A stretch of 32,000 nt of DNA from assembly GCA_041674405.1 (NCBI GenBank), contig JBAYVT010000004.1, positions 90,001 to 122,000 on the forward strand, given 5' to 3'. This DNA comes from Patescibacteria group bacterium. GTDB taxonomy: Bacteria > Patescibacteriota > UBA1384 > XYA2-FULL-43-10. This document shows, one piece after another, positions 1 through 32,000 of this stretch; positions within the stretch are counted from its first letter, which is position 1; each line of letters starts with the position of its first letter. The notes under the pieces are model-generated. The model had not been told where the DNA came from and searched no databases. It worked only from the letters and a program-made list of their open reading frames with translations. The position numbers and the translations under genes were made by a program.

Positions 1-136
1 TATGAACAATTTAGTCTCTGGAATTATCATGATTAAGAAAAGCAACAATCAGGTGCGTCGTCATCATTACCCGTTTCTCTCGAGCTGCTTTTTTGTTGTG
101 TAAAACTTTATAAAATCTCATAGACATCAAGGTTGG

Positions 137-158
137 CAGCTCGAGAGAGCTGTTTTTT
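137..158 (+). terminator. Short intrinsic-terminator-like hairpin followed by T6
   Basis: Read directly: stem cagctc (137-142) / gagctg (147-152), loop gaga, tttttt at 153-158. It would end a + strand transcript entering from the left edge. Confidence 0.4.
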
Positions 159-214
159 CGTACCTTGAAATCTTGTCTGTAATAAAATCAATCTGGAAAA
201 GGAGATGGTAGAAG

Positions 215-1237
215 GTGGTAAACACGAGTGAGGTTGTCGGTAAGTCCGAGTGTGCGCGGATCATTTCAGAAATGATCCGGCCCGAGTCAGCGTCTGGAAA
301 GATGCTGTACCGCGATCAAGACGAGATTCTCTCAATGCTCGAATCCGGACATAGCACGTTCATCCGAGATGGCGCCGGTATGCCGGTGTCATTCTGCGGC
401 TTCTATGAGTTCGACCAATACATCGAGGTCGGCTCTACGATCACGAATCCGGAATTTCGCGGGCGTGGGCTTGCCACCGAGTGCCTTTACCGGGTGCTGG
501 ATGCCATTCAGTGTTCCGGGAAGGAGATAGTGGCATTCTGCAACGATGGCTCAGCTGGTCTCTTTGCGAAAGCCGGATTCAGCGAACGGCCAAAGGCCGA
601 GATGCCGGACGAAGCGCTAGCTTTTTGCGCAGACTGTGCGGAGAGCCAAACATTCCCAGGATGTCACTGCCGCTACATGGTATTTGGGCATCGAGTTGTG
701 CAGGGAAGGGGCGTCTGGCACACGATCATCGAAGACCCGGCAGGCGGCCAGCTTAAAAAGGTGGCAGAGCTTTACTGCCAAGTCTGGGCGGAGCCGCCTT
801 GGGACGAGTACGACTGGGATCTGGCCGAGGTTGAGACCGAACTTAGTGAAGCGTCAAGTGATCCAGCAACGGCATTCTTTGTGAGTATGGTCCGTGGAGA
901 AGTCAACGGCTTCACCATAGGCTACCCGATGGACAAGACGGCGCTTGCGGCGAAAGCCGGAGGAGAACAACTTGGCCATCTGTGCGAAGATCGCAGGCAG
1001 GTCTTCTATGTGGCCGAACTGGGAGTGGCGAAAGAATCCCGGTGCCATGGCACGGGAATCATGCTATCAGAGCTACTCTCTGCCAGGGCAAGGTCTCTCG
1101 GGTACAGCCGGCTGATCCTGCGTACTCACATAAAGGCCGCCCCCGCCAGGGCGTTGTATGCCAGGCTGGGGTTTGTCGATACCGGCATTCCTGACGCAAA
1201 CTACCCCGATCGCACATACTGGGTTTACGACGAATAG
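215..1237 (+). CDS. Two-domain (tandem) GNAT-family N-acetyltransferase; GC-rich gene
   Basis: 340-aa ORF with a GTG start 10 nt after aaggag (199-204). Two GNAT-like acetyl-CoA motifs, 'FRGRGLATECL...FAKAGF' and 'SRCHGTGIMLSEL...YARLGF'. Many overlapping shadow ORFs on both strands, as expected for a real GC-rich gene. Confidence 0.85.
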   Translation: MVNTSEVVGKSECARIISEMIRPESASGKMLYRDQDEILSMLESGHSTFIRDGAGMPVSFCGFYEFDQYIEVGSTITNPEFRGRGLATECLYRVLDAIQCSGKEIVAFCNDGSAGLFAKAGFSERPKAEMPDEALAFCADCAESQTFPGCHCRYMVFGHRVVQGRGVWHTIIEDPAGGQLKKVAELYCQVWAEPPWDEYDWDLAEVETELSEASSDPATAFFVSMVRGEVNGFTIGYPMDKTALAAKAGGEQLGHLCEDRRQVFYVAELGVAKESRCHGTGIMLSELLSARARSLGYSRLILRTHIKAAPARALYARLGFVDTGIPDANYPDRTYWVYDE

Positions 1238-1257
1238 CGCAAGGTACGAACATCCAG

Positions 1258-1281
1258 CCGAGCGGGCAAAAACCCGCTCGG
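1258..1281 (+). terminator. GC-rich stem-loop downstream of the GNAT gene (no clear T tract)
   Basis: ccgagcggg (1258-1266) / caaaaa / cccgctcgg (1273-1281), a perfect 9-bp stem starting 21 nt after the stop codon. Confidence 0.4.
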
Positions 1282-1307
1282 CCAGCATTCATAAATTAAG
1301 GAGAAAA

Positions 1308-2375
1308 ATGGATCTGGAAATCTTAAAAAAGTTAGTAGAGTTTGACACAAGATCGGAAAATACGAATTTGCCGCTAATTTATTATTGCCAAAAGAAATTT
1401 GAAGAGTATGGTTTTGAAACGCGAATATGGGGAAAGGACAACAAAGCAAATTTATTTGCATTCAAGCCTGCTTATGGCAGTAGAATTGTACTTTCGGCGC
1501 ATACCGACACCGTCCCGCCCGGCGAAGGTTGGAATTCGGACCCATTCAAGCTTGAACAAAATGAAGATTCGATAATTGGGTTGGGTATTGCCGACATGAA
1601 AATTTTTATTGCGATCATGCTTAAATTGGCTCAAGCTAATTTAGCCAAAAATTTAGCCTTTCTTCTAACTTACAACGAAGAAACCGATTTCGAAGGGGCA
1701 AAATTAATTGATAGAAAAATTATCGGCAAAAGCGATTATTTAATCATTGGAGAACCGACTGGCGGGAAGATTATTACAAATTCTAAGGGTCTTGTCGCAT
1801 ATGAGCTGGAATTGACCGGAAAAGGAGGCCACGGAAGCGAACCGGAAAATGGAGTCTCCAGCATATTAGACTCATCAAAATTTATTTTAGAATTGTCGAA
1901 AGGATTTAAAGAAATTCAAGAAAAAAACAAAGATGATTCATTTGTAAATCCACTGCCTACTTTGAATTTTGGCACAATTTCTGGCGGAGAAGCTATAAAC
2001 AGCATACCGGTTGGGACAAATTTGTCGTTTGAAATCAGAACCACAAATGCAGCAGTTGAAAAAATATTTAATGAACTAATCAAAAAGACATCCAAATCTT
2101 TAAAATCCTCAGTAAGTTTCACGAAAAAAATATCGCTGAATCCGTTCGTGTCTTCTGGTAAAGTGGTAAAAATTATCAAAAAATCTGGGTTGCCTGTCGA
2201 AAAAGGGCCATCATACGCCACAGAGGCTAATATTTTGGCGGATATATGTCCAAATGCTGTTATCTTTGGGCCAGGGGAGATTAAATACGCACATAAAGAG
2301 AATGAGAAAATCAGTTTCAAAGGGATTGTTAAATACAAAAAAGATTTGACATATCTGATTAGTGTGTTAAAGTAA
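1308..2375 (+). CDS. M20-family metallopeptidase / deacylase (ArgE/DapE-like)
   Basis: ATG at 1308 preceded by aaggag (1298-1303). The longer track ORF from 1158 overlaps the GNAT gene and its hairpin, so I reject that extension. Motifs 'SAHTDTVPPGEGWNSDPF', 'GLGIADMK', 'NEETDFEGA' and 'IIGEPTG' are typical of the M20 family. Confidence 0.85.
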   Translation: MDLEILKKLVEFDTRSENTNLPLIYYCQKKFEEYGFETRIWGKDNKANLFAFKPAYGSRIVLSAHTDTVPPGEGWNSDPFKLEQNEDSIIGLGIADMKIFIAIMLKLAQANLAKNLAFLLTYNEETDFEGAKLIDRKIIGKSDYLIIGEPTGGKIITNSKGLVAYELELTGKGGHGSEPENGVSSILDSSKFILELSKGFKEIQEKNKDDSFVNPLPTLNFGTISGGEAINSIPVGTNLSFEIRTTNAAVEKIFNELIKKTSKSLKSSVSFTKKISLNPFVSSGKVVKIIKKSGLPVEKGPSYATEANILADICPNAVIFGPGEIKYAHKENEKISFKGIVKYKKDLTYLISVLK

Positions 2376-2519
2376 GATCAAACTTAGCAGTTAAGTTTAA
2401 ATTTATGGAATCACAAATGCACAAAATTTATTTTACTTGCGGTACCGATCGAGTTAAGACCTGCGGCATTTTTGATGGTTCCAAATTATTGATCTAATAA
2501 TTTTCTAAAACTATACATC

Positions 2520-2550
2520 AAAAAGCCGCCGGTCCATGGGCGGTTTTTTG
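2520..2550 (+). terminator. Rho-independent terminator-like hairpin with flanking A and T runs
   Basis: aaaaa-gccgcc-ggtccatg-ggcggt-tttttt read directly. It lies about 145 nt downstream of the M20 gene stop. Confidence 0.55.
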
Positions 2551-2601
2551 ATTTTCTTGTGCTCTTAAAGTCGAGAAGGGCACAAGCGCAGTCAAACTAA
2601 T

Positions 2602-2615
2602 TGCCCCATGGGGCA
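2602..2615. promoter_or_regulatory. Perfect 14-bp palindrome tgccccatggggca just upstream of the GNAT ribosome-binding site
   Basis: Read directly. It ends 14 nt before the ATG at 2630, next to a purine-rich aaaggaaag stretch. It could be an operator or a small hairpin; the function is unknown. Confidence 0.25.
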
Positions 2616-2629
2616 GAAAGGAAAGAAAA

Positions 2630-3301
2630 ATGTACGGTCCGAAAATCAAATTCGCGTACGATCGAGGGGAAAAGAGCGGGGGAAGAGTTGAGGTCGAGCT
2701 TGGCTCGCCGGCTGACGAGGTCGTTGCTGCCAAACAATTCACTGAGTGGATCAACGACAATCGGATTCGCCTATACCTGGCGACTCCGGCGCCGTGCACG
2801 GAAAGTGCTGAGATGGATTGGGTGAAGAACCAAAACAACCGGCCAGACGACCTGTCGTGGAATATCATGATTGAAGGCGAGATGGTCGGCAATATCGGTT
2901 TGCATCGTATTGACCGAACGCATCGCCGTGCCGAACTCGGTATTATGATCGGCGACAAGAAACGCTGGGGGAAGGGATTAGCCCAGGCGTTGGAGGCGGT
3001 AATTCTCGACTACGCCTTTTCAAACATTGTCGCCGGAGGCCTGAATAAGGTCGCAGCCGAGGTCCTTGACGGCAACGAACCGAGCCGTGCAGCAATCAAG
3101 AAATGCGGCTTCCGCGATGTAGCAGTGCGCCGAGAGCATTTCTGGTTCTTCGGTCGATGGTACGATGCCTGGGAAGGCGAGATCTTGGCCTCCGAGTGGT
3201 CAAAAAATCGCGCCAAGGTGATGAAAGCCGTGGGGATCAAGTATCTTGACCTCTACTGCGGCTGCGCTTCAGAAGGCTTCACGCCCGAGAAATTCGACTA
3301 G
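2630..3301 (+). CDS. GNAT-family N-acetyltransferase (RimJ/RimL-like); GC-rich gene
   Basis: 223-aa ORF. 'GNIGLHRIDRTHRRAELGIMIGDKKRWGKGLAQALEAVILDYAF' and 'NEPSRAAIKKCGFR' match the RimJ/RimL-type GNAT pattern. There is an antisense shadow ORF (2518..2958). Confidence 0.85.
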   Translation: MYGPKIKFAYDRGEKSGGRVEVELGSPADEVVAAKQFTEWINDNRIRLYLATPAPCTESAEMDWVKNQNNRPDDLSWNIMIEGEMVGNIGLHRIDRTHRRAELGIMIGDKKRWGKGLAQALEAVILDYAFSNIVAGGLNKVAAEVLDGNEPSRAAIKKCGFRDVAVRREHFWFFGRWYDAWEGEILASEWSKNRAKVMKAVGIKYLDLYCGCASEGFTPEKFD

Positions 3302-3305
3302 GACA

Positions 3306-3335
3306 AATCCCTCACCCTTGCAAGGGTGAGGGATT
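3306..3335 (+). terminator. Strong stem-loop immediately after the GNAT gene
   Basis: aatccctcaccc (3306-3317) / ttgcaa / gggtgagggatt (3324-3335), a perfect 12-bp stem starting 5 nt after the stop. The T tract is weak (ctaattatt). Confidence 0.5.
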
Positions 3336-3371
3336 CTAATTATTGGCACAACATGTTAAGATAGCGATGTC

Positions 3372-3995
3372 ATGATAACTGCACTTATCGATATTCTTGC
3401 AAATTTTGTTGTGAATACTATTCATGTTCTGGGCGCTCCAGGACTATTTTTCTTAATGTTTATCGAATCCTGTGGGATTCCGATGCCCTCCGAGGTTATA
3501 ATGCCATTCTCGGGCTTTCTGGTGGCCGACCATGTGATGAACTTCTGGCTTGTTGTCGTTGTTGGCGCACTCGGGAACCTTGCAGGTTCTTTATTGGCCT
3601 ACTGGATTGGTTGGCGAGGCGGCCGTCCACTTATCGAAAAATATGGCAAATATATCTTGATCTCCAAGCATGATCTTGATCGCGCTGACGTCTGGTTTCA
3701 AAAATACGGCGATGCAACAACTTTTGTCGGGAGGATTTTGCCTATCGTTCGCACCTACATTTCATTTCCTGCGGGGATTTCGAAAATGGAGATCAAAAAA
3801 TTTTCATTTTACACATTTATCGGAGCTCTTATTTGGAGTGCGGCGCTTACTTGGGGAGGGGTTATTCTTGGCGAGAATTGGGAATTGATTCGGGCAAAAT
3901 TGCACACTTTCGATACGGCAATATTGATCATAATTATTGTCCTGATTGCACTTTATATATATCGGCATATTCGCAATATCAAAAAGGCAAATTAG
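3372..3995 (+). CDS. DedA-family (VTT/SNARE-associated domain) inner-membrane protein
   Basis: 207 aa. 'FIESCGIPMPSEVIMPFSGFLV', 'RILPIVRTYISFPAGI' and several hydrophobic spans are typical of DedA proteins. Confidence 0.85.
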   Translation: MITALIDILANFVVNTIHVLGAPGLFFLMFIESCGIPMPSEVIMPFSGFLVADHVMNFWLVVVVGALGNLAGSLLAYWIGWRGGRPLIEKYGKYILISKHDLDRADVWFQKYGDATTFVGRILPIVRTYISFPAGISKMEIKKFSFYTFIGALIWSAALTWGGVILGENWELIRAKLHTFDTAILIIIIVLIALYIYRHIRNIKKAN

Positions 3996-4005
3996 TTTTT
4001 TTCTA

Positions 4006-4034
4006 TTGACATAAAATATAATTTGTACTATTGT
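4006..4034 (+). promoter_or_regulatory. Sigma70-like promoter candidate with no downstream + strand gene
   Basis: TTGACA (4006-4011), a 17-nt spacer, then tattgt (4029-4034). It sits in a convergent intergenic region. Confidence 0.3.
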
Positions 4035-4145
4035 AATGCTCCACAATATTATTGTGTGCCCATGTTTATACAGGGGGATGCAGTATATGGGCGTTAATGC
4101 CTTGCCCACCTTTGCTGTAGTATAGACATCTTATGGAGAAAACCG

Positions 4146-4175
4146 GCGATGGCCCCCTTTCTAGGGGGCCATCGC
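4146..4175 (-). terminator. Intrinsic terminator of the minus-strand membrane-PAS gene
   Basis: gcgatggccccc (4146-4157) / tttcta / gggggccatcgc (4164-4175), a 12-bp GC-rich stem. On the minus strand it is followed by cggttttct. It starts 46 nt downstream of the stop at 4221. Confidence 0.6.
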
Positions 4176-4220
4176 TGTGTCTGATAGATCTATTTTAATT
4201 AAAAAGTCCAAATTCCAAGT

Positions 4221-5492
4221 TTAGTTTGCTTCGGATTTGGTTTCTTTGGCCTTGTCCAATGGAATTTTGATATTTAGGAAGCTGTCTGCTGCAGACTCAA
4301 CCTTGATTTTTTCTCCTATATAGCCATTTTCAGCCTTTGATGGAAATGAATAGCCCTCTTTGGTTACGGTAATCTTGTATTCGCCCTCAGTAACAATAAA
4401 ACCAAACCTGCCATCTTTGTCGGTGGCACGCGTCTCAATAATTCTTTCATCGGAAGCATCATGCAAGCGAACTAGTGCAAGATCCACCGGCTTTTTTGTT
4501 TCTGATTCGTAAACTATTCCCCAGGGCAGCGGAGTTTGGTTGATCATCACGATAAAGCCCGGTTCATTTTTCCTAAGTTCTATTCTGGCAATGCTGATAT
4601 CGTAAATGTTTTTTAGTTCATCTTGGGCCTTGAAGGAGAACCTCTTGGTGTTATTCGATTTGAAATCTTCAAGATAAATGACAAGTTTTGGTGCAAAGAA
4701 AATTGGTAGTTCGCGAACTGGAAAATTGGTTAAATCTTTTTTGTTTTTCAACATTTCGGAAAGCGCTTCATTGATCTGAACAATTCTTAAGTGATTATCA
4801 AGTACAATCAATCCTTCCCGCATATTTTTCAAAATTTCATCGGAAGTCGTTTTCGATTGTTGATAGAGCTTCTTGTTTTCCATTGCCAATTTAGCAATTT
4901 TATCTCGACTTTTGCGAATCATATTGTTGAAGTAAATAGTCATTAATCCAACAAGAATAATAAAAAGAAGGCTGAAAATTGTCCCGACTTTCCAGGCAAC
5001 GCTTTCACCGCGTATATCATATGGTTCTGCCAAAAATCTTATACCCGAATATTCTATGGCAAACATTGCGCTTATGGATGCAAGGACAGTTAAGAGCGTA
5101 GTAATGCCGAAGGATAAGCTTTGCGAGGCGGCAAAAATGACTGAAGGTAAAAAAGCAAGTAAAAATGATGATCGTCCGACAGGGTAGTAATGCACAAATA
5201 TCGCCAGGCTCAAAATGATAGAAGTTCCCATAATCAACAGAACAATTTCTTGCGCAAGCCTGCTAGCTTTAAAAACAATAAAAAGATTGAGTGCGACATT
5301 GGTTACTAGCGTCACAATGATTGCTTGCAACGCAAGCCAAAGTGGAATTGCATGAAAATAATAAACGAAAAACAAACCAAAAAATCCCTCGATCACAATA
5401 AGGGCATAGTTTGTTTCGACAAGCTTTAAAATATCCTGGGATTTTATCCCGAATAAAGTTTTTCCCTGGGACTCGACGAGATCTTCTGGCAT
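4221..5492 (-). CDS. Multi-pass membrane protein with a PAS-like domain and a C-terminal carboxypeptidase-regulatory-like beta-sandwich; no recognizable transmitter domain
   Basis: 423 aa. About 6 N-terminal hydrophobic spans, then a coiled segment 'KIAKLAMENKKLYQQ'. The PAS-like stretch is 'MREGLIVLDNHLRIVQINEALSEML'. The C-terminus 'GIVYESETKKPVDLALVRLHD...TDKDGRFGFIVTEGEYKITVTKEGYSF' fits the CarboxypepD_reg pattern. Confidence 0.75.
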   Translation of the reverse strand: MPEDLVESQGKTLFGIKSQDILKLVETNYALIVIEGFFGLFFVYYFHAIPLWLALQAIIVTLVTNVALNLFIVFKASRLAQEIVLLIMGTSIILSLAIFVHYYPVGRSSFLLAFLPSVIFAASQSLSFGITTLLTVLASISAMFAIEYSGIRFLAEPYDIRGESVAWKVGTIFSLLFIILVGLMTIYFNNMIRKSRDKIAKLAMENKKLYQQSKTTSDEILKNMREGLIVLDNHLRIVQINEALSEMLKNKKDLTNFPVRELPIFFAPKLVIYLEDFKSNNTKRFSFKAQDELKNIYDISIARIELRKNEPGFIVMINQTPLPWGIVYESETKKPVDLALVRLHDASDERIIETRATDKDGRFGFIVTEGEYKITVTKEGYSFPSKAENGYIGEKIKVESAADSFLNIKIPLDKAKETKSEAN

Positions 5493-5510
5493 TGTCCCCT
5501 TGTTTTAAGG

Positions 5511-6131
5511 CTAATTTGCCGGGGTATTTGGCGGAATAAATGTGTTTGTAGCGTCGTCGTTTGGCGTATCAGAAGCAACTGGCGGAGTTGGTTCTGGCAT
5601 ACTTACTTCCGGTATAGCCGGTTGTTCAGCGGGGGGAAGATTGGGCAGAACGGCATTCTCCTCAGCACCTGTATTTAGAGGAGCCGCAGTATTGTTGCTA
5701 TCTGAAATTACCGGAGCAGGTTCCACTGGGGCCGGTTCAGGCACGGAGGAAGTGGGTGTGGCCGGCACAGATTCCTGCGGCAGGGGTGCTTCGGGGGCCG
5801 GAATGGTTTCAGCAGGAGCGGCCGGAACCGGCTCCTGAACCTCTGGCATAGGAGTTGAATCGGTTCCCACAAACGGCTCTACTGGTTGTGTGCTTTCAGG
5901 GCTATCAGAAGCCATATCAGAAATTTTTGCCATAACTTTAGCACCTTCGGTCCCTGTAAGTTTTTCCAAATGATTTACGCCGACAAGAACAGCAGATGGT
6001 TTGCCGTTTTTGGTGAGAACATACATATTGTCAGTACCCTCAACTTCATCAACAATCTTATTAAACATATCTCGCGCTTCGGTAACGGGAATTATTTTTT
6101 CAATATCAACTTGCAACATCTCCTCCTCCAT
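5511..6131 (-). CDS. Phd/YefM-type antitoxin-like N-terminal domain fused to a ~140-aa Pro/Glu/Ala-rich low-complexity tail
   Basis: 206 aa. 'IIPVTEARDMFNKIVDEVEGTDNMYVLTKNGKPSAVLVGVNHLEKL' fits the Phd/YefM fold pattern. The remainder is PxxP-rich. The stop lies 18 nt before the start of the next minus-strand gene. Confidence 0.75.
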   Translation of the reverse strand: MEEEMLQVDIEKIIPVTEARDMFNKIVDEVEGTDNMYVLTKNGKPSAVLVGVNHLEKLTGTEGAKVMAKISDMASDSPESTQPVEPFVGTDSTPMPEVQEPVPAAPAETIPAPEAPLPQESVPATPTSSVPEPAPVEPAPVISDSNNTAAPLNTGAEENAVLPNLPPAEQPAIPEVSMPEPTPPVASDTPNDDATNTFIPPNTPAN

Positions 6132-6175
6132 AACTTAACTAACTGATCAATTTTTATTAGGTTTAATCTGACATA

Positions 6176-6204
6176 ATGATACGTTGGAAAAGAGATCTCG
6201 TCAA
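6176..6204 (-). promoter_or_regulatory. Sigma70-like promoter candidate for the Phd-like gene
   Basis: On the minus strand: TTGACG (6204-6199), a 17-nt spacer, then TATCAT (6181-6176). It is about 45 nt upstream of the ATG at 6131. Confidence 0.3.
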
Positions 6205-6269
6205 ATTTCTGCTCGTAAAACAAACAGCGCATTTAAGGCTTGTAATGAAATATTTTCTGAGCAAGTATA

Positions 6270-7007
6270 CTATTTTTGTTTACGATAATAATCCAGGATT
6301 TTAGCACGATAGAAAATTGCCATTGTATCCGTAACCATTTTCTTAATTGCTTTAAAATTAATTCCACTCCCAGCCGCATTGAAGTCTAGTTCTACCGGTG
6401 CCTCAAATATTCTTCGATATCCCAGTTGGTGCGCAATCACCAACATCTCGAGATCAAAAGCGTATTGTTTAACTAAAACTCGCGGCATAATGTCTTTTGC
6501 CACATTCCTTTTTATAAATTTTAGCCCTGCCTGGGTATCGGTAACATTGAGCCCGAAAAGAAAGCGAATCATTTTGTGGTAAATCCAAGAATAAACCCTT
6601 CTTTTTTTAGGGTAATTCACTTTTGATGCCGGATGCCTTTTGGATCCTATCACGAAATCGGCATCGAAAATTTCCAGAAGTTTTACAAATTTATCGAATT
6701 GCGCAGGATCAAAATCTCCGCCGGCATCTGTAAAGGTTACAATGTCACCTTTTGCCATTTTGGTCCCGTATTTTAACGCGTGCCCCTTCCCATGGTTTTT
6801 TTCGTAACTGAATATTCTCACATTCTTGTTCTTAATTTTTTTGGCTTCTTTCAATGTGTTATCAGGTGATCCGTCTACAACTACGACCACCTCGTAGCTA
6901 TATTCAAGTACATCATGCGTATCAACGATGTTTTTTAATGTTTTATAGATATTTTTTTCCTCTTTGTAGGCAGGAATTACAATAGAAAGTTTAGGATTCA
7001 TTTTCAC
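6270..7007 (-). CDS. GT2 glycosyltransferase (polyprenol-phosphate sugar synthase / GtrB-DPM1-like)
   Basis: 'LSIVIPAYKEEKNI', 'VVVVDGSPDNT' and 'FTDAGGDFDP'. The start is GTG at 7007 or ATG at 7001; both overlap the flippase stop at 6991. Confidence 0.9.
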   Translation of the reverse strand: MKMNPKLSIVIPAYKEEKNIYKTLKNIVDTHDVLEYSYEVVVVVDGSPDNTLKEAKKIKNKNVRIFSYEKNHGKGHALKYGTKMAKGDIVTFTDAGGDFDPAQFDKFVKLLEIFDADFVIGSKRHPASKVNYPKKRRVYSWIYHKMIRFLFGLNVTDTQAGLKFIKRNVAKDIMPRVLVKQYAFDLEMLVIAHQLGYRRIFEAPVELDFNAAGSGINFKAIKKMVTDTMAIFYRAKILDYYRKQK

Positions 7008-8274
7008 TCTTAAATATTGCTAGCAGCGCTTCTTTCTTCGTGTAAACATAATACCCCATAAGCAAAGCGAATAAAACACCATTCATCAAGATAAATGTAC
7101 GAATTACCGCAAGAATGCTTGGGTGCCAATACGAAACCATGACAATCTGAGCTACAAGCACGATGAAATAAAGAATTAAGAAAAAGAAGTTTTTGATGAC
7201 CATATAGTAATTTGCCATAAGATTAACCATGGAATAGAACAAAACAAACAAACCAACCTCGGGAAGAAGCGTGTATGCAGAAACATAATCAGGCCCATAT
7301 AAAATTGATACCACCTTGCCTGGCATTATCATATAAATGGCAAGCACAGCAAATGCCCCGATTAGCGTGATTATGATCGAAAAAAGAAAGATCTGATAAT
7401 GTTTGTCACCTTTGACTTTTCGCTCTGATACCATTGGGAACATGACGCTCGCAATCGGTGCTGTTACATAAAGAATAATCTTGGCAACCGTCGAGATGGC
7501 AGCGTATAAGCCAGCGCTTTGCGGATCAAAATAATGTTTAACCAGAATAATATCGATATTGAGCGAAGCAACAAGAAATAAAGACGCAATCAGTGTTGGC
7601 CAAGTGTAGGATATTATTTCCTTTTTATCGAATTTAAAAGAGTGCCCATCATGGAATTTTATTTTATTAAACATTCGCTTTATCGGCAAAAACGAAATGG
7701 AATATGCAATTATGGTGGCTAGTACTATGGCACTGACCGCTCCGTTTAATTTTAAACCTGCCATCACCAGTGCTAAGCCCAATCCAAGCCGGAGGGCCAT
7801 TTCTAAGATGTTGATTGAAGCCAGGCTTCTAAATTTTTGGAGGCCCTGAAAATATCCTTTGTTAATTACAATAAGCAGAGAGAATATTACTCCTGATAAC
7901 ACAATTGAAATTGGCATGAGTGAATTGATAGAAAAGAAATTCGCGATAGGCTTTAGAAACAAAAGGCAAACCAAAAATATTCCAACACCGATCAAAAGTA
8001 GATATTTTGTGAGAAACAAAAACAATTTTTTTAATGCATCAAAATATCGTTCGTTGAATAATTCTCCGGAGTATCTCATCGAGATGGTCAAAATTGCGCC
8101 GCTAGCTACGGCAATAATAGTTTGCAATGACATTAGGGCTGTCATCTCGCCATATTCCGTCGGACCCAAAAGCCGCCCCATCATCATATTGAACAGGTAG
8201 GAAAATAAACTGGCAATCAATGTCCCGATAAAGACAATTGAACTGCTTTTAAGTAATTTTTTGGCTTCATTCAT
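6991..8274 (-). CDS. Wzx-like polysaccharide flippase (MOP superfamily)
   Basis: 427 aa with about 12 hydrophobic spans. The N-terminal 'SSIVFIGTLIASLFSYLFNMMMGRLLGPTEYGE' is typical of polysaccharide biosynthesis/flippase proteins. Confidence 0.8.
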   Translation of the reverse strand: MNEAKKLLKSSSIVFIGTLIASLFSYLFNMMMGRLLGPTEYGEMTALMSLQTIIAVASGAILTISMRYSGELFNERYFDALKKLFLFLTKYLLLIGVGIFLVCLLFLKPIANFFSINSLMPISIVLSGVIFSLLIVINKGYFQGLQKFRSLASINILEMALRLGLGLALVMAGLKLNGAVSAIVLATIIAYSISFLPIKRMFNKIKFHDGHSFKFDKKEIISYTWPTLIASLFLVASLNIDIILVKHYFDPQSAGLYAAISTVAKIILYVTAPIASVMFPMVSERKVKGDKHYQIFLFSIIITLIGAFAVLAIYMIMPGKVVSILYGPDYVSAYTLLPEVGLFVLFYSMVNLMANYYMVIKNFFFLILYFIVLVAQIVMVSYWHPSILAVIRTFILMNGVLFALLMGYYVYTKKEALLAIFKSENES

Positions 8275-8399
8275 ACGGGTTAAACTATAGCAGGTTGATT
8301 AAGCTTCGAAAAGGCTGTTTCAAAATTAGCAAATTATCTGATAACATCGAAATGCTTGACCAACTTTTTGCAATCTCAATTTCAATAATCGAATTATAA

Positions 8400-9425
8400 A
8401 TGCCAGATAAAGAAATAATTAAAACCAGTGTTTTTGCCAGGATCGGATTTTTAGGCAACCCCTCAGATGGATTCGGCGGCAAAACAATTAGCCTGCCCTT
8501 AAAAAATTTTCAAGCCGAGACATTGGTCTGGCAATCACCAACTTTCAAATTGCTCTCAAACAGCGAAGATCAGGACGAATATGAGCATGTCGGCGACATG
8601 GCTCGATATGTCAGGGCAAATGGCTATTATGGTGGAATCAGGCTTGTCAAGGCGGCGATTGTCAGCCTTAAGAAATATTGCGAGCAACATTCGATAGAAT
8701 TTCCTGGTGGCAATTTTACTATCAGTTATCGTTCAAATATTCCGCGCCAGAGCGGTCTTGCCGGTTCGAGTGCAATCATTGTCTCGACTATCAAATCGGT
8801 AATGAAATTCTACAAACTCCCCGAAGCCAGTTTGCCACCGGAAATCCTTGCTAACATTGCAATTGCCGCTGAAACTGAGGAACTGGGCATTACTGCTGGG
8901 CTTCAAGACCGAGTGGTCCAATCTTTTGATGCCCCGGTCTATATGGATTTTGGTCCGGCAGCATTTAAAAGGCATGGAGGGATTTTTGGTGAATACAAAA
9001 AAATAAATCCGAACTTATTTCCTGAAATGTACATAGCCTGGAACGACAAACCTTCTGAATCGGGCAAAATTCACTCGGATGTTAAATCTCGCTTCCTGGA
9101 TGGTGATCAAAAAGTAGTTAATGCAATGGCAAGATTTGCCGAAATTGCCGAATCTGGGATGAGCGCCTTGCTTAAACGCGACCATGCCAAGCTTTGTGAT
9201 CTTGCAGACCAGAATTTTGATCTGCGTAGAAAAATCTACGGTGATTCTGTAATTGGGGCCGACAATCTAGCGATGATTAAATTGGCTAGAAAATTTGGCG
9301 CTGCCGCCAAGTTCCCAGGTTCAGGCGGGGCGATCATCATTATTCCACGAAATAAAGGACAGGCTGATATAATTTTAGAAGAGTTTGCGCGAAGAAAATA
9401 TAACATTGAAAGAGTAGTCGTATGA
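8400..9425 (+). CDS. GHMP-family sugar-1-kinase, glucuronokinase-like
   Basis: GHMP motif II-like 'NIPRQSGLAGSSA' and motif III-like 'FPGSGGA'. 'ARIGFLGNPSDGFGG', 'GYYGGIRL', 'ELGITAGLQDRV' and 'PSESGKIHS' match my recollection of the plant glucuronokinase subfamily. The stop overlaps the galU start (ATGA). Confidence 0.8.
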   Translation: MPDKEIIKTSVFARIGFLGNPSDGFGGKTISLPLKNFQAETLVWQSPTFKLLSNSEDQDEYEHVGDMARYVRANGYYGGIRLVKAAIVSLKKYCEQHSIEFPGGNFTISYRSNIPRQSGLAGSSAIIVSTIKSVMKFYKLPEASLPPEILANIAIAAETEELGITAGLQDRVVQSFDAPVYMDFGPAAFKRHGGIFGEYKKINPNLFPEMYIAWNDKPSESGKIHSDVKSRFLDGDQKVVNAMARFAEIAESGMSALLKRDHAKLCDLADQNFDLRRKIYGDSVIGADNLAMIKLARKFGAAAKFPGSGGAIIIIPRNKGQADIILEEFARRKYNIERVVV

Positions 9426-10309
9426 TGAGAAAGATAACAAAAGCGGTCATTCCGGCGGCTGGTCTTGGTACCCGTTTTTTGCCGGCCACCATTGCGCAAC
9501 CGAAAGAAATGCTGACAATTGTTGACAAGCCAGTGATTCAATTTGTGGTCGAAGAAGCGGTCGAAAGCGGAATTAAAGATATCCTCATTATCACCGGCCG
9601 AAGCAAGAGAGCAATCGAGGACCATTTCGATCCATCGTATGAGCTCGAAGAAATGCTTCAAAGGAAAAACAATGAAGAGCTTCTTTTGACACTTGATCGA
9701 ATTTCAAATCTCGCCAATATCCATTTTATTCGCCAAAGGCGCCAGAGAGGTCTAGCAGATGCAATATATCAAGCCAAAACTTTTATTGGCGACGAGCCAT
9801 TTGCCGTCCTCTTAGGGGATACAATCATTGATTCGAGTGATGAAAAAACCCACAATCTATCAAAAATGGCTTCGCTTTATGAAGAAACAGGGAAATCCGT
9901 AGTTGCTCTCGAGCGAGTTTCGAAGGCACAAATTTCGCGTTATGGAATAGCTGGCGGAAAAATGCTCGACAAACAGGTGATGGAGATTGACGAACTGGTC
10001 GAAAAGCCGGACCTGGTTGATGCTCCGTCGAATCTAGCGATCGCCTCACGCTATATTTTTGCAACTGGCATTTTTAGCCTGGTCGAGAAAACTAAACCCG
10101 GTGTCAATGGGGAGATTCAGATTACCGATAGTATGAAATTTCTCGCCGAAGCGGGAGAAATACTTGGTTATATCATCAGCGGCCGCCGGCATGACATCGG
10201 CAATAAGGTTGATTTCGTCAAAACAAATCTTGATTTTGCCTTAAAGCGCAAAGATACAAAAGCAGAGATCAAAAAATATATTAGAGAAATTTTGAAAGGT
10301 GAAAAATGA
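9422..10309 (+). CDS. galU: UTP--glucose-1-phosphate uridylyltransferase
   Basis: 'KAVIPAAGLGTRFLPATIAQPKEMLTIVDKPVIQFVVEEA' and 'LLGD' are canonical GalU motifs. ATGA overlaps at both ends. Confidence 0.9.
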   Translation: MMRKITKAVIPAAGLGTRFLPATIAQPKEMLTIVDKPVIQFVVEEAVESGIKDILIITGRSKRAIEDHFDPSYELEEMLQRKNNEELLLTLDRISNLANIHFIRQRRQRGLADAIYQAKTFIGDEPFAVLLGDTIIDSSDEKTHNLSKMASLYEETGKSVVALERVSKAQISRYGIAGGKMLDKQVMEIDELVEKPDLVDAPSNLAIASRYIFATGIFSLVEKTKPGVNGEIQITDSMKFLAEAGEILGYIISGRRHDIGNKVDFVKTNLDFALKRKDTKAEIKKYIREILKGEK

Positions 10310-11238
10310 AAACATATCTAATCACCGGTGGCGCTGGCTTTCTTGGGTCCAACCTGGCAATTCGTCTTATTAAGAACGGGCAGAAAGTTATTGTAGTCGA
10401 CGATTTGTTTACTGGCCGATTAAAAAATCTGGCTGAAATCAAAGAAAATCCCAATTTTAGATTTATTAAGCACGACGTCAGAAAACCTCTAAAAATTGAT
10501 GGCAATGTTGATTATGTCTGCCATTTAGCTTGCCCGGCTTCGCCGCCAGTTTATTTGATTGATCCTATACATACCCTTGAAACATCGGCAATCGGCACCC
10601 AGAATATGCTTGAATTTGCACTCTCCAAGGGGGCAAGGTTTTTTTATACTTCTACAAGTGAAATTTATGGCGACCCTTTGGTGCACCCGCAGAAAGAGAG
10701 CTATTTTGGTAATGTAAACCCATATTGCAAGCGCTCCTGCTATGATGAGGGAAAGCGCTATGCAGAGGCCCTTATTTATGAATACCGGCGCGAAAGAGGG
10801 CTAAACACGGGAATCATTCGCATTTTCAATACTTATGGTCCCAAAATGGACCCTGATGATGGTAGGGTAGTTACAAACTTCATCAAACAGGCCCTGCGGG
10901 GCGAAGATATTACCGTGCAGGGCGACGGTAAACAGACGCGTTCTTTTTGTTATGTTGACGATCAAATCGACGGTATGATAAAAATGATAAAATCCAATGA
11001 GGAAGGCCCTATCAACATTGGCAACCCAAATGAGTTTACAATCCTTGAACTTGCAAAAATTGTCATAGATTTGACAAAGACAAACTCAAAAATTGTGTAC
11101 ACCGCTCCAGTTGAATCTGATCCTAAACAGAGAAGGCCGGATATCAAATTAGCCAAGGAAAAACTAAATTGGAAGCCCAAAATCAATCTTCGTGAAGGGA
11201 TCAAAAAAACGATGGAATATCTAAAGGCAGAAATTTGA
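10306..11238 (+). CDS. uxs: UDP-glucuronate decarboxylase (UDP-xylose synthase), extended SDR
   Basis: 'ITGGAGFLGSNL', 'VDDLFTGRLKNL', 'HLACPASPPVY', 'YDEGKRYAE' and 'GDGKQTRSFCYVDD' match the UXS subfamily pattern. Confidence 0.85.
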   Translation: MKTYLITGGAGFLGSNLAIRLIKNGQKVIVVDDLFTGRLKNLAEIKENPNFRFIKHDVRKPLKIDGNVDYVCHLACPASPPVYLIDPIHTLETSAIGTQNMLEFALSKGARFFYTSTSEIYGDPLVHPQKESYFGNVNPYCKRSCYDEGKRYAEALIYEYRRERGLNTGIIRIFNTYGPKMDPDDGRVVTNFIKQALRGEDITVQGDGKQTRSFCYVDDQIDGMIKMIKSNEEGPINIGNPNEFTILELAKIVIDLTKTNSKIVYTAPVESDPKQRRPDIKLAKEKLNWKPKINLREGIKKTMEYLKAEI

Positions 11239-11266
11239 TAATTAATATGATTGCTAAGGAAAGAAA

Positions 11267-12556
11267 ATGAAAATTGTTGTCATTGGTACTGGTTATGTTG
11301 GCTTGGTACAAGGTGTAGCATTGGCAGAATTGGGCAATGAGGTTACCTGCATTGATGTAGACGAGGATAAAATTGCAAAACTCAAAGAGGGAATTTCCCC
11401 AATATACGAGCCGGGAATCGAAGAGCTAATTAAGAAAAATCTAAAACAAGGCCGGATTACTTTCGAAACATCGCTTAAAAGATACTTGAATAAATCCGAT
11501 ATCGTATTTATCGCGGTGGGGACGCCGTCGGACGAAAATGGAAAAGCCGATTTGAAATATATTATCGCTGCAGCGGAAGAAATCGGAAAAAATATCAAGA
11601 AACCTCTTGTTATCGTAAATAAAAGCACAGTGCCGATTGGGACAGGAGAAATGGTAAAAAGTACCATCAAGAAGCACTACAAGGGAAGCTTTGACGTCAT
11701 CTCCAACCCGGAATTTTTAAGAGAAGGTTCGGCAATCGACGACTTTTTTCATCCGGATCGAGTGGTAATAGGGTGCAATGGGGACCGAGAAGCAGCAGAA
11801 AAAGTCGCTGAAGTTTACAAGGTCTTAACTTGCCCAATTGTCATAACGAACCTAGAAACCGCAGAAATGATCAAATATGCCTCAAATTCTTATCTGGCAA
11901 CCCAGATTTCATTCATCAATTCAATTGCTAATATATGCGAAAAAGTCGGTGCCGATGTAGCCGATGTCTCGCGCGGCATGAAACTGGACAAACGAATTGG
12001 CGAGCGGGCATTCCTGAGTGCCGGCATCGGCTACGGGGGATCATGTTTTCCAAAAGATGTAAGCGCAATGGTAGAAATCGCCAAAGAAACCGGAGAGGAC
12101 TTTAGGATATTGGAGGAAGTCGAGGCAGTAAACAAATCCCAAAGGCAAAGATTCGTTAAAAAAATTGTTGAGAAACTAGGCAAATTAAAAGGAAAGAGAA
12201 TCGCGATCTGGGGAGTAGCTTTCAAGGCAAAAACGGATGATATCAGGGAAGCGCCGGCGATTACAATAATGGAAGCATTAATTGATTTGGGTGCAGAAGT
12301 TTTAGCATATGACCCAGTCGCCGTGGAAAATGCGAGTAAAATTATTCCCGATGCAATCTATGTTAATCGACCAACAGACGCTTGCAAGCGTGCAGACGCG
12401 TTGCTTATTGTCACTGATTGGGACGAATTTAAACAAGTAAATCTTGATGAACTTGGCAACTCAATGAAATCAAAAGTCATTTTTGACGGCAGAAATATCT
12501 ATAACCCCGAAGATGCAAAGAAAGCTGGGTTCACATATTTTGGGATAGGTAGATAA
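11267..12556 (+). CDS. ugd: UDP-glucose 6-dehydrogenase
   Basis: 'MKIVVIGTGYVGLV', 'NKSTVPIGTG', 'NPEFLREGSAI' and the catalytic 'GGSCFPKDV'. SD-like aaggaaag precedes the ATG. Confidence 0.9.
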   Translation: MKIVVIGTGYVGLVQGVALAELGNEVTCIDVDEDKIAKLKEGISPIYEPGIEELIKKNLKQGRITFETSLKRYLNKSDIVFIAVGTPSDENGKADLKYIIAAAEEIGKNIKKPLVIVNKSTVPIGTGEMVKSTIKKHYKGSFDVISNPEFLREGSAIDDFFHPDRVVIGCNGDREAAEKVAEVYKVLTCPIVITNLETAEMIKYASNSYLATQISFINSIANICEKVGADVADVSRGMKLDKRIGERAFLSAGIGYGGSCFPKDVSAMVEIAKETGEDFRILEEVEAVNKSQRQRFVKKIVEKLGKLKGKRIAIWGVAFKAKTDDIREAPAITIMEALIDLGAEVLAYDPVAVENASKIIPDAIYVNRPTDACKRADALLIVTDWDEFKQVNLDELGNSMKSKVIFDGRNIYNPEDAKKAGFTYFGIGR

Positions 12557-12589
12557 TAGAAAGAAATATCATTATTTAAGATTAAAATT

Positions 12590-13573
12590 ATGAAAAATCA
12601 GCCCAAGGTTTCCATCATCATTCCTGTTATTGCCGTAAATGATTACATTCGCGAGTCCATCCCTGAGATTCTGAAGTTAGATTGGCCGGATTATGAGATT
12701 TTTATTTTTCCTGATCAACCTGACAAAAAACATAAATGGCCGAAAACCAAAATTATCGCATCGGGCAAAGTCGGGCCGGCAGAGAAACGCGATCTGGCAA
12801 TTAAATATGCCCAAGGCGAGATCATTGCATTTTTAGACGATGATGCATTTCCGAGAGCCGATTGGCTCAAAAAGTCGATCAAATTATTTTCTGACAAAAA
12901 AGTCGGCGCTGTCGGCGGGCCTGCGATGACACCGAAGCATGACGATACCCTACAAAAAGTTTCTGGCGCTGTTTTTGAATCTTATCTTGGCGGTGGCGGA
13001 GCGAGAAACCGCTATTTGCCGATCGGCAAAGAGTGTGAATGTGACGATTGGCCAACAGTGAATCTGCTTGTCCGCAAGGATGTTTTTGCAAAAATAGGTG
13101 GCTTCGATAATACTTACTGGCCAGGGGAAGACACCAAACTTTGCCTTGATATTTTAAGTGCCGGTTACAAAATCATGTATACGCCGGAGGCGGTCGTCTA
13201 CCACCATCGCCGATCCGACCTTGTGAAGCACTTCAAACAGATTGGAAATTATGCCCTGCATCGCGGTTTCTTTGCCAAGATCTATCCGAAAACTTCGCTT
13301 AAACTATTCTATTTCATGCCGAGTATTTTCGATCTATATCTGTTGGCGTTGATAATAATTACCCTCATTCCTCATTCCTCATCTCTTGTAATGATTGCCT
13401 CAATTCCAATTGCGCTATATGCCGTTGGGCTTATTTTGGATGCCCTTGTTATCTCATTTCGTTGGAAAAATCCATTGGTAGGATTAATCACGATACCCAT
13501 GGTCCTCTTCACTCATGTCTGGTACGGCATCCGCTTCGTTTGGGGGCTGATTATTCCAAAACTTGCTAGATAG
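12590..13573 (+). CDS. GT2 glycosyltransferase with C-terminal transmembrane segments
   Basis: 'VSIIIPV', 'IIAFLDDDAFP' and 'WPGEDTKLC', followed by 3-4 hydrophobic spans at the C-terminus. Confidence 0.85.
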   Translation: MKNQPKVSIIIPVIAVNDYIRESIPEILKLDWPDYEIFIFPDQPDKKHKWPKTKIIASGKVGPAEKRDLAIKYAQGEIIAFLDDDAFPRADWLKKSIKLFSDKKVGAVGGPAMTPKHDDTLQKVSGAVFESYLGGGGARNRYLPIGKECECDDWPTVNLLVRKDVFAKIGGFDNTYWPGEDTKLCLDILSAGYKIMYTPEAVVYHHRRSDLVKHFKQIGNYALHRGFFAKIYPKTSLKLFYFMPSIFDLYLLALIIITLIPHSSSLVMIASIPIALYAVGLILDALVISFRWKNPLVGLITIPMVLFTHVWYGIRFVWGLIIPKLAR

Positions 13574-13586
13574 ATCTATCTAGCAA
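13563..13586. repeat. Perfect 24-bp palindrome ttgctagatagatctatctagcaa containing the stop codons of both convergent genes
   Basis: Read directly and checked base by base. The + strand stop tag is at 13571-13573 and the - strand stop is at 13576-13578. Both proteins end in '-AR'. It may be a bidirectional hairpin. Confidence 0.85.
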
Positions 13587-14451
13587 ATCTCAAAATAAGT
13601 AGAACAGCAGCTATCAAAACAGCACATCCAGTCAACCTGATGATGTATGTTTTTGATGAATTTTTTTCGAGCCAGGTAGGGTAATATCTGGAGGTGATGC
13701 CAGTAATTAGTAGGGTGAAAAATGACCCGAACATTGCAAGGGCTTGTGAAACTGCCACATTCGTCAAAAATGCGATGAAAACCAATACTTGTGCGCTTAC
13801 GATAAATAAGTTGCTTAGGAAAAGTGGAAAAATCTGGATTGCGGTGACCCTGATTTCTTTTTTTGCTAGAAAATATGTTGGGCTCAAAAGAACTGCGACT
13901 CCCAATAAAGACCAGGCCTGAAAATTGAAAGGATCAAGCCCGGTATTGAGTGAAAGTTTCACGAAAATATCAGTTGCCGCATAAAGCAAAACAGCAAGGA
14001 GCATCAGTAAAATGTTTTTGTTGAAAATTGATCCCAGTCGTTGTTTGTCGTTGTAGGAAACAAGAATTCCACCAAGCACCGTCAAGGCAATTGAAAGATA
14101 GATCAGGACAGGGAATCTTTCGCCTAAAACAATAAATGACAGCAGCGTTACAAAAATGGTCTGTATGTTAAATAGCGATTGATAGACTGATACGTCGATG
14201 GAATATAAGGCTTTCCATGTCAGAAGCGTTGCAACCGCGGTGGTAGCAATATAGGCAAAATAAGGCCAACTTAGCGGATTCTGAATGTGCCCTGCCTTGG
14301 CCCAAAGAAACGGCAGAAAAATTAGTGCTGTCACATTCAACCAAAAAATCAAGGAATATAGATTCTTAATTTTGTACTTTGTTGTAATTTTGCCGGCAAT
14401 GCCGGAAAGCGAGTAGAAAAAAGCTGCTGTTAAGGACAGAAATATATACAT
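13576..14451 (-). CDS. EamA/DMT-family 10-TM transporter
   Basis: Two EamA-like halves, with 'FIVLGERF' and 'ALTVLGGILVSY'. The ATG at 14451 is preferred. The track ORF start at 14469 is a TTG, and tacaat there looks like a -10 box. Confidence 0.8.
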   Translation of the reverse strand: MYIFLSLTAAFFYSLSGIAGKITTKYKIKNLYSLIFWLNVTALIFLPFLWAKAGHIQNPLSWPYFAYIATTAVATLLTWKALYSIDVSVYQSLFNIQTIFVTLLSFIVLGERFPVLIYLSIALTVLGGILVSYNDKQRLGSIFNKNILLMLLAVLLYAATDIFVKLSLNTGLDPFNFQAWSLLGVAVLLSPTYFLAKKEIRVTAIQIFPLFLSNLFIVSAQVLVFIAFLTNVAVSQALAMFGSFFTLLITGITSRYYPTWLEKNSSKTYIIRLTGCAVLIAAVLLILRFAR

Positions 14452-14510
14452 AATGCGATTGTAGCACAAGAATTGTTAGTCCTCACCCAAAATAATTGTT
14501 TTTAAACGCA

Positions 14511-14542
14511 AGACCGCCGCCCACGTTGGGGCGGCGGCGGTC
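14511..14542 (-). terminator. GC-rich hairpin downstream of the GC-rich minus-strand gene
   Basis: agaccgccgccc / acgtt / ggggcggcggcggtct (imperfect, with one extra gcg), ending 20 nt from the stop at 14563. Confidence 0.5.
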
Positions 14543-14562
14543 TGCTTTTGGGAATCCGGGCG

Positions 14563-15369
14563 CTACGCATAGCGCTCGACCATCATCTTCATGTTGGCGA
14601 GGAACCACGCCATGTGGTCCTGCACGGCCGAGGGCGTGCCCAGCTTGGGCTTGTACTCGGCAACGAAGTTGATCTCGGCCGGCCGGTTGGCCGCCGAGAG
14701 AAGGTTCTCCACGATCGTGTGTGACCCGCTGTCCGTCACCGATTTCACGTGCACGGCGGCGACGTACGGCGCGAGGACCTTCACGGCCTCGTGTCGCTCG
14801 GTGCGAGTGGCGCCCAAGACAGAGCTGTCTTCGGCGGCGTTGCGATCGGCGCGAAGGAGATGCTCTGTGTCGATGACCAGCCTGCATCCCTCGTCCCGGC
14901 AGTACCGAGCAATCGTGTTGGCGGCCAGTCGATCATCAGGGTTCACCTCGTAGAGGCCGTTGGCCGCAAGGTGGTGGCTGATGTTCTCGCCGGGAAGAAG
15001 TGCCTCCACCTTTCGGCACTCGGCGATCTTCGGGAAGAACGCCCAGTCGATCGGTGTGGAAGGCATGCCCTCACCGCCGATCTGGTGGCGGAGACCCTGG
15101 AGAAGCCCGTTCACCGGGTTCCAGGCGCCTTCGTGGTACTTGACCGGCAGCGGCCAGTTCTCCCTTCCGGTTACCCCACGAAGGGGGAGAACCTGCAGGA
15201 ATTCGTAGCCAGCCTTCTGGGCCCACTTGGCCGCCATCATCGGCGAGCCATGCGCCCAGAGTGCCGTCCTCATAGCATACGGCAACAGAGACGCGATCGA
15301 AATACCGTAACCGAACACATTGGGAGTCCGTCGCAAGCTAATCACCCGTTTCTTGCCCCCATGGGACAT
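14563..15369 (-). CDS. GC-rich hypothetical protein, possibly a xylose-isomerase-like TIM-barrel (sugar-phosphate isomerase/epimerase-like) fold
   Basis: The long ORF in about 63% GC DNA carries several shadow ORFs. The ATG at 15369 is preferred, though the track ORF extends to a GTG at 15417. 'LYEVNP', 'VIDTEHLL', 'AAVHVKS' and 'FVAEYKP' loosely resemble the E/D-H/H/E metal-ligand pattern of that fold. The functional call is weak. Confidence 0.6.
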   Translation of the reverse strand: MSHGGKKRVISLRRTPNVFGYGISIASLLPYAMRTALWAHGSPMMAAKWAQKAGYEFLQVLPLRGVTGRENWPLPVKYHEGAWNPVNGLLQGLRHQIGGEGMPSTPIDWAFFPKIAECRKVEALLPGENISHHLAANGLYEVNPDDRLAANTIARYCRDEGCRLVIDTEHLLRADRNAAEDSSVLGATRTERHEAVKVLAPYVAAVHVKSVTDSGSHTIVENLLSAANRPAEINFVAEYKPKLGTPSAVQDHMAWFLANMKMMVERYA

Positions 15370-15444
15370 ATTTGATATTCTTGGGTCATGCCCCACGGCA
15401 CCGTAACAATATAACACAAATCACTAATAAAGTCAAGGACATTT

Positions 15445-17004
15445 ATGCCAGAACTTAAGCGTGTGAGCAAGCCTACCAAGGATCAAAAAGCTAAAAATGC
15501 CAAATTTAAGATCTCAATCTCGTATCCGCCTCTTCCTAGTGAGAAAGGCATCCCTCTTCTTACCCAGAATCGCCAATTTCAATGGTTCAACAACCCAACG
15601 TATATCTATCCGATGGTGCCTTCGTATGCAGCCTCACTTCTGGCCGATCAAGGCTATGACGTGCTCTGGGACGATGCCATTGCCGAGGAGCTCACGCCGG
15701 AATCCTGGCTTCTTAGAATCAAGAAATCCAATCCCAACCTGATAGTGTTTGAATCTAAAACCCCGGTAATTAAGCGACACTGGAAACTTATTGAAGTTAT
15801 GAAAAAAGAGCTTCCCAAGGCGACTATCGCCCTGATCGGCGATCATGTGACTGCGATGCCGGAAGAATCGATGAAAAACTCGAAGGTTGATTATGTTCTT
15901 ACGGGCGGAGATTATGATTTTCTGGCATTAAACCTAGCGAATCATCTAAATCATGGTGAGAAACTCGAGGCAGGGATTTGGTACCGTGAAGGGAAAACCA
16001 TTAAAAATACCGGGCATTTTGAGCTTAATCATGATCTTGACGATCTTCCGATGATCGATCGTGATCTCACCAAATGGCAGCTGTACGCTTACAAGAATGG
16101 TAATTACAAAAGAACACCAGGCACATACACATATGCTGCACGTGACTGCTGGTGGGGCAAATGTGCATTTTGTTCCTGGACGACTCTCTATCCGGGTAAG
16201 GATTATCGCAAACATTCGGCCAGGAGGATGCTCGACGAGATCGGCATCTTGATTGAGAAATATCATGTCAAGGAGATCATGGATGATTCGGGCTCTTTTC
16301 CGATCGGCACATGGCTAACGGAGTTCTGCAATGGCATGATCGAGCGTGGCTACAACAAGAAAATCCGTCTTGATATAAATATGAGGCTAAAGGGGCTTAA
16401 ACAAGAAGATTACGATCTTATGGGCAAGGCCGGGATCAGGTTTATCCTGTACGGACTTGAGTCGGCAAACCAGAATACGCTTGATCGAATCCAGAAAAAT
16501 TTGAAGGTAGAGGAAATCGAAAAAGGCGTTAGAATGGCGAAAAAGGGTGGACTGGAGCCTCATATCACTACCATGATGGGTTATCCGTGGGAAACGCGTG
16601 AAGACGCCGAACGAACTGTGGCTCTTGCGAGACATCTATTCAATAAAGGTTATGTTGACACTCTGCAAGCCACTATAGTGATCCCGTATCCAGGCACGCC
16701 ACTCTATCGCGAATGCAAGGAAAACGGCTGGTTGGCGACTGAGGATTGGGATAATTTCGATCAGCGCATGGCGGTGATGAAATCACCCTTGACCGAGAAA
16801 GATATCAAAGAACTGACCCAAGAGCTATATAAGTCATTCATGACTCCCCGGTTTGTCATGCGAAAGATTGCTTCGGTGCGAAGCTGGTCTGATGTTACTT
16901 TCCTTTTCCGTGCTGCTGGCAAGGTAATCGGCCACCTCATTGACTTCTCTCCCAAGAATAAACAAAATTGCGAGTGCGAGGAAAAGGCAGAACACGAAGC
17001 ATAG
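15445..17004 (+). CDS. B12-binding-domain radical SAM enzyme (class B-like)
   Basis: 519 aa. The N-terminal Rossmann-like part is 'LIVFESKTPV...IALIGDHVTAMPEE...VDYVLTGGDYDF'. The Fe-S motif 'RDCWWGKCAFCSW' is CX4CX2C, verified in the DNA at 16147-16173. 'FILYGLESANQNTLDRIQK' is the radical SAM core. Intermediate GC. Confidence 0.85.
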   Translation: MPELKRVSKPTKDQKAKNAKFKISISYPPLPSEKGIPLLTQNRQFQWFNNPTYIYPMVPSYAASLLADQGYDVLWDDAIAEELTPESWLLRIKKSNPNLIVFESKTPVIKRHWKLIEVMKKELPKATIALIGDHVTAMPEESMKNSKVDYVLTGGDYDFLALNLANHLNHGEKLEAGIWYREGKTIKNTGHFELNHDLDDLPMIDRDLTKWQLYAYKNGNYKRTPGTYTYAARDCWWGKCAFCSWTTLYPGKDYRKHSARRMLDEIGILIEKYHVKEIMDDSGSFPIGTWLTEFCNGMIERGYNKKIRLDINMRLKGLKQEDYDLMGKAGIRFILYGLESANQNTLDRIQKNLKVEEIEKGVRMAKKGGLEPHITTMMGYPWETREDAERTVALARHLFNKGYVDTLQATIVIPYPGTPLYRECKENGWLATEDWDNFDQRMAVMKSPLTEKDIKELTQELYKSFMTPRFVMRKIASVRSWSDVTFLFRAAGKVIGHLIDFSPKNKQNCECEEKAEHEA

Positions 17005-17016
17005 GCGGTTTGCATT

Positions 17017-17463
17017 ATGATCGTTGATGAAATATTCCATTTTCTAATATCTTCTGCCGCAGGCCTAGCCGTCGGTTATTTTTCTGGCAACTACTGGGCA
17101 GTGCTTTTTGCGCTTATTTCCGGTTTTTTCATAGATGCCGACCATTTAATTGATTATTTTCTGTACACAAAGTTTAAAAAATTCTCTCTGGCCGAATTCA
17201 AATCAGGATTGTTTTTTGATTATGCCGGCAAGGTCTACGTGTTTGCCCATGGTTTCGAGTACGCGATCATCTTTATTGCACTGGGGATCGTTTTTTCCCA
17301 ATACGGCTGGATATTTTACTCGCTCGGGGTATCAAATTTGCTGCATCTTCTGTATGACACGATTTACAATGGGGCTGTTTGGCCGACATATTTTTTAATT
17401 TTTCGCATCGTGCATAATTTCCGCCATAAAGATTTTAATTTCCCTAAATGTTCTGAAAGATGA
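17017..17463 (+). CDS. Small 4-TM membrane protein, YdjM/DUF457-like putative metal-dependent hydrolase
   Basis: 148 aa, starting 12 nt after the radical SAM stop. 'FFIDADHLIDYF', 'FAHGFEY' and 'NLLHLLYD' give His/Asp clusters at the membrane boundaries. The family assignment is tentative. Confidence 0.6.
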   Translation: MIVDEIFHFLISSAAGLAVGYFSGNYWAVLFALISGFFIDADHLIDYFLYTKFKKFSLAEFKSGLFFDYAGKVYVFAHGFEYAIIFIALGIVFSQYGWIFYSLGVSNLLHLLYDTIYNGAVWPTYFLIFRIVHNFRHKDFNFPKCSER

Positions 17464-17579
17464 CAATTCATTGCCTTGCTAATTCAGCATGACCAGACTA
17501 AAATTGGGATGGTTTGCGGAAAACTTCTTTTTTAGCTATATGTATAAATGCCATTTAATTAAGTTTATCGGATGAAATA

Positions 17580-18689
17580 ATGATTAATGTATCAAAACCG
17601 GTTATCGAGCAAGACGAGATAGATGTGGTCGTGGAAGTCTTAAAGAGCGGAATGATAGTGCAGGGCCCGAAAACGGCGGAGCTTGAGGAAAAGTTTGCAA
17701 AGTACTGCGGGACTAAGTACGCAGTGGCATTCAATAGCGGCACAGCGGCAATCCATGCTGGCCTATATGCAATGGGGATCGGCGAAGAGGATGAGGTAAT
17801 TACGACCCCTTTTACCTTTGTCGCAACCGCTAATCCGATCCTGATGCAGGGCGCAAAAGTGGTTTTCGCCGATATTTCTGAAGATGATTTTAATCTTGAT
17901 CCGGCCGAAGTTGAAAAGAAAATTACCGATACAACTAAGGCAATTATCCCCGTTGATCTCTACGGTCAAGTTTATGATTATGAAAAAATTTCAAAGATAG
18001 CTGAAAAGCATAGCCTCAAGATTTTAGAAGATGCCTGCCAAGCAGTCGGCGCAGAGCAAAATGATAAGCGGGCAGGTAATTTTGGTGATGTGGCGGCCTT
18101 TTCCCTGTATGCTACAAAAAATATGATGTCCGGTGAAGGTGGGCTTATTACTACCAACGATGAAAAGCTGGCTGAAAAGTGCAAGATGTTCAGGCATCAT
18201 GGCCAATCTGAAACATTGAGGTACGAATACGTTGATTTGGGCTACAATTACCGCCTGACGGATATGGCAGCCGCGATTGCTCTAGTCCAGCTTGGCAAAA
18301 TCGATGAATTCAATAAAAGGCGCAATGCGAATGCAACTAGATTGGAAGAAGGGCTCAAAAATATTAAAGGGCTTATTTTGCCCAAGAGAAAAGAAGGAAA
18401 TTTTCACGTTTACCATCAGTTTACAATCAGAATAACCAAGGATTTTGCATTGTCCCGGGATGAACTCATCGAGGAGATGAAAAACCGCGGAGTAGGGGCC
18501 GGAGTGTATTATCCTAAACCTTTGCACCTGCATTCTCATTTCCAAAAGCTTGGCTACAAAGAGGGTGATTTTCCAATAGCAGAAAAGATGTCGAAAGAAG
18601 TTGTGTCTTTGCCGGTCCATCCGTCATTGGCAAATGAAGAAGTCGAGAAAATTATTAAGGCTATAAAGGATATTGCAAATGGAAACTAG
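17580..18689 (+). CDS. DegT/DnrJ/EryC1/StrS-family PLP-dependent nucleotide-sugar aminotransferase
   Basis: 'FNSGTAAIHAGL', 'DEVITTPFTFVATAN', 'IIPVDLYGQ' and 'SLYATKNMMSGEGGLITTND'. The PLP lysine is retained, so this is an aminotransferase rather than an E1-type dehydrase. Confidence 0.9.
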   Translation: MINVSKPVIEQDEIDVVVEVLKSGMIVQGPKTAELEEKFAKYCGTKYAVAFNSGTAAIHAGLYAMGIGEEDEVITTPFTFVATANPILMQGAKVVFADISEDDFNLDPAEVEKKITDTTKAIIPVDLYGQVYDYEKISKIAEKHSLKILEDACQAVGAEQNDKRAGNFGDVAAFSLYATKNMMSGEGGLITTNDEKLAEKCKMFRHHGQSETLRYEYVDLGYNYRLTDMAAAIALVQLGKIDEFNKRRNANATRLEEGLKNIKGLILPKRKEGNFHVYHQFTIRITKDFALSRDELIEEMKNRGVGAGVYYPKPLHLHSHFQKLGYKEGDFPIAEKMSKEVVSLPVHPSLANEEVEKIIKAIKDIANGN

Positions 18690-18876
18690 GGCAGCTGCTT
18701 GCAAGTATTTAATTTCCGGATGTATCGGGTGCCGAATCTGCATAGAAAATAACCCCAAGATATTTAAGCTAAATAACGAAGGGGAGGCTGAGATAGATTT
18801 GGAAAGGGCAGATAAAAATAGTATCTGTGAGACCGCTAAATTGTGTCCAGTTGGCGCCATTAAAATCATAAATTAG
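18679..18876 (+). CDS. Mini-ferredoxin, single [4Fe-4S]/[3Fe-4S] cluster type
   Basis: 65 aa from the ATG at 18679 (the track start at 18673 is TTG). 'CIGCRIC...PKIFKLNNEGEAEI...LCPVGAIKI' follows the CxxCxxC...CP pattern of Thermotoga/Pyrococcus-type monocluster ferredoxins. It overlaps the aminotransferase 3' end by 11 nt. Confidence 0.7.
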   Translation: METRAAACKYLISGCIGCRICIENNPKIFKLNNEGEAEIDLERADKNSICETAKLCPVGAIKIIN

Positions 18877-18883
18877 GAGGCAA

Positions 18884-19909
18884 ATGCCAAATAAGAAGAA
18901 GCGCAAAGTTGGCTTGATCGGCTGCGGGATGATTTACACCCGCCACATGGAAGCCATTACATCAAATCCTGAAGATTTTGAGCTAGTTGCTCTGTGTGAT
19001 ATAGATGACAAAAAATTAGAAAATCGTGCAACGGAGAATCAAGTTCCCGGATTTACTGACTACAAGAAAATGTTGAAAGATATGAAGGGTAAGATGGATT
19101 TTGTTTCGATTGCTACGCCGAACAGCCTGCATTACGAAATGGCTATCGAAGCTTTATCAAACGGATACGACATCCTAATTGAAAAGCCCATTGATTTTAA
19201 ACACGACAGGGTCCAGGAGATCTCAAAGCTGGCGAAGAAATTAAAAAGGAATGCGTTTGCAGTCCTGCAGGTAAGATATAATCCCACCGTGAATATGGTG
19301 AAAGAAGCCCTGGATAAAGGGTATTTAGGCAATATCAGATCGGTAAGTTTGATTCAGCGTTGGCAGCGCCCGGAAACCTATTTTGATTCTTGGCGGGCTG
19401 ATCTCAAAACAGGTGGACGCACTTTGTACGAAGTAGGAATTCACTACCTAGATATTGTCCAATTGCTCTTTGGTGTGCCTGAAGTAAAAGCTTCTGCTAC
19501 CTTCAACAACAAGCACAAAAATGTAAAATTTGAAGATACGGTCTTTTCAATTTATCAATTTCCGCAAGGCGCGTCTGGTTCTTGCGAGGTGACCATAGCT
19601 TCGGAACCGTCAAATCTTGAGTGTTCGGTCTCGATCATGGGATCCGAGGGATTCATCAAAATCGGAGGGCGTGCCCTCGATGCAATAGACCGGGCAATGT
19701 TCGAAAGCCAAATTTTCGAAAAAAAGTGGGATAATCTTGTCGAAAGATACGGAGAATCATTGGAACCGAATTCTTATGGAACCCATGCTGGTTCTTGTCC
19801 CAACCACCCCACTCTTTATGCGGAAATCGCGAAAGGGAAAGGCATTTCGATAGATGAGGCAATTAATTCTATTAAATTTATCGAGAGAATTTATGGCAAA
19901 GAGGTATAA
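18884..19909 (+). CDS. Gfo/Idh/MocA-family oxidoreductase, WbpB-like (nucleotide-sugar 3-dehydrogenase type)
   Basis: AGGAGG lies 5 nt upstream. 'VGLIGCGMIYTRHMEAI', 'VSIATPNSLHYEMA', 'ILIEKP', 'LQVRYNP', 'SWRADLKTGG', 'VGIHYLD' and the C-terminal 'LYAEIAKGKGISIDEAINSI' parallel my recollection of WbpB. Confidence 0.8.
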   Translation: MPNKKKRKVGLIGCGMIYTRHMEAITSNPEDFELVALCDIDDKKLENRATENQVPGFTDYKKMLKDMKGKMDFVSIATPNSLHYEMAIEALSNGYDILIEKPIDFKHDRVQEISKLAKKLKRNAFAVLQVRYNPTVNMVKEALDKGYLGNIRSVSLIQRWQRPETYFDSWRADLKTGGRTLYEVGIHYLDIVQLLFGVPEVKASATFNNKHKNVKFEDTVFSIYQFPQGASGSCEVTIASEPSNLECSVSIMGSEGFIKIGGRALDAIDRAMFESQIFEKKWDNLVERYGESLEPNSYGTHAGSCPNHPTLYAEIAKGKGISIDEAINSIKFIERIYGKEV

Positions 19910-19918
19910 GGAGCTATA

Positions 19919-20473
19919 ATGGATTATTTTAAACATGAGACTGCCGATGTTTCAGACAAAGCGAAAATCGGCAAGGGCACGAAAATCTGGAATTGGTGCC
20001 AGGTGAGAGAAAATGCCACAATAGGTGAAAATTGCATTATCGGAAAAAATGCATACGTCGATACGGGTGCTATCGTTGGCAACAATGTAAAAATTCAAAA
20101 TAATGCCTCTGTCTATGACGGCGTGACTTTGGAAGACGGCGTTTTTGTCGGGCCTCATGTTTGTTTTACGAATGATAAGATTCCTCGTGCAATAAATGAA
20201 GACGGATCACTAAAAGGCGGCGCTGAAACCGGCGACTGGGAAATTTCCAAAATTCTTGTAAAGCGGGGTGCTTCCATCGGTGCAAACTCTACAATCTTGC
20301 CCGGAGTGACGATCGGAGAATTTGCGATGGTTGGCGCTGGATCAGTCGTGACCAGGAATGTTCCAGACTATACACTGGTACTCGGCAATCCGGCAAGGGC
20401 GTATGGAATTGTCGACAAGTCTGGCAAAATTGTCAGCAAGGAACTTGTCGATGAACCGGCAAGCGTCAATTAA
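19919..20473 (+). CDS. Left-handed beta-helix (hexapeptide) N-acetyltransferase, WbpD/WlbB/QdtC-like
   Basis: 'AKIGKGTKIWNWCQV', 'VKIQNNASVYDGVTLEDGVFVGPHVCFTND', 'RGASIGANSTILPGVTIGEFAMVGAGSVVTRNVPDYTLVLGNPAR'. An aggag SD precedes the ATG. Confidence 0.85.
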   Translation: MDYFKHETADVSDKAKIGKGTKIWNWCQVRENATIGENCIIGKNAYVDTGAIVGNNVKIQNNASVYDGVTLEDGVFVGPHVCFTNDKIPRAINEDGSLKGGAETGDWEISKILVKRGASIGANSTILPGVTIGEFAMVGAGSVVTRNVPDYTLVLGNPARAYGIVDKSGKIVSKELVDEPASVN

Positions 20474-20486
20474 ATTGAAGGATTTT

Positions 20487-21341
20487 ATGGAGAAAAAACC
20501 GCTAGTTTCAATCGTTCTATTTACATACAATGTGGAGAGATGGATTGAGAATAATCTCAAATCGATGAATGCCCAGAAATTCAAAGATTTTGAAATTGTC
20601 ATGGTGGACAAATATAGCACCGACAAAACTCAAGAAATTGCCAGAAAGTTTAAAAATGTGAAAATATATAACGCGCCAATCGAGCGTTCGACCCAGGCTA
20701 ATTATGGTGTTAAAAAAGCTCGCGGTAAATATGTGTTTTTGACGGGTGCTGATTTCGAGTATCACCCTCTTTATCTGAAAAAATGCGTCGAGCTGTGCGA
20801 AAAGAAGGGCTATGACGCAGTTTATACATCAGTCGTTACGAAGAACAATACTTTCTTTGGTAGATGCAAGGCTCTTGAGAGGCTTTGCTATGTTGGTGAT
20901 GATGAACATGAGTCGGCGAGATTTGTGAAAAGAGATGTTTTTTTGAAATTAGGTGGCTACGATGAAAATTTAGTTGCGGCCGAGGATTATGATTTTCAAC
21001 GCAGGCTAAACAAACAGGGTTACAAAACTGGCAGGGTAGATGTGATCGCAGAATATCATCTTGGGGAAGAAGAGACTTTGCGCCATATTGTCCGCCGATC
21101 ATTCTACTATGGAAAAACTCTGTATCAATTTCTGCAGAAATATAAGGGATCCAGCGTCGTACAGATGTCACCGGTACGGACAACTTACTTCAAACACTGG
21201 AGAATTTGGCTCAAAGACCCACTCCATACATTAGGTTTTATTTTCTTCAAGATCACCCAATATTTCTTTGGAAGCCTTGGTATGCTGACGGCAATCATTG
21301 TAAATTATAAAGGAATAAATTCCGAGAAGGGGAGCAAGTGA
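20487..21341 (+). CDS. GT2 glycosyltransferase
   Basis: ATG at 20487 after gaagga. The track ORF from 20358 overlaps the acetyltransferase, so I reject that extension. Motifs: 'VSIVLFTYNVERWI', 'EIVMVDKYSTDKT', 'AAEDYDF'. Confidence 0.85.
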   Translation: MEKKPLVSIVLFTYNVERWIENNLKSMNAQKFKDFEIVMVDKYSTDKTQEIARKFKNVKIYNAPIERSTQANYGVKKARGKYVFLTGADFEYHPLYLKKCVELCEKKGYDAVYTSVVTKNNTFFGRCKALERLCYVGDDEHESARFVKRDVFLKLGGYDENLVAAEDYDFQRRLNKQGYKTGRVDVIAEYHLGEEETLRHIVRRSFYYGKTLYQFLQKYKGSSVVQMSPVRTTYFKHWRIWLKDPLHTLGFIFFKITQYFFGSLGMLTAIIVNYKGINSEKGSK

Positions 21342-21724
21342 AAAAAATCAGACATAATATTCTTGATGGTTGGGCTAATCTTTCCGTTTTTATTCGCAAT
21401 AATCTCGTTGGCTTTATTGTATTGATTGCGTTTATGTTTGTTTTTCTTATGCTTAAAAATTACTTTCCGGTACTACAAAATTACATGCGCATAAGATTGA
21501 TTTATGCCTATGTAGGGATGTTAGCTATCTTGATTCTAAATCTGGAAACGAAATTTTTTCTGAAGCTCTCTATTGCATTTTTAGGGCTTGTTGTGCTTGC
21601 CCTGATATTCAATAATACAAACGCAGCCGATCTTATCTCTACTTACTTTCTAATTACCTTTGCACTAGGAATTGTCGCTTCACCAATTCTCCTTGGCCTA
21701 AAAAATAAATGGCTAGGGGTTTAG
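21338..21724 (+). CDS. Small hypothetical 4-TM membrane protein
   Basis: 128 aa. The GTG start overlaps the GT2 stop (GTGA). Four hydrophobic spans and no recognizable family motif. Confidence 0.55.
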   Translation: MKKIRHNILDGWANLSVFIRNNLVGFIVLIAFMFVFLMLKNYFPVLQNYMRIRLIYAYVGMLAILILNLETKFFLKLSIAFLGLVVLALIFNNTNAADLISTYFLITFALGIVASPILLGLKNKWLGV

Positions 21725-23827
21725 TTTTCTTACTTTATTTAAATAGAAAATTGTTCCCAATAATGCCAGAGCCGAAATTGCGATAGACACATATTGAGTT
21801 CTCTGCAGTTTATATTCAATTGTTACGGTATCAACATTTTTGGATATTGCCCACGAATTGGCAAATCCGTTGTATAGATGATGATCTATCTCCTCTCTGT
21901 CCGAAGTTTTTGCTTTCCAGTTTCCATTAAAATTCTGGTTTAAAATGAGCGTGAAAGGCGCAACTAAGCCTTTCGTATTAATCTTAAATTCCACGGGATT
22001 AATTTCTTCAAAAGAGATCGGAACCAAGCTTCCGTCTTTTTCTACTGAAATAATTTGGCTGTTAGGGTCTGTACCCTTGATCTTATAAATCAAAAGATCG
22101 CCGAATGTTTGTACCAGCTCGAGCTTACCGGAGTTCCTGATGGAATCCGAAATCATCTGGGCATTTTTTTGCACCGGCTCAGCCGTTCTATTGTAGGTGG
22201 AATAATTGTAATCAACCGACTTATCGTATAAAACATATTTAATATTGAACTTATTGGCATATTCAATAAGTTTTTCAGGGTGATCGATGGTATCCATATA
22301 CATTTCATCAATCAATTGGTCTGCTTTGGTTGTCGGGAATGAAGTATATTTAATTGTTCTATTGTTGATAAGCACAAGAGCCGGGTTATCACCGGCGAAA
22401 AATCCGTGTTCCCATTTATGGCCGACAGCATAACCGGTTGGCGGAATTAGCATCACTCTCTCATCTTGGCTGGTGTTAGAACTGAACCAAGAATTGGCAT
22501 CATTCCAATAGCCCGGAATGCTCACGTAATTAGACCGCATAAGCCCCGTATTGGTGTTCCAGATAATTTTTCCAGTAAGAAGTGGAAATGCCACCACCAA
22601 CACCAAACAAAGGCCTAAAGGAGGGATCAGAAAGGCCAGAAGAGGTGCTTTGCGCCTGAAATAGTCAAATAGATATGCAATGCTACAGCCGAAAAGAATG
22701 CTGATAGAAAACAAGTGGATCGGAGTAAATTTGGCCCAGGGTTCGCGGTATATCCAAAGAATTTTGATATGAGTATATAAATAATTGTACATTTCCCCGA
22801 AAGGAGGAGTGGATCCTTTGGCCAAGAACAAGCCGACGAGAGCCATTATTGCAAAAAAACGCACATGTTTATTTTTGTAGTTTAAAAGCAGGGCTAAAAG
22901 TGCGATTGCAGTAATGCCATAGCTTAAAATTAAGAAGAGAGGTTGGTCGAAATTGGTCCAGTATGAGAAATAAAACGACCCGTTATGGTTGTCATACCAT
23001 CCCCATGATCCCAAGAAGCGGAAAAAATTATGGAACTGCCCCGTATCAATTTTTTGAAACGTAAACACACCGCTCACTTGGTTGAACTGAAGGCTATTTA
23101 TGACAAATGGCAGAAACCACCAGACGTTCAGAAGGACCCATATGCCGGCAAAAATTAAAGCATATAATACCGACTGGCGGATTTTTTTTGGGTTGATAGC
23201 GATGAAAAAAATTAAGTAAGCCAAAAGCATGATGGGAATCACGCTTGTGACAGCGAGATTCACATTGGCAGAAATTGATATTAATAATACAAAATTTGCA
23301 TAAATCGCATATTTAACCCTGTTTTTGAGATCATATTGTTCAAGTCCCAGCTTAAAAAACAGAAGAACCAACGGCAAAGCAATCATCATCAGTTTTGTAT
23401 TTGTCTGATAGGCCCCTATCTGAACGACATATAGATTAAATGTGTACAAAAGCCCGGCGAAAAATCCTGCCATTCTTGAATATTTAAAATCTTTAAAAAT
23501 ATTTCTGGCAAACAGGTACATTGCTATACCGGGCATGCCAAAAAGAATGATGATCCAAATCTTTTCAATAAATATCATTGAAAATCCCACCTTCGAGAGA
23601 ATCAACCAGAATGGGAGAAGCGGAAAAAGATATGGCAAATAAATATTCGGCCCACCCATATTAAATGCCTTTGCGTTCCAAGAATAGAAATAATCAGGCA
23701 AGAAGCTTAAGGGGCGGATAATCCAAGACTCGTCACCCCCAGCAATCATAAGGTCTTTTTTGAACCAAAAAAGAGGCAGAAGGCTTAAAACCACTAATAG
23801 TATTAGATATTTATCTAGTTTTTTCAT
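21713..23827 (-). CDS. Large polytopic GT-C-like membrane protein (paralog 1 of 3)
   Basis: About 13 N-terminal TM spans with an acidic first loop 'IAGGDESW', then a soluble domain. The C-terminus is 'NGNWKAK...NGFANSWAI...TIEYKLQ' plus a final TM anchor. ATG at 23827 is preferred over the TTG at 23863. Confidence 0.75.
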   Translation of the reverse strand: MKKLDKYLILLVVLSLLPLFWFKKDLMIAGGDESWIIRPLSFLPDYFYSWNAKAFNMGGPNIYLPYLFPLLPFWLILSKVGFSMIFIEKIWIIILFGMPGIAMYLFARNIFKDFKYSRMAGFFAGLLYTFNLYVVQIGAYQTNTKLMMIALPLVLLFFKLGLEQYDLKNRVKYAIYANFVLLISISANVNLAVTSVIPIMLLAYLIFFIAINPKKIRQSVLYALIFAGIWVLLNVWWFLPFVINSLQFNQVSGVFTFQKIDTGQFHNFFRFLGSWGWYDNHNGSFYFSYWTNFDQPLFLILSYGITAIALLALLLNYKNKHVRFFAIMALVGLFLAKGSTPPFGEMYNYLYTHIKILWIYREPWAKFTPIHLFSISILFGCSIAYLFDYFRRKAPLLAFLIPPLGLCLVLVVAFPLLTGKIIWNTNTGLMRSNYVSIPGYWNDANSWFSSNTSQDERVMLIPPTGYAVGHKWEHGFFAGDNPALVLINNRTIKYTSFPTTKADQLIDEMYMDTIDHPEKLIEYANKFNIKYVLYDKSVDYNYSTYNRTAEPVQKNAQMISDSIRNSGKLELVQTFGDLLIYKIKGTDPNSQIISVEKDGSLVPISFEEINPVEFKINTKGLVAPFTLILNQNFNGNWKAKTSDREEIDHHLYNGFANSWAISKNVDTVTIEYKLQRTQYVSIAISALALLGTIFYLNKVRKLNP

Positions 23828-26045
23828 AGAAAAATTTGAAATAAATGAATGAACCAGCGGCAATTAATATGCTGCAAATTGCTAAAATGCTGAATACTTT
23901 CTGTGCCGAATATTCAATTGTCATTGTATAATCCCCCTGTTCGCGAACATACCAGCCATTGGCATAACCATTTGCAAGGTAATGTTGGCCTTCATCAATT
24001 TTCTGGGTTTTTCCATTTTTATTGATCGTGACTTTCCAATTTTTATTATAACTTGCAAGGAAGGTCAGTATATAAGGCGAATTTGCGTTCTTAACTTGAA
24101 CGGAATATTTAGTAGGGCTAATTTTTGAAAAGATTGTTTCGGGCGATTTTCCAGAAATATTTAAATCTGCAAGCGAAGACGGCATATTAAAATCTTTGGC
24201 TTCTGGCGTGAAAAATATTACAGGTTGTTTTGTAAAATCAATATTACCCAAGTAACCATCAAGGCTCTCGGTTTGCCCGCCTTGGCGATCGATATTAATA
24301 TCACTCATATGAATGTCAGTAGTAGTGTAGATTTGAGGTAGGTTTGTGCCTGACTTATAAAAATCCAATCCTCCGATTTTTCTTTCCAGCCCAATATTTT
24401 CTTGGGTGGACAGGTTTTTTTCAATTGTTTCTTTTGAATTGATTGTGCGGAGAAACGACTCAGAATCACCGCGCACCATGAGTGTATCTACGCCCATAAG
24501 AGCAAGGATGCGATCGAGATGGACACCAAGACCGGCGTGATTAATTTCGTCATAAGCGATCGTCATCATATCAACAGAATGAGAAAAGGCCAGCCTGTTT
24601 TCAGGATAATCTCGCACAATAGGTTTGTTAAATAAATAACGGGTGAAATCAGGCATATCATAATATGCCCAAGTGAATTTTGACAGCCATTCTTCCTGGG
24701 GTAATATTAATATTCTGCCTTCTCCCTGATTTTTGAGCCAATCGGCGGCTTCATAATATTCCTGAGGAATTGTTACTGGTTTAATGCTTTGTTTCATATC
24801 TCCTGTGATCATCGGATATTCGCCAATGAAAACCAATGCCAACATTAAGGAGACAAAGATTATTTTTGCATAAGATTTCTTAAAAAATGCAAGAATTTCG
24901 TCCGCGGCAAAGGAAAAAAGAACGCAGTAAGAAAAAATAGTCCAGATAGCAAACCTATATGGGTTTCTGAACATTTGCAGAATGGGAATCTTCATCATAA
25001 AAAACTGGATAGGCTTACCAAAAACACTATTGCGCCCAGCAGCAAGAACGAAAGAGACAATCAGCAGGATAAGTAAAAACCAAATCATTTTTTTGCGTTC
25101 TGGGCTGGTATTTCTTCCGATAATTCTTATGATTGAATAAATCAAAGTGATCGAAACTAAAATTGCGATTGCACAGAGGGGCCCGGAGGTTGGTGCCGGA
25201 ACACCCCTAACTAACAAGAGGTTAATCGGAGTTGCTGCTTGGGATATTAGCTTCCAAGTAAATAACCATAGGCGATTAATGTCCCCGATTTGCGAGCTTC
25301 CGCCCAGTCCAAGAACTGCCGGAACAAGCCACCAGATATTTAAAACAACCACATAAACAATTGAAAGAATCGTAAATTTGGCAACATTCTTGCGGTTTTT
25401 GCCCGTTGCTATCTCGTACAGTAACCAGAAATACAAAGGCAGCATATGCACCACAAATGAAGGCATGTTGGTAATTGCCATAAAAACGCTGACTATCCCA
25501 ATATACAAAGCGTAAATGGGCTTTTTGTTCTCCACGCCCAATTTTCCCAGTAGAAATACGAGTGGAATGAAAGCATAAGAAAAAATTGCTATATGCTCTC
25601 CCTGAGAGACATAGAGCCCCATAATCGGGTTAAAAATATAAAACAACCCAGCCAATAATGATGCGAAATGATGTTTGCCGCGCAAGATATTTCTTGTAAG
25701 AAGGTACATCGAAAGCCCAGCTAAAAATATTCCGGCAACATACCAAATTCTCTCAATCGCACCGATTGATAAACCAAGAGTATTAAGGCTGGCTAGGATT
25801 CCATAAAAAGGAATTTGGGACAAAAATGCAGATGAGATATCGTAACCCATCGTTACTTTGTCGTACCATACGGATAGGGAAGAGTGCAGGTTTGAGAGAG
25901 GGGCCAAGGGAAAATCCGCATCGGTTCCGTCAATAATTCCCAAGATCCCTGTCTTCCAAATGGGTAAGATTGCAGAAAACAAAAGAATCGGCAGATCGAT
26001 GAGCAAAGGGTTTATGCGCGTAAACCAATTTTTGAGTCTATTCAT
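23811..26045 (-). CDS. Large polytopic GT-C-like membrane protein (paralog 2 of 3)
   Basis: 744 aa. First loop 'IIDGTDADFP', many TM spans, and C-terminus 'NKNWKVT...NGYANGWYV...TIEYSAQ' plus a final TM anchor. Confidence 0.75.
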   Translation of the reverse strand: MNRLKNWFTRINPLLIDLPILLFSAILPIWKTGILGIIDGTDADFPLAPLSNLHSSLSVWYDKVTMGYDISSAFLSQIPFYGILASLNTLGLSIGAIERIWYVAGIFLAGLSMYLLTRNILRGKHHFASLLAGLFYIFNPIMGLYVSQGEHIAIFSYAFIPLVFLLGKLGVENKKPIYALYIGIVSVFMAITNMPSFVVHMLPLYFWLLYEIATGKNRKNVAKFTILSIVYVVVLNIWWLVPAVLGLGGSSQIGDINRLWLFTWKLISQAATPINLLLVRGVPAPTSGPLCAIAILVSITLIYSIIRIIGRNTSPERKKMIWFLLILLIVSFVLAAGRNSVFGKPIQFFMMKIPILQMFRNPYRFAIWTIFSYCVLFSFAADEILAFFKKSYAKIIFVSLMLALVFIGEYPMITGDMKQSIKPVTIPQEYYEAADWLKNQGEGRILILPQEEWLSKFTWAYYDMPDFTRYLFNKPIVRDYPENRLAFSHSVDMMTIAYDEINHAGLGVHLDRILALMGVDTLMVRGDSESFLRTINSKETIEKNLSTQENIGLERKIGGLDFYKSGTNLPQIYTTTDIHMSDINIDRQGGQTESLDGYLGNIDFTKQPVIFFTPEAKDFNMPSSLADLNISGKSPETIFSKISPTKYSVQVKNANSPYILTFLASYNKNWKVTINKNGKTQKIDEGQHYLANGYANGWYVREQGDYTMTIEYSAQKVFSILAICSILIAAGSFIYFKFFYEKTR

Positions 26046-26126
26046 AAATATAAAGCTTAGGTTACTTTAGAAAAATACCAGAAGCACTTCTAAAAAGCAA
26101 TTGCAGGTCAGCAGCATCTTAAGCTG

Positions 26127-26135
26127 TGATATAAT
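26127..26135 (+). promoter_or_regulatory. Extended -10 promoter element TGaTATAAT, 10 nt before the acyltransferase ATG
   Basis: tgatataat read directly. There is no SD between it and the ATG at 26146, which implies a leaderless or near-leaderless mRNA. Confidence 0.3.
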
Positions 26136-26145
26136 TTTTTAAGCC

Positions 26146-27258
26146 ATGAAAAAAAATTGGATCAAAGAGATAGACTATTTAAGAGCTGTCGCCATACTAG
26201 CTGTAATTTTAATTCATGCAACAGACCCCTGGGATTCTATTACTCCACTTACGTCTGTCGGTATCATTGCCCTGACACTAAATGAACTATCAATTTTTGG
26301 GGTTTCCTTCTTCTTTGTAATAAGCGGCATGGTTTTATTCCGGAGCATGCAAAAAAAAGATGCGATCATTCCATTCTACCTGCGGCGCATCCAGTCAATT
26401 CTGATTCCATATCTTTTTTTCACGATAATTTATGAGATTTTCAAAAAATTCTATTTAGGCATACCCTTGTCGCAGGCCACAGTTTTTCATGATTTGTATA
26501 CGGGCCAAGGTTATTTCCATTTCTGGTTCCTTGTCGTGCTATTTTATTATTATCTAATTTATCCTTTTCTTTACCGAATTTTTATAAAGTTTAAGCAGTT
26601 AAACCCCTTTTTAAACGGGATTGTCTTTATTGTTTTTCTGGTTCTTCCTTTTTTGTGGCAAATAACATCAAGTAAATTTGGATTAGCAAAGATCGATGGA
26701 CAAGTTAGAATCACTGAGTTTTTCCGCTATTTACCATTTCTGTATGGCGGTATCGCGATCTCAGCAAATTATGAAAGAATAAAACAAAATTTGCACCTTA
26801 CAAAAACTTTAATATTGGCATCAGTTTCTTTGGTTGCCATTTTTACATTGATATTTTCAATCTATCTTGCGGTGAATCACCCTGGAATTTTTGTTCATAT
26901 TCAGGGTATCTATCACTATTACAGCCTCATATTTCTCCCATTTTATGTGTTTCCTTTATTTTTTATTCTTATTAAATTTTTTTCTTCAGTAAATATAAAT
27001 CAATCCGTTTTGAATCTACTTAAAAAGATCGGTGATTATTCTTTGGGTATATATTTGATTCACATAATGTATAATATTCTTATATTTGGTGAGCTGATAT
27101 ACAAATATCTCAATCTGACATGGAATAATATCCTGGCTTATATTTTACTTTTTATCGGTTCCTCTTTAGCGAGCATTTTAACCATCTGGATAATCTCTAA
27201 AATACCGTATTCCGGATGGATATTAGGAAATAGGGTACGTAATGCAAAAACAATCTAG
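26146..27258 (+). CDS. Acyltransferase family 3 (OafA/YrhL-like) membrane O-acyltransferase
   Basis: 370 aa with about 10 TM spans. The N-terminal 'IDYLRAVAILAVILIHA' and 'FFFVISG' are hallmarks of acyltransferase_3. Confidence 0.85.
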   Translation: MKKNWIKEIDYLRAVAILAVILIHATDPWDSITPLTSVGIIALTLNELSIFGVSFFFVISGMVLFRSMQKKDAIIPFYLRRIQSILIPYLFFTIIYEIFKKFYLGIPLSQATVFHDLYTGQGYFHFWFLVVLFYYYLIYPFLYRIFIKFKQLNPFLNGIVFIVFLVLPFLWQITSSKFGLAKIDGQVRITEFFRYLPFLYGGIAISANYERIKQNLHLTKTLILASVSLVAIFTLIFSIYLAVNHPGIFVHIQGIYHYYSLIFLPFYVFPLFFILIKFFSSVNINQSVLNLLKKIGDYSLGIYLIHIMYNILIFGELIYKYLNLTWNNILAYILLFIGSSLASILTIWIISKIPYSGWILGNRVRNAKTI

Positions 27259-29416
27259 AGTACGAATAATGCTTCTGCCGCTTTCTGTGCTTGCTTTTAT
27301 GTTGCTGCTTTTTTGGCCGTACCGACATGGTATTGGCAACTATTGGGATTGGACTGTCCCATATTTCAATTTGAATTTTTGGGATGCTATTCTTGGCAAG
27401 CTGTTGATATGGCAAGGCATTACATTTGGCCAGTCGCTGCCATACAATTCTGGCATGTATTGGCAACTTGTACTGAGCGCAATATATTCAATACGGATTC
27501 CGACCGAATATCTTGTCTACCTCGGCCTTTCGTTTTTTGGTTTTTTTACGATCTGGATCGTTTGGAAGACATGCAAACCCAAGAAGGAAAAGATCAATTT
27601 TCTCTATTTGCTCATCGCAATGGCCTCATTCCTTAATCCGGCCATTTACTACAAGCTATTGGCCGGCCATATGAACTATTATTTTTCTTTTCTTTTGTTT
27701 GTTGTTTTAATTTACTATCTTCTTAAAAAATTTAAACCGACATTAAAACATTATCTTGTGTTGGCAATTATTCTGGCATTTGTCGGAGCCCAGATTCAAT
27801 TCTTTCTTTTTGCCATTCTGGCCCTGCTGGTTTATTTTATTGTTTATCGCGAGAGATTCCGTTGGAAGTTCGCCATATGGACTGCTGTGATTGCTTTTTT
27901 CATAAACTTGCCATGGATGGTGAATATTTTTTTTGGCGTGAATAATGTAAGCCAAATTTCCGGTATCGCTGGGAGTGAATCTTTTTCTGCAGCAATGTTT
28001 ACGAACCCTGCTAGAATTTTTGCGATGGTTTTTGCCCCCGCCACAAACATTCAATACGCTTTCCCCAAAATTGCATTTGGTTTTTTTGCCGTATTTAGTT
28101 TGGTTTTAGTATCATCAATTATTATTTTCTTCGCAAAAAGAAAATATGTTGGCCAAAGGGGGAAAGACGCGATTTTCATCATCATTCTTTGGGCAATTTT
28201 TGTTTTTCTCTGTACTGGATTATTTAACTATTTGAAAATTCCATACGTGCAGGATTTGTATCCGCTTTTACGCGAGTCTGGCCATTTTGCCCCACTCATT
28301 CTTCTAACCGGTTTGCTTGCCTTGGCGTTTATTTGGGATGAATTGAGGCCTGCTAAATTGATAAAAAGCTTGCTTATTGTGTATATGGCGCTGTTTATTA
28401 TTATTAATTTTTATACTTTTTATCGCTATCTTCCAAAGGTCAATTATGCCTTGGCGCGTGAGAGTTTTTCCCAAACCAAAACTTATCTGGATGATGAGGT
28501 TGGCGCATTTAACGTTGCTGAATACCCATTTTGGAATCAGTACGGATTTGTGGGCCAAGAAATTGATGTTGTGCAAGAAAAACAGATCAACCAGAGCGGC
28601 TGGGATAGTTTTATCCTCTATTCCGGGCAAGATTTCTTGTCGAATTATCATGATGGTGGAAAAAATATCAATGATTCTTTTCAATACGCCATTTTAAAAA
28701 ATAATGCCCTGGAGAAACTTCGAAGCCATAATATTAAATATCTTCTTGATTTTTCCTCCATTTATAAGAGCAATTATGGTTTTTATACCTCGCCTGATAG
28801 ATATGAGAGCAACCCAAGCTTACTCAATAATCCCAATTTTGTTCCCTCGCTTCTGGCTGAAAACCAGCAGGAAATTAATAAAGTTTCGGAAAACGTTTAT
28901 GAAATCAAAAATAGTCTTCCTAGAATTTATGGCGACGGGGTAACATTCAAACGTGTCAACTCCACAGAATACAAAATTCAAATCAAAAATCTCAAAGATT
29001 CAACACCCCTGTATTTTTTGGATAATTACAATAATGGATGGAAGATATATTTAAGTGAAAGCAAAGGTTCTCTTTGTTCAAATCCAACTAATTTTTCCGC
29101 CCAGAAAACGAGTGAATGCCAGTCAAAAGATCAAATTGATTTAACTGCCCTCGGTTACCTTCGATCGCCTTCGTTTGCAAACAGCACGCACAAAATGATT
29201 TCCGGATATGCAAATAGTTGGAATTTCAGCATCTCTGAATTGAAAAATAATCCCGATTATAAAAAATATGCCACAGAAAATTCTGATGGCACTATCGATC
29301 TAACACTTACTTTGTTGTTTTTGCCACAGGTTTACTACTATGTTGGAATGGCCGTAAGCCTAATGGCAATTCTAGCCGTGGTTTTTATGGTAGTTTTTCT
29401 CAAGCCCCAGGATTAG
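27242..29416 (+). CDS. Large polytopic GT-C-like membrane protein (paralog 3 of 3)
   Basis: 724 aa. First loop 'GNYWDWTVP', many TM spans, and C-terminus 'NNGWKIY...SGYANSWNF' plus a final TM anchor. It overlaps the acyltransferase gene by 17 nt. Confidence 0.75.
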   Translation: MQKQSRVRIMLLPLSVLAFMLLLFWPYRHGIGNYWDWTVPYFNLNFWDAILGKLLIWQGITFGQSLPYNSGMYWQLVLSAIYSIRIPTEYLVYLGLSFFGFFTIWIVWKTCKPKKEKINFLYLLIAMASFLNPAIYYKLLAGHMNYYFSFLLFVVLIYYLLKKFKPTLKHYLVLAIILAFVGAQIQFFLFAILALLVYFIVYRERFRWKFAIWTAVIAFFINLPWMVNIFFGVNNVSQISGIAGSESFSAAMFTNPARIFAMVFAPATNIQYAFPKIAFGFFAVFSLVLVSSIIIFFAKRKYVGQRGKDAIFIIILWAIFVFLCTGLFNYLKIPYVQDLYPLLRESGHFAPLILLTGLLALAFIWDELRPAKLIKSLLIVYMALFIIINFYTFYRYLPKVNYALARESFSQTKTYLDDEVGAFNVAEYPFWNQYGFVGQEIDVVQEKQINQSGWDSFILYSGQDFLSNYHDGGKNINDSFQYAILKNNALEKLRSHNIKYLLDFSSIYKSNYGFYTSPDRYESNPSLLNNPNFVPSLLAENQQEINKVSENVYEIKNSLPRIYGDGVTFKRVNSTEYKIQIKNLKDSTPLYFLDNYNNGWKIYLSESKGSLCSNPTNFSAQKTSECQSKDQIDLTALGYLRSPSFANSTHKMISGYANSWNFSISELKNNPDYKKYATENSDGTIDLTLTLLFLPQVYYYVGMAVSLMAILAVVFMVVFLKPQD

Positions 29417-30650
29417 TAGCTTTGGCGATGGAATTTAGTGTTTTTGGATAGATATAGAATTTTGTCTTGGCTTTGTTCTTTTTGCTTGCATAATTTATTG
29501 CGTCATTGATATCGGAGAAGCACTTAAACGGGGTATTTTCAAAAAGTTTCTGGTTGCCCGAAACAAAGACAATATCGTATTTACGAAGATGTTTTAAAAC
29601 CATGTATGTTCTGTGCCCACCCGCTTTGAAGCCCACCTTTTTGATATGGGATAAAAATTCCGCTGGATCCTTGATGGACCTAAGGTCTTTGTAAAACCGA
29701 ATTTCGCCAATTCCGTTCCCGGCACCCTCTGATAGCTCCGCAGCTATAATCAAACAACCGCCGGTTTTTATAATCGGATTTTCAACGTCGAGTAAATAAT
29801 TTATTACCCTAGAGGCCTGATACAGGTTTGAATCCTTGGGAAACCCCAAACCGCAAATGGCCGCATCGGCCACACCATCTACTGATAATATAAAATTCTC
29901 TTTTACAAACTTGATCCCATCCTTGTAAACCTTTTCAAGCTGGCCGGAAAAGCACTTTAGAAGATTTCCCTGGGCATCATTCACCAAATTAATTGAGTAA
30001 TCGATTTTTATTGGTTTGATAATTTCCCAAAGAGTTTGATGAAAAGGATTCGACTCGGTCTCGCAAAGTTTTGTGTTCTCATCTCCAAGAAATTTAAGGC
30101 TATGGGTTGCATTTATTGTCGGTTCTCCGGCGCAACCTATCGCGATTGTTTTTGGGCCGCCGCTAAAGCCGGCATATAGATGAGGCTCAATTACCCCTAT
30201 CGTCATAATAAAATCATGGTTTAACAACAATTTGTTTAAAACAATTGGGACCCCCAAGGATGTAACACCCAGATTTTTGTGTGTTTTTTTGTCTTGTGTA
30301 TGAGAAATAATCCGATATCTCTCTGCAATTTCTTGCCCGAACATCTCGTTTATTTGCTCTTTGTCCTGGGCTTTATGCAGGCCCGTTGCAATCAATATCT
30401 CTACTTCACAACCAGTTTTTTCAAACATCGGCAAAACTGCTTCCAAAATTTCATTAAGATGGGCCTTGCGCGTAATGTCAGGCACTACAATCAGTGCTTT
30501 TTTCCTGCCCTGGATTATATTTTCCAAATCGGTAAAATCGGTTTTTGTATCCGCGATTTTTGATGGGCCCAGAGGCTTGATTATGCCAAGGAGATTTTTG
30601 CCTGAAAGGTTTACAGAAACTTGTTTTTTACCATAAGAAATATAGTGCAT
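29400..30650 (-). CDS. LarA-family (DUF2088) nickel-pincer-cofactor-dependent racemase/epimerase homolog
   Basis: 416 aa. 'VVPDITRKAH', 'LIATGLHKAQ', 'GVIEPHLYAGFSGGPKT', 'INATHS' and 'NLYQASR' align by eye with the LarA motifs DHTRP, ATGFHR, ESHFFAGFSGGRK, ANHS and NIYQAVK. Confidence 0.8.
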   Translation of the reverse strand: MHYISYGKKQVSVNLSGKNLLGIIKPLGPSKIADTKTDFTDLENIIQGRKKALIVVPDITRKAHLNEILEAVLPMFEKTGCEVEILIATGLHKAQDKEQINEMFGQEIAERYRIISHTQDKKTHKNLGVTSLGVPIVLNKLLLNHDFIMTIGVIEPHLYAGFSGGPKTIAIGCAGEPTINATHSLKFLGDENTKLCETESNPFHQTLWEIIKPIKIDYSINLVNDAQGNLLKCFSGQLEKVYKDGIKFVKENFILSVDGVADAAICGLGFPKDSNLYQASRVINYLLDVENPIIKTGGCLIIAAELSEGAGNGIGEIRFYKDLRSIKDPAEFLSHIKKVGFKAGGHRTYMVLKHLRKYDIVFVSGNQKLFENTPFKCFSDINDAINYASKKNKAKTKFYIYPKTLNSIAKATNPGA

Positions 30651-30672
30651 TTATAACTCTAGTGTTAAATAT

Positions 30673-31479
30673 TTACAGGGTTTTGAATAATTTATATGGC
30701 CAACGGATGATGCGCATTATCAGTGTGGCCAGCCTTCCATTGTGTTTATACCAAAAATACGTTTGTGATCTGTAATAATATTTCTTGCGGGCGCTGCTAG
30801 TTTTTATGCTTCTTCCTTCTAAGTGAATAATCTTGGCAGAATTCAAAACTGCGTTTTGGTACCCAACGTCCGAGAGGCGTTTGCAAAGATCATCATCTTC
30901 TAAATACATAAATATGTTTCTGTCGAAACCACCTACGTCCTCAAATTTCTTACGTTCAAGCATCATGGCGGCACCAACTACGATATCAGCAGTAAAGTAC
31001 TCTTTTGAAAAATCAATCTTATGGTCGTTGTAACGGCGGATAGTTACGGAACCGAGATTTTGAAATGATGCAAAAAAGTTTTTTTGAATTATTCCGTCCT
31101 CATGATATAGGAGCGGCGATAGGGCACCAATTTTGGGATGTTTATCTAGAAAAGAAACCATTTTTGATGGAGAGTCATCCGTCAGAAGAGTGTCCGAGTT
31201 CAAAAACCACAGATATTTTCCTTTAGCATCTTTTGCGCCTAAGTTATTCCCCTTACCAAAACCAAGATTGGTTTTTGAAAAAATGACCTTGATTTTTTCA
31301 GGAGGCAGTAATTTGCGGAGTTTTACTGAATCTATCTTTGACTTGTCGCCGGATCCGTTGTCGACAACTATTACCTCGTAATTTAGCCGGACATATTTTG
31401 CAATTGTTCGCAAAGAATCCTGTACCAGATCAGGCGTGTTGTAATTTATCATGACAATTGAGAGTTCCGGCGTTTTCAT
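30673..31479 (-). CDS. GT2 glycosyltransferase (rhamnosyltransferase-like)
   Basis: 'LSIVMINYNT', 'VIVVDNGSGD', 'FLNSDTLL', 'MYLEDDDLCKRL'. Confidence 0.9.
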   Translation of the reverse strand: MKTPELSIVMINYNTPDLVQDSLRTIAKYVRLNYEVIVVDNGSGDKSKIDSVKLRKLLPPEKIKVIFSKTNLGFGKGNNLGAKDAKGKYLWFLNSDTLLTDDSPSKMVSFLDKHPKIGALSPLLYHEDGIIQKNFFASFQNLGSVTIRRYNDHKIDFSKEYFTADIVVGAAMMLERKKFEDVGGFDRNIFMYLEDDDLCKRLSDVGYQNAVLNSAKIIHLEGRSIKTSSARKKYYYRSQTYFWYKHNGRLATLIMRIIRWPYKLFKTL

Positions 31480-31499
31480 AACGTTTGTTGGGGATTCGA

Positions 31500-32000
31500 T
31501 TAGAAAAAACCCATTAATTTATCCATATAACGAAAAGATACCTTGCGTTCGCGCAGAATTTTCTTTCGCTTTTCAATCATTTTTCCATGCTCGCTGATAC
31601 ATGTTTTGACGGCCCAGATATATTCAGTGAAATATCCTTTTACGATTGCTGCTGCTAAAAATCGGAGCTCAGAAAGCAGAATCAGGGGGGAATAAATAAT
31701 TATTCTGCTCAAAGGAAAATTTTTGTACATCACATGCCAGCGGTTTTTATTGATGTATTTAAACACAAACCCAGATTTTTTGCCTGCAGAAGCAGACCCC
31801 ATGTGATAGATTATGGCACCTGGCACAAAGAGGCATTTAAATCCTGCATATTGGGCCCTTAAGCTGATATCAACGTCCTCTAGATACATAAAGAAATCTT
31901 CGTCAAATAAACCGATTTTTTCAAATAGCGCTTTTCTGTATACGGAAGCTCCTGCGCAGGCACCAAAAACATATTTTTCAGAATCAAAGTTTTCGTTGTT
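31500..32000 (-). CDS. GT2 glycosyltransferase, 5'-truncated by the window edge
   Basis: The frame stays open from 31889 up to 32000 ('...FGACAGASVYRKALFEKIGLFDEDFFMYLEDVDISLRAQYAGFKC'). The ATG in the track is therefore internal, and the true start lies beyond the window. Confidence 0.85.
   Translation of the reverse strand, partial: NNENFDSEKYVFGACAGASVYRKALFEKIGLFDEDFFMYLEDVDISLRAQYAGFKCLFVPGAIIYHMGSASAGKKSGFVFKYINKNRWHVMYKNFPLSRIIIYSPLILLSELRFLAAAIVKGYFTEYIWAVKTCISEHGKMIEKRKKILRERKVSFRYMDKLMGFF

What the first reader, a model, noticed from the sequence alone, without database searches (positions are those of the whole stretch)
8400..12556. Glucuronokinase-like kinase translationally coupled to GalU and UDP-xylose synthase: possible uronate salvage feeding UDP-GlcA/UDP-Xyl
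The GHMP kinase at 8400..9425 carries motifs that I recognise from the glucuronokinase subfamily (EC 2.7.1.43), which is best known from plants. They do not look like galacto-, mevalonate- or homoserine-kinase motifs.

Its stop overlaps the galU start (ATGA, 9422-9425). The galU stop overlaps the uxs start (ATGA, 10306-10309), and ugd follows 28 nt later. One coupled unit therefore combines two routes:
- the de novo route: Glc-1-P to UDP-Glc to UDP-GlcA to UDP-Xyl;
- an anomeric sugar kinase.

In plants GlcA-1-P is activated by a promiscuous UDP-sugar pyrophosphorylase, and none is present here. The tight coupling suggests this GalU homolog may accept the kinase product, or that the kinase acts on a different sugar. 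It also implies xylose and glucuronate in the surface glycan of this organism.
Basis: partly seen in the sequence, partly recalled or inferred. Interest (0 to 1): 0.6.

Follow-up and report, generated by a model that had tools for sequence, protein, structure and literature searches.

The report
Glucuronate-salvage kinase feeding UDP-xylose operon
A tiny-genome bacterium carries a kinase of the plant/fish glucuronic-acid-kinase family, joined stop-to-start to a special copy of the UDP-sugar-making enzyme GalU and to UDP-xylose synthase, and relatives with the same genes but no other way to make UDP-glucuronic acid suggest that this trio turns scavenged glucuronic acid into building blocks for a surface sugar coat.

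Summary
Five intact co-directional genes lie at 8400-13573: GHMP kinase, GalU, UXS, UGD and a GT2. The ATGA overlaps at 9422-9425 and 10306-10309 and the 28-nt gap are as described.

The kinase belongs to the glucuronokinase family. It is 44% identical (E 9e-94) to the kinase domain of carp "glucuronokinase with putative uridyl pyrophosphorylase". It nests with eukaryotic glucuronokinases in a well-supported clade. It fails every other GHMP subfamily cut-off.

The genome is 0.93 Mb and looks like a candidate-phyla-radiation bacterium. It has two GalU genes, and the coupled one is an operon-specific paralog.

- Kinase-GalU adjacency recurs in 47 of 80 loci across many phyla, in both gene orders.
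- In 150 sampled genomes of the Dyadobacter phylum, neither gene was found.
- Three of four relatives with kinase-GalU-UXS (94-100% complete) have no nucleotide-sugar dehydrogenase, so UXS can only be fed through kinase plus GalU.
- One relative (G010) has neither kinase nor UGD and does not fit.

Earlier reports of this scan found the same pair in other genomes. New here are its embedding in a UXS operon and the relatives that lack UGD.

The parts
6270..7007 (-). GT2a, a 245-aa family-2 glycosyltransferase of the polyprenyl-phosphate-sugar synthase type (weak matches to PgfS, AglJ, PpgS, ArnC). In relatives it lies directly upstream of the kinase on the same strand; here it is inverted.
   Evidence: Pfam PF00535, 100 bits. 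NCBIfam hits all below cut-off. Synteny in L099-L102, L139, L140.
6991..8274 (-). Wzx/MOP-type polysaccharide flippase-like membrane protein (427 aa). It is part of the conserved block and is inverted together with GT2a in this window.
   Evidence: PF01943 and PF13440. 47-57% identical orthologues sit next to GT2a and the kinase in relatives.
8275..8399 (.). 125-nt AT-rich divergent intergenic region between the flippase and the kinase. It presumably holds the promoter; no consensus site stood out.
   Evidence: Sequence. The promoter/terminator scan was at chance level.
8400..9425 (+). Glucuronokinase-family GHMP kinase (341 aa). It has the N-terminal GFLGNPSDGFGGKT motif, motif II IPRQSGLAGSSAI and motif III KFPGSGGAI.
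9422..10309 (+). GalU2, an operon-specific GalU-type UTP-sugar-1-phosphate uridylyltransferase (295 aa). Thr134 replaces the acidic glucose-contacting residue, and the loop at 106-109 is basic.
10306..11238 (+). UDP-glucuronate decarboxylase (UXS, 310 aa).
11267..12556 (+). UDP-glucose 6-dehydrogenase (UGD, 429 aa). It is a variable member of the operon, absent from most related operons.
12590..13573 (+). GT2b, a 327-aa family-2 glycosyltransferase. It is the conserved last gene of the unit and the likely user of UDP-Xyl or UDP-GlcA.
   Evidence: 65-79% identical orthologues follow UXS or UGD in relatives.

Best explanation
The unit at 8400-13573 makes UDP-glucuronate and UDP-xylose for a surface glycan, by two routes that meet at UDP-glucuronate.

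Salvage route (inferred):
1. The kinase (8400-9425) phosphorylates free D-glucuronate at C1 with ATP.
2. The translationally coupled GalU paralog GalU2 (9422-10309) joins glucuronate-1-phosphate to UTP to give UDP-glucuronate.
3. UXS (10306-11238) decarboxylates UDP-glucuronate to UDP-xylose.

De novo route: GalU2, or the housekeeping GalU1 elsewhere in the genome, makes UDP-glucose from glucose-1-phosphate, and UGD (11267-12556) oxidises it. A phosphoglucomutase is present.

The products are used by GT2b and by the neighbouring GT2a and flippase. They probably pass through a polyprenyl-phosphate sugar that the two AftD-like GT-C enzymes further along the window could use.

Shown here: gene structure and coupling, family membership of all four enzymes, conservation of the kinase-GalU pair, and the existence of relatives with kinase-GalU2-UXS but no UGD.

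Inferred: the sugar specificity of the kinase, acceptance of glucuronate-1-phosphate by GalU2, and the fate of the products.
For: Kinase family:
- 44% identity over 313 residues (E 9e-94) to the kinase domain of Carassius 'glucuronokinase with putative uridyl pyrophosphorylase'. Going by its NCBI name, that protein is the counterpart of zebrafish DrGKUP, which is glucuronate-specific (PMC3938481).
- With a distant GHMP outgroup, the window clade sits in a group with 100% SH-aLRT support that also holds fish, fungal and algal glucuronokinases.
- A peptide from purified lily glucuronokinase (PMC2823444) has its best match in the six-frame translation of the whole genome at kinase residues 15-28, scoring 53 against 36 for the next best.
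- JGI names many homologues glucuronokinase.
- All other GHMP models score far below their cut-offs.

Pairing with GalU:
- 47 of 80 loci have GalU directly next to the kinase on the same strand. In 37 the order is kinase then GalU. In 10 it is GalU-like then kinase, mostly overlapping.
- In 150 evenly sampled genomes of the Dyadobacter phylum, no kinase match (E <= 1e-40) and no GalU-type match above the model's cut-off were found (one 151-bit hit, cut-off 326.8). Nearly all loci from that phylum that do carry the kinase have GalU beside it.
- Eukaryotic glucuronokinases are fused to a PF00483 nucleotidyltransferase domain.

Link to UDP-glucuronate:
- In the window's order the block kinase-GalU2-UXS-GT2b is conserved.
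- G012, G015 and G023 (94, 99 and 100% complete) have no TIGR03026 dehydrogenase anywhere, while the control rang in 14 of 14 genomes.
- Kinase-less variants G014, G013, G042 and G046 carry UGD.
- No UxaC was found in the five kinase-bearing genomes, so a catabolic role is unlikely.

GalU2 features:
- It is a separate paralog from the housekeeping GalU1, at 46% identity.
- Every UDP-glucose contact residue listed for YngB (PMC7961091) is kept except Asp134, which is Thr here.
- That position is Thr or Ser in all 47 kinase-linked GalUs from other phyla and all 13 GalU2 sequences. It is Glu, Gln or Asp in 24 of 24 housekeeping GalU1 sequences, and Asp in the Bacillus and Burkholderia structures.
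Against: - No biochemical test of any bacterial member was found in the held literature.
- The pyrophosphorylase activity of the zebrafish fusion was never shown in vitro, so even the eukaryotic precedent for step 2 is incomplete.
- GalU2 orthologues also occur with UGD and without the kinase (G013, G014, G042, G046). GalU2 must therefore also use glucose-1-phosphate, and its Thr134 is not specific to kinase-bearing operons.
- G010 (94% complete) has GalU2-UXS with neither kinase nor UGD.
- The source of free glucuronate is unknown: no transporter or glucuronidase was identified, and the MIOX search was uninformative.
- Which glucose hydroxyl the residue at position 134 contacts was not checked on coordinates.
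Confidence: 0.65

Rival explanations
1. The pair is a salvage module for a different sugar. The kinase makes, for example, xylose-, galactose-, galacturonate- or glucose-1-phosphate, and a promiscuous GalU2 turns that into the UDP-sugar directly.
For: A bacterial GalU-type uridylyltransferase from Solitalea canadensis accepts xylose-1-phosphate and, with a promiscuous 'galactokinase', gives a two-step UDP-xylose salvage (PMC11267548). I could not establish which kinase family that 'galactokinase' belongs to. Substrate specificity in GHMP kinases can shift within a family. GalU2 clearly also serves glucose-1-phosphate in operons without the kinase.
Against: Both characterised members of this kinase family, from Arabidopsis and zebrafish, accept only glucuronate, and the window protein is 44% identical to the carp counterpart of the zebrafish enzyme. 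If xylose were activated directly, UXS would have no substrate in the three genomes without UGD, yet UXS is the most tightly conserved partner after GalU2.
Confidence: 0.18
2. GalU2 is an ordinary glucose-1-phosphate enzyme that supplies UDP-glucose to the operon's glycosyltransferases and UGD. The kinase product is activated by another nucleotidyltransferase, or used otherwise, and the adjacency reflects only co-regulation.
For: GalU2 passes the GalU equivalog cut-off and occurs without the kinase next to UGD. The genome has three other PF00483 enzymes, including an RmlA/ManC-like one paired with a second GHMP kinase.
Against: The 4-nt overlap of kinase and GalU is conserved within the clade. 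The pair recurs in both gene orders across many phyla. In the Dyadobacter phylum, GalU-type genes were found only where the kinase is. Genomes without UGD would still lack UDP-glucuronate for UXS.
Confidence: 0.12
3. The apparent lack of UGD in relatives is an assembly artefact, and the kinase is a minor or decaying accessory gene without a role in the pathway.
For: All the relatives are draft metagenome-assembled genomes of 20-60 contigs. G010 shows that UXS can appear without either supplier in a 94% complete bin.
Against: In G012, L137, L139 and L140 the stretch from UXS to GT2b is contiguous and has no UGD. Completeness of the three genomes is 94-100%. The kinase ORF is intact, with all family-invariant residues, in eight clade members.
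Confidence: 0.05

Closest known systems
Plant myo-inositol oxygenase / salvage route to UDP-glucuronate: glucuronokinase (AtGlcAK, At3g01640, EC 2.7.1.43) plus UDP-sugar pyrophosphorylase USP (PMC2823444)
   Same: Same kinase family, and the same two-step logic: glucuronate to glucuronate-1-phosphate to UDP-glucuronate, running beside the UGD route and feeding UXS.
   Different: The second enzyme here is a short bacterial GalU-type (PF00483) protein, not the eukaryote-type UDPGP-family USP. No MIOX was detected. The genes form one translationally coupled operon together with UXS.
Zebrafish DrGKUP, glucuronokinase fused to a putative uridyl pyrophosphorylase (PMC3938481); the carp counterpart is P0126
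   Same: The kinase domain is 44% identical, and a PF00483-type nucleotidyltransferase is physically tied to the kinase.
   Different: Fusion rather than separate overlapping genes. The fish N-terminal domain shows no detectable pairwise similarity to the window's GalU2, so the partnership arose separately. Its pyrophosphorylase activity was not demonstrated.
Bacteroides fragilis FKP (L-fucokinase / GDP-fucose pyrophosphorylase) and similar kinase-pyrophosphorylase salvage enzymes
   Same: A GHMP anomeric kinase combined with a nucleotidyltransferase salvages a free sugar for surface glycans.
   Different: Different kinase subfamily (the NCBIfam fucokinase model did not match the window kinase), different nucleotide (GDP), and a single polypeptide.
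Solitalea canadensis ScGalK/ScGPUT xylose salvage (Green Chem 2022, cited in PMC11267548)
   Same: A bacterial GalU-type uridylyltransferase with relaxed sugar-1-phosphate specificity works with an anomeric kinase to make a UDP-pentose in two steps.
   Different: [quoted passage not shown] No UXS is involved. Whether ScGalK belongs to this kinase family could not be checked.
Canonical bacterial de novo pathway GalU - Ugd - Uxs
   Same: GalU, UGD and UXS orthologues are all present in the window, and a phosphoglucomutase is encoded elsewhere in the genome.
   Different: An extra anomeric kinase heads the operon, and UGD is dispensable in most related operons.

Membership tests
GHMP kinase superfamily | Pfam GHMP_kinases_N and GHMP_kinases_C domains above the gathering score | tested here: met
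   PF00288 44.9 bits (cut-off 22.3); PF08544 26.5 bits (cut-off 21).
GHMP kinase superfamily | Motif II (P-x-x-x-G-L-x-S-S-A) and motif III (G-S-G-G) phosphate-binding loops, and the GHMP fold | tested here: met
   IPRQSGLAGSSAI at 114-126 and KFPGSGGAI at 304-312, invariant in the family alignment. The AlphaFold model has pLDDT 89.4 and pTM 0.89. The nearest solved folds are galactokinase, mevalonate kinase and heptokinase WcbL, at TM 0.70-0.76 and only 13-18% identity.
Glucuronokinase (EC 2.7.1.43; AtGlcAK / DrGKUP family) | Full-length sequence similarity to a protein named as a characterised member's counterpart, well above that to any other GHMP subfamily | tested here: met
   44% identity, E 9e-94, to the carp GKUP kinase domain. 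Against that: 24% over a partial alignment to the genome's other GHMP kinase, and E about 1e-8 to the best PDB entries.
Glucuronokinase (EC 2.7.1.43; AtGlcAK / DrGKUP family) | Groups with eukaryotic glucuronokinases in a tree rooted on another GHMP kinase | tested here: met
   A group with 100% SH-aLRT support holds the window clade together with fish, fungal, ichthyosporean and algal sequences. It is a quick tree with one long outgroup branch.
Glucuronokinase (EC 2.7.1.43; AtGlcAK / DrGKUP family) | Match to peptides sequenced from purified lily glucuronokinase | tested here: inconclusive
   Peptide 1 matches residues 15-28 (9 of 14 identical), the best match in the six-frame translation of the whole genome. 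Peptide 2 does not stand out from chance.
Glucuronokinase (EC 2.7.1.43; AtGlcAK / DrGKUP family) | ATP-dependent phosphorylation of D-glucuronate at C1 with high specificity | not testable with these tools
   Needs an enzyme assay.
   HddA 42.7 against 600; mevalonate kinase 41.8 against 163; galactokinase 22.5 against 443.
GalU (UTP-glucose-1-phosphate uridylyltransferase, TIGR01099) | Score above the equivalog cut-off | tested here: met
   353.4 against 326.8.
GalU (UTP-glucose-1-phosphate uridylyltransferase, TIGR01099) | All residues that contact UDP-glucose in the YngB / H. pylori GalU structures | tested here: not met
   Gln105, Gly110, Lys28, Glu29, Asp133, Gly175, Glu194, Lys195 and Ile207 (window numbering) are kept. 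The position matching YngB Asp134 is Thr134.
GalU (UTP-glucose-1-phosphate uridylyltransferase, TIGR01099) | Substrate range (glucose-1-phosphate against glucuronate-1-phosphate) | not testable with these tools
   Needs an enzyme assay.
UDP-glucuronate decarboxylase (UXS) | Full-length similarity to human UXS1, with the catalytic Thr/Glu, Tyr-x-x-x-Lys and Arg motifs | tested here: met
   344 bits, E 5.5e-102; the next family (epimerase) scores 161 bits. STSE, YDEGK and DGRVV are aligned.
UDP-glucose 6-dehydrogenase | Nucleotide-sugar dehydrogenase model above cut-off; best equivalog | tested here: met
   TIGR03026 480.6 against 189.8. The best equivalog is TuaD at 533, below its 700 cut-off, so the glucose specificity is likely but not certified.
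Plant/protist-type UDP-sugar pyrophosphorylase (UDPGP, PF01704) | Presence of a PF01704 gene in the genome | tested here: inconclusive
   No match, but the control search rang in none of the 14 genomes.

The most novel reading that the evidence does not exclude
In a lineage of ultrasmall-genome bacteria, UDP-glucuronate and UDP-xylose for the cell surface are made only from scavenged glucuronate, because UGD has been lost. The enzyme doing the second step is a distinct functional class of GalU (Thr or Ser in place of the acidic glucose-contacting residue) that would be the first bacterial UDP-glucuronate pyrophosphorylase. The same class would then explain the kinase-GalU pair in Bacteroidota, Planctomycetota, Acidobacteriota and other phyla.
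Probability: 0.45. Interest if true: 0.72.

Novelty: new variant of a known kind. Interest (0 to 1): 0.62.

Why it matters
UDP-glucuronate is the gateway to xylose, arabinose, galacturonate and 4-amino-arabinose in bacterial surface glycans. In bacteria, as far as I know, it is described only as the product of UGD.

A kinase-plus-GalU bypass would be a second entry point, so far known only from plants and some lower animals. It would assign a function to a gene pair found in hundreds of genomes that NCBI labels 'hypothetical' or 'mevalonate kinase'. It would also give a short, NAD-free two-enzyme route to UDP-glucuronate for enzymatic glycan synthesis.

For ultrasmall symbiotic bacteria it would point to a concrete nutrient, free glucuronate, that ties them to their hosts or surroundings.

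Tried and rejected
- PDB sequence search for a solved glucuronokinase found none. The best hits are heptose kinases at E about 1e-8, and the fold search gives only generic GHMP folds.
- The second lily peptide does not discriminate.
- The PF01704 (USP) and PF05153 (MIOX) searches returned nothing, but their controls were silent, so they say nothing.
- The promoter/terminator scan was at chance level.
- I first read the kinase-linked GalU of large genomes as their housekeeping copy, because it is their only GalU. I dropped this after finding no GalU-type match above cut-off in 150 other genomes of the Dyadobacter phylum.
- I tested whether the fish pyrophosphorylase domain is a GalU relative, which would make the fusion a direct descendant of the bacterial pair. 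There is no pairwise similarity; they share only the Pfam family.
- Neighbours of the kinase in loci without GalU (Armatimonadota, Poribacteria, Bryobacterales) are heterogeneous. Two Poribacteria loci have a sulfatase upstream, and there is no alternative pyrophosphorylase.
- I could not identify which gene the Solitalea 'ScGalK' is. The primary paper is not held, and no supplements are held.
- Cluster look-ups gave no organism names for the closest relatives. The assignment to the candidate phyla radiation rests only on genome sizes.

Full report
**1. Observation**

The ORF list and direct reads confirm five intact co-directional genes:
- 8400-9425 (341 aa)
- 9422-10309 (295 aa)
- 10306-11238 (310 aa)
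- 11267-12556 (429 aa)
- 12590-13573 (327 aa)

ATGA stop/start overlaps lie at 9422-9425 and 10306-10309. A 28-nt spacer containing AAGGAAAG precedes the fourth gene, and a 33-nt spacer precedes the fifth.

Profile searches identify them as follows:
- a GHMP kinase;
- GalU (TIGR01099, 353.4 bits against a cut-off of 326.8);
- an extended SDR;
- a nucleotide-sugar dehydrogenase (TIGR03026, 480.6 against 189.8; best equivalog TuaD/UGD);
- a GT2.

The SDR is UDP-glucuronate decarboxylase. It matches human UXS1 over its full length (344 bits, E 5.5e-102), the next family scores 161 bits, and the STSE, YDEGK and DGRVV motifs align.

Upstream and divergent lie a Wzx-type flippase (6991-8274, minus strand) and a second GT2 of the polyprenyl-phosphate-sugar synthase type (6270-7007, minus strand).

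**2. The genome**

The window is contig C4:90001-122000 of a 929-kb assembly in 7 contigs, 98.7% complete, with a bacterial 16S rRNA gene. Its relatives all have genomes of 0.5-1.5 Mb. That fits a candidate-phyla-radiation (Patescibacteria-like) organism, but no tool gave a name.

**3. What the kinase is**

- No NCBIfam GHMP subfamily comes near its cut-off: HddA 42.7 against 600, mevalonate kinase 41.8 against 163, galactokinase 22.5 against 443.
- The best PDB sequence hits are heptose kinases at E about 1e-8.
- The word-indexed protein search returned over 7000 homologues. Many JGI entries among them are named glucuronokinase.
- The exhaustive representative search found 446 clusters at E <= 1e-30. 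Many are 600-690-aa proteins with the kinase in the C-terminal half.
- One of those, P0126 (619 aa), is NCBI's 'glucuronokinase with putative uridyl pyrophosphorylase' of Carassius carassius. Others come from Mucoromycota fungi, an ichthyosporean, Chromera and algae.
- The window kinase is 44% identical to the carp kinase domain over 313 residues (E 9e-94). Going by its NCBI name, the carp protein is the counterpart of zebrafish DrGKUP, which was shown to be a glucuronate-specific kinase (PMC3938481).
- In a tree rooted on the genome's other GHMP kinase, the window clade falls in a group with 100% SH-aLRT support, together with all seven eukaryotic sequences and with Armatimonadota, Poribacteria and Aerophobetes sequences.
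- A peptide sequenced from purified lily glucuronokinase (PMC2823444) has its best match in the six-frame translation of the whole genome at kinase residues 15-28. A second peptide is not informative.
- The 2010 paper had already listed homologues in Dyadobacter, Solibacter and Verrucomicrobium. The Dyadobacter orthologue is 45% identical to the window protein.
- The AlphaFold model is confident (pLDDT 89.4) and has a generic GHMP fold with no close solved relative.

I therefore file the protein in the glucuronokinase family. Its substrate is inferred, not shown.

**4. The GalU partner**

The genome has two proteins that pass the GalU model: the coupled one, and a stand-alone one at C4:37078-37953 (336.5 bits). 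They are 46% identical.

Among 60 relatives, most have a single GalU. The second, higher-scoring copy ('GalU2') always sits in this glycan operon.

In a GalU tree:
- the 13 GalU2 sequences form a clade (99% support);
- that clade is sister (88%) to the kinase-linked GalUs of Bacteroidota, Verrucomicrobiota and Myxococcota;
- it is separate from the 24 housekeeping GalU1 sequences of the same lineage (95%).

**5. Conservation of the kinase-GalU pair**

Eighty kinase loci from the species-representative genome collection were examined. They come from Bacteroidota, Verrucomicrobiota, Planctomycetota, Acidobacteriota, Armatimonadota, Poribacteria, Fibrobacterota, Chloroflexota, Bathyarchaeota and others.
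- 37 have GalU immediately downstream on the same strand.
- 10 have a more divergent GalU-like gene immediately upstream, mostly overlapping the kinase start.
- 33 have none, and at least five of those are cut off by a contig end.

In five large genomes the linked GalU is the only GalU. I first took this to mean it was the housekeeping copy. A sample of 150 genomes from the Dyadobacter phylum then showed no kinase match and no GalU-type match above cut-off; the one hit scored 151 bits against a cut-off of 326.8. So in that phylum the two genes appear and disappear together, as a two-gene accessory module.

The eukaryotic fusions join the same kinase to a PF00483 nucleotidyltransferase domain. 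That domain is not specifically GalU-like. The association of kinase and nucleotidyltransferase therefore seems to have arisen more than once.

**6. The link to UDP-glucuronate**

Within the window's phylum the kinase is rare. It was found in 1 of 400 sampled genomes and in 4 of 60 close relatives, all of the same order.

In those four genomes and in three metagenome contigs the order is flippase, GT2a, kinase, GalU2, UXS, then UGD or not, then GT2b. The flippase-GT2a segment is co-directional in most of them; in the window and in L137/L138 it is inverted. The kinase/GalU overlap is 4 nt in the three metagenome contigs.

UGD is in the operon only in the window and in G009.

Genome-wide searches with the nucleotide-sugar dehydrogenase model found nothing in G012 (94% complete), G015 (99%) or G023 (100%). 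The control rang in 14 of 14 reference genomes. These organisms keep a bona fide UXS directly after kinase-GalU2, but they have no known way to make its substrate except glucuronate to glucuronate-1-phosphate to UDP-glucuronate.

Operon variants without the kinase carry UGD:
- G014: GalU2-UXS-UGD;
- G013, G042, G046: UGD-GalU2-GT2b.

The exception is G010 (94% complete), which has GalU2-UXS-GT2b with neither kinase nor UGD.

None of the five kinase-bearing genomes has uronate isomerase, so glucuronate is not being catabolised by the usual route.

**7. GalU2 residues**

I mapped the UDP-glucose contacts listed for B. subtilis YngB, which were defined by overlay on H. pylori GalU (PMC7961091), onto the alignment. 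All are conserved except the one matching YngB Asp134, a glucose contact, which is Thr134 in the window.

The residue at this position in the groups examined:

| Group | Residue |
|---|---|
| GalU2 (13 of 13) | Thr |
| Downstream-type linked GalUs (37) | Thr in 36, Ser in 1 |
| Upstream-type linked GalUs (10 of 10) | Ser |
| Housekeeping GalU1 (24 of 24) | Glu, Gln or Asp |
| YngB and Burkholderia structures | Asp |

Removing a negative charge next to the sugar fits acceptance of a carboxylated sugar. I did not verify on coordinates which hydroxyl it faces. Operons without the kinase have the Thr as well.

Within the GalU2 clade, position 109 is Arg or Lys in all 8 kinase-linked members and Leu in all 5 kinase-less members. 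This rests on few independent events.

**8. Mechanism and rivals**

The best reading (confidence about 0.65) is a glucuronate salvage arm, kinase then GalU2, that meets the UGD arm at UDP-glucuronate. It feeds UXS, and then GT2b and the GT2a-flippase pair. The products would serve a surface glycan that may be finished by the two AftD-like GT-C enzymes at 21713-26045.

Rivals:
- another sugar is salvaged, with the Solitalea xylose precedent in mind;
- GalU2 is strictly a glucose-1-phosphate enzyme;
- the absence of UGD is an assembly artefact.

Each is weakened by the persistence of UXS in genomes without UGD and by the cross-phylum pairing. Only enzyme assays can exclude them.

**9. Novelty**

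The held literature contains no biochemical study of a bacterial glucuronokinase or of a GalU acting on glucuronate-1-phosphate.

Earlier reports of this scan described the same kinase-GalU pair in Spirosoma, the Planctomycetes-Verrucomicrobia group, Bacteroidales, Acidobacteriota and marine archaea, and reached the same reading. I re-tested the pair's conservation and the kinase's family membership independently.

Added here:
- the ultrasmall-genome version, where the pair is built into a UXS operon;
- the relatives without UGD;
- the joint distribution of kinase and GalU in the Dyadobacter phylum;
- the position-134 signature.

I rate it a new variant of a known kind.

Noticed in passing
L082:6326-8157 (genome contig C2:39325-41156, minus strand; outside the window): A second candidate salvage pair in the same genome. 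An RmlA/ManC-like nucleotidyltransferase (283 aa) overlaps by 25 nt a second GHMP kinase (334 aa). The kinase's best match is HddA at 97.7 bits, far below the 600 cut-off, with a weak fucokinase match. Its sugar is unknown.
   Followed up: partly
window 6270-8274: The flippase-GT2a segment is inverted relative to the kinase here and in the related contigs L137/L138. In the other related genomes and contigs it is co-directional, with GT2a ending a few bases before the kinase start.
   Followed up: partly
window 9422-10309, residues 24 and 106-113: All 13 GalU2 sequences have Ile where 70 of the 71 other GalUs compared have the Lys of the LPATK motif (the 71st has a gap there). Twelve of the 13 have GLADA instead of GLG(H/D)A. 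The loop before it is RQ(K/R)RQ(R/K) in kinase-linked members, but position 109 is Leu in kinase-less ones.
   Followed up: partly
window 15445-17004: A B12-binding radical SAM protein (519 aa) follows the operon in nearly every related genome and contig examined (69-77% identical). A conserved 250-290-aa protein with no family match lies on the opposite strand between the two. It may belong to the same glycan system.
   Followed up: no
window 17580-20473: A DegT-type aminotransferase, a GFO/IDH/MocA oxidoreductase and a hexapeptide acyltransferase lie in a row. This resembles, from my own knowledge, the WbpB/WbpE/WbpD enzymes that make 2,3-diacetamido uronic acid sugars. If so, it is a second pathway here that uses a uronic acid nucleotide sugar.
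   Followed up: no
window 21713-26045 (minus strand): Two tandem large membrane proteins (716 and 744 aa) with AftD-like GT-C domains. These enzymes typically use polyprenyl-phosphate sugar donors, which fits the GT2a-plus-flippase pair upstream.
   Followed up: no
window 5511-6131 (minus strand): A 206-aa protein whose first 60 residues are a Phd/YefM antitoxin domain, much longer than ordinary antitoxins. A similar gene (181 aa) sits near the operon in the related contig L139.
   Followed up: no
L004:8184-9572 and L007:1576-2901: In two related loci (L004 from Poribacteria; L007 an unnamed bacterium that groups with it in the kinase tree) the gene just upstream of the glucuronokinase homologue is a sulfatase of the N-sulfoglucosamine sulfohydrolase type. 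This hints at a link to breakdown of sulfated, uronate-containing polysaccharides.
   Followed up: no
P0197 and P0236 (representative search hits): Some proteins of 850-890 aa fuse a complete MoeA molybdopterin-biosynthesis module to a glucuronokinase-family domain. P0178 fuses seven CCCH zinc fingers to one. The origin and meaning of these fusions are unknown.
   Followed up: no

Follow-up and report, generated by a model that had tools for sequence, protein, structure and literature searches.

A radical SAM protein with an N-terminal B12-type domain (rSAM) and a membrane GT2 glycosyltransferase (GT2up) are encoded side by side in a wide range of bacteria and archaea, and we judge the chances evenly balanced that the two form a module of Wzx-type glycan loci in which rSAM remodels the sugar placed by the GT2. 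The window that we analyzed is a 32,000-nt stretch of a contig from a Patescibacteria group bacterium; in it rSAM is a 519-aa ORF at 15445..17004 (+ strand; NCBI MFA7244313.1, from a Patescibacteria MAG and labeled 'radical SAM protein'), and GT2up (327 aa; 12590..13573, +) lies 1.9 kb upstream.

A class-B-type radical SAM clade with an expanded cysteine motif

Pfam places a Radical_SAM domain (PF04055) at aa 235-394 of rSAM (E 9e-15, above the cut-off), preceded by a B12-binding-type Rossmann domain (15622..15906, +; aa 60-154 by Pfam, with the whole domain at ~aa 20-170). The B12-binding match (PF02310; E 1e-6, 29.0 bits) is just below the 32.1 cut-off here, and PF02310 is recorded in most homologs. 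In the AF2 model (pLDDT 80.7), a five-stranded alpha/beta domain at the N terminus (strands 22-27, 72-77, 99-103, 127-131, and 150-152) precedes a barrel, and the best Foldseek matches are AprD4, MgmA, TsrM, OxsB, TokK, and CysS; the alignments with TsrM, OxsB, TokK, CysS, and MgmA cover both domains. This is a class-B-type layout, with an N-terminal B12-type domain fused to a radical SAM core, and both Pfam and the model agree with the domain description given in an earlier note on this DNA. The PF04055 match and three invariant cysteines assign rSAM, on sequence grounds, to the radical SAM superfamily.

The best NCBIfam model is HpnJ (TIGR03471; 181.9 bits, E 2e-53), which matches near full length (rSAM aa 53-476 against model positions 31-444 of 472), and the second is BchE (127.8 bits). 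Membership in the HpnJ family itself was rejected, the score being well under the equivalog cut-off of 577.6. Pairwise, rSAM scores 118 bits with HpnJ (27% identity) and 90 bits (25% identity) with a MoeK5-like protein from a moe-like cluster of S. clavuligerus pSCL4, the identity of which rests on cluster context, not annotation.

The [4Fe-4S]/SAM cluster motif lies at 16147..16173 (+), where the DNA, TGCTGGTGGGGCAAATGTGCATTTTGT, encodes C-WWGK-C-AF-C; checked in DNA and translation, the cysteines are C235, C240, and C243, and the spacing is CX4CX2C and not the canonical CX3CX2C, just as the earlier note had read it. The spacing is conserved: RDCWWGxCxFCSW is invariant across 15 aligned rSAM homologs, and four residues separate the first two cysteines in 79 of 80 genome homologs, the remaining one having no readable motif. 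HpnJ, BchE, and the MoeK5-like protein have CX3CX2C in contrast, and across the aligned proteins CX4CX2C serves as a clade marker of the rSAM family. The same spacing occurs in OxsB, a ring contractase (PMC9204698), and has been reported for GenD1, a sugar C-methylase (PMC4340712); because it is common to a methylase and a non-methylase, it does not discriminate between chemistries. A paralog 35-38% identical to rSAM has the motif RDCMFGKCTFC and is likewise linked to GT2up-type genes.

The clade is 53-88% identical across bacteria and archaea, and the rSAM homologs of the 80 genomes are 53-78% identical; these genomes come from many phyla and groups, among them CPR, DPANN, methanogens, Bathyarchaeia, Desulfovibrionia, Chloroflexota, and Spirochaetota. 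In a profile search of 1.84 billion representatives, scores were graded from ~750 to ~210 bits with no sharp family boundary, so the clade is better delimited by the expanded Cys1-Cys2 loop and the GT2 neighbor than by a score gap. Literature searches on HpnJ-like or B12 radical SAM proteins in connection with glycosyltransferases, undecaprenyl carriers, CPR, or exopolysaccharides brought up reviews and the motif precedents, but no paper describing the family, which is an uncharacterized, very conserved B12-type radical SAM clade. Some homologs are longer (665-972 aa); these are intein-containing rSAM proteins and not GT2-rSAM fusions, none of which were found when sought among the 80 loci.

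GT2up is the constant partner of rSAM

GT2up has a GT-A domain and C-terminal TM helices (segments at ~aa 237-322). It matches the Pfam families Glycos_transf_2, Glyco_tranf_2_3, and Glyco_trans_2_3, and its best NCBIfam model, MftF, scores 106 bits against a cut-off of 280. The structures closest to its AF2 model (pLDDT 87) are BcsA, Chlorella virus hyaluronan synthase (Cv-HAS), and the minimal cellulose-synthase-like PcManGT (Foldseek TMq 0.59-0.68), and D83-D84-D85 and G179-E180-D181 are invariant in the family. With a DxD-bearing GT-A domain, and with interface and TM helices that pack in the model as they do in BcsA, HAS, and PcManGT, GT2up is predicted to be a membrane-integrated GT2. 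Matches of the GT2up profile in a PDB sequence search are confined to the generic N-terminal GT2 half and are uninformative on the acceptor, and GT2up and HpnI have nothing significant in common but the generic GT2 fold.

The linkage holds in both directions. A GT2up homolog is present in 73 of the 80 genome loci and in 72 is upstream of rSAM on the same strand, often with the stop and start codons of the two genes overlapping (ATGA). When GT2up was searched back into metagenomes, rSAM was found in 63 of 74 loci, and only 4 of those with at least 1.9 kb of room were without it. GT2up is thus the constant conserved partner of rSAM across bacteria and archaea. The earlier note did not mention the gene at 12590-13573 as a partner.

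In the Patescibacteria window, the pair is split by two reverse-strand genes (13576..15417): an EamA transporter (13576-14469, -) and a GC-rich 284-aa ORF (14563-15417, -), which has no Pfam, NCBIfam, or PDB match and is found at the corresponding place in the related CPR loci L001, L003, L082/L083, L088-L090, and L094. The statement that rSAM comes first in a + strand run is true, but only because these two genes precede it, with GT2up beyond them. The functional unit GT2up-rSAM is split by insertion in the window, and the apparent operon is a local accident, a point of note for genome annotation. An Rfam search of the window gave no match. Between 12400 and 21800 there are 26 promoter-like sites (17.6 +/- 4.1 in shuffles) and seven terminator-like sites (10.3 +/- 2.9 in shuffles), signals too weak for those scans to set operon boundaries.

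Downstream genes and the surrounding glycan locus

The + strand run continues, as described in the earlier note, through a DegT aminotransferase (17580-18689), a small single-cluster 4Fe-4S ferredoxin (18679-18876, alternative start 18673; Pfam Fer4_13 and Fer4_15), a GFO/MocA oxidoreductase (18884-19909), a hexapeptide acetyltransferase (19919-20473), and a downstream GT2 (20358/20490-21341). These genes were taken to act with rSAM, either by DesI/DesII-like logic with DegT or with rSAM as a GenK/GenD1-type methylase, on the amino sugar that DegT, GFO, and the acetyltransferase would produce, with ferredoxin as the reductant. The genes are indeed co-directional and closely spaced in the window, a DegT, GFO, or acetyltransferase gene lies within ~3 kb downstream of rSAM in a few unrelated loci (L018, L020, L024, L035, and L037), and GenD1 shares CX4CX2C. 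However, the proposed unit is not conserved: in the 80 genome loci DegT accompanies rSAM in 16 (at variable distance), GFO in five, the acetyltransferase in seven, and the ferredoxin in four, and in the 74 metagenome loci the numbers are zero, one, one, and zero, respectively. A close CPR relative (L082) has GT4 and methyltransferase genes instead, and in the window 116 nt separate DegT from rSAM and the 4-TM gene that follows it. DesII-type enzymes lack a B12 domain, whereas rSAM has a B12-type domain and is nearest to HpnJ and BchE, and the DesI model, with its cut-off of 650, gives the DegT protein 201 bits, which makes the DesI/DesII part unlikely. For sugar C-methylation, the motif shared with GenD1 speaks in favor, but all methylase-type NCBIfam models tried on rSAM give <=81 bits. 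We consider the model as a whole very unlikely.

DegT, GFO/MocA, and hexapeptide acetyltransferase enzymes constitute a three-step route to 2,3-diacetamido sugars (WbpB/E/D logic), which is self-sufficient and needs no radical enzyme; the genes at 17580..20473 look like a separate acetamido-sugar route of this kind, with the ferredoxin embedded among them. The ferredoxin keeps its place among the candidate partners of rSAM, in spite of its low overall count, through three loci in which a homolog lies between GT2 and rSAM: it ends 64-66 nt before the rSAM ORF in L046 and L055 and abuts it in L065, the GT2up-rSAM gap being 209-384 nt in each. It is a possible electron donor to rSAM.

The third gene that most often accompanies GT2 and rSAM encodes a Wzx-like flippase (Polysacc_synt; Pfam PF01943 and PF13440). 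It is inverted in the window (6991..8274, -); 43 of the 80 loci have a homolog, which lies upstream in 39 and shares the strand of the pair in 42. Immediately upstream of GT2up, GalU, an SDR epimerase/dehydratase, and UDP-glucose 6-dehydrogenase (UGDH) are encoded at 9422..12556 (+) and probably supply a UDP-hexose or UDP-hexuronate donor; the 80 loci have UGDH in 11, GalU in 11, and an SDR epimerase in 41, and UGDH is near the module in Methanocaldococcus indicus too. An AftD-like GT-C is present in 12 of the 80 loci and also in the window, L167, and L168. In every context examined, rSAM is in a surface-glycan locus, among GT2/GT4, Wzx-like flippase, NDP-sugar enzyme, and AftD-like GT-C genes, so the earlier assignment to a surface glycan stands, and the family is not one found mostly elsewhere. 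Amidotransferases are occasional in these loci; a link to uronamide formation by an Asn-synthase, drawn by analogy with moenomycin, was dropped, the gene being present in only 3 of 80.

A facultative membrane protein beside rSAM

The 148-aa protein encoded 12 nt downstream of rSAM (17017..17463, +) has ~four hydrophobic segments, six His, and seven Asp, as expected from its description as a His/Asp-rich 4-TM protein. Eight residues are invariant across 21 homologs (H8, D40, D42, H43, H78, E81, H110, and D114), a pattern that would suit metal binding in a multi-pass membrane protein. The window protein scores 11.7 bits against YdjM (cut-off 29) with no significant Pfam match; within its family, PF04307 YdjM matches 16 of the 21 members at E <=1 (best 3.4e-8), and DUF6122 also matches 11. 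We regard it as a putative, distant YdjM-like metal-dependent hydrolase. Published YdjM papers concern an unrelated B. subtilis protein. The pairing of the 148-aa protein with rSAM recurs in both bacteria and archaea: the gene is in 17 of the 80 genome loci (~21%), adjoining rSAM in 14, M. indicus included, and in 10 of the 74 metagenome loci. The YdjM-like protein is a facultative accessory of rSAM.

Cobalamin-binding features are partly retained

Class B enzymes contact cobalamin through a Gly-Gly motif on beta4, a Gly-Glu where alpha5 begins, and an extended 'His loop' (PMC9204698). In rSAM, an invariant G132-D133-H134 stands at the end of beta4 in place of Gly-Gly and G155-D156 at the start of alpha5 in place of Gly-Glu, and G-D replaces both motifs in every family member. 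The beta1-alpha1 loop is long (~aa 28-56) and invariant, carrying QNRQFQWF, which suggests a cofactor-facing role. The cobalamin-binding motifs therefore appear to be only partly retained.

A concern had been raised that a reduced genome would need a source of cobalamin. The concern is fair, and to our knowledge CPR and DPANN organisms, in which the rSAM family is common, generally lack cobamide synthesis; rSAM itself may or may not depend on cobalamin, and its best structural match, AprD4, is an enzyme with a B12-like domain that is not known to use cobalamin. On an AprD4-like reading, the B12-like domain of rSAM would be a relic and the enzyme would dehydrate, deoxygenate, or oxidize a sugar diol with no need of a cobamide supply. 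AprD4 is the top PDB match both by sequence (E 5e-9) and by fold (TMq 0.66), and the G-D substitutions throughout the family point the same way. Yet the AprD4 family model gives rSAM 49.6 bits against a cut-off of 500, the top rank of AprD4 is biased by which structures have been solved, since the PDB holds none of HpnJ or BchE, and the invariant beta1-alpha1 loop corresponds to the 'His loop', by which cobalamin is held in place in the class B structures solved so far. We rate cobalamin independence as distinctly unlikely.

Comparison with characterized systems

HpnJ does not methylate but is believed to remodel a single sugar that a lipid already carries (PMC9204698, PMC13459092); it is the best-scoring characterized family for rSAM. 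The hpnI-hpnJ-hpnK genes of the bacteriohopanetetrol cyclitol ether pathway have the same order of membrane glycosyltransferase, B12-type radical SAM protein, and hydrolase. The differences are that HpnJ has CX3CX2C where rSAM has CX4CX2C, that GT2up is not an HpnI homolog, that HpnK is YdjC-like whereas the third gene here is YdjM-like and usually absent, and that a Pfam scan of the window found no hopanoid genes, the hosts including archaea and CPR bacteria.

MoeK5, also a class B radical SAM enzyme, C-methylates a galacturonic-acid-derived sugar that is already lipid-attached (moenomycin unit F; MoeGT1/MoeK5). The moe-like cluster encodes an epimerase and Asn-synthase-like amidotransferases, and UGDH and epimerase genes are common in the rSAM loci; MoeK5 differs in its CX3CX2C motif, in being more distant from rSAM than HpnJ is, and in belonging to an antibiotic cluster and not a Wzx-type locus. 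The gentamicin C-methyltransferases GenD1 and GenK are class B enzymes that act on sugars (GenD1 being compared by its published motif only), but their substrates are soluble pseudo-oligosaccharides and their genes lie in aminoglycoside clusters.

OxsB (oxetanocin A) shares CX4CX2C and is a cobalamin-dependent non-methylase that contracts a sugar ring (PMC9204698). It matches the rSAM model with TMq 0.61-0.64 at 14-16% identity in the structural alignment, but is ~730 aa long with extra domains, has a nucleotide as its substrate, and needs to be seen together with its partner, the HD-domain protein OxsA. AprD4, a radical SAM 1,2-diol dehydratase responsible for C3' deoxygenation in apramycin, has the same two-domain layout as rSAM and a sugar substrate; it differs in belonging to an aminoglycoside pathway and in being 16-17% identical to rSAM.

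A proposed mechanism and its alternatives

We infer the following order of steps. On the cytoplasmic face, GT2up would take a sugar from a UDP-sugar donor and attach it to a lipid-linked acceptor in the membrane; with UGDH, GalU, and epimerase genes nearby, this sugar may be a hexuronate. The small ferredoxin may reduce rSAM, SAM would be cleaved at the CX4CX2C cluster, and the 5'-deoxyadenosyl radical would take a hydrogen from the newly attached sugar. The substrate radical might then be rearranged in an HpnJ/OxsB-type ring remodeling, which we rank first, or be methylated from methylcobalamin as in MoeK5 and GenD1, which we rank second. That the best structural match of rSAM, AprD4, is a dehydratase counts against this scheme. 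In about one-fifth of lineages, the YdjM-like membrane metallohydrolase may carry out accessory trimming, by positional analogy with HpnK, an analogy that is weak because the gene is absent from ~80% of loci. The modified lipid-linked glycan would be flipped by Wzx and pass to outer-face GT-C enzymes.

The linkage would look no different if rSAM supplied an unusual UDP-sugar donor for which GT2up is the only transferase. The free nucleotide sugar (UDP-GlcA or a UDP-hexose, for example) would be C-methylated, deoxygenated, or rearranged before its dedicated transferase acts; two-way co-conservation is also what a sugar-synthesis gene and such a transferase would show, UGDH, GalU, and epimerase genes often adjoin, and rSAM has no predicted TM segment. 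Set against this, the closest characterized relatives, HpnJ and the MoeK5-like protein, act on lipid-attached sugars, and GT2 precedes rSAM in 72 of 73 loci, the two being translationally coupled, while the nucleotide-sugar genes have no fixed place; we find modification of the donor unlikely. That rSAM acts on the hydrocarbon moiety of a membrane lipid or polyprenol to which the GT2 adds a head group seems highly improbable: the loci are dominated by GT2, GT4, Wzx, and NDP-sugar enzymes with no lipid-synthesis genes in them, and their bacterial and archaeal hosts have unrelated membrane lipids, even though the lipid-biosynthesis B12/rSAM model TIGR04072 matches rSAM weakly (58 bits) and several class B radical SAM enzymes modify lipids (PMC13459092).

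Returning to remodeling of the sugar placed by GT2up, we speculate, while rating it unlikely, that GT2-rSAM is a widespread, horizontally mobile module that installs a radically rearranged sugar (ring-contracted or carbocyclic, cyclitol-type) on a membrane carrier. If so, head-group chemistry of the HpnJ/calditol type would reach beyond hopanoid producers and Sulfolobales by way of a distinct CX4CX2C clade, and the product would be a residue so far undescribed in prokaryotic surface glycans or glycolipids.

Class B radical SAM enzymes are a very large and mostly uncharacterized group, within which this clade is unusually well defined, by a diagnostic RDC-x4-C-x-F-C and a membrane GT2 neighbor in both prokaryotic domains. 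With the module solved, a new modified sugar or a new reaction that modifies sugars could be named for CPR and DPANN envelopes, the surfaces of these organisms being almost uncharted. It would also become clear whether organisms with such reduced genomes must scavenge cobamides to build their envelopes. GT2-rSAM is a concrete two-protein system for reconstitution, and cultured hosts exist; Fundidesulfovibrio agrisoli SG106 and Methanocaldococcus indicus SL43 carry the module.

A class-B-type radical SAM protein with an expanded cysteine motif

The gene at window 15445–17004 (+) starts at an ATG and codes for a 519-aa protein (hereafter rSAM) whose database annotation is 'radical SAM protein' only (MFA7244313.1). 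Pfam assigns residues 235–394 to a Radical_SAM core (E = 9e-15) and residues 60–154 to a B12-binding domain (E = 1e-6), the latter at 29.0 bits, slightly under the 32.1 gathering score. The codons at 16147–16173 (TGC TGG TGG GGC AAA TGT GCA TTT TGT) encode the cysteine motif C-WWGK-C-AF-C. An ORF for a 148-aa protein (17017–17463, +) starts 12 nt past the end of rSAM, and the plus-strand run then continues with genes for a DegT aminotransferase, a small ferredoxin, a GFO/MocA oxidoreductase, a hexapeptide acetyltransferase, a GT2 glycosyltransferase, and a small membrane protein. An earlier note had described rSAM, its motif, the 148-aa neighbor, and this run, and the ORF coordinates, Pfam domains, and motif codons all bear it out.

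No curated NCBIfam equivalog family takes in rSAM; the best model is HpnJ, matched over almost the full length at 181.9 bits (cut-off 577.6), followed by BchE (127.8 bits), and no methylase-type model scores above 81 bits. In pairwise BLASTP, rSAM aligns with HpnJ at 27% identity (118 bits) and with a MoeK5-like protein at 25% (90 bits). The AF2 model (pLDDT 80.7, pTM 0.83) matches AprD4, MgmA, TsrM, OxsB, TokK, and CysS across both domains (TMq 0.56–0.66), and we therefore conclude from these three comparisons that rSAM is a class-B-type radical SAM enzyme.

Relatives of rSAM number in the thousands in database searches. The best 120 share 63–88% identity with it, the few with source names being from Patescibacteria, Berkelbacteria, and Methanoperedens. 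When one genome per species was scanned, at least 587 species had a relative; the best 80 of these are 53–78% identical to rSAM, and their hosts include CPR groups, Micrarchaeia, Woesearchaeota, Bathyarchaeia, Halobacteriota, Methanocaldococcus indicus, Desulfovibrionia, Dehalococcoidia, Spirochaetota, Nitrospinota, and others. Fifteen aligned members have a mean column identity of 70% and an invariant RDCWWGxCxFCSW, and the four-residue spacing between the first two cysteines is present in 79 of the 80 genome homologs. HpnJ, BchE, and the MoeK5-like protein (sequences from plasmid records, annotated or identified by context) have CX3CX2C, and the extra residue is thus an insertion specific to the rSAM clade. 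When 1.84 billion representatives were searched with an rSAM family profile, RDC led into a loop of 4, 7, 9, 10, or 17 residues in most members above ~300 bits, and lower-scoring members were back to RGC-x3-C. Within the clade we observed loops of 4, 7, 9, 10, 17, and 18 residues with a constant CxxC part (representatives P0284, P0294, P0296, P0300, P0317, P0320, and P0283). The four-residue motif is a clade marker whose precedents are already published: OxsB also has CX4CX2C (PMC9204698), as does GenD1 as reported (PMC4340712).

Several rSAM family members of 665–972 aa, none of them in the window, contain inteins, most with LAGLIDADG endonuclease domains, and the insertions fall exactly at cluster-ligating cysteines. 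Four have the intein ahead of the third cluster cysteine (P0281, P0284, P0287, and P0288; ...CTF|C(intein)...N|CSWTT) and one ahead of the first (P0283; ...GRD|C(intein)...HN|CWW...), so there are two independent insertion sites within the Fe-S motif. P0382, a more distant class-B radical SAM protein, has an intein directly ahead of its SRGCPARC motif.

rSAM is paired with a membrane glycosyltransferase

We called ORFs in each of the 80 genome loci and queried them with all proteins encoded by the window locus. The dominant partner of rSAM is a homolog of the 327-aa GT2 glycosyltransferase at window 12590–13573 (+), which we refer to as GT2up. It is present in 73 of the 80 loci, upstream of rSAM on the same strand in all but one of these (72 of 73), and in many loci the GT2 stop and rSAM start codons overlap as ATGA. 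In a reverse test, metagenome contigs were scanned with a GT2up alignment and loci with any downstream room were counted (n = 74); rSAM was recovered in 63 of them, and only four whose downstream room is 1.9 kb or more lack it. For many database matches to GT2up and rSAM, the longest contigs on record have the same length, which suggests that the two genes share contigs. We take the functional unit to be a cross-domain GT2-rSAM module, no member of which has been characterized. In the window and its closest CPR relatives (L001, L003, L082/L083, L088–L090, and L094), one or two reverse-strand genes split the pair, which is why the earlier note took rSAM to be the first gene of an operon.

In about eight of the metagenome loci the radical SAM protein is a paralog (35–41% identity), lying upstream of the GT2 gene instead of downstream in six, and all seven with a readable motif region (L123, L124, L125, L128, L131, L137, and L147) have RDCMFGKCTFC. 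The proteins of these seven loci make up a subfamily with 35–38% identity and an N-terminal QNRNVQFF, likewise linked to GT2up-type genes, with the radical SAM gene preceding the GT2 in six of the seven.

The DDD, GEDT, and HHRR motifs of GT2up are invariant and its C-terminal TM region is conserved. Because its AF2 model (pLDDT 87) is closest to BcsA, Chlorella virus hyaluronan synthase, and the minimal cellulose-synthase-like PcManGT, we class GT2up as a membrane-integrated transferase. We rejected GT2up as an HpnI homolog on comparison with HpnI.

One of the two genes splitting the pair in the window is a 284-aa ORF (14563–15417, −), whose start is 27 nt from the rSAM start codon; it has a GC content of 0.616 and GC3 of 0.78, compared with 0.415 GC for the window, and matches nothing in Pfam, NCBIfam, PDB, or Rfam. 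Eight further CPR loci have homologs (31–42% aa identity) at the equivalent position, between GT2 and rSAM and on the opposite strand, and all are GC-rich (0.51–0.60 versus 0.36–0.45 for their loci); the GC3 bias persists in spite of old divergence. In Methanocaldococcus indicus SL43 (L044), an IS240-type DDE transposase gene (8375–9019) lies directly upstream of a GT2-rSAM-YdjM-like module, consistent with horizontal acquisition of the module in this cultured methanogen.

A facultative accessory and variable downstream genes

Eight residues (H8, D40, D42, H43, H78, E81, H110, and D114) are invariant in the small family that includes the 148-aa protein, and 16 of 21 members of this family have weak to moderate Pfam YdjM matches. 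Homologs are present in 17 of the 80 genome loci, adjoining rSAM directly in 14 (eleven downstream, two between GT2 and rSAM, and one divergent), and in 10 of the 74 metagenome loci; the protein is a real but facultative accessory of rSAM.

The DegT and ferredoxin genes, which the earlier note had proposed as partners of rSAM, are infrequent, as are the other genes of the run, with DegT in 16, acetyltransferase in seven, GFO in five, and ferredoxin in four of the 80 genome loci. The partnership is mostly a local coincidence. The window DegT is a generic sugar aminotransferase (best model PseC), the GFO/MocA protein best matches UDP-GlcNAc 3-dehydrogenase, and the hexapeptide protein falls among the sugar N-acetyltransferases of NeuD/PglB/VioB type. 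An oxidoreductase, an aminotransferase, and an acetyltransferase together constitute the known pathway to 2,3-diacetamido sugars (WbpB/E/D logic), for which a radical enzyme is not needed. The window genes at 17580–20473 (+) resemble such a route, and we read the block as variable glycan-locus cargo. In three loci ferredoxin homologs lie between GT2up and rSAM, giving modest support for a ferredoxin as the rSAM reductant. In the window, the gene for the 67-aa ferredoxin sits between those for DegT and GFO, which would be an unusual position unless the ferredoxin serves rSAM.

Predicted substrate and chemistry

The two nearest characterized relatives of rSAM are HpnJ and MoeK5, the MoeK5-like protein compared here being placed by cluster context. 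The substrate of HpnJ, following HpnI, and of MoeK5, following MoeGT1, is in each case one sugar already attached to a lipid by a neighboring glycosyltransferase, and rSAM would similarly act at the membrane on the sugar product of GT2up. We favor this reading over donor synthesis, with moderate confidence, because of the HpnJ/MoeK5 precedent, the GT2-then-rSAM gene order, the translational coupling, and the membrane integration of the GT2. In the alternative, which we consider less likely, rSAM would make a special UDP-sugar donor.

As judged from sequence, the chemistry of rSAM leans toward the non-methylating HpnJ/BchE branch, and OxsB has the same motif; C-methylation would be a close second, because GenD1 shares the motif and MoeK5 is nearly as close. 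An AprD4-like, cobalamin-independent reaction would be less likely. The AprD4 NCBIfam model scores 49.6 bits against rSAM. rSAM may use cobalamin; the cobalamin-contacting motifs of solved class-B enzymes are kept only in part (G132-D133-H134 and G155-D156), whereas the long beta1-alpha1 loop is invariant.

The surrounding glycan locus

The glycan setting proposed in the earlier note is correct, with GT2/GT4-rich loci, a Wzx-like flippase, and NDP-sugar-type genes around the module. Companions of the pair in the 80 genome loci include a Wzx-like flippase (43 loci; 39 upstream and 42 on the same strand), an SDR epimerase/dehydratase (41), a class I methyltransferase (21), an AftD-like GT-C (12, counting matches at 1e-6 or better over at least 40% of a query), UDP-glucose dehydrogenase (11), and GalU (11). 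Five more Pfam-annotated contigs and the M. indicus locus again have the module in GT2/GT4-rich glycan loci. The recurrence of AftD-like GT-C genes near the module suggests outer-face transfer from lipid-linked donors.

In the window, two tandem overlapping genes code for AftD-like GT-C membrane proteins of 716 and 744 aa (21713–26045, −), and loci L167 and L168 have faint or weak AftD-like matches. A 724-aa protein (27242–29416, +) has no family match, and a LarA-like protein of the lactate racemase family (Lar_N, LarA_C; 29400–30650, −) is encoded at the margin of the glycan locus. A Wzx flippase and GT2 pair (6270–8274, −) is on the opposite strand in the window, but in the related CPR contig L082 (3351–5434) it runs in the same direction as the other genes of the locus, a difference that we attribute to a local inversion; the two loci also have VTT-domain and Phd/YefM genes in common. 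A 27-kb Lawsonia intracellularis plasmid (L170) carries another class-B radical SAM protein (27% identity) in a glycan locus together with GT2 genes, GalE, a second radical SAM gene, and several class I methyltransferase genes in a row, and B12-type radical SAM proteins in glycan loci thus seem to be a wider, unexplored theme. On one 897-kb contig (L166), the opposite strand carries SAM synthetase and S-adenosylhomocysteine hydrolase genes (1468–4002) three to four genes (~4 kb) upstream of the module, a proximity that may be coincidence.

Follow-up and report, generated by a model that had tools for sequence, protein, structure and literature searches.

A predicted LarA-type 2-hydroxyacid racemase encoded at the end of a Wzx-GT2-GT2 operon in a Patescibacteria genome

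The gene at 29400..30650 on the minus strand (416 aa, ATG start, full length by its open reading frame and by Pfam and PDB matches) encodes an intact member of the LarA superfamily (DUF2088 / IPR048068), which comprises racemases and epimerases of 2-hydroxy acids that depend on the nickel-pincer nucleotide (NPN). Gene and product are here called LarAH, and the window is the whole stretch of 32,000 nucleotides that was analysed. As far as sequence can indicate, the explanation we somewhat favour is that LarAH is a LarA-type racemase of a small anionic 2-hydroxy acid, likely a dicarboxylate, and that its gene is the last in a Wzx-GT2-GT2 operon of an envelope-glycan locus. The nickel-dependent LarA enzyme type is well known; the subgroup to which LarAH belongs is an uncharacterised clade.

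Both domains of the family are recognized above their Pfam gathering scores. Lar_N (PF09861, 1.7e-42) covers residues 6-192 (30075..30635, minus strand) and LarA_C (PF21113, 3.6e-9) covers residues 268-404 (29439..29849, minus strand), as delimited by Pfam and the alignments. Among PDB sequences, LarA and Mar2 are matched at 1e-36 to 1e-38. The AF2 model of the protein has a pLDDT of 93.6, and its Foldseek comparison with the LarA and Mar2 structures 2YJG, 5HUQ, 9EIA and 6D6Z gives TM values of 0.76-0.88. All 19 significant PDB matches of the model are LarA-family structures, the best of them lactate racemases. Together these results bear out the family assignment made in an earlier note on this DNA.

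Residue equivalences to LarA1 of Lactiplantibacillus plantarum (PDB 5HUQ, 6C1W) were taken from HMMER alignments to 5HUQ and 6D6Z and from a MAFFT alignment, which put every motif singled out in the earlier note on the expected LarA1 residue. Within Lar_N, on the minus strand, R61 (DITRK, codon 30468-30470) corresponds to R75, the catalytic H92 (TGLHK, codon 30375-30377) to H108, the catalytic H157 (EPHLY, codon 30180-30182) to H174, the cofactor-tethering K167 (SGGPK, codon 30150-30152) to K184, and the nickel ligand H183 (ATHS, codon 30102-30104) to H200. In LarA_C, on the same strand, Y277 and Q278 (NLYQ, codons 29817-29822) correspond to Y294 and Q295. The roles of the thioamide-tether lysine (K184), the nickel-ligand histidine (H200) and R75 are those given in PMC11770544; the DITRK arginine thus keeps its proposed position but not its proposed role in carboxylate binding, being now classed as cofactor-binding.

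LarA1 and LarAH have a two-domain fold in common (Foldseek TM 0.79-0.86) and share D72, R75, H108, H174, K184, H200, Y294 and Q295 (LarA1 numbering), so the same mechanism is expected, namely proton-coupled hydride transfer with a Lys-tethered nickel-pincer nucleotide. By homology to LarA, the cofactor, tethered to K167 and ligated by H183, would accept the hydride that leaves C2 of the substrate, and the 2-hydroxyl group would be served by H92 and H157, alternating as base and acid. The hydride would then be given back to the 2-keto intermediate on its other face. All eight catalytic and cofactor-binding positions are unchanged among the four Patescibacteria-type sequences (47-59% identity) and among 81-104 clade members, with both catalytic histidines invariant in 81. 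This invariance at such a level of divergence argues for purifying selection on a presumably active enzyme.

The substrate pocket, however, departs from that of LarA1, with which LarAH shares ~27% identity: F175, F176, K298, W358 and T359 of LarA1 are replaced by L, Y, R, H and R. The first two of these form the specificity pair L158-Y159, located within the Lar_N segment (30075..30635, minus strand). The others lie in LarA_C, also on the minus strand, as R281 (codon 29808-29810), a replacement of K298 overlooked in the earlier note, and H346-R347 (29610-29615), which occupy the H/Q-K site of malate racemases. The signature L175, Y176, R298, H/Q358 and R359 (LarA1 numbering) is found in all 102 aligned clade sequences, with a single exception at one position. 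The specificity positions come from PMC11770544, in which malate racemases have H/Q and K at W358/T359 and the cationic residue is proposed to hold the second carboxylate. H346 agrees with this pattern; R347 is cationic like the lysine, but constitutes a fixed difference throughout the clade. LarAH has a histidine and then a cationic residue where the LarAH5 and LarAH6 malate racemases have H/Q-K, and its predicted pocket resembles that of a malate racemase with Lys changed to Arg. Its best PDB sequence match (3.7e-38) is Mar2, the LarAH6 malate racemase of Thermoanaerobacterium thermosaccharolyticum (PDB 6D6Z, 7S91), from which it differs in having Arg for Lys at both 359 and 298 and L-Y instead of Y-K at 175/176.

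LarAH scores below every NCBIfam nickel-pincer equivalog cut-off. The best NCBIfam model is that of the LarAH6 malate racemases (NF052593, 284 bits against a cut-off of 500), followed by the LarAH5 family (NF052595, 247 against 462) and Ni_dep_LarA (NF033504, 231 against an equivalog cut-off of 460). None of the 81 clade members tested reaches an NCBIfam nickel-pincer equivalog cut-off; the best E-value that any of them has on the malate-racemase models is 7.6e-111, an estimated ~370 bits and still under the cut-off. BLAST was run against eleven reference groups of Desguin 2020 (Groups 2, 5 and 13-23 were left out). Among these, the haloarchaeal Group 25 (e.g. Htur_2912) has the top score (191 bits, 33% identity), the Group 6 malate racemases are next, and LarA1 is seventh. 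Group 25 has, like LarAH, Arg at K298 and Tyr at 176, and its C-terminal helix likewise carries a Q/H-R pair. However, it is archaeal, has Gln at 175 where LarAH has Leu, and its label of 'unknown function' gives no functional transfer. The HLYAG motif of the LarAH clade occurs in 0 of the 354 sequences of Desguin 2020.

The genes adjoining LarAH in other phyla are informative about the substrate. In five loci outside Patescibacteria (L009, L010, L011, L097 and L098) a GlcD-like FAD oxidase either overlaps the LarAH start codon or sits 62 nt upstream. In three others (L015-L017) the gene is followed by a 946-aa GlcD+GlpC fusion that scores 425 bits on the model of the D-2-hydroxyglutarate dehydrogenase YdiJ, and in L018 and L019 by an LhgO-like L-2-hydroxyglutarate oxidase (253 bits against a cut-off of 299). 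The pocket is malate-like, and stereospecific FAD-dependent 2-hydroxyacid dehydrogenases are operonic with LarAH in these phyla. From both we infer that LarAH acts not on a sugar acid but on a small anionic 2-hydroxy acid, with a dicarboxylate like 2-hydroxyglutarate or malate as the likeliest kind; the dehydrogenase neighbours in particular point away from a uronate. The YdiJ- and LhgO-kind neighbours invite comparison with the 2-hydroxyglutarate racemases LarAH7 (Deferribacter desulfuricans) and LarAH32 (Geobacter metallireducens), whose substrate is an anionic dicarboxylic 2-hydroxy acid. LarAH scores 108-112 bits by BLAST against representatives of the 2-hydroxyglutarate racemase Groups 7a and 11 (LarAH7, 112), and the signature of these groups is Y-F-H/Q-T (PMC11770544) as opposed to L-Y-H-R in LarAH. 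Several points weigh against a dicarboxylate. The malate-racemase score is far below its cut-off and Lys is replaced by Arg, which leaves room for an altogether different substrate. A TCA cycle is usually lacking in Patescibacteria, so it is not obvious where malate or 2-hydroxyglutarate would come from. In addition, true lactate racemases, too, typically have GlcD-like neighbours, with an association of 35% in Group 1 (Desguin 2020).

In the window, LarAH is flanked by genes of a different kind. Directly upstream is a GT2 glycosyltransferase gene (268 aa, 30673..31479, minus strand, TAA stop), and its stop codon is separated from the LarAH start codon by a 22-nt spacer (30651..30672) with no terminator-like site on the minus strand. 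Given the lack of such a site, LarAH is likely co-transcribed with the GT2 gene. A second, co-oriented GT2 gene extends beyond the end of the window (3' part at 31500..>32000, minus strand); its product has 316 aa in the source contig. There, a Wzx flippase gene comes before it, and then FG-GAP and TPR genes, and LarAH is the last gene of the co-directional Wzx-GT2-GT2 operon. On the other side, a polytopic membrane protein of 724 aa is encoded convergently (27242..29416, plus strand), and its 3' end overlaps LarAH by 17 nt: the TGA of LarAH (complement of 29400-29402) lies inside this gene, whose own TAG is at 29414-29416. The reading frame, the 22-nt distance, the 17-nt overlap (from both stop codons) and the terminal position behind two GT2 genes are all as the earlier note had described them. 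The 724-aa protein has no Pfam or NCBIfam match of its own. By hhalign it is aligned to the adjacent GT-C_AftD-type glycosyltransferases (PF11847 matches, 21713-26045) with a probability of 98.7% and an E-value of 4e-16 over 605 columns, and it is by this comparison a predicted divergent paralogue of them, which makes the 'GT-C' label once given to it acceptable. Elsewhere in the locus, family models identify a UDP-glucose 6-dehydrogenase (TIGR03026, 481 bits against a cut-off of 190) and GalU (353 against 327), consistent with the proposal that the locus makes uronic acids.

The association of LarAH with GT2 genes is not unique to this contig. A synteny survey finds it in three further lineages (four known in all), at 47-59% LarAH identity. 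The 268-aa GT2 has orthologues upstream of LarAH in two of these other lineages (59-60% identity), orthologous Wzx genes are near LarAH in the Patescibacteria-type lineages (53-61% identity), and a 45%-identical orthologue of the 724-aa protein has the same position in L003. The arrangement is not rigid: L003 has an inserted SAM-synthetase gene, and in L008 LarAH is beside other GT2/GT4 partners. Among LarAH relatives, placement with envelope-glycan genes (Wzx, GT2, GT-C) is restricted to the four known Patescibacteria-type lineages; among relatives not in this clade, ~170 loci were covered and none has GT2, Wzx, GT-C or Acyl_transf_3 within 3 kb. All four lineages lack the dehydrogenase partner and have glycan genes in its place, so the physiological role of LarAH may have changed in the Patescibacteria-type clade. 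That the glycan-locus placement is conserved across 47-59% identity suggests a link between LarAH and the glycan.

One tentative form of this link is that the racemase provides a 2-hydroxy acid in its non-metabolic enantiomer (such as a D-malyl, D-lactyl, glyceroyl or 2-hydroxyglutaryl unit), either for incorporation into the envelope glycan that the nearby Wzx, GT2, GT-C and acyltransferase genes make or for priming that glycan, the operon position being functional. Bacterial O-antigens do carry 2-hydroxy-acid substituents, including lactyl, malyl, glyceroyl and 2,4-dihydroxybutyryl groups. The co-directional operon, the retention of LarAH beside Wzx/GT2 orthologues or other GT2/GT4 genes in all four lineages despite rearrangement, the lack of such neighbours in other relatives and the loss of the dehydrogenase partner are all in its favour, and in L. 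plantarum LarA-derived D-lactate feeds the cell wall (Goffin 2005, cited in PMC11770544). However, the four lineages are related and the identities of the neighbours track that of LarAH, so their common gene order may be no more than inheritance. Scattered through these loci are also housekeeping genes, SAM synthetase among them, and P0086, which groups with the clade in an NJ tree, has FtsH, NUDIX, CCA-adding enzyme and LepA as neighbours with no GT gene nearby. No hydroxy-acid-activating or -ligating enzyme was identified among the window ORFs, an ATP-grasp gene being present only in L003, and the adjacent GT2 proteins look like common GT-A enzymes of polymer assembly rather than ones that transfer sugars to small-molecule acceptors. 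A more speculative version, to which we give still less credence, is that a racemase was captured by a small clade of Patescibacteria from an Omnitrophota-like donor, split from its dehydrogenase and wired into a Wzx-dependent glycan operon, where it makes an unusual hydroxy (di)acid enantiomer that decorates or primes a surface polymer. If true, this would be the first link of the NPN cofactor to glycan assembly.

It is unlikely that LarAH is a true lactate racemase, interconverting L- and D-lactate in a fermenter, with its gene in the glycan locus only by chance. In favour of this reading, lactate-producing fermentation is typical of Patescibacteria, the best Foldseek matches are lactate racemase structures, GlcD-like partners are common for such enzymes, and an identical protein is named 'nickel-dependent lactate racemase' by NCBI. 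This name over-calls LarAH, since no NCBIfam nickel-pincer equivalog cut-off is reached; the 231 bits on NF033504 are half of what the model requires, and both malate-racemase models score higher. The lactate racemase pocket, F175-F176-W358-(T/E/Q)359, is replaced by L-Y-H-R together with R at 298, and Groups 25 and 6 are both closer than LarA1 among the groups sampled.

The earlier note had itself proposed epimerisation beside the carboxylate of an open-chain uronate or aldonate, with the product taken up by the glucuronokinase-like enzyme. Spelled out, the GHMP kinase and GalU-type enzymes would turn that product into a nucleotide sugar for the glycan. The predicted capacity of the locus for UDP-glucuronate, the overlap of the GHMP kinase gene with galU and the existence of LarA-family gluconate 2-epimerases (PMC7583248) would agree with this, but it now appears very improbable. 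The same pocket is shared with more than 100 relatives, among them those beside GlcD-, YdiJ- and LhgO-type dehydrogenases with no sugar genes. LarAH lacks the GntE signature E-V-A-H, its score on the hexonate-epimerase model (NF052594) is 67 bits over the N-terminal half only, against a cut-off of 500, and GntE2 (4NAR) is only weakly similar (E 0.0046 by sequence, TM 0.66 by fold). The kinase/galU pair is 20 kb from LarAH on the opposite strand, and family models identify the kinase, formerly called 'glucuronokinase-like', only as a generic GHMP kinase.

Unlike LarA1, LarAH has no lar operon around it. None of the Pfam families expected for larB, larC and larE (AIRC, DUF111, PP-loop LarE-type) occurs among window ORFs of at least 150 aa, and no larBCE gene is among those called in the 16 kb of source contig past the window ends, a search that spans 48 kb of the 158-kb contig. 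The earlier statement that larBCE are not nearby is thus true within 48 kb, but is not a remarkable feature, since absence is normal for the family: a lar biosynthesis gene lies within three genes of only ~1/4 to 2/5 of larA homologues (context table of Desguin 2020). larB, larC and larE would be elsewhere in the genome, or the NPN cofactor would come from outside the cell; on the more speculative reading above, if the reduced genome lacks larBCE, the cofactor or a precursor might come from a host cell. The gene is also very rare in Patescibacteria, with no match among GTDB r232 species representatives (a set that excludes the source MAG) and no sequence above 44% identity in the best 80 JGI metagenome loci. 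This rarity and the lack of nearby larBCE would fit a non-functional remnant of horizontal transfer in a host that cannot make NPN, but such a remnant is hardly to be expected given an intact, full-length frame, a base composition that is fully ameliorated, and catalytic, cofactor and pocket residues invariant across four lineages at 47-59% identity. The GC content of the gene is 0.40 and the contig mean is 0.415, which we take as equal; the gene was probably acquired once in the Patescibacteria genome, and its composition is now that of its surroundings.

The LarA homologue of the window (LarAH, 416 aa) is encoded on the minus strand at 29400..30650, beginning with ATG. Pfam assigns it the Lar_N (1.7e-42) and LarA_C (3.6e-9) domains; DUF362, a related fold family, also matches weakly (2.9e-6), a hit absorbed by the much stronger one to Lar_N. 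Its best solved relatives are the malate racemase Mar2 (6D6Z, 3.7e-38) and the lactate racemases 2YJG and 5HUQ (about 1e-36). In HMMER and MAFFT alignments, residues R61, H92, H157, K167, H183, Y277 and Q278, whose codon positions were checked, correspond to R75, H108, H174, K184, H200, Y294 and Q295 of LarA1, the lactate racemase of Lactiplantibacillus plantarum. An AlphaFold model built from 81 homologues is confident (pLDDT 93.6, pTM 0.91), and all 19 significant Foldseek matches in the PDB are LarA-family proteins, with TM-scores of 0.76–0.88 to LarA and Mar2. Taken together, these domains, residues and structural matches show that LarAH is equipped to bind the nickel-pincer nucleotide (NPN) and to carry out racemisation by proton-coupled hydride transfer, a mechanism predicted by homology to LarA. 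The earlier note had placed the protein in this family from motifs aligned by eye; that placement is right, and the residues it named fall on their LarA1 counterparts in the formal alignments.

The LarA superfamily is well established, and about half of its groups are without a known substrate. LarAH reaches no NCBIfam equivalog cut-off among the nickel-pincer models. It scores 284 bits on the LarAH6 malate racemase model (cut-off 500), 247 on the LarAH5 malate racemase model (cut-off 462), 231 on LarA (cut-off 460) and 199 on LarAH10 (cut-off 540). The best E-value to the LarAH6 model among 81 members of the clade is 7.6e-111. Function within the superfamily has been predicted from the residues at LarA1 positions F175, F176, W358 and T359 (Urdiain-Arraiza 2024, PMC11770544). 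At these positions lactate racemases carry F-F-W-E/Q, gluconate epimerases E-V-A-H, 2-hydroxyglutarate racemases Y-F-H/Q-T and malate racemases x-x-H/Q-K, whose lysine has been proposed to bind the second carboxylate (PMC11770544). LarAH has L-Y-H-R, and an arginine replaces lysine at position 298. This five-residue signature (L-Y, R and H-R) is conserved in 102 aligned relatives of 35–56% identity, with one exception at one position. No sequence among the 354 LarA homologues in Desguin et al. (2020) carries the motif HLYAG. Eleven groups of that study were sampled by BLAST, and Group 25 comes closest (191 bits), a haloarchaeal group of 'unknown function' that resembles LarAH in having Arg298 and a Q-R pair. 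The Group 6 malate racemases come next (177 bits), and LarA1 ranks seventh. With its scores below every cut-off, a distinct pocket, no HLYAG counterpart and Group 25 as its closest group, LarAH thus belongs to an uncharacterised clade, and 'nickel-dependent lactate racemase', the NCBI name of the identical protein, is an over-call to be read as 'LarA-family 2-hydroxyacid racemase, substrate unknown'. It is an additional member of a known enzyme superfamily, to which it contributes an uncharacterised clade whose pocket is sharply defined and strictly conserved.

The gene neighbours of relatives outside Patescibacteria (Omnitrophota, Planctomycetia and other MAGs) bear on the substrate. In five loci (L009, L010, L011, L097 and L098) the LarA homologue shows translational coupling with a gene for a GlcD-like FAD-dependent D-2-hydroxyacid dehydrogenase, or is at most 62 nt away from it. 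In L015–L017 it is followed by a 946-aa GlcD+GlpC fusion, to which the YdiJ D-2-hydroxyglutarate dehydrogenase model gives 425 bits, and in L018 and L019 by an LhgO-like L-2-hydroxyglutarate oxidase (253 bits, cut-off 299). A class II aldolase gene adjoins the homologue in L012 and L014, and both L014 and L015 have AmmeMemoRadiSam radical-SAM genes close by. A racemase beside a stereospecific dehydrogenase is a classic arrangement for oxidising both enantiomers of a small hydroxy acid, and the cationic LarAH pocket fits an anionic side chain. From the dehydrogenase neighbours and the pocket we therefore infer, with moderate confidence, a 2-hydroxy-dicarboxylate substrate of the 2-hydroxyglutarate or malate type; the GlcD-, YdiJ- and LhgO-type neighbours in other phyla provide a short, testable list of candidates. 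Racemisation of lactate proper remains a rival to this reading. The uronate or aldonate substrate proposed in the earlier note is unsupported by either the neighbourhoods or the pocket, and the hexonate epimerase model returns 67 bits against a cut-off of 500. The kinase called 'glucuronokinase-like' in that proposal matches generic GHMP-family models only; its gene overlaps by 4 nt the beginning of a genuine galU gene (353 bits, cut-off 327), the pair lying at 8400-10309 on the plus strand.

The LarAH gene is directly preceded by a GT2 glycosyltransferase gene (30673..31479, minus strand, 268 aa). The junction consists of a TAA stop codon, a 22-nt spacer and the ATG, with no terminator-like site found on the minus strand within it. 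A second GT2 gene in the same orientation continues past the end of the window and encodes 316 aa in the source contig, which measures 158 kb and belongs to a Patescibacteria MAG. There the operon reads TPR, FG-GAP, Wzx, GT2 (316 aa), GT2 (268 aa) and LarAH, the last three intergenic gaps being 15–22 nt. At its 3' end, LarAH overlaps a convergent gene for a 724-aa protein by 17 nt, such that the end of that gene contains the LarAH stop codon. The ORF, coordinates, gap and overlap described earlier from the sequence are confirmed in full, as is the position of LarAH as the terminal gene of a Wzx-GT2-GT2-LarAH operon. Past the window end, positions 1-6758 of the source-contig record (L001) hold three tandem Wzy_C polymerase-like genes with GT4, TPR and FG-GAP repeat protein genes, a group directly upstream of this operon. 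The window has a Wzx gene of its own at 6991-8274, which brings the flippases to two, and three GT-C-like proteins are encoded within ~50 kb.

The closest relatives of LarAH are the proteins P0002 (55% identity), P0003 (56%) and P0004 (49%). All 40 neighbour-joining bootstraps unite LarAH with P0002 and P0003 in a clade, which P0004 joins exclusively in 23 of the 40. The P0002 and P0003 loci contain orthologues of the window's Wzx (53–61% identity) and of the 268-aa GT2 (59–60%), and the P0002 locus also has the 724-aa membrane protein (45%), the Acyl_transf_3 protein and both GT-C_AftD proteins. In the P0004 locus a Wzx orthologue lies 6 kb upstream, and a different GT2, a DUF2304 gene and a GT4 gene are found directly downstream. 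Gene order is rearranged among these lineages: L003 has an inserted SAM synthetase gene and L006 one more GT2, yet the LarA homologue is still inside the glycan locus. The linkage of LarA to GT2 genes noted on this contig is thus borne out by synteny at the P0002, P0003 and P0004 loci. In ~170 loci of other relatives (GTDB representatives and the JGI matches listed), BLAST with the Patescibacteria seed proteins at an E-value of at most 1e-6 found no homologue of the GT2, Wzx, GT-C or acyltransferase proteins at a distance of up to 3 kb, a search that very divergent glycosyltransferase genes could escape. Conserved in four lineages and absent from these other loci, the association with glycan genes is therefore real and specific to the Patescibacteria-type clade. 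Because the four lineages are related, inherited synteny and functional coupling cannot be separated here. A further protein, P0086 (45% identity), groups with this clade in the neighbour-joining tree but has housekeeping neighbours; at 5278-8322 of its contig (L094) the gene overlaps both its neighbours, a NUDIX hydrolase gene on the upstream side and one for a CCA-adding enzyme on the downstream side, with no glycosyltransferase.

That the gene keeps its place in a surface-glycan operon is a hint that the envelope of these uncultured Patescibacteria episymbionts may contain a hydroxy acid. A family search of the ORFs recognised no hydroxy-acid activating or attaching enzyme in the window. 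The adjacent GT2s were also considered as small-acid glycosylating enzymes of the GpgS or BshA type, and this was rejected: in the PDB they match the usual polymer-making GT-A enzymes, for instance TarS, chondroitin synthase and heparosan synthase. A direct role for LarAH in glycan synthesis seems rather unlikely on balance, and the clade-specific setting deserves biochemical testing, though it does not yet amount to evidence for a new function. Among the papers searched, none ties lactate racemase or LarA to Patescibacteria/CPR or to glycosyltransferases. In Desguin 2020, Group 8 is associated with COG1215 GT2 genes in 60% of cases, undiscussed there; its own pocket, F-L...K, is unlike that of LarAH.

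Strict conservation of the tether lysine, the nickel-ligand histidine and both catalytic histidines across lineages at 47–59% identity argues for an active enzyme with cofactor available. The earlier note had remarked on the lack of larB, larC and larE, the cofactor synthesis genes. Their absence holds over the 48 kb of contig read (Pfam on the 27 window ORFs of at least 150 aa, and precomputed Pfam families flanking the window, record 20961-68981). Its significance does not, such absence being commonplace: even in the best groups, lar biosynthesis genes lie within three genes of larA in 28–42% of cases (Desguin 2020). A predicted NPN-dependent enzyme under selection in a minimal-genome organism does raise the question of the cofactor source. 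In the locus of the 49% homologue (L008, 8645-9551, plus strand), genes for an ECF-transporter S component (PF07155/PF12822) and a DUF1893/TM1506 protein (1.5e-24) lie upstream of that homologue in the same direction, the last ending 18 nt before it. Together they may form a module, tied to the enzyme, for taking up a vitamin or cofactor.

The LarAH gene is very rare in Patescibacteria. A scan of 185,579 species representatives returned 119 relatives, none from Patescibacteria and the best from Omnitrophota at 44%; no further member of the Patescibacteria-type clade is present among the JGI metagenome matches listed (top match 44%). The nearest outgroup consists of Omnitrophota-type sequences. 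The GC content of the gene (0.40) matches the contig mean (0.415), which rules out a recent horizontal transfer by composition and fits an old acquisition. No RNA genes or tRNAs were found near LarAH as marks of integration.

Elsewhere in the window, a 206-aa protein (5511-6131, minus strand) has a Phd/YefM antitoxin domain at residues 11–62 only; its other ~140 residues match no family, and an adjoining toxin gene was not recognised. The glycan locus also includes a B12-binding radical-SAM protein (15445-17004, plus strand) whose best model is the hopanoid-associated HpnJ; its 182 bits fall short of the cut-off (578), which excludes it as an HpnJ equivalog. Between this gene and an EamA transporter gene lies an island of 0.55–0.64 GC (14400-15400) within a contig of ~0.41. 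It contains an ORF of 284 aa without a Pfam match (14563..15417, minus strand) and several overlapping high-GC ORFs, and may be a recent foreign insertion.
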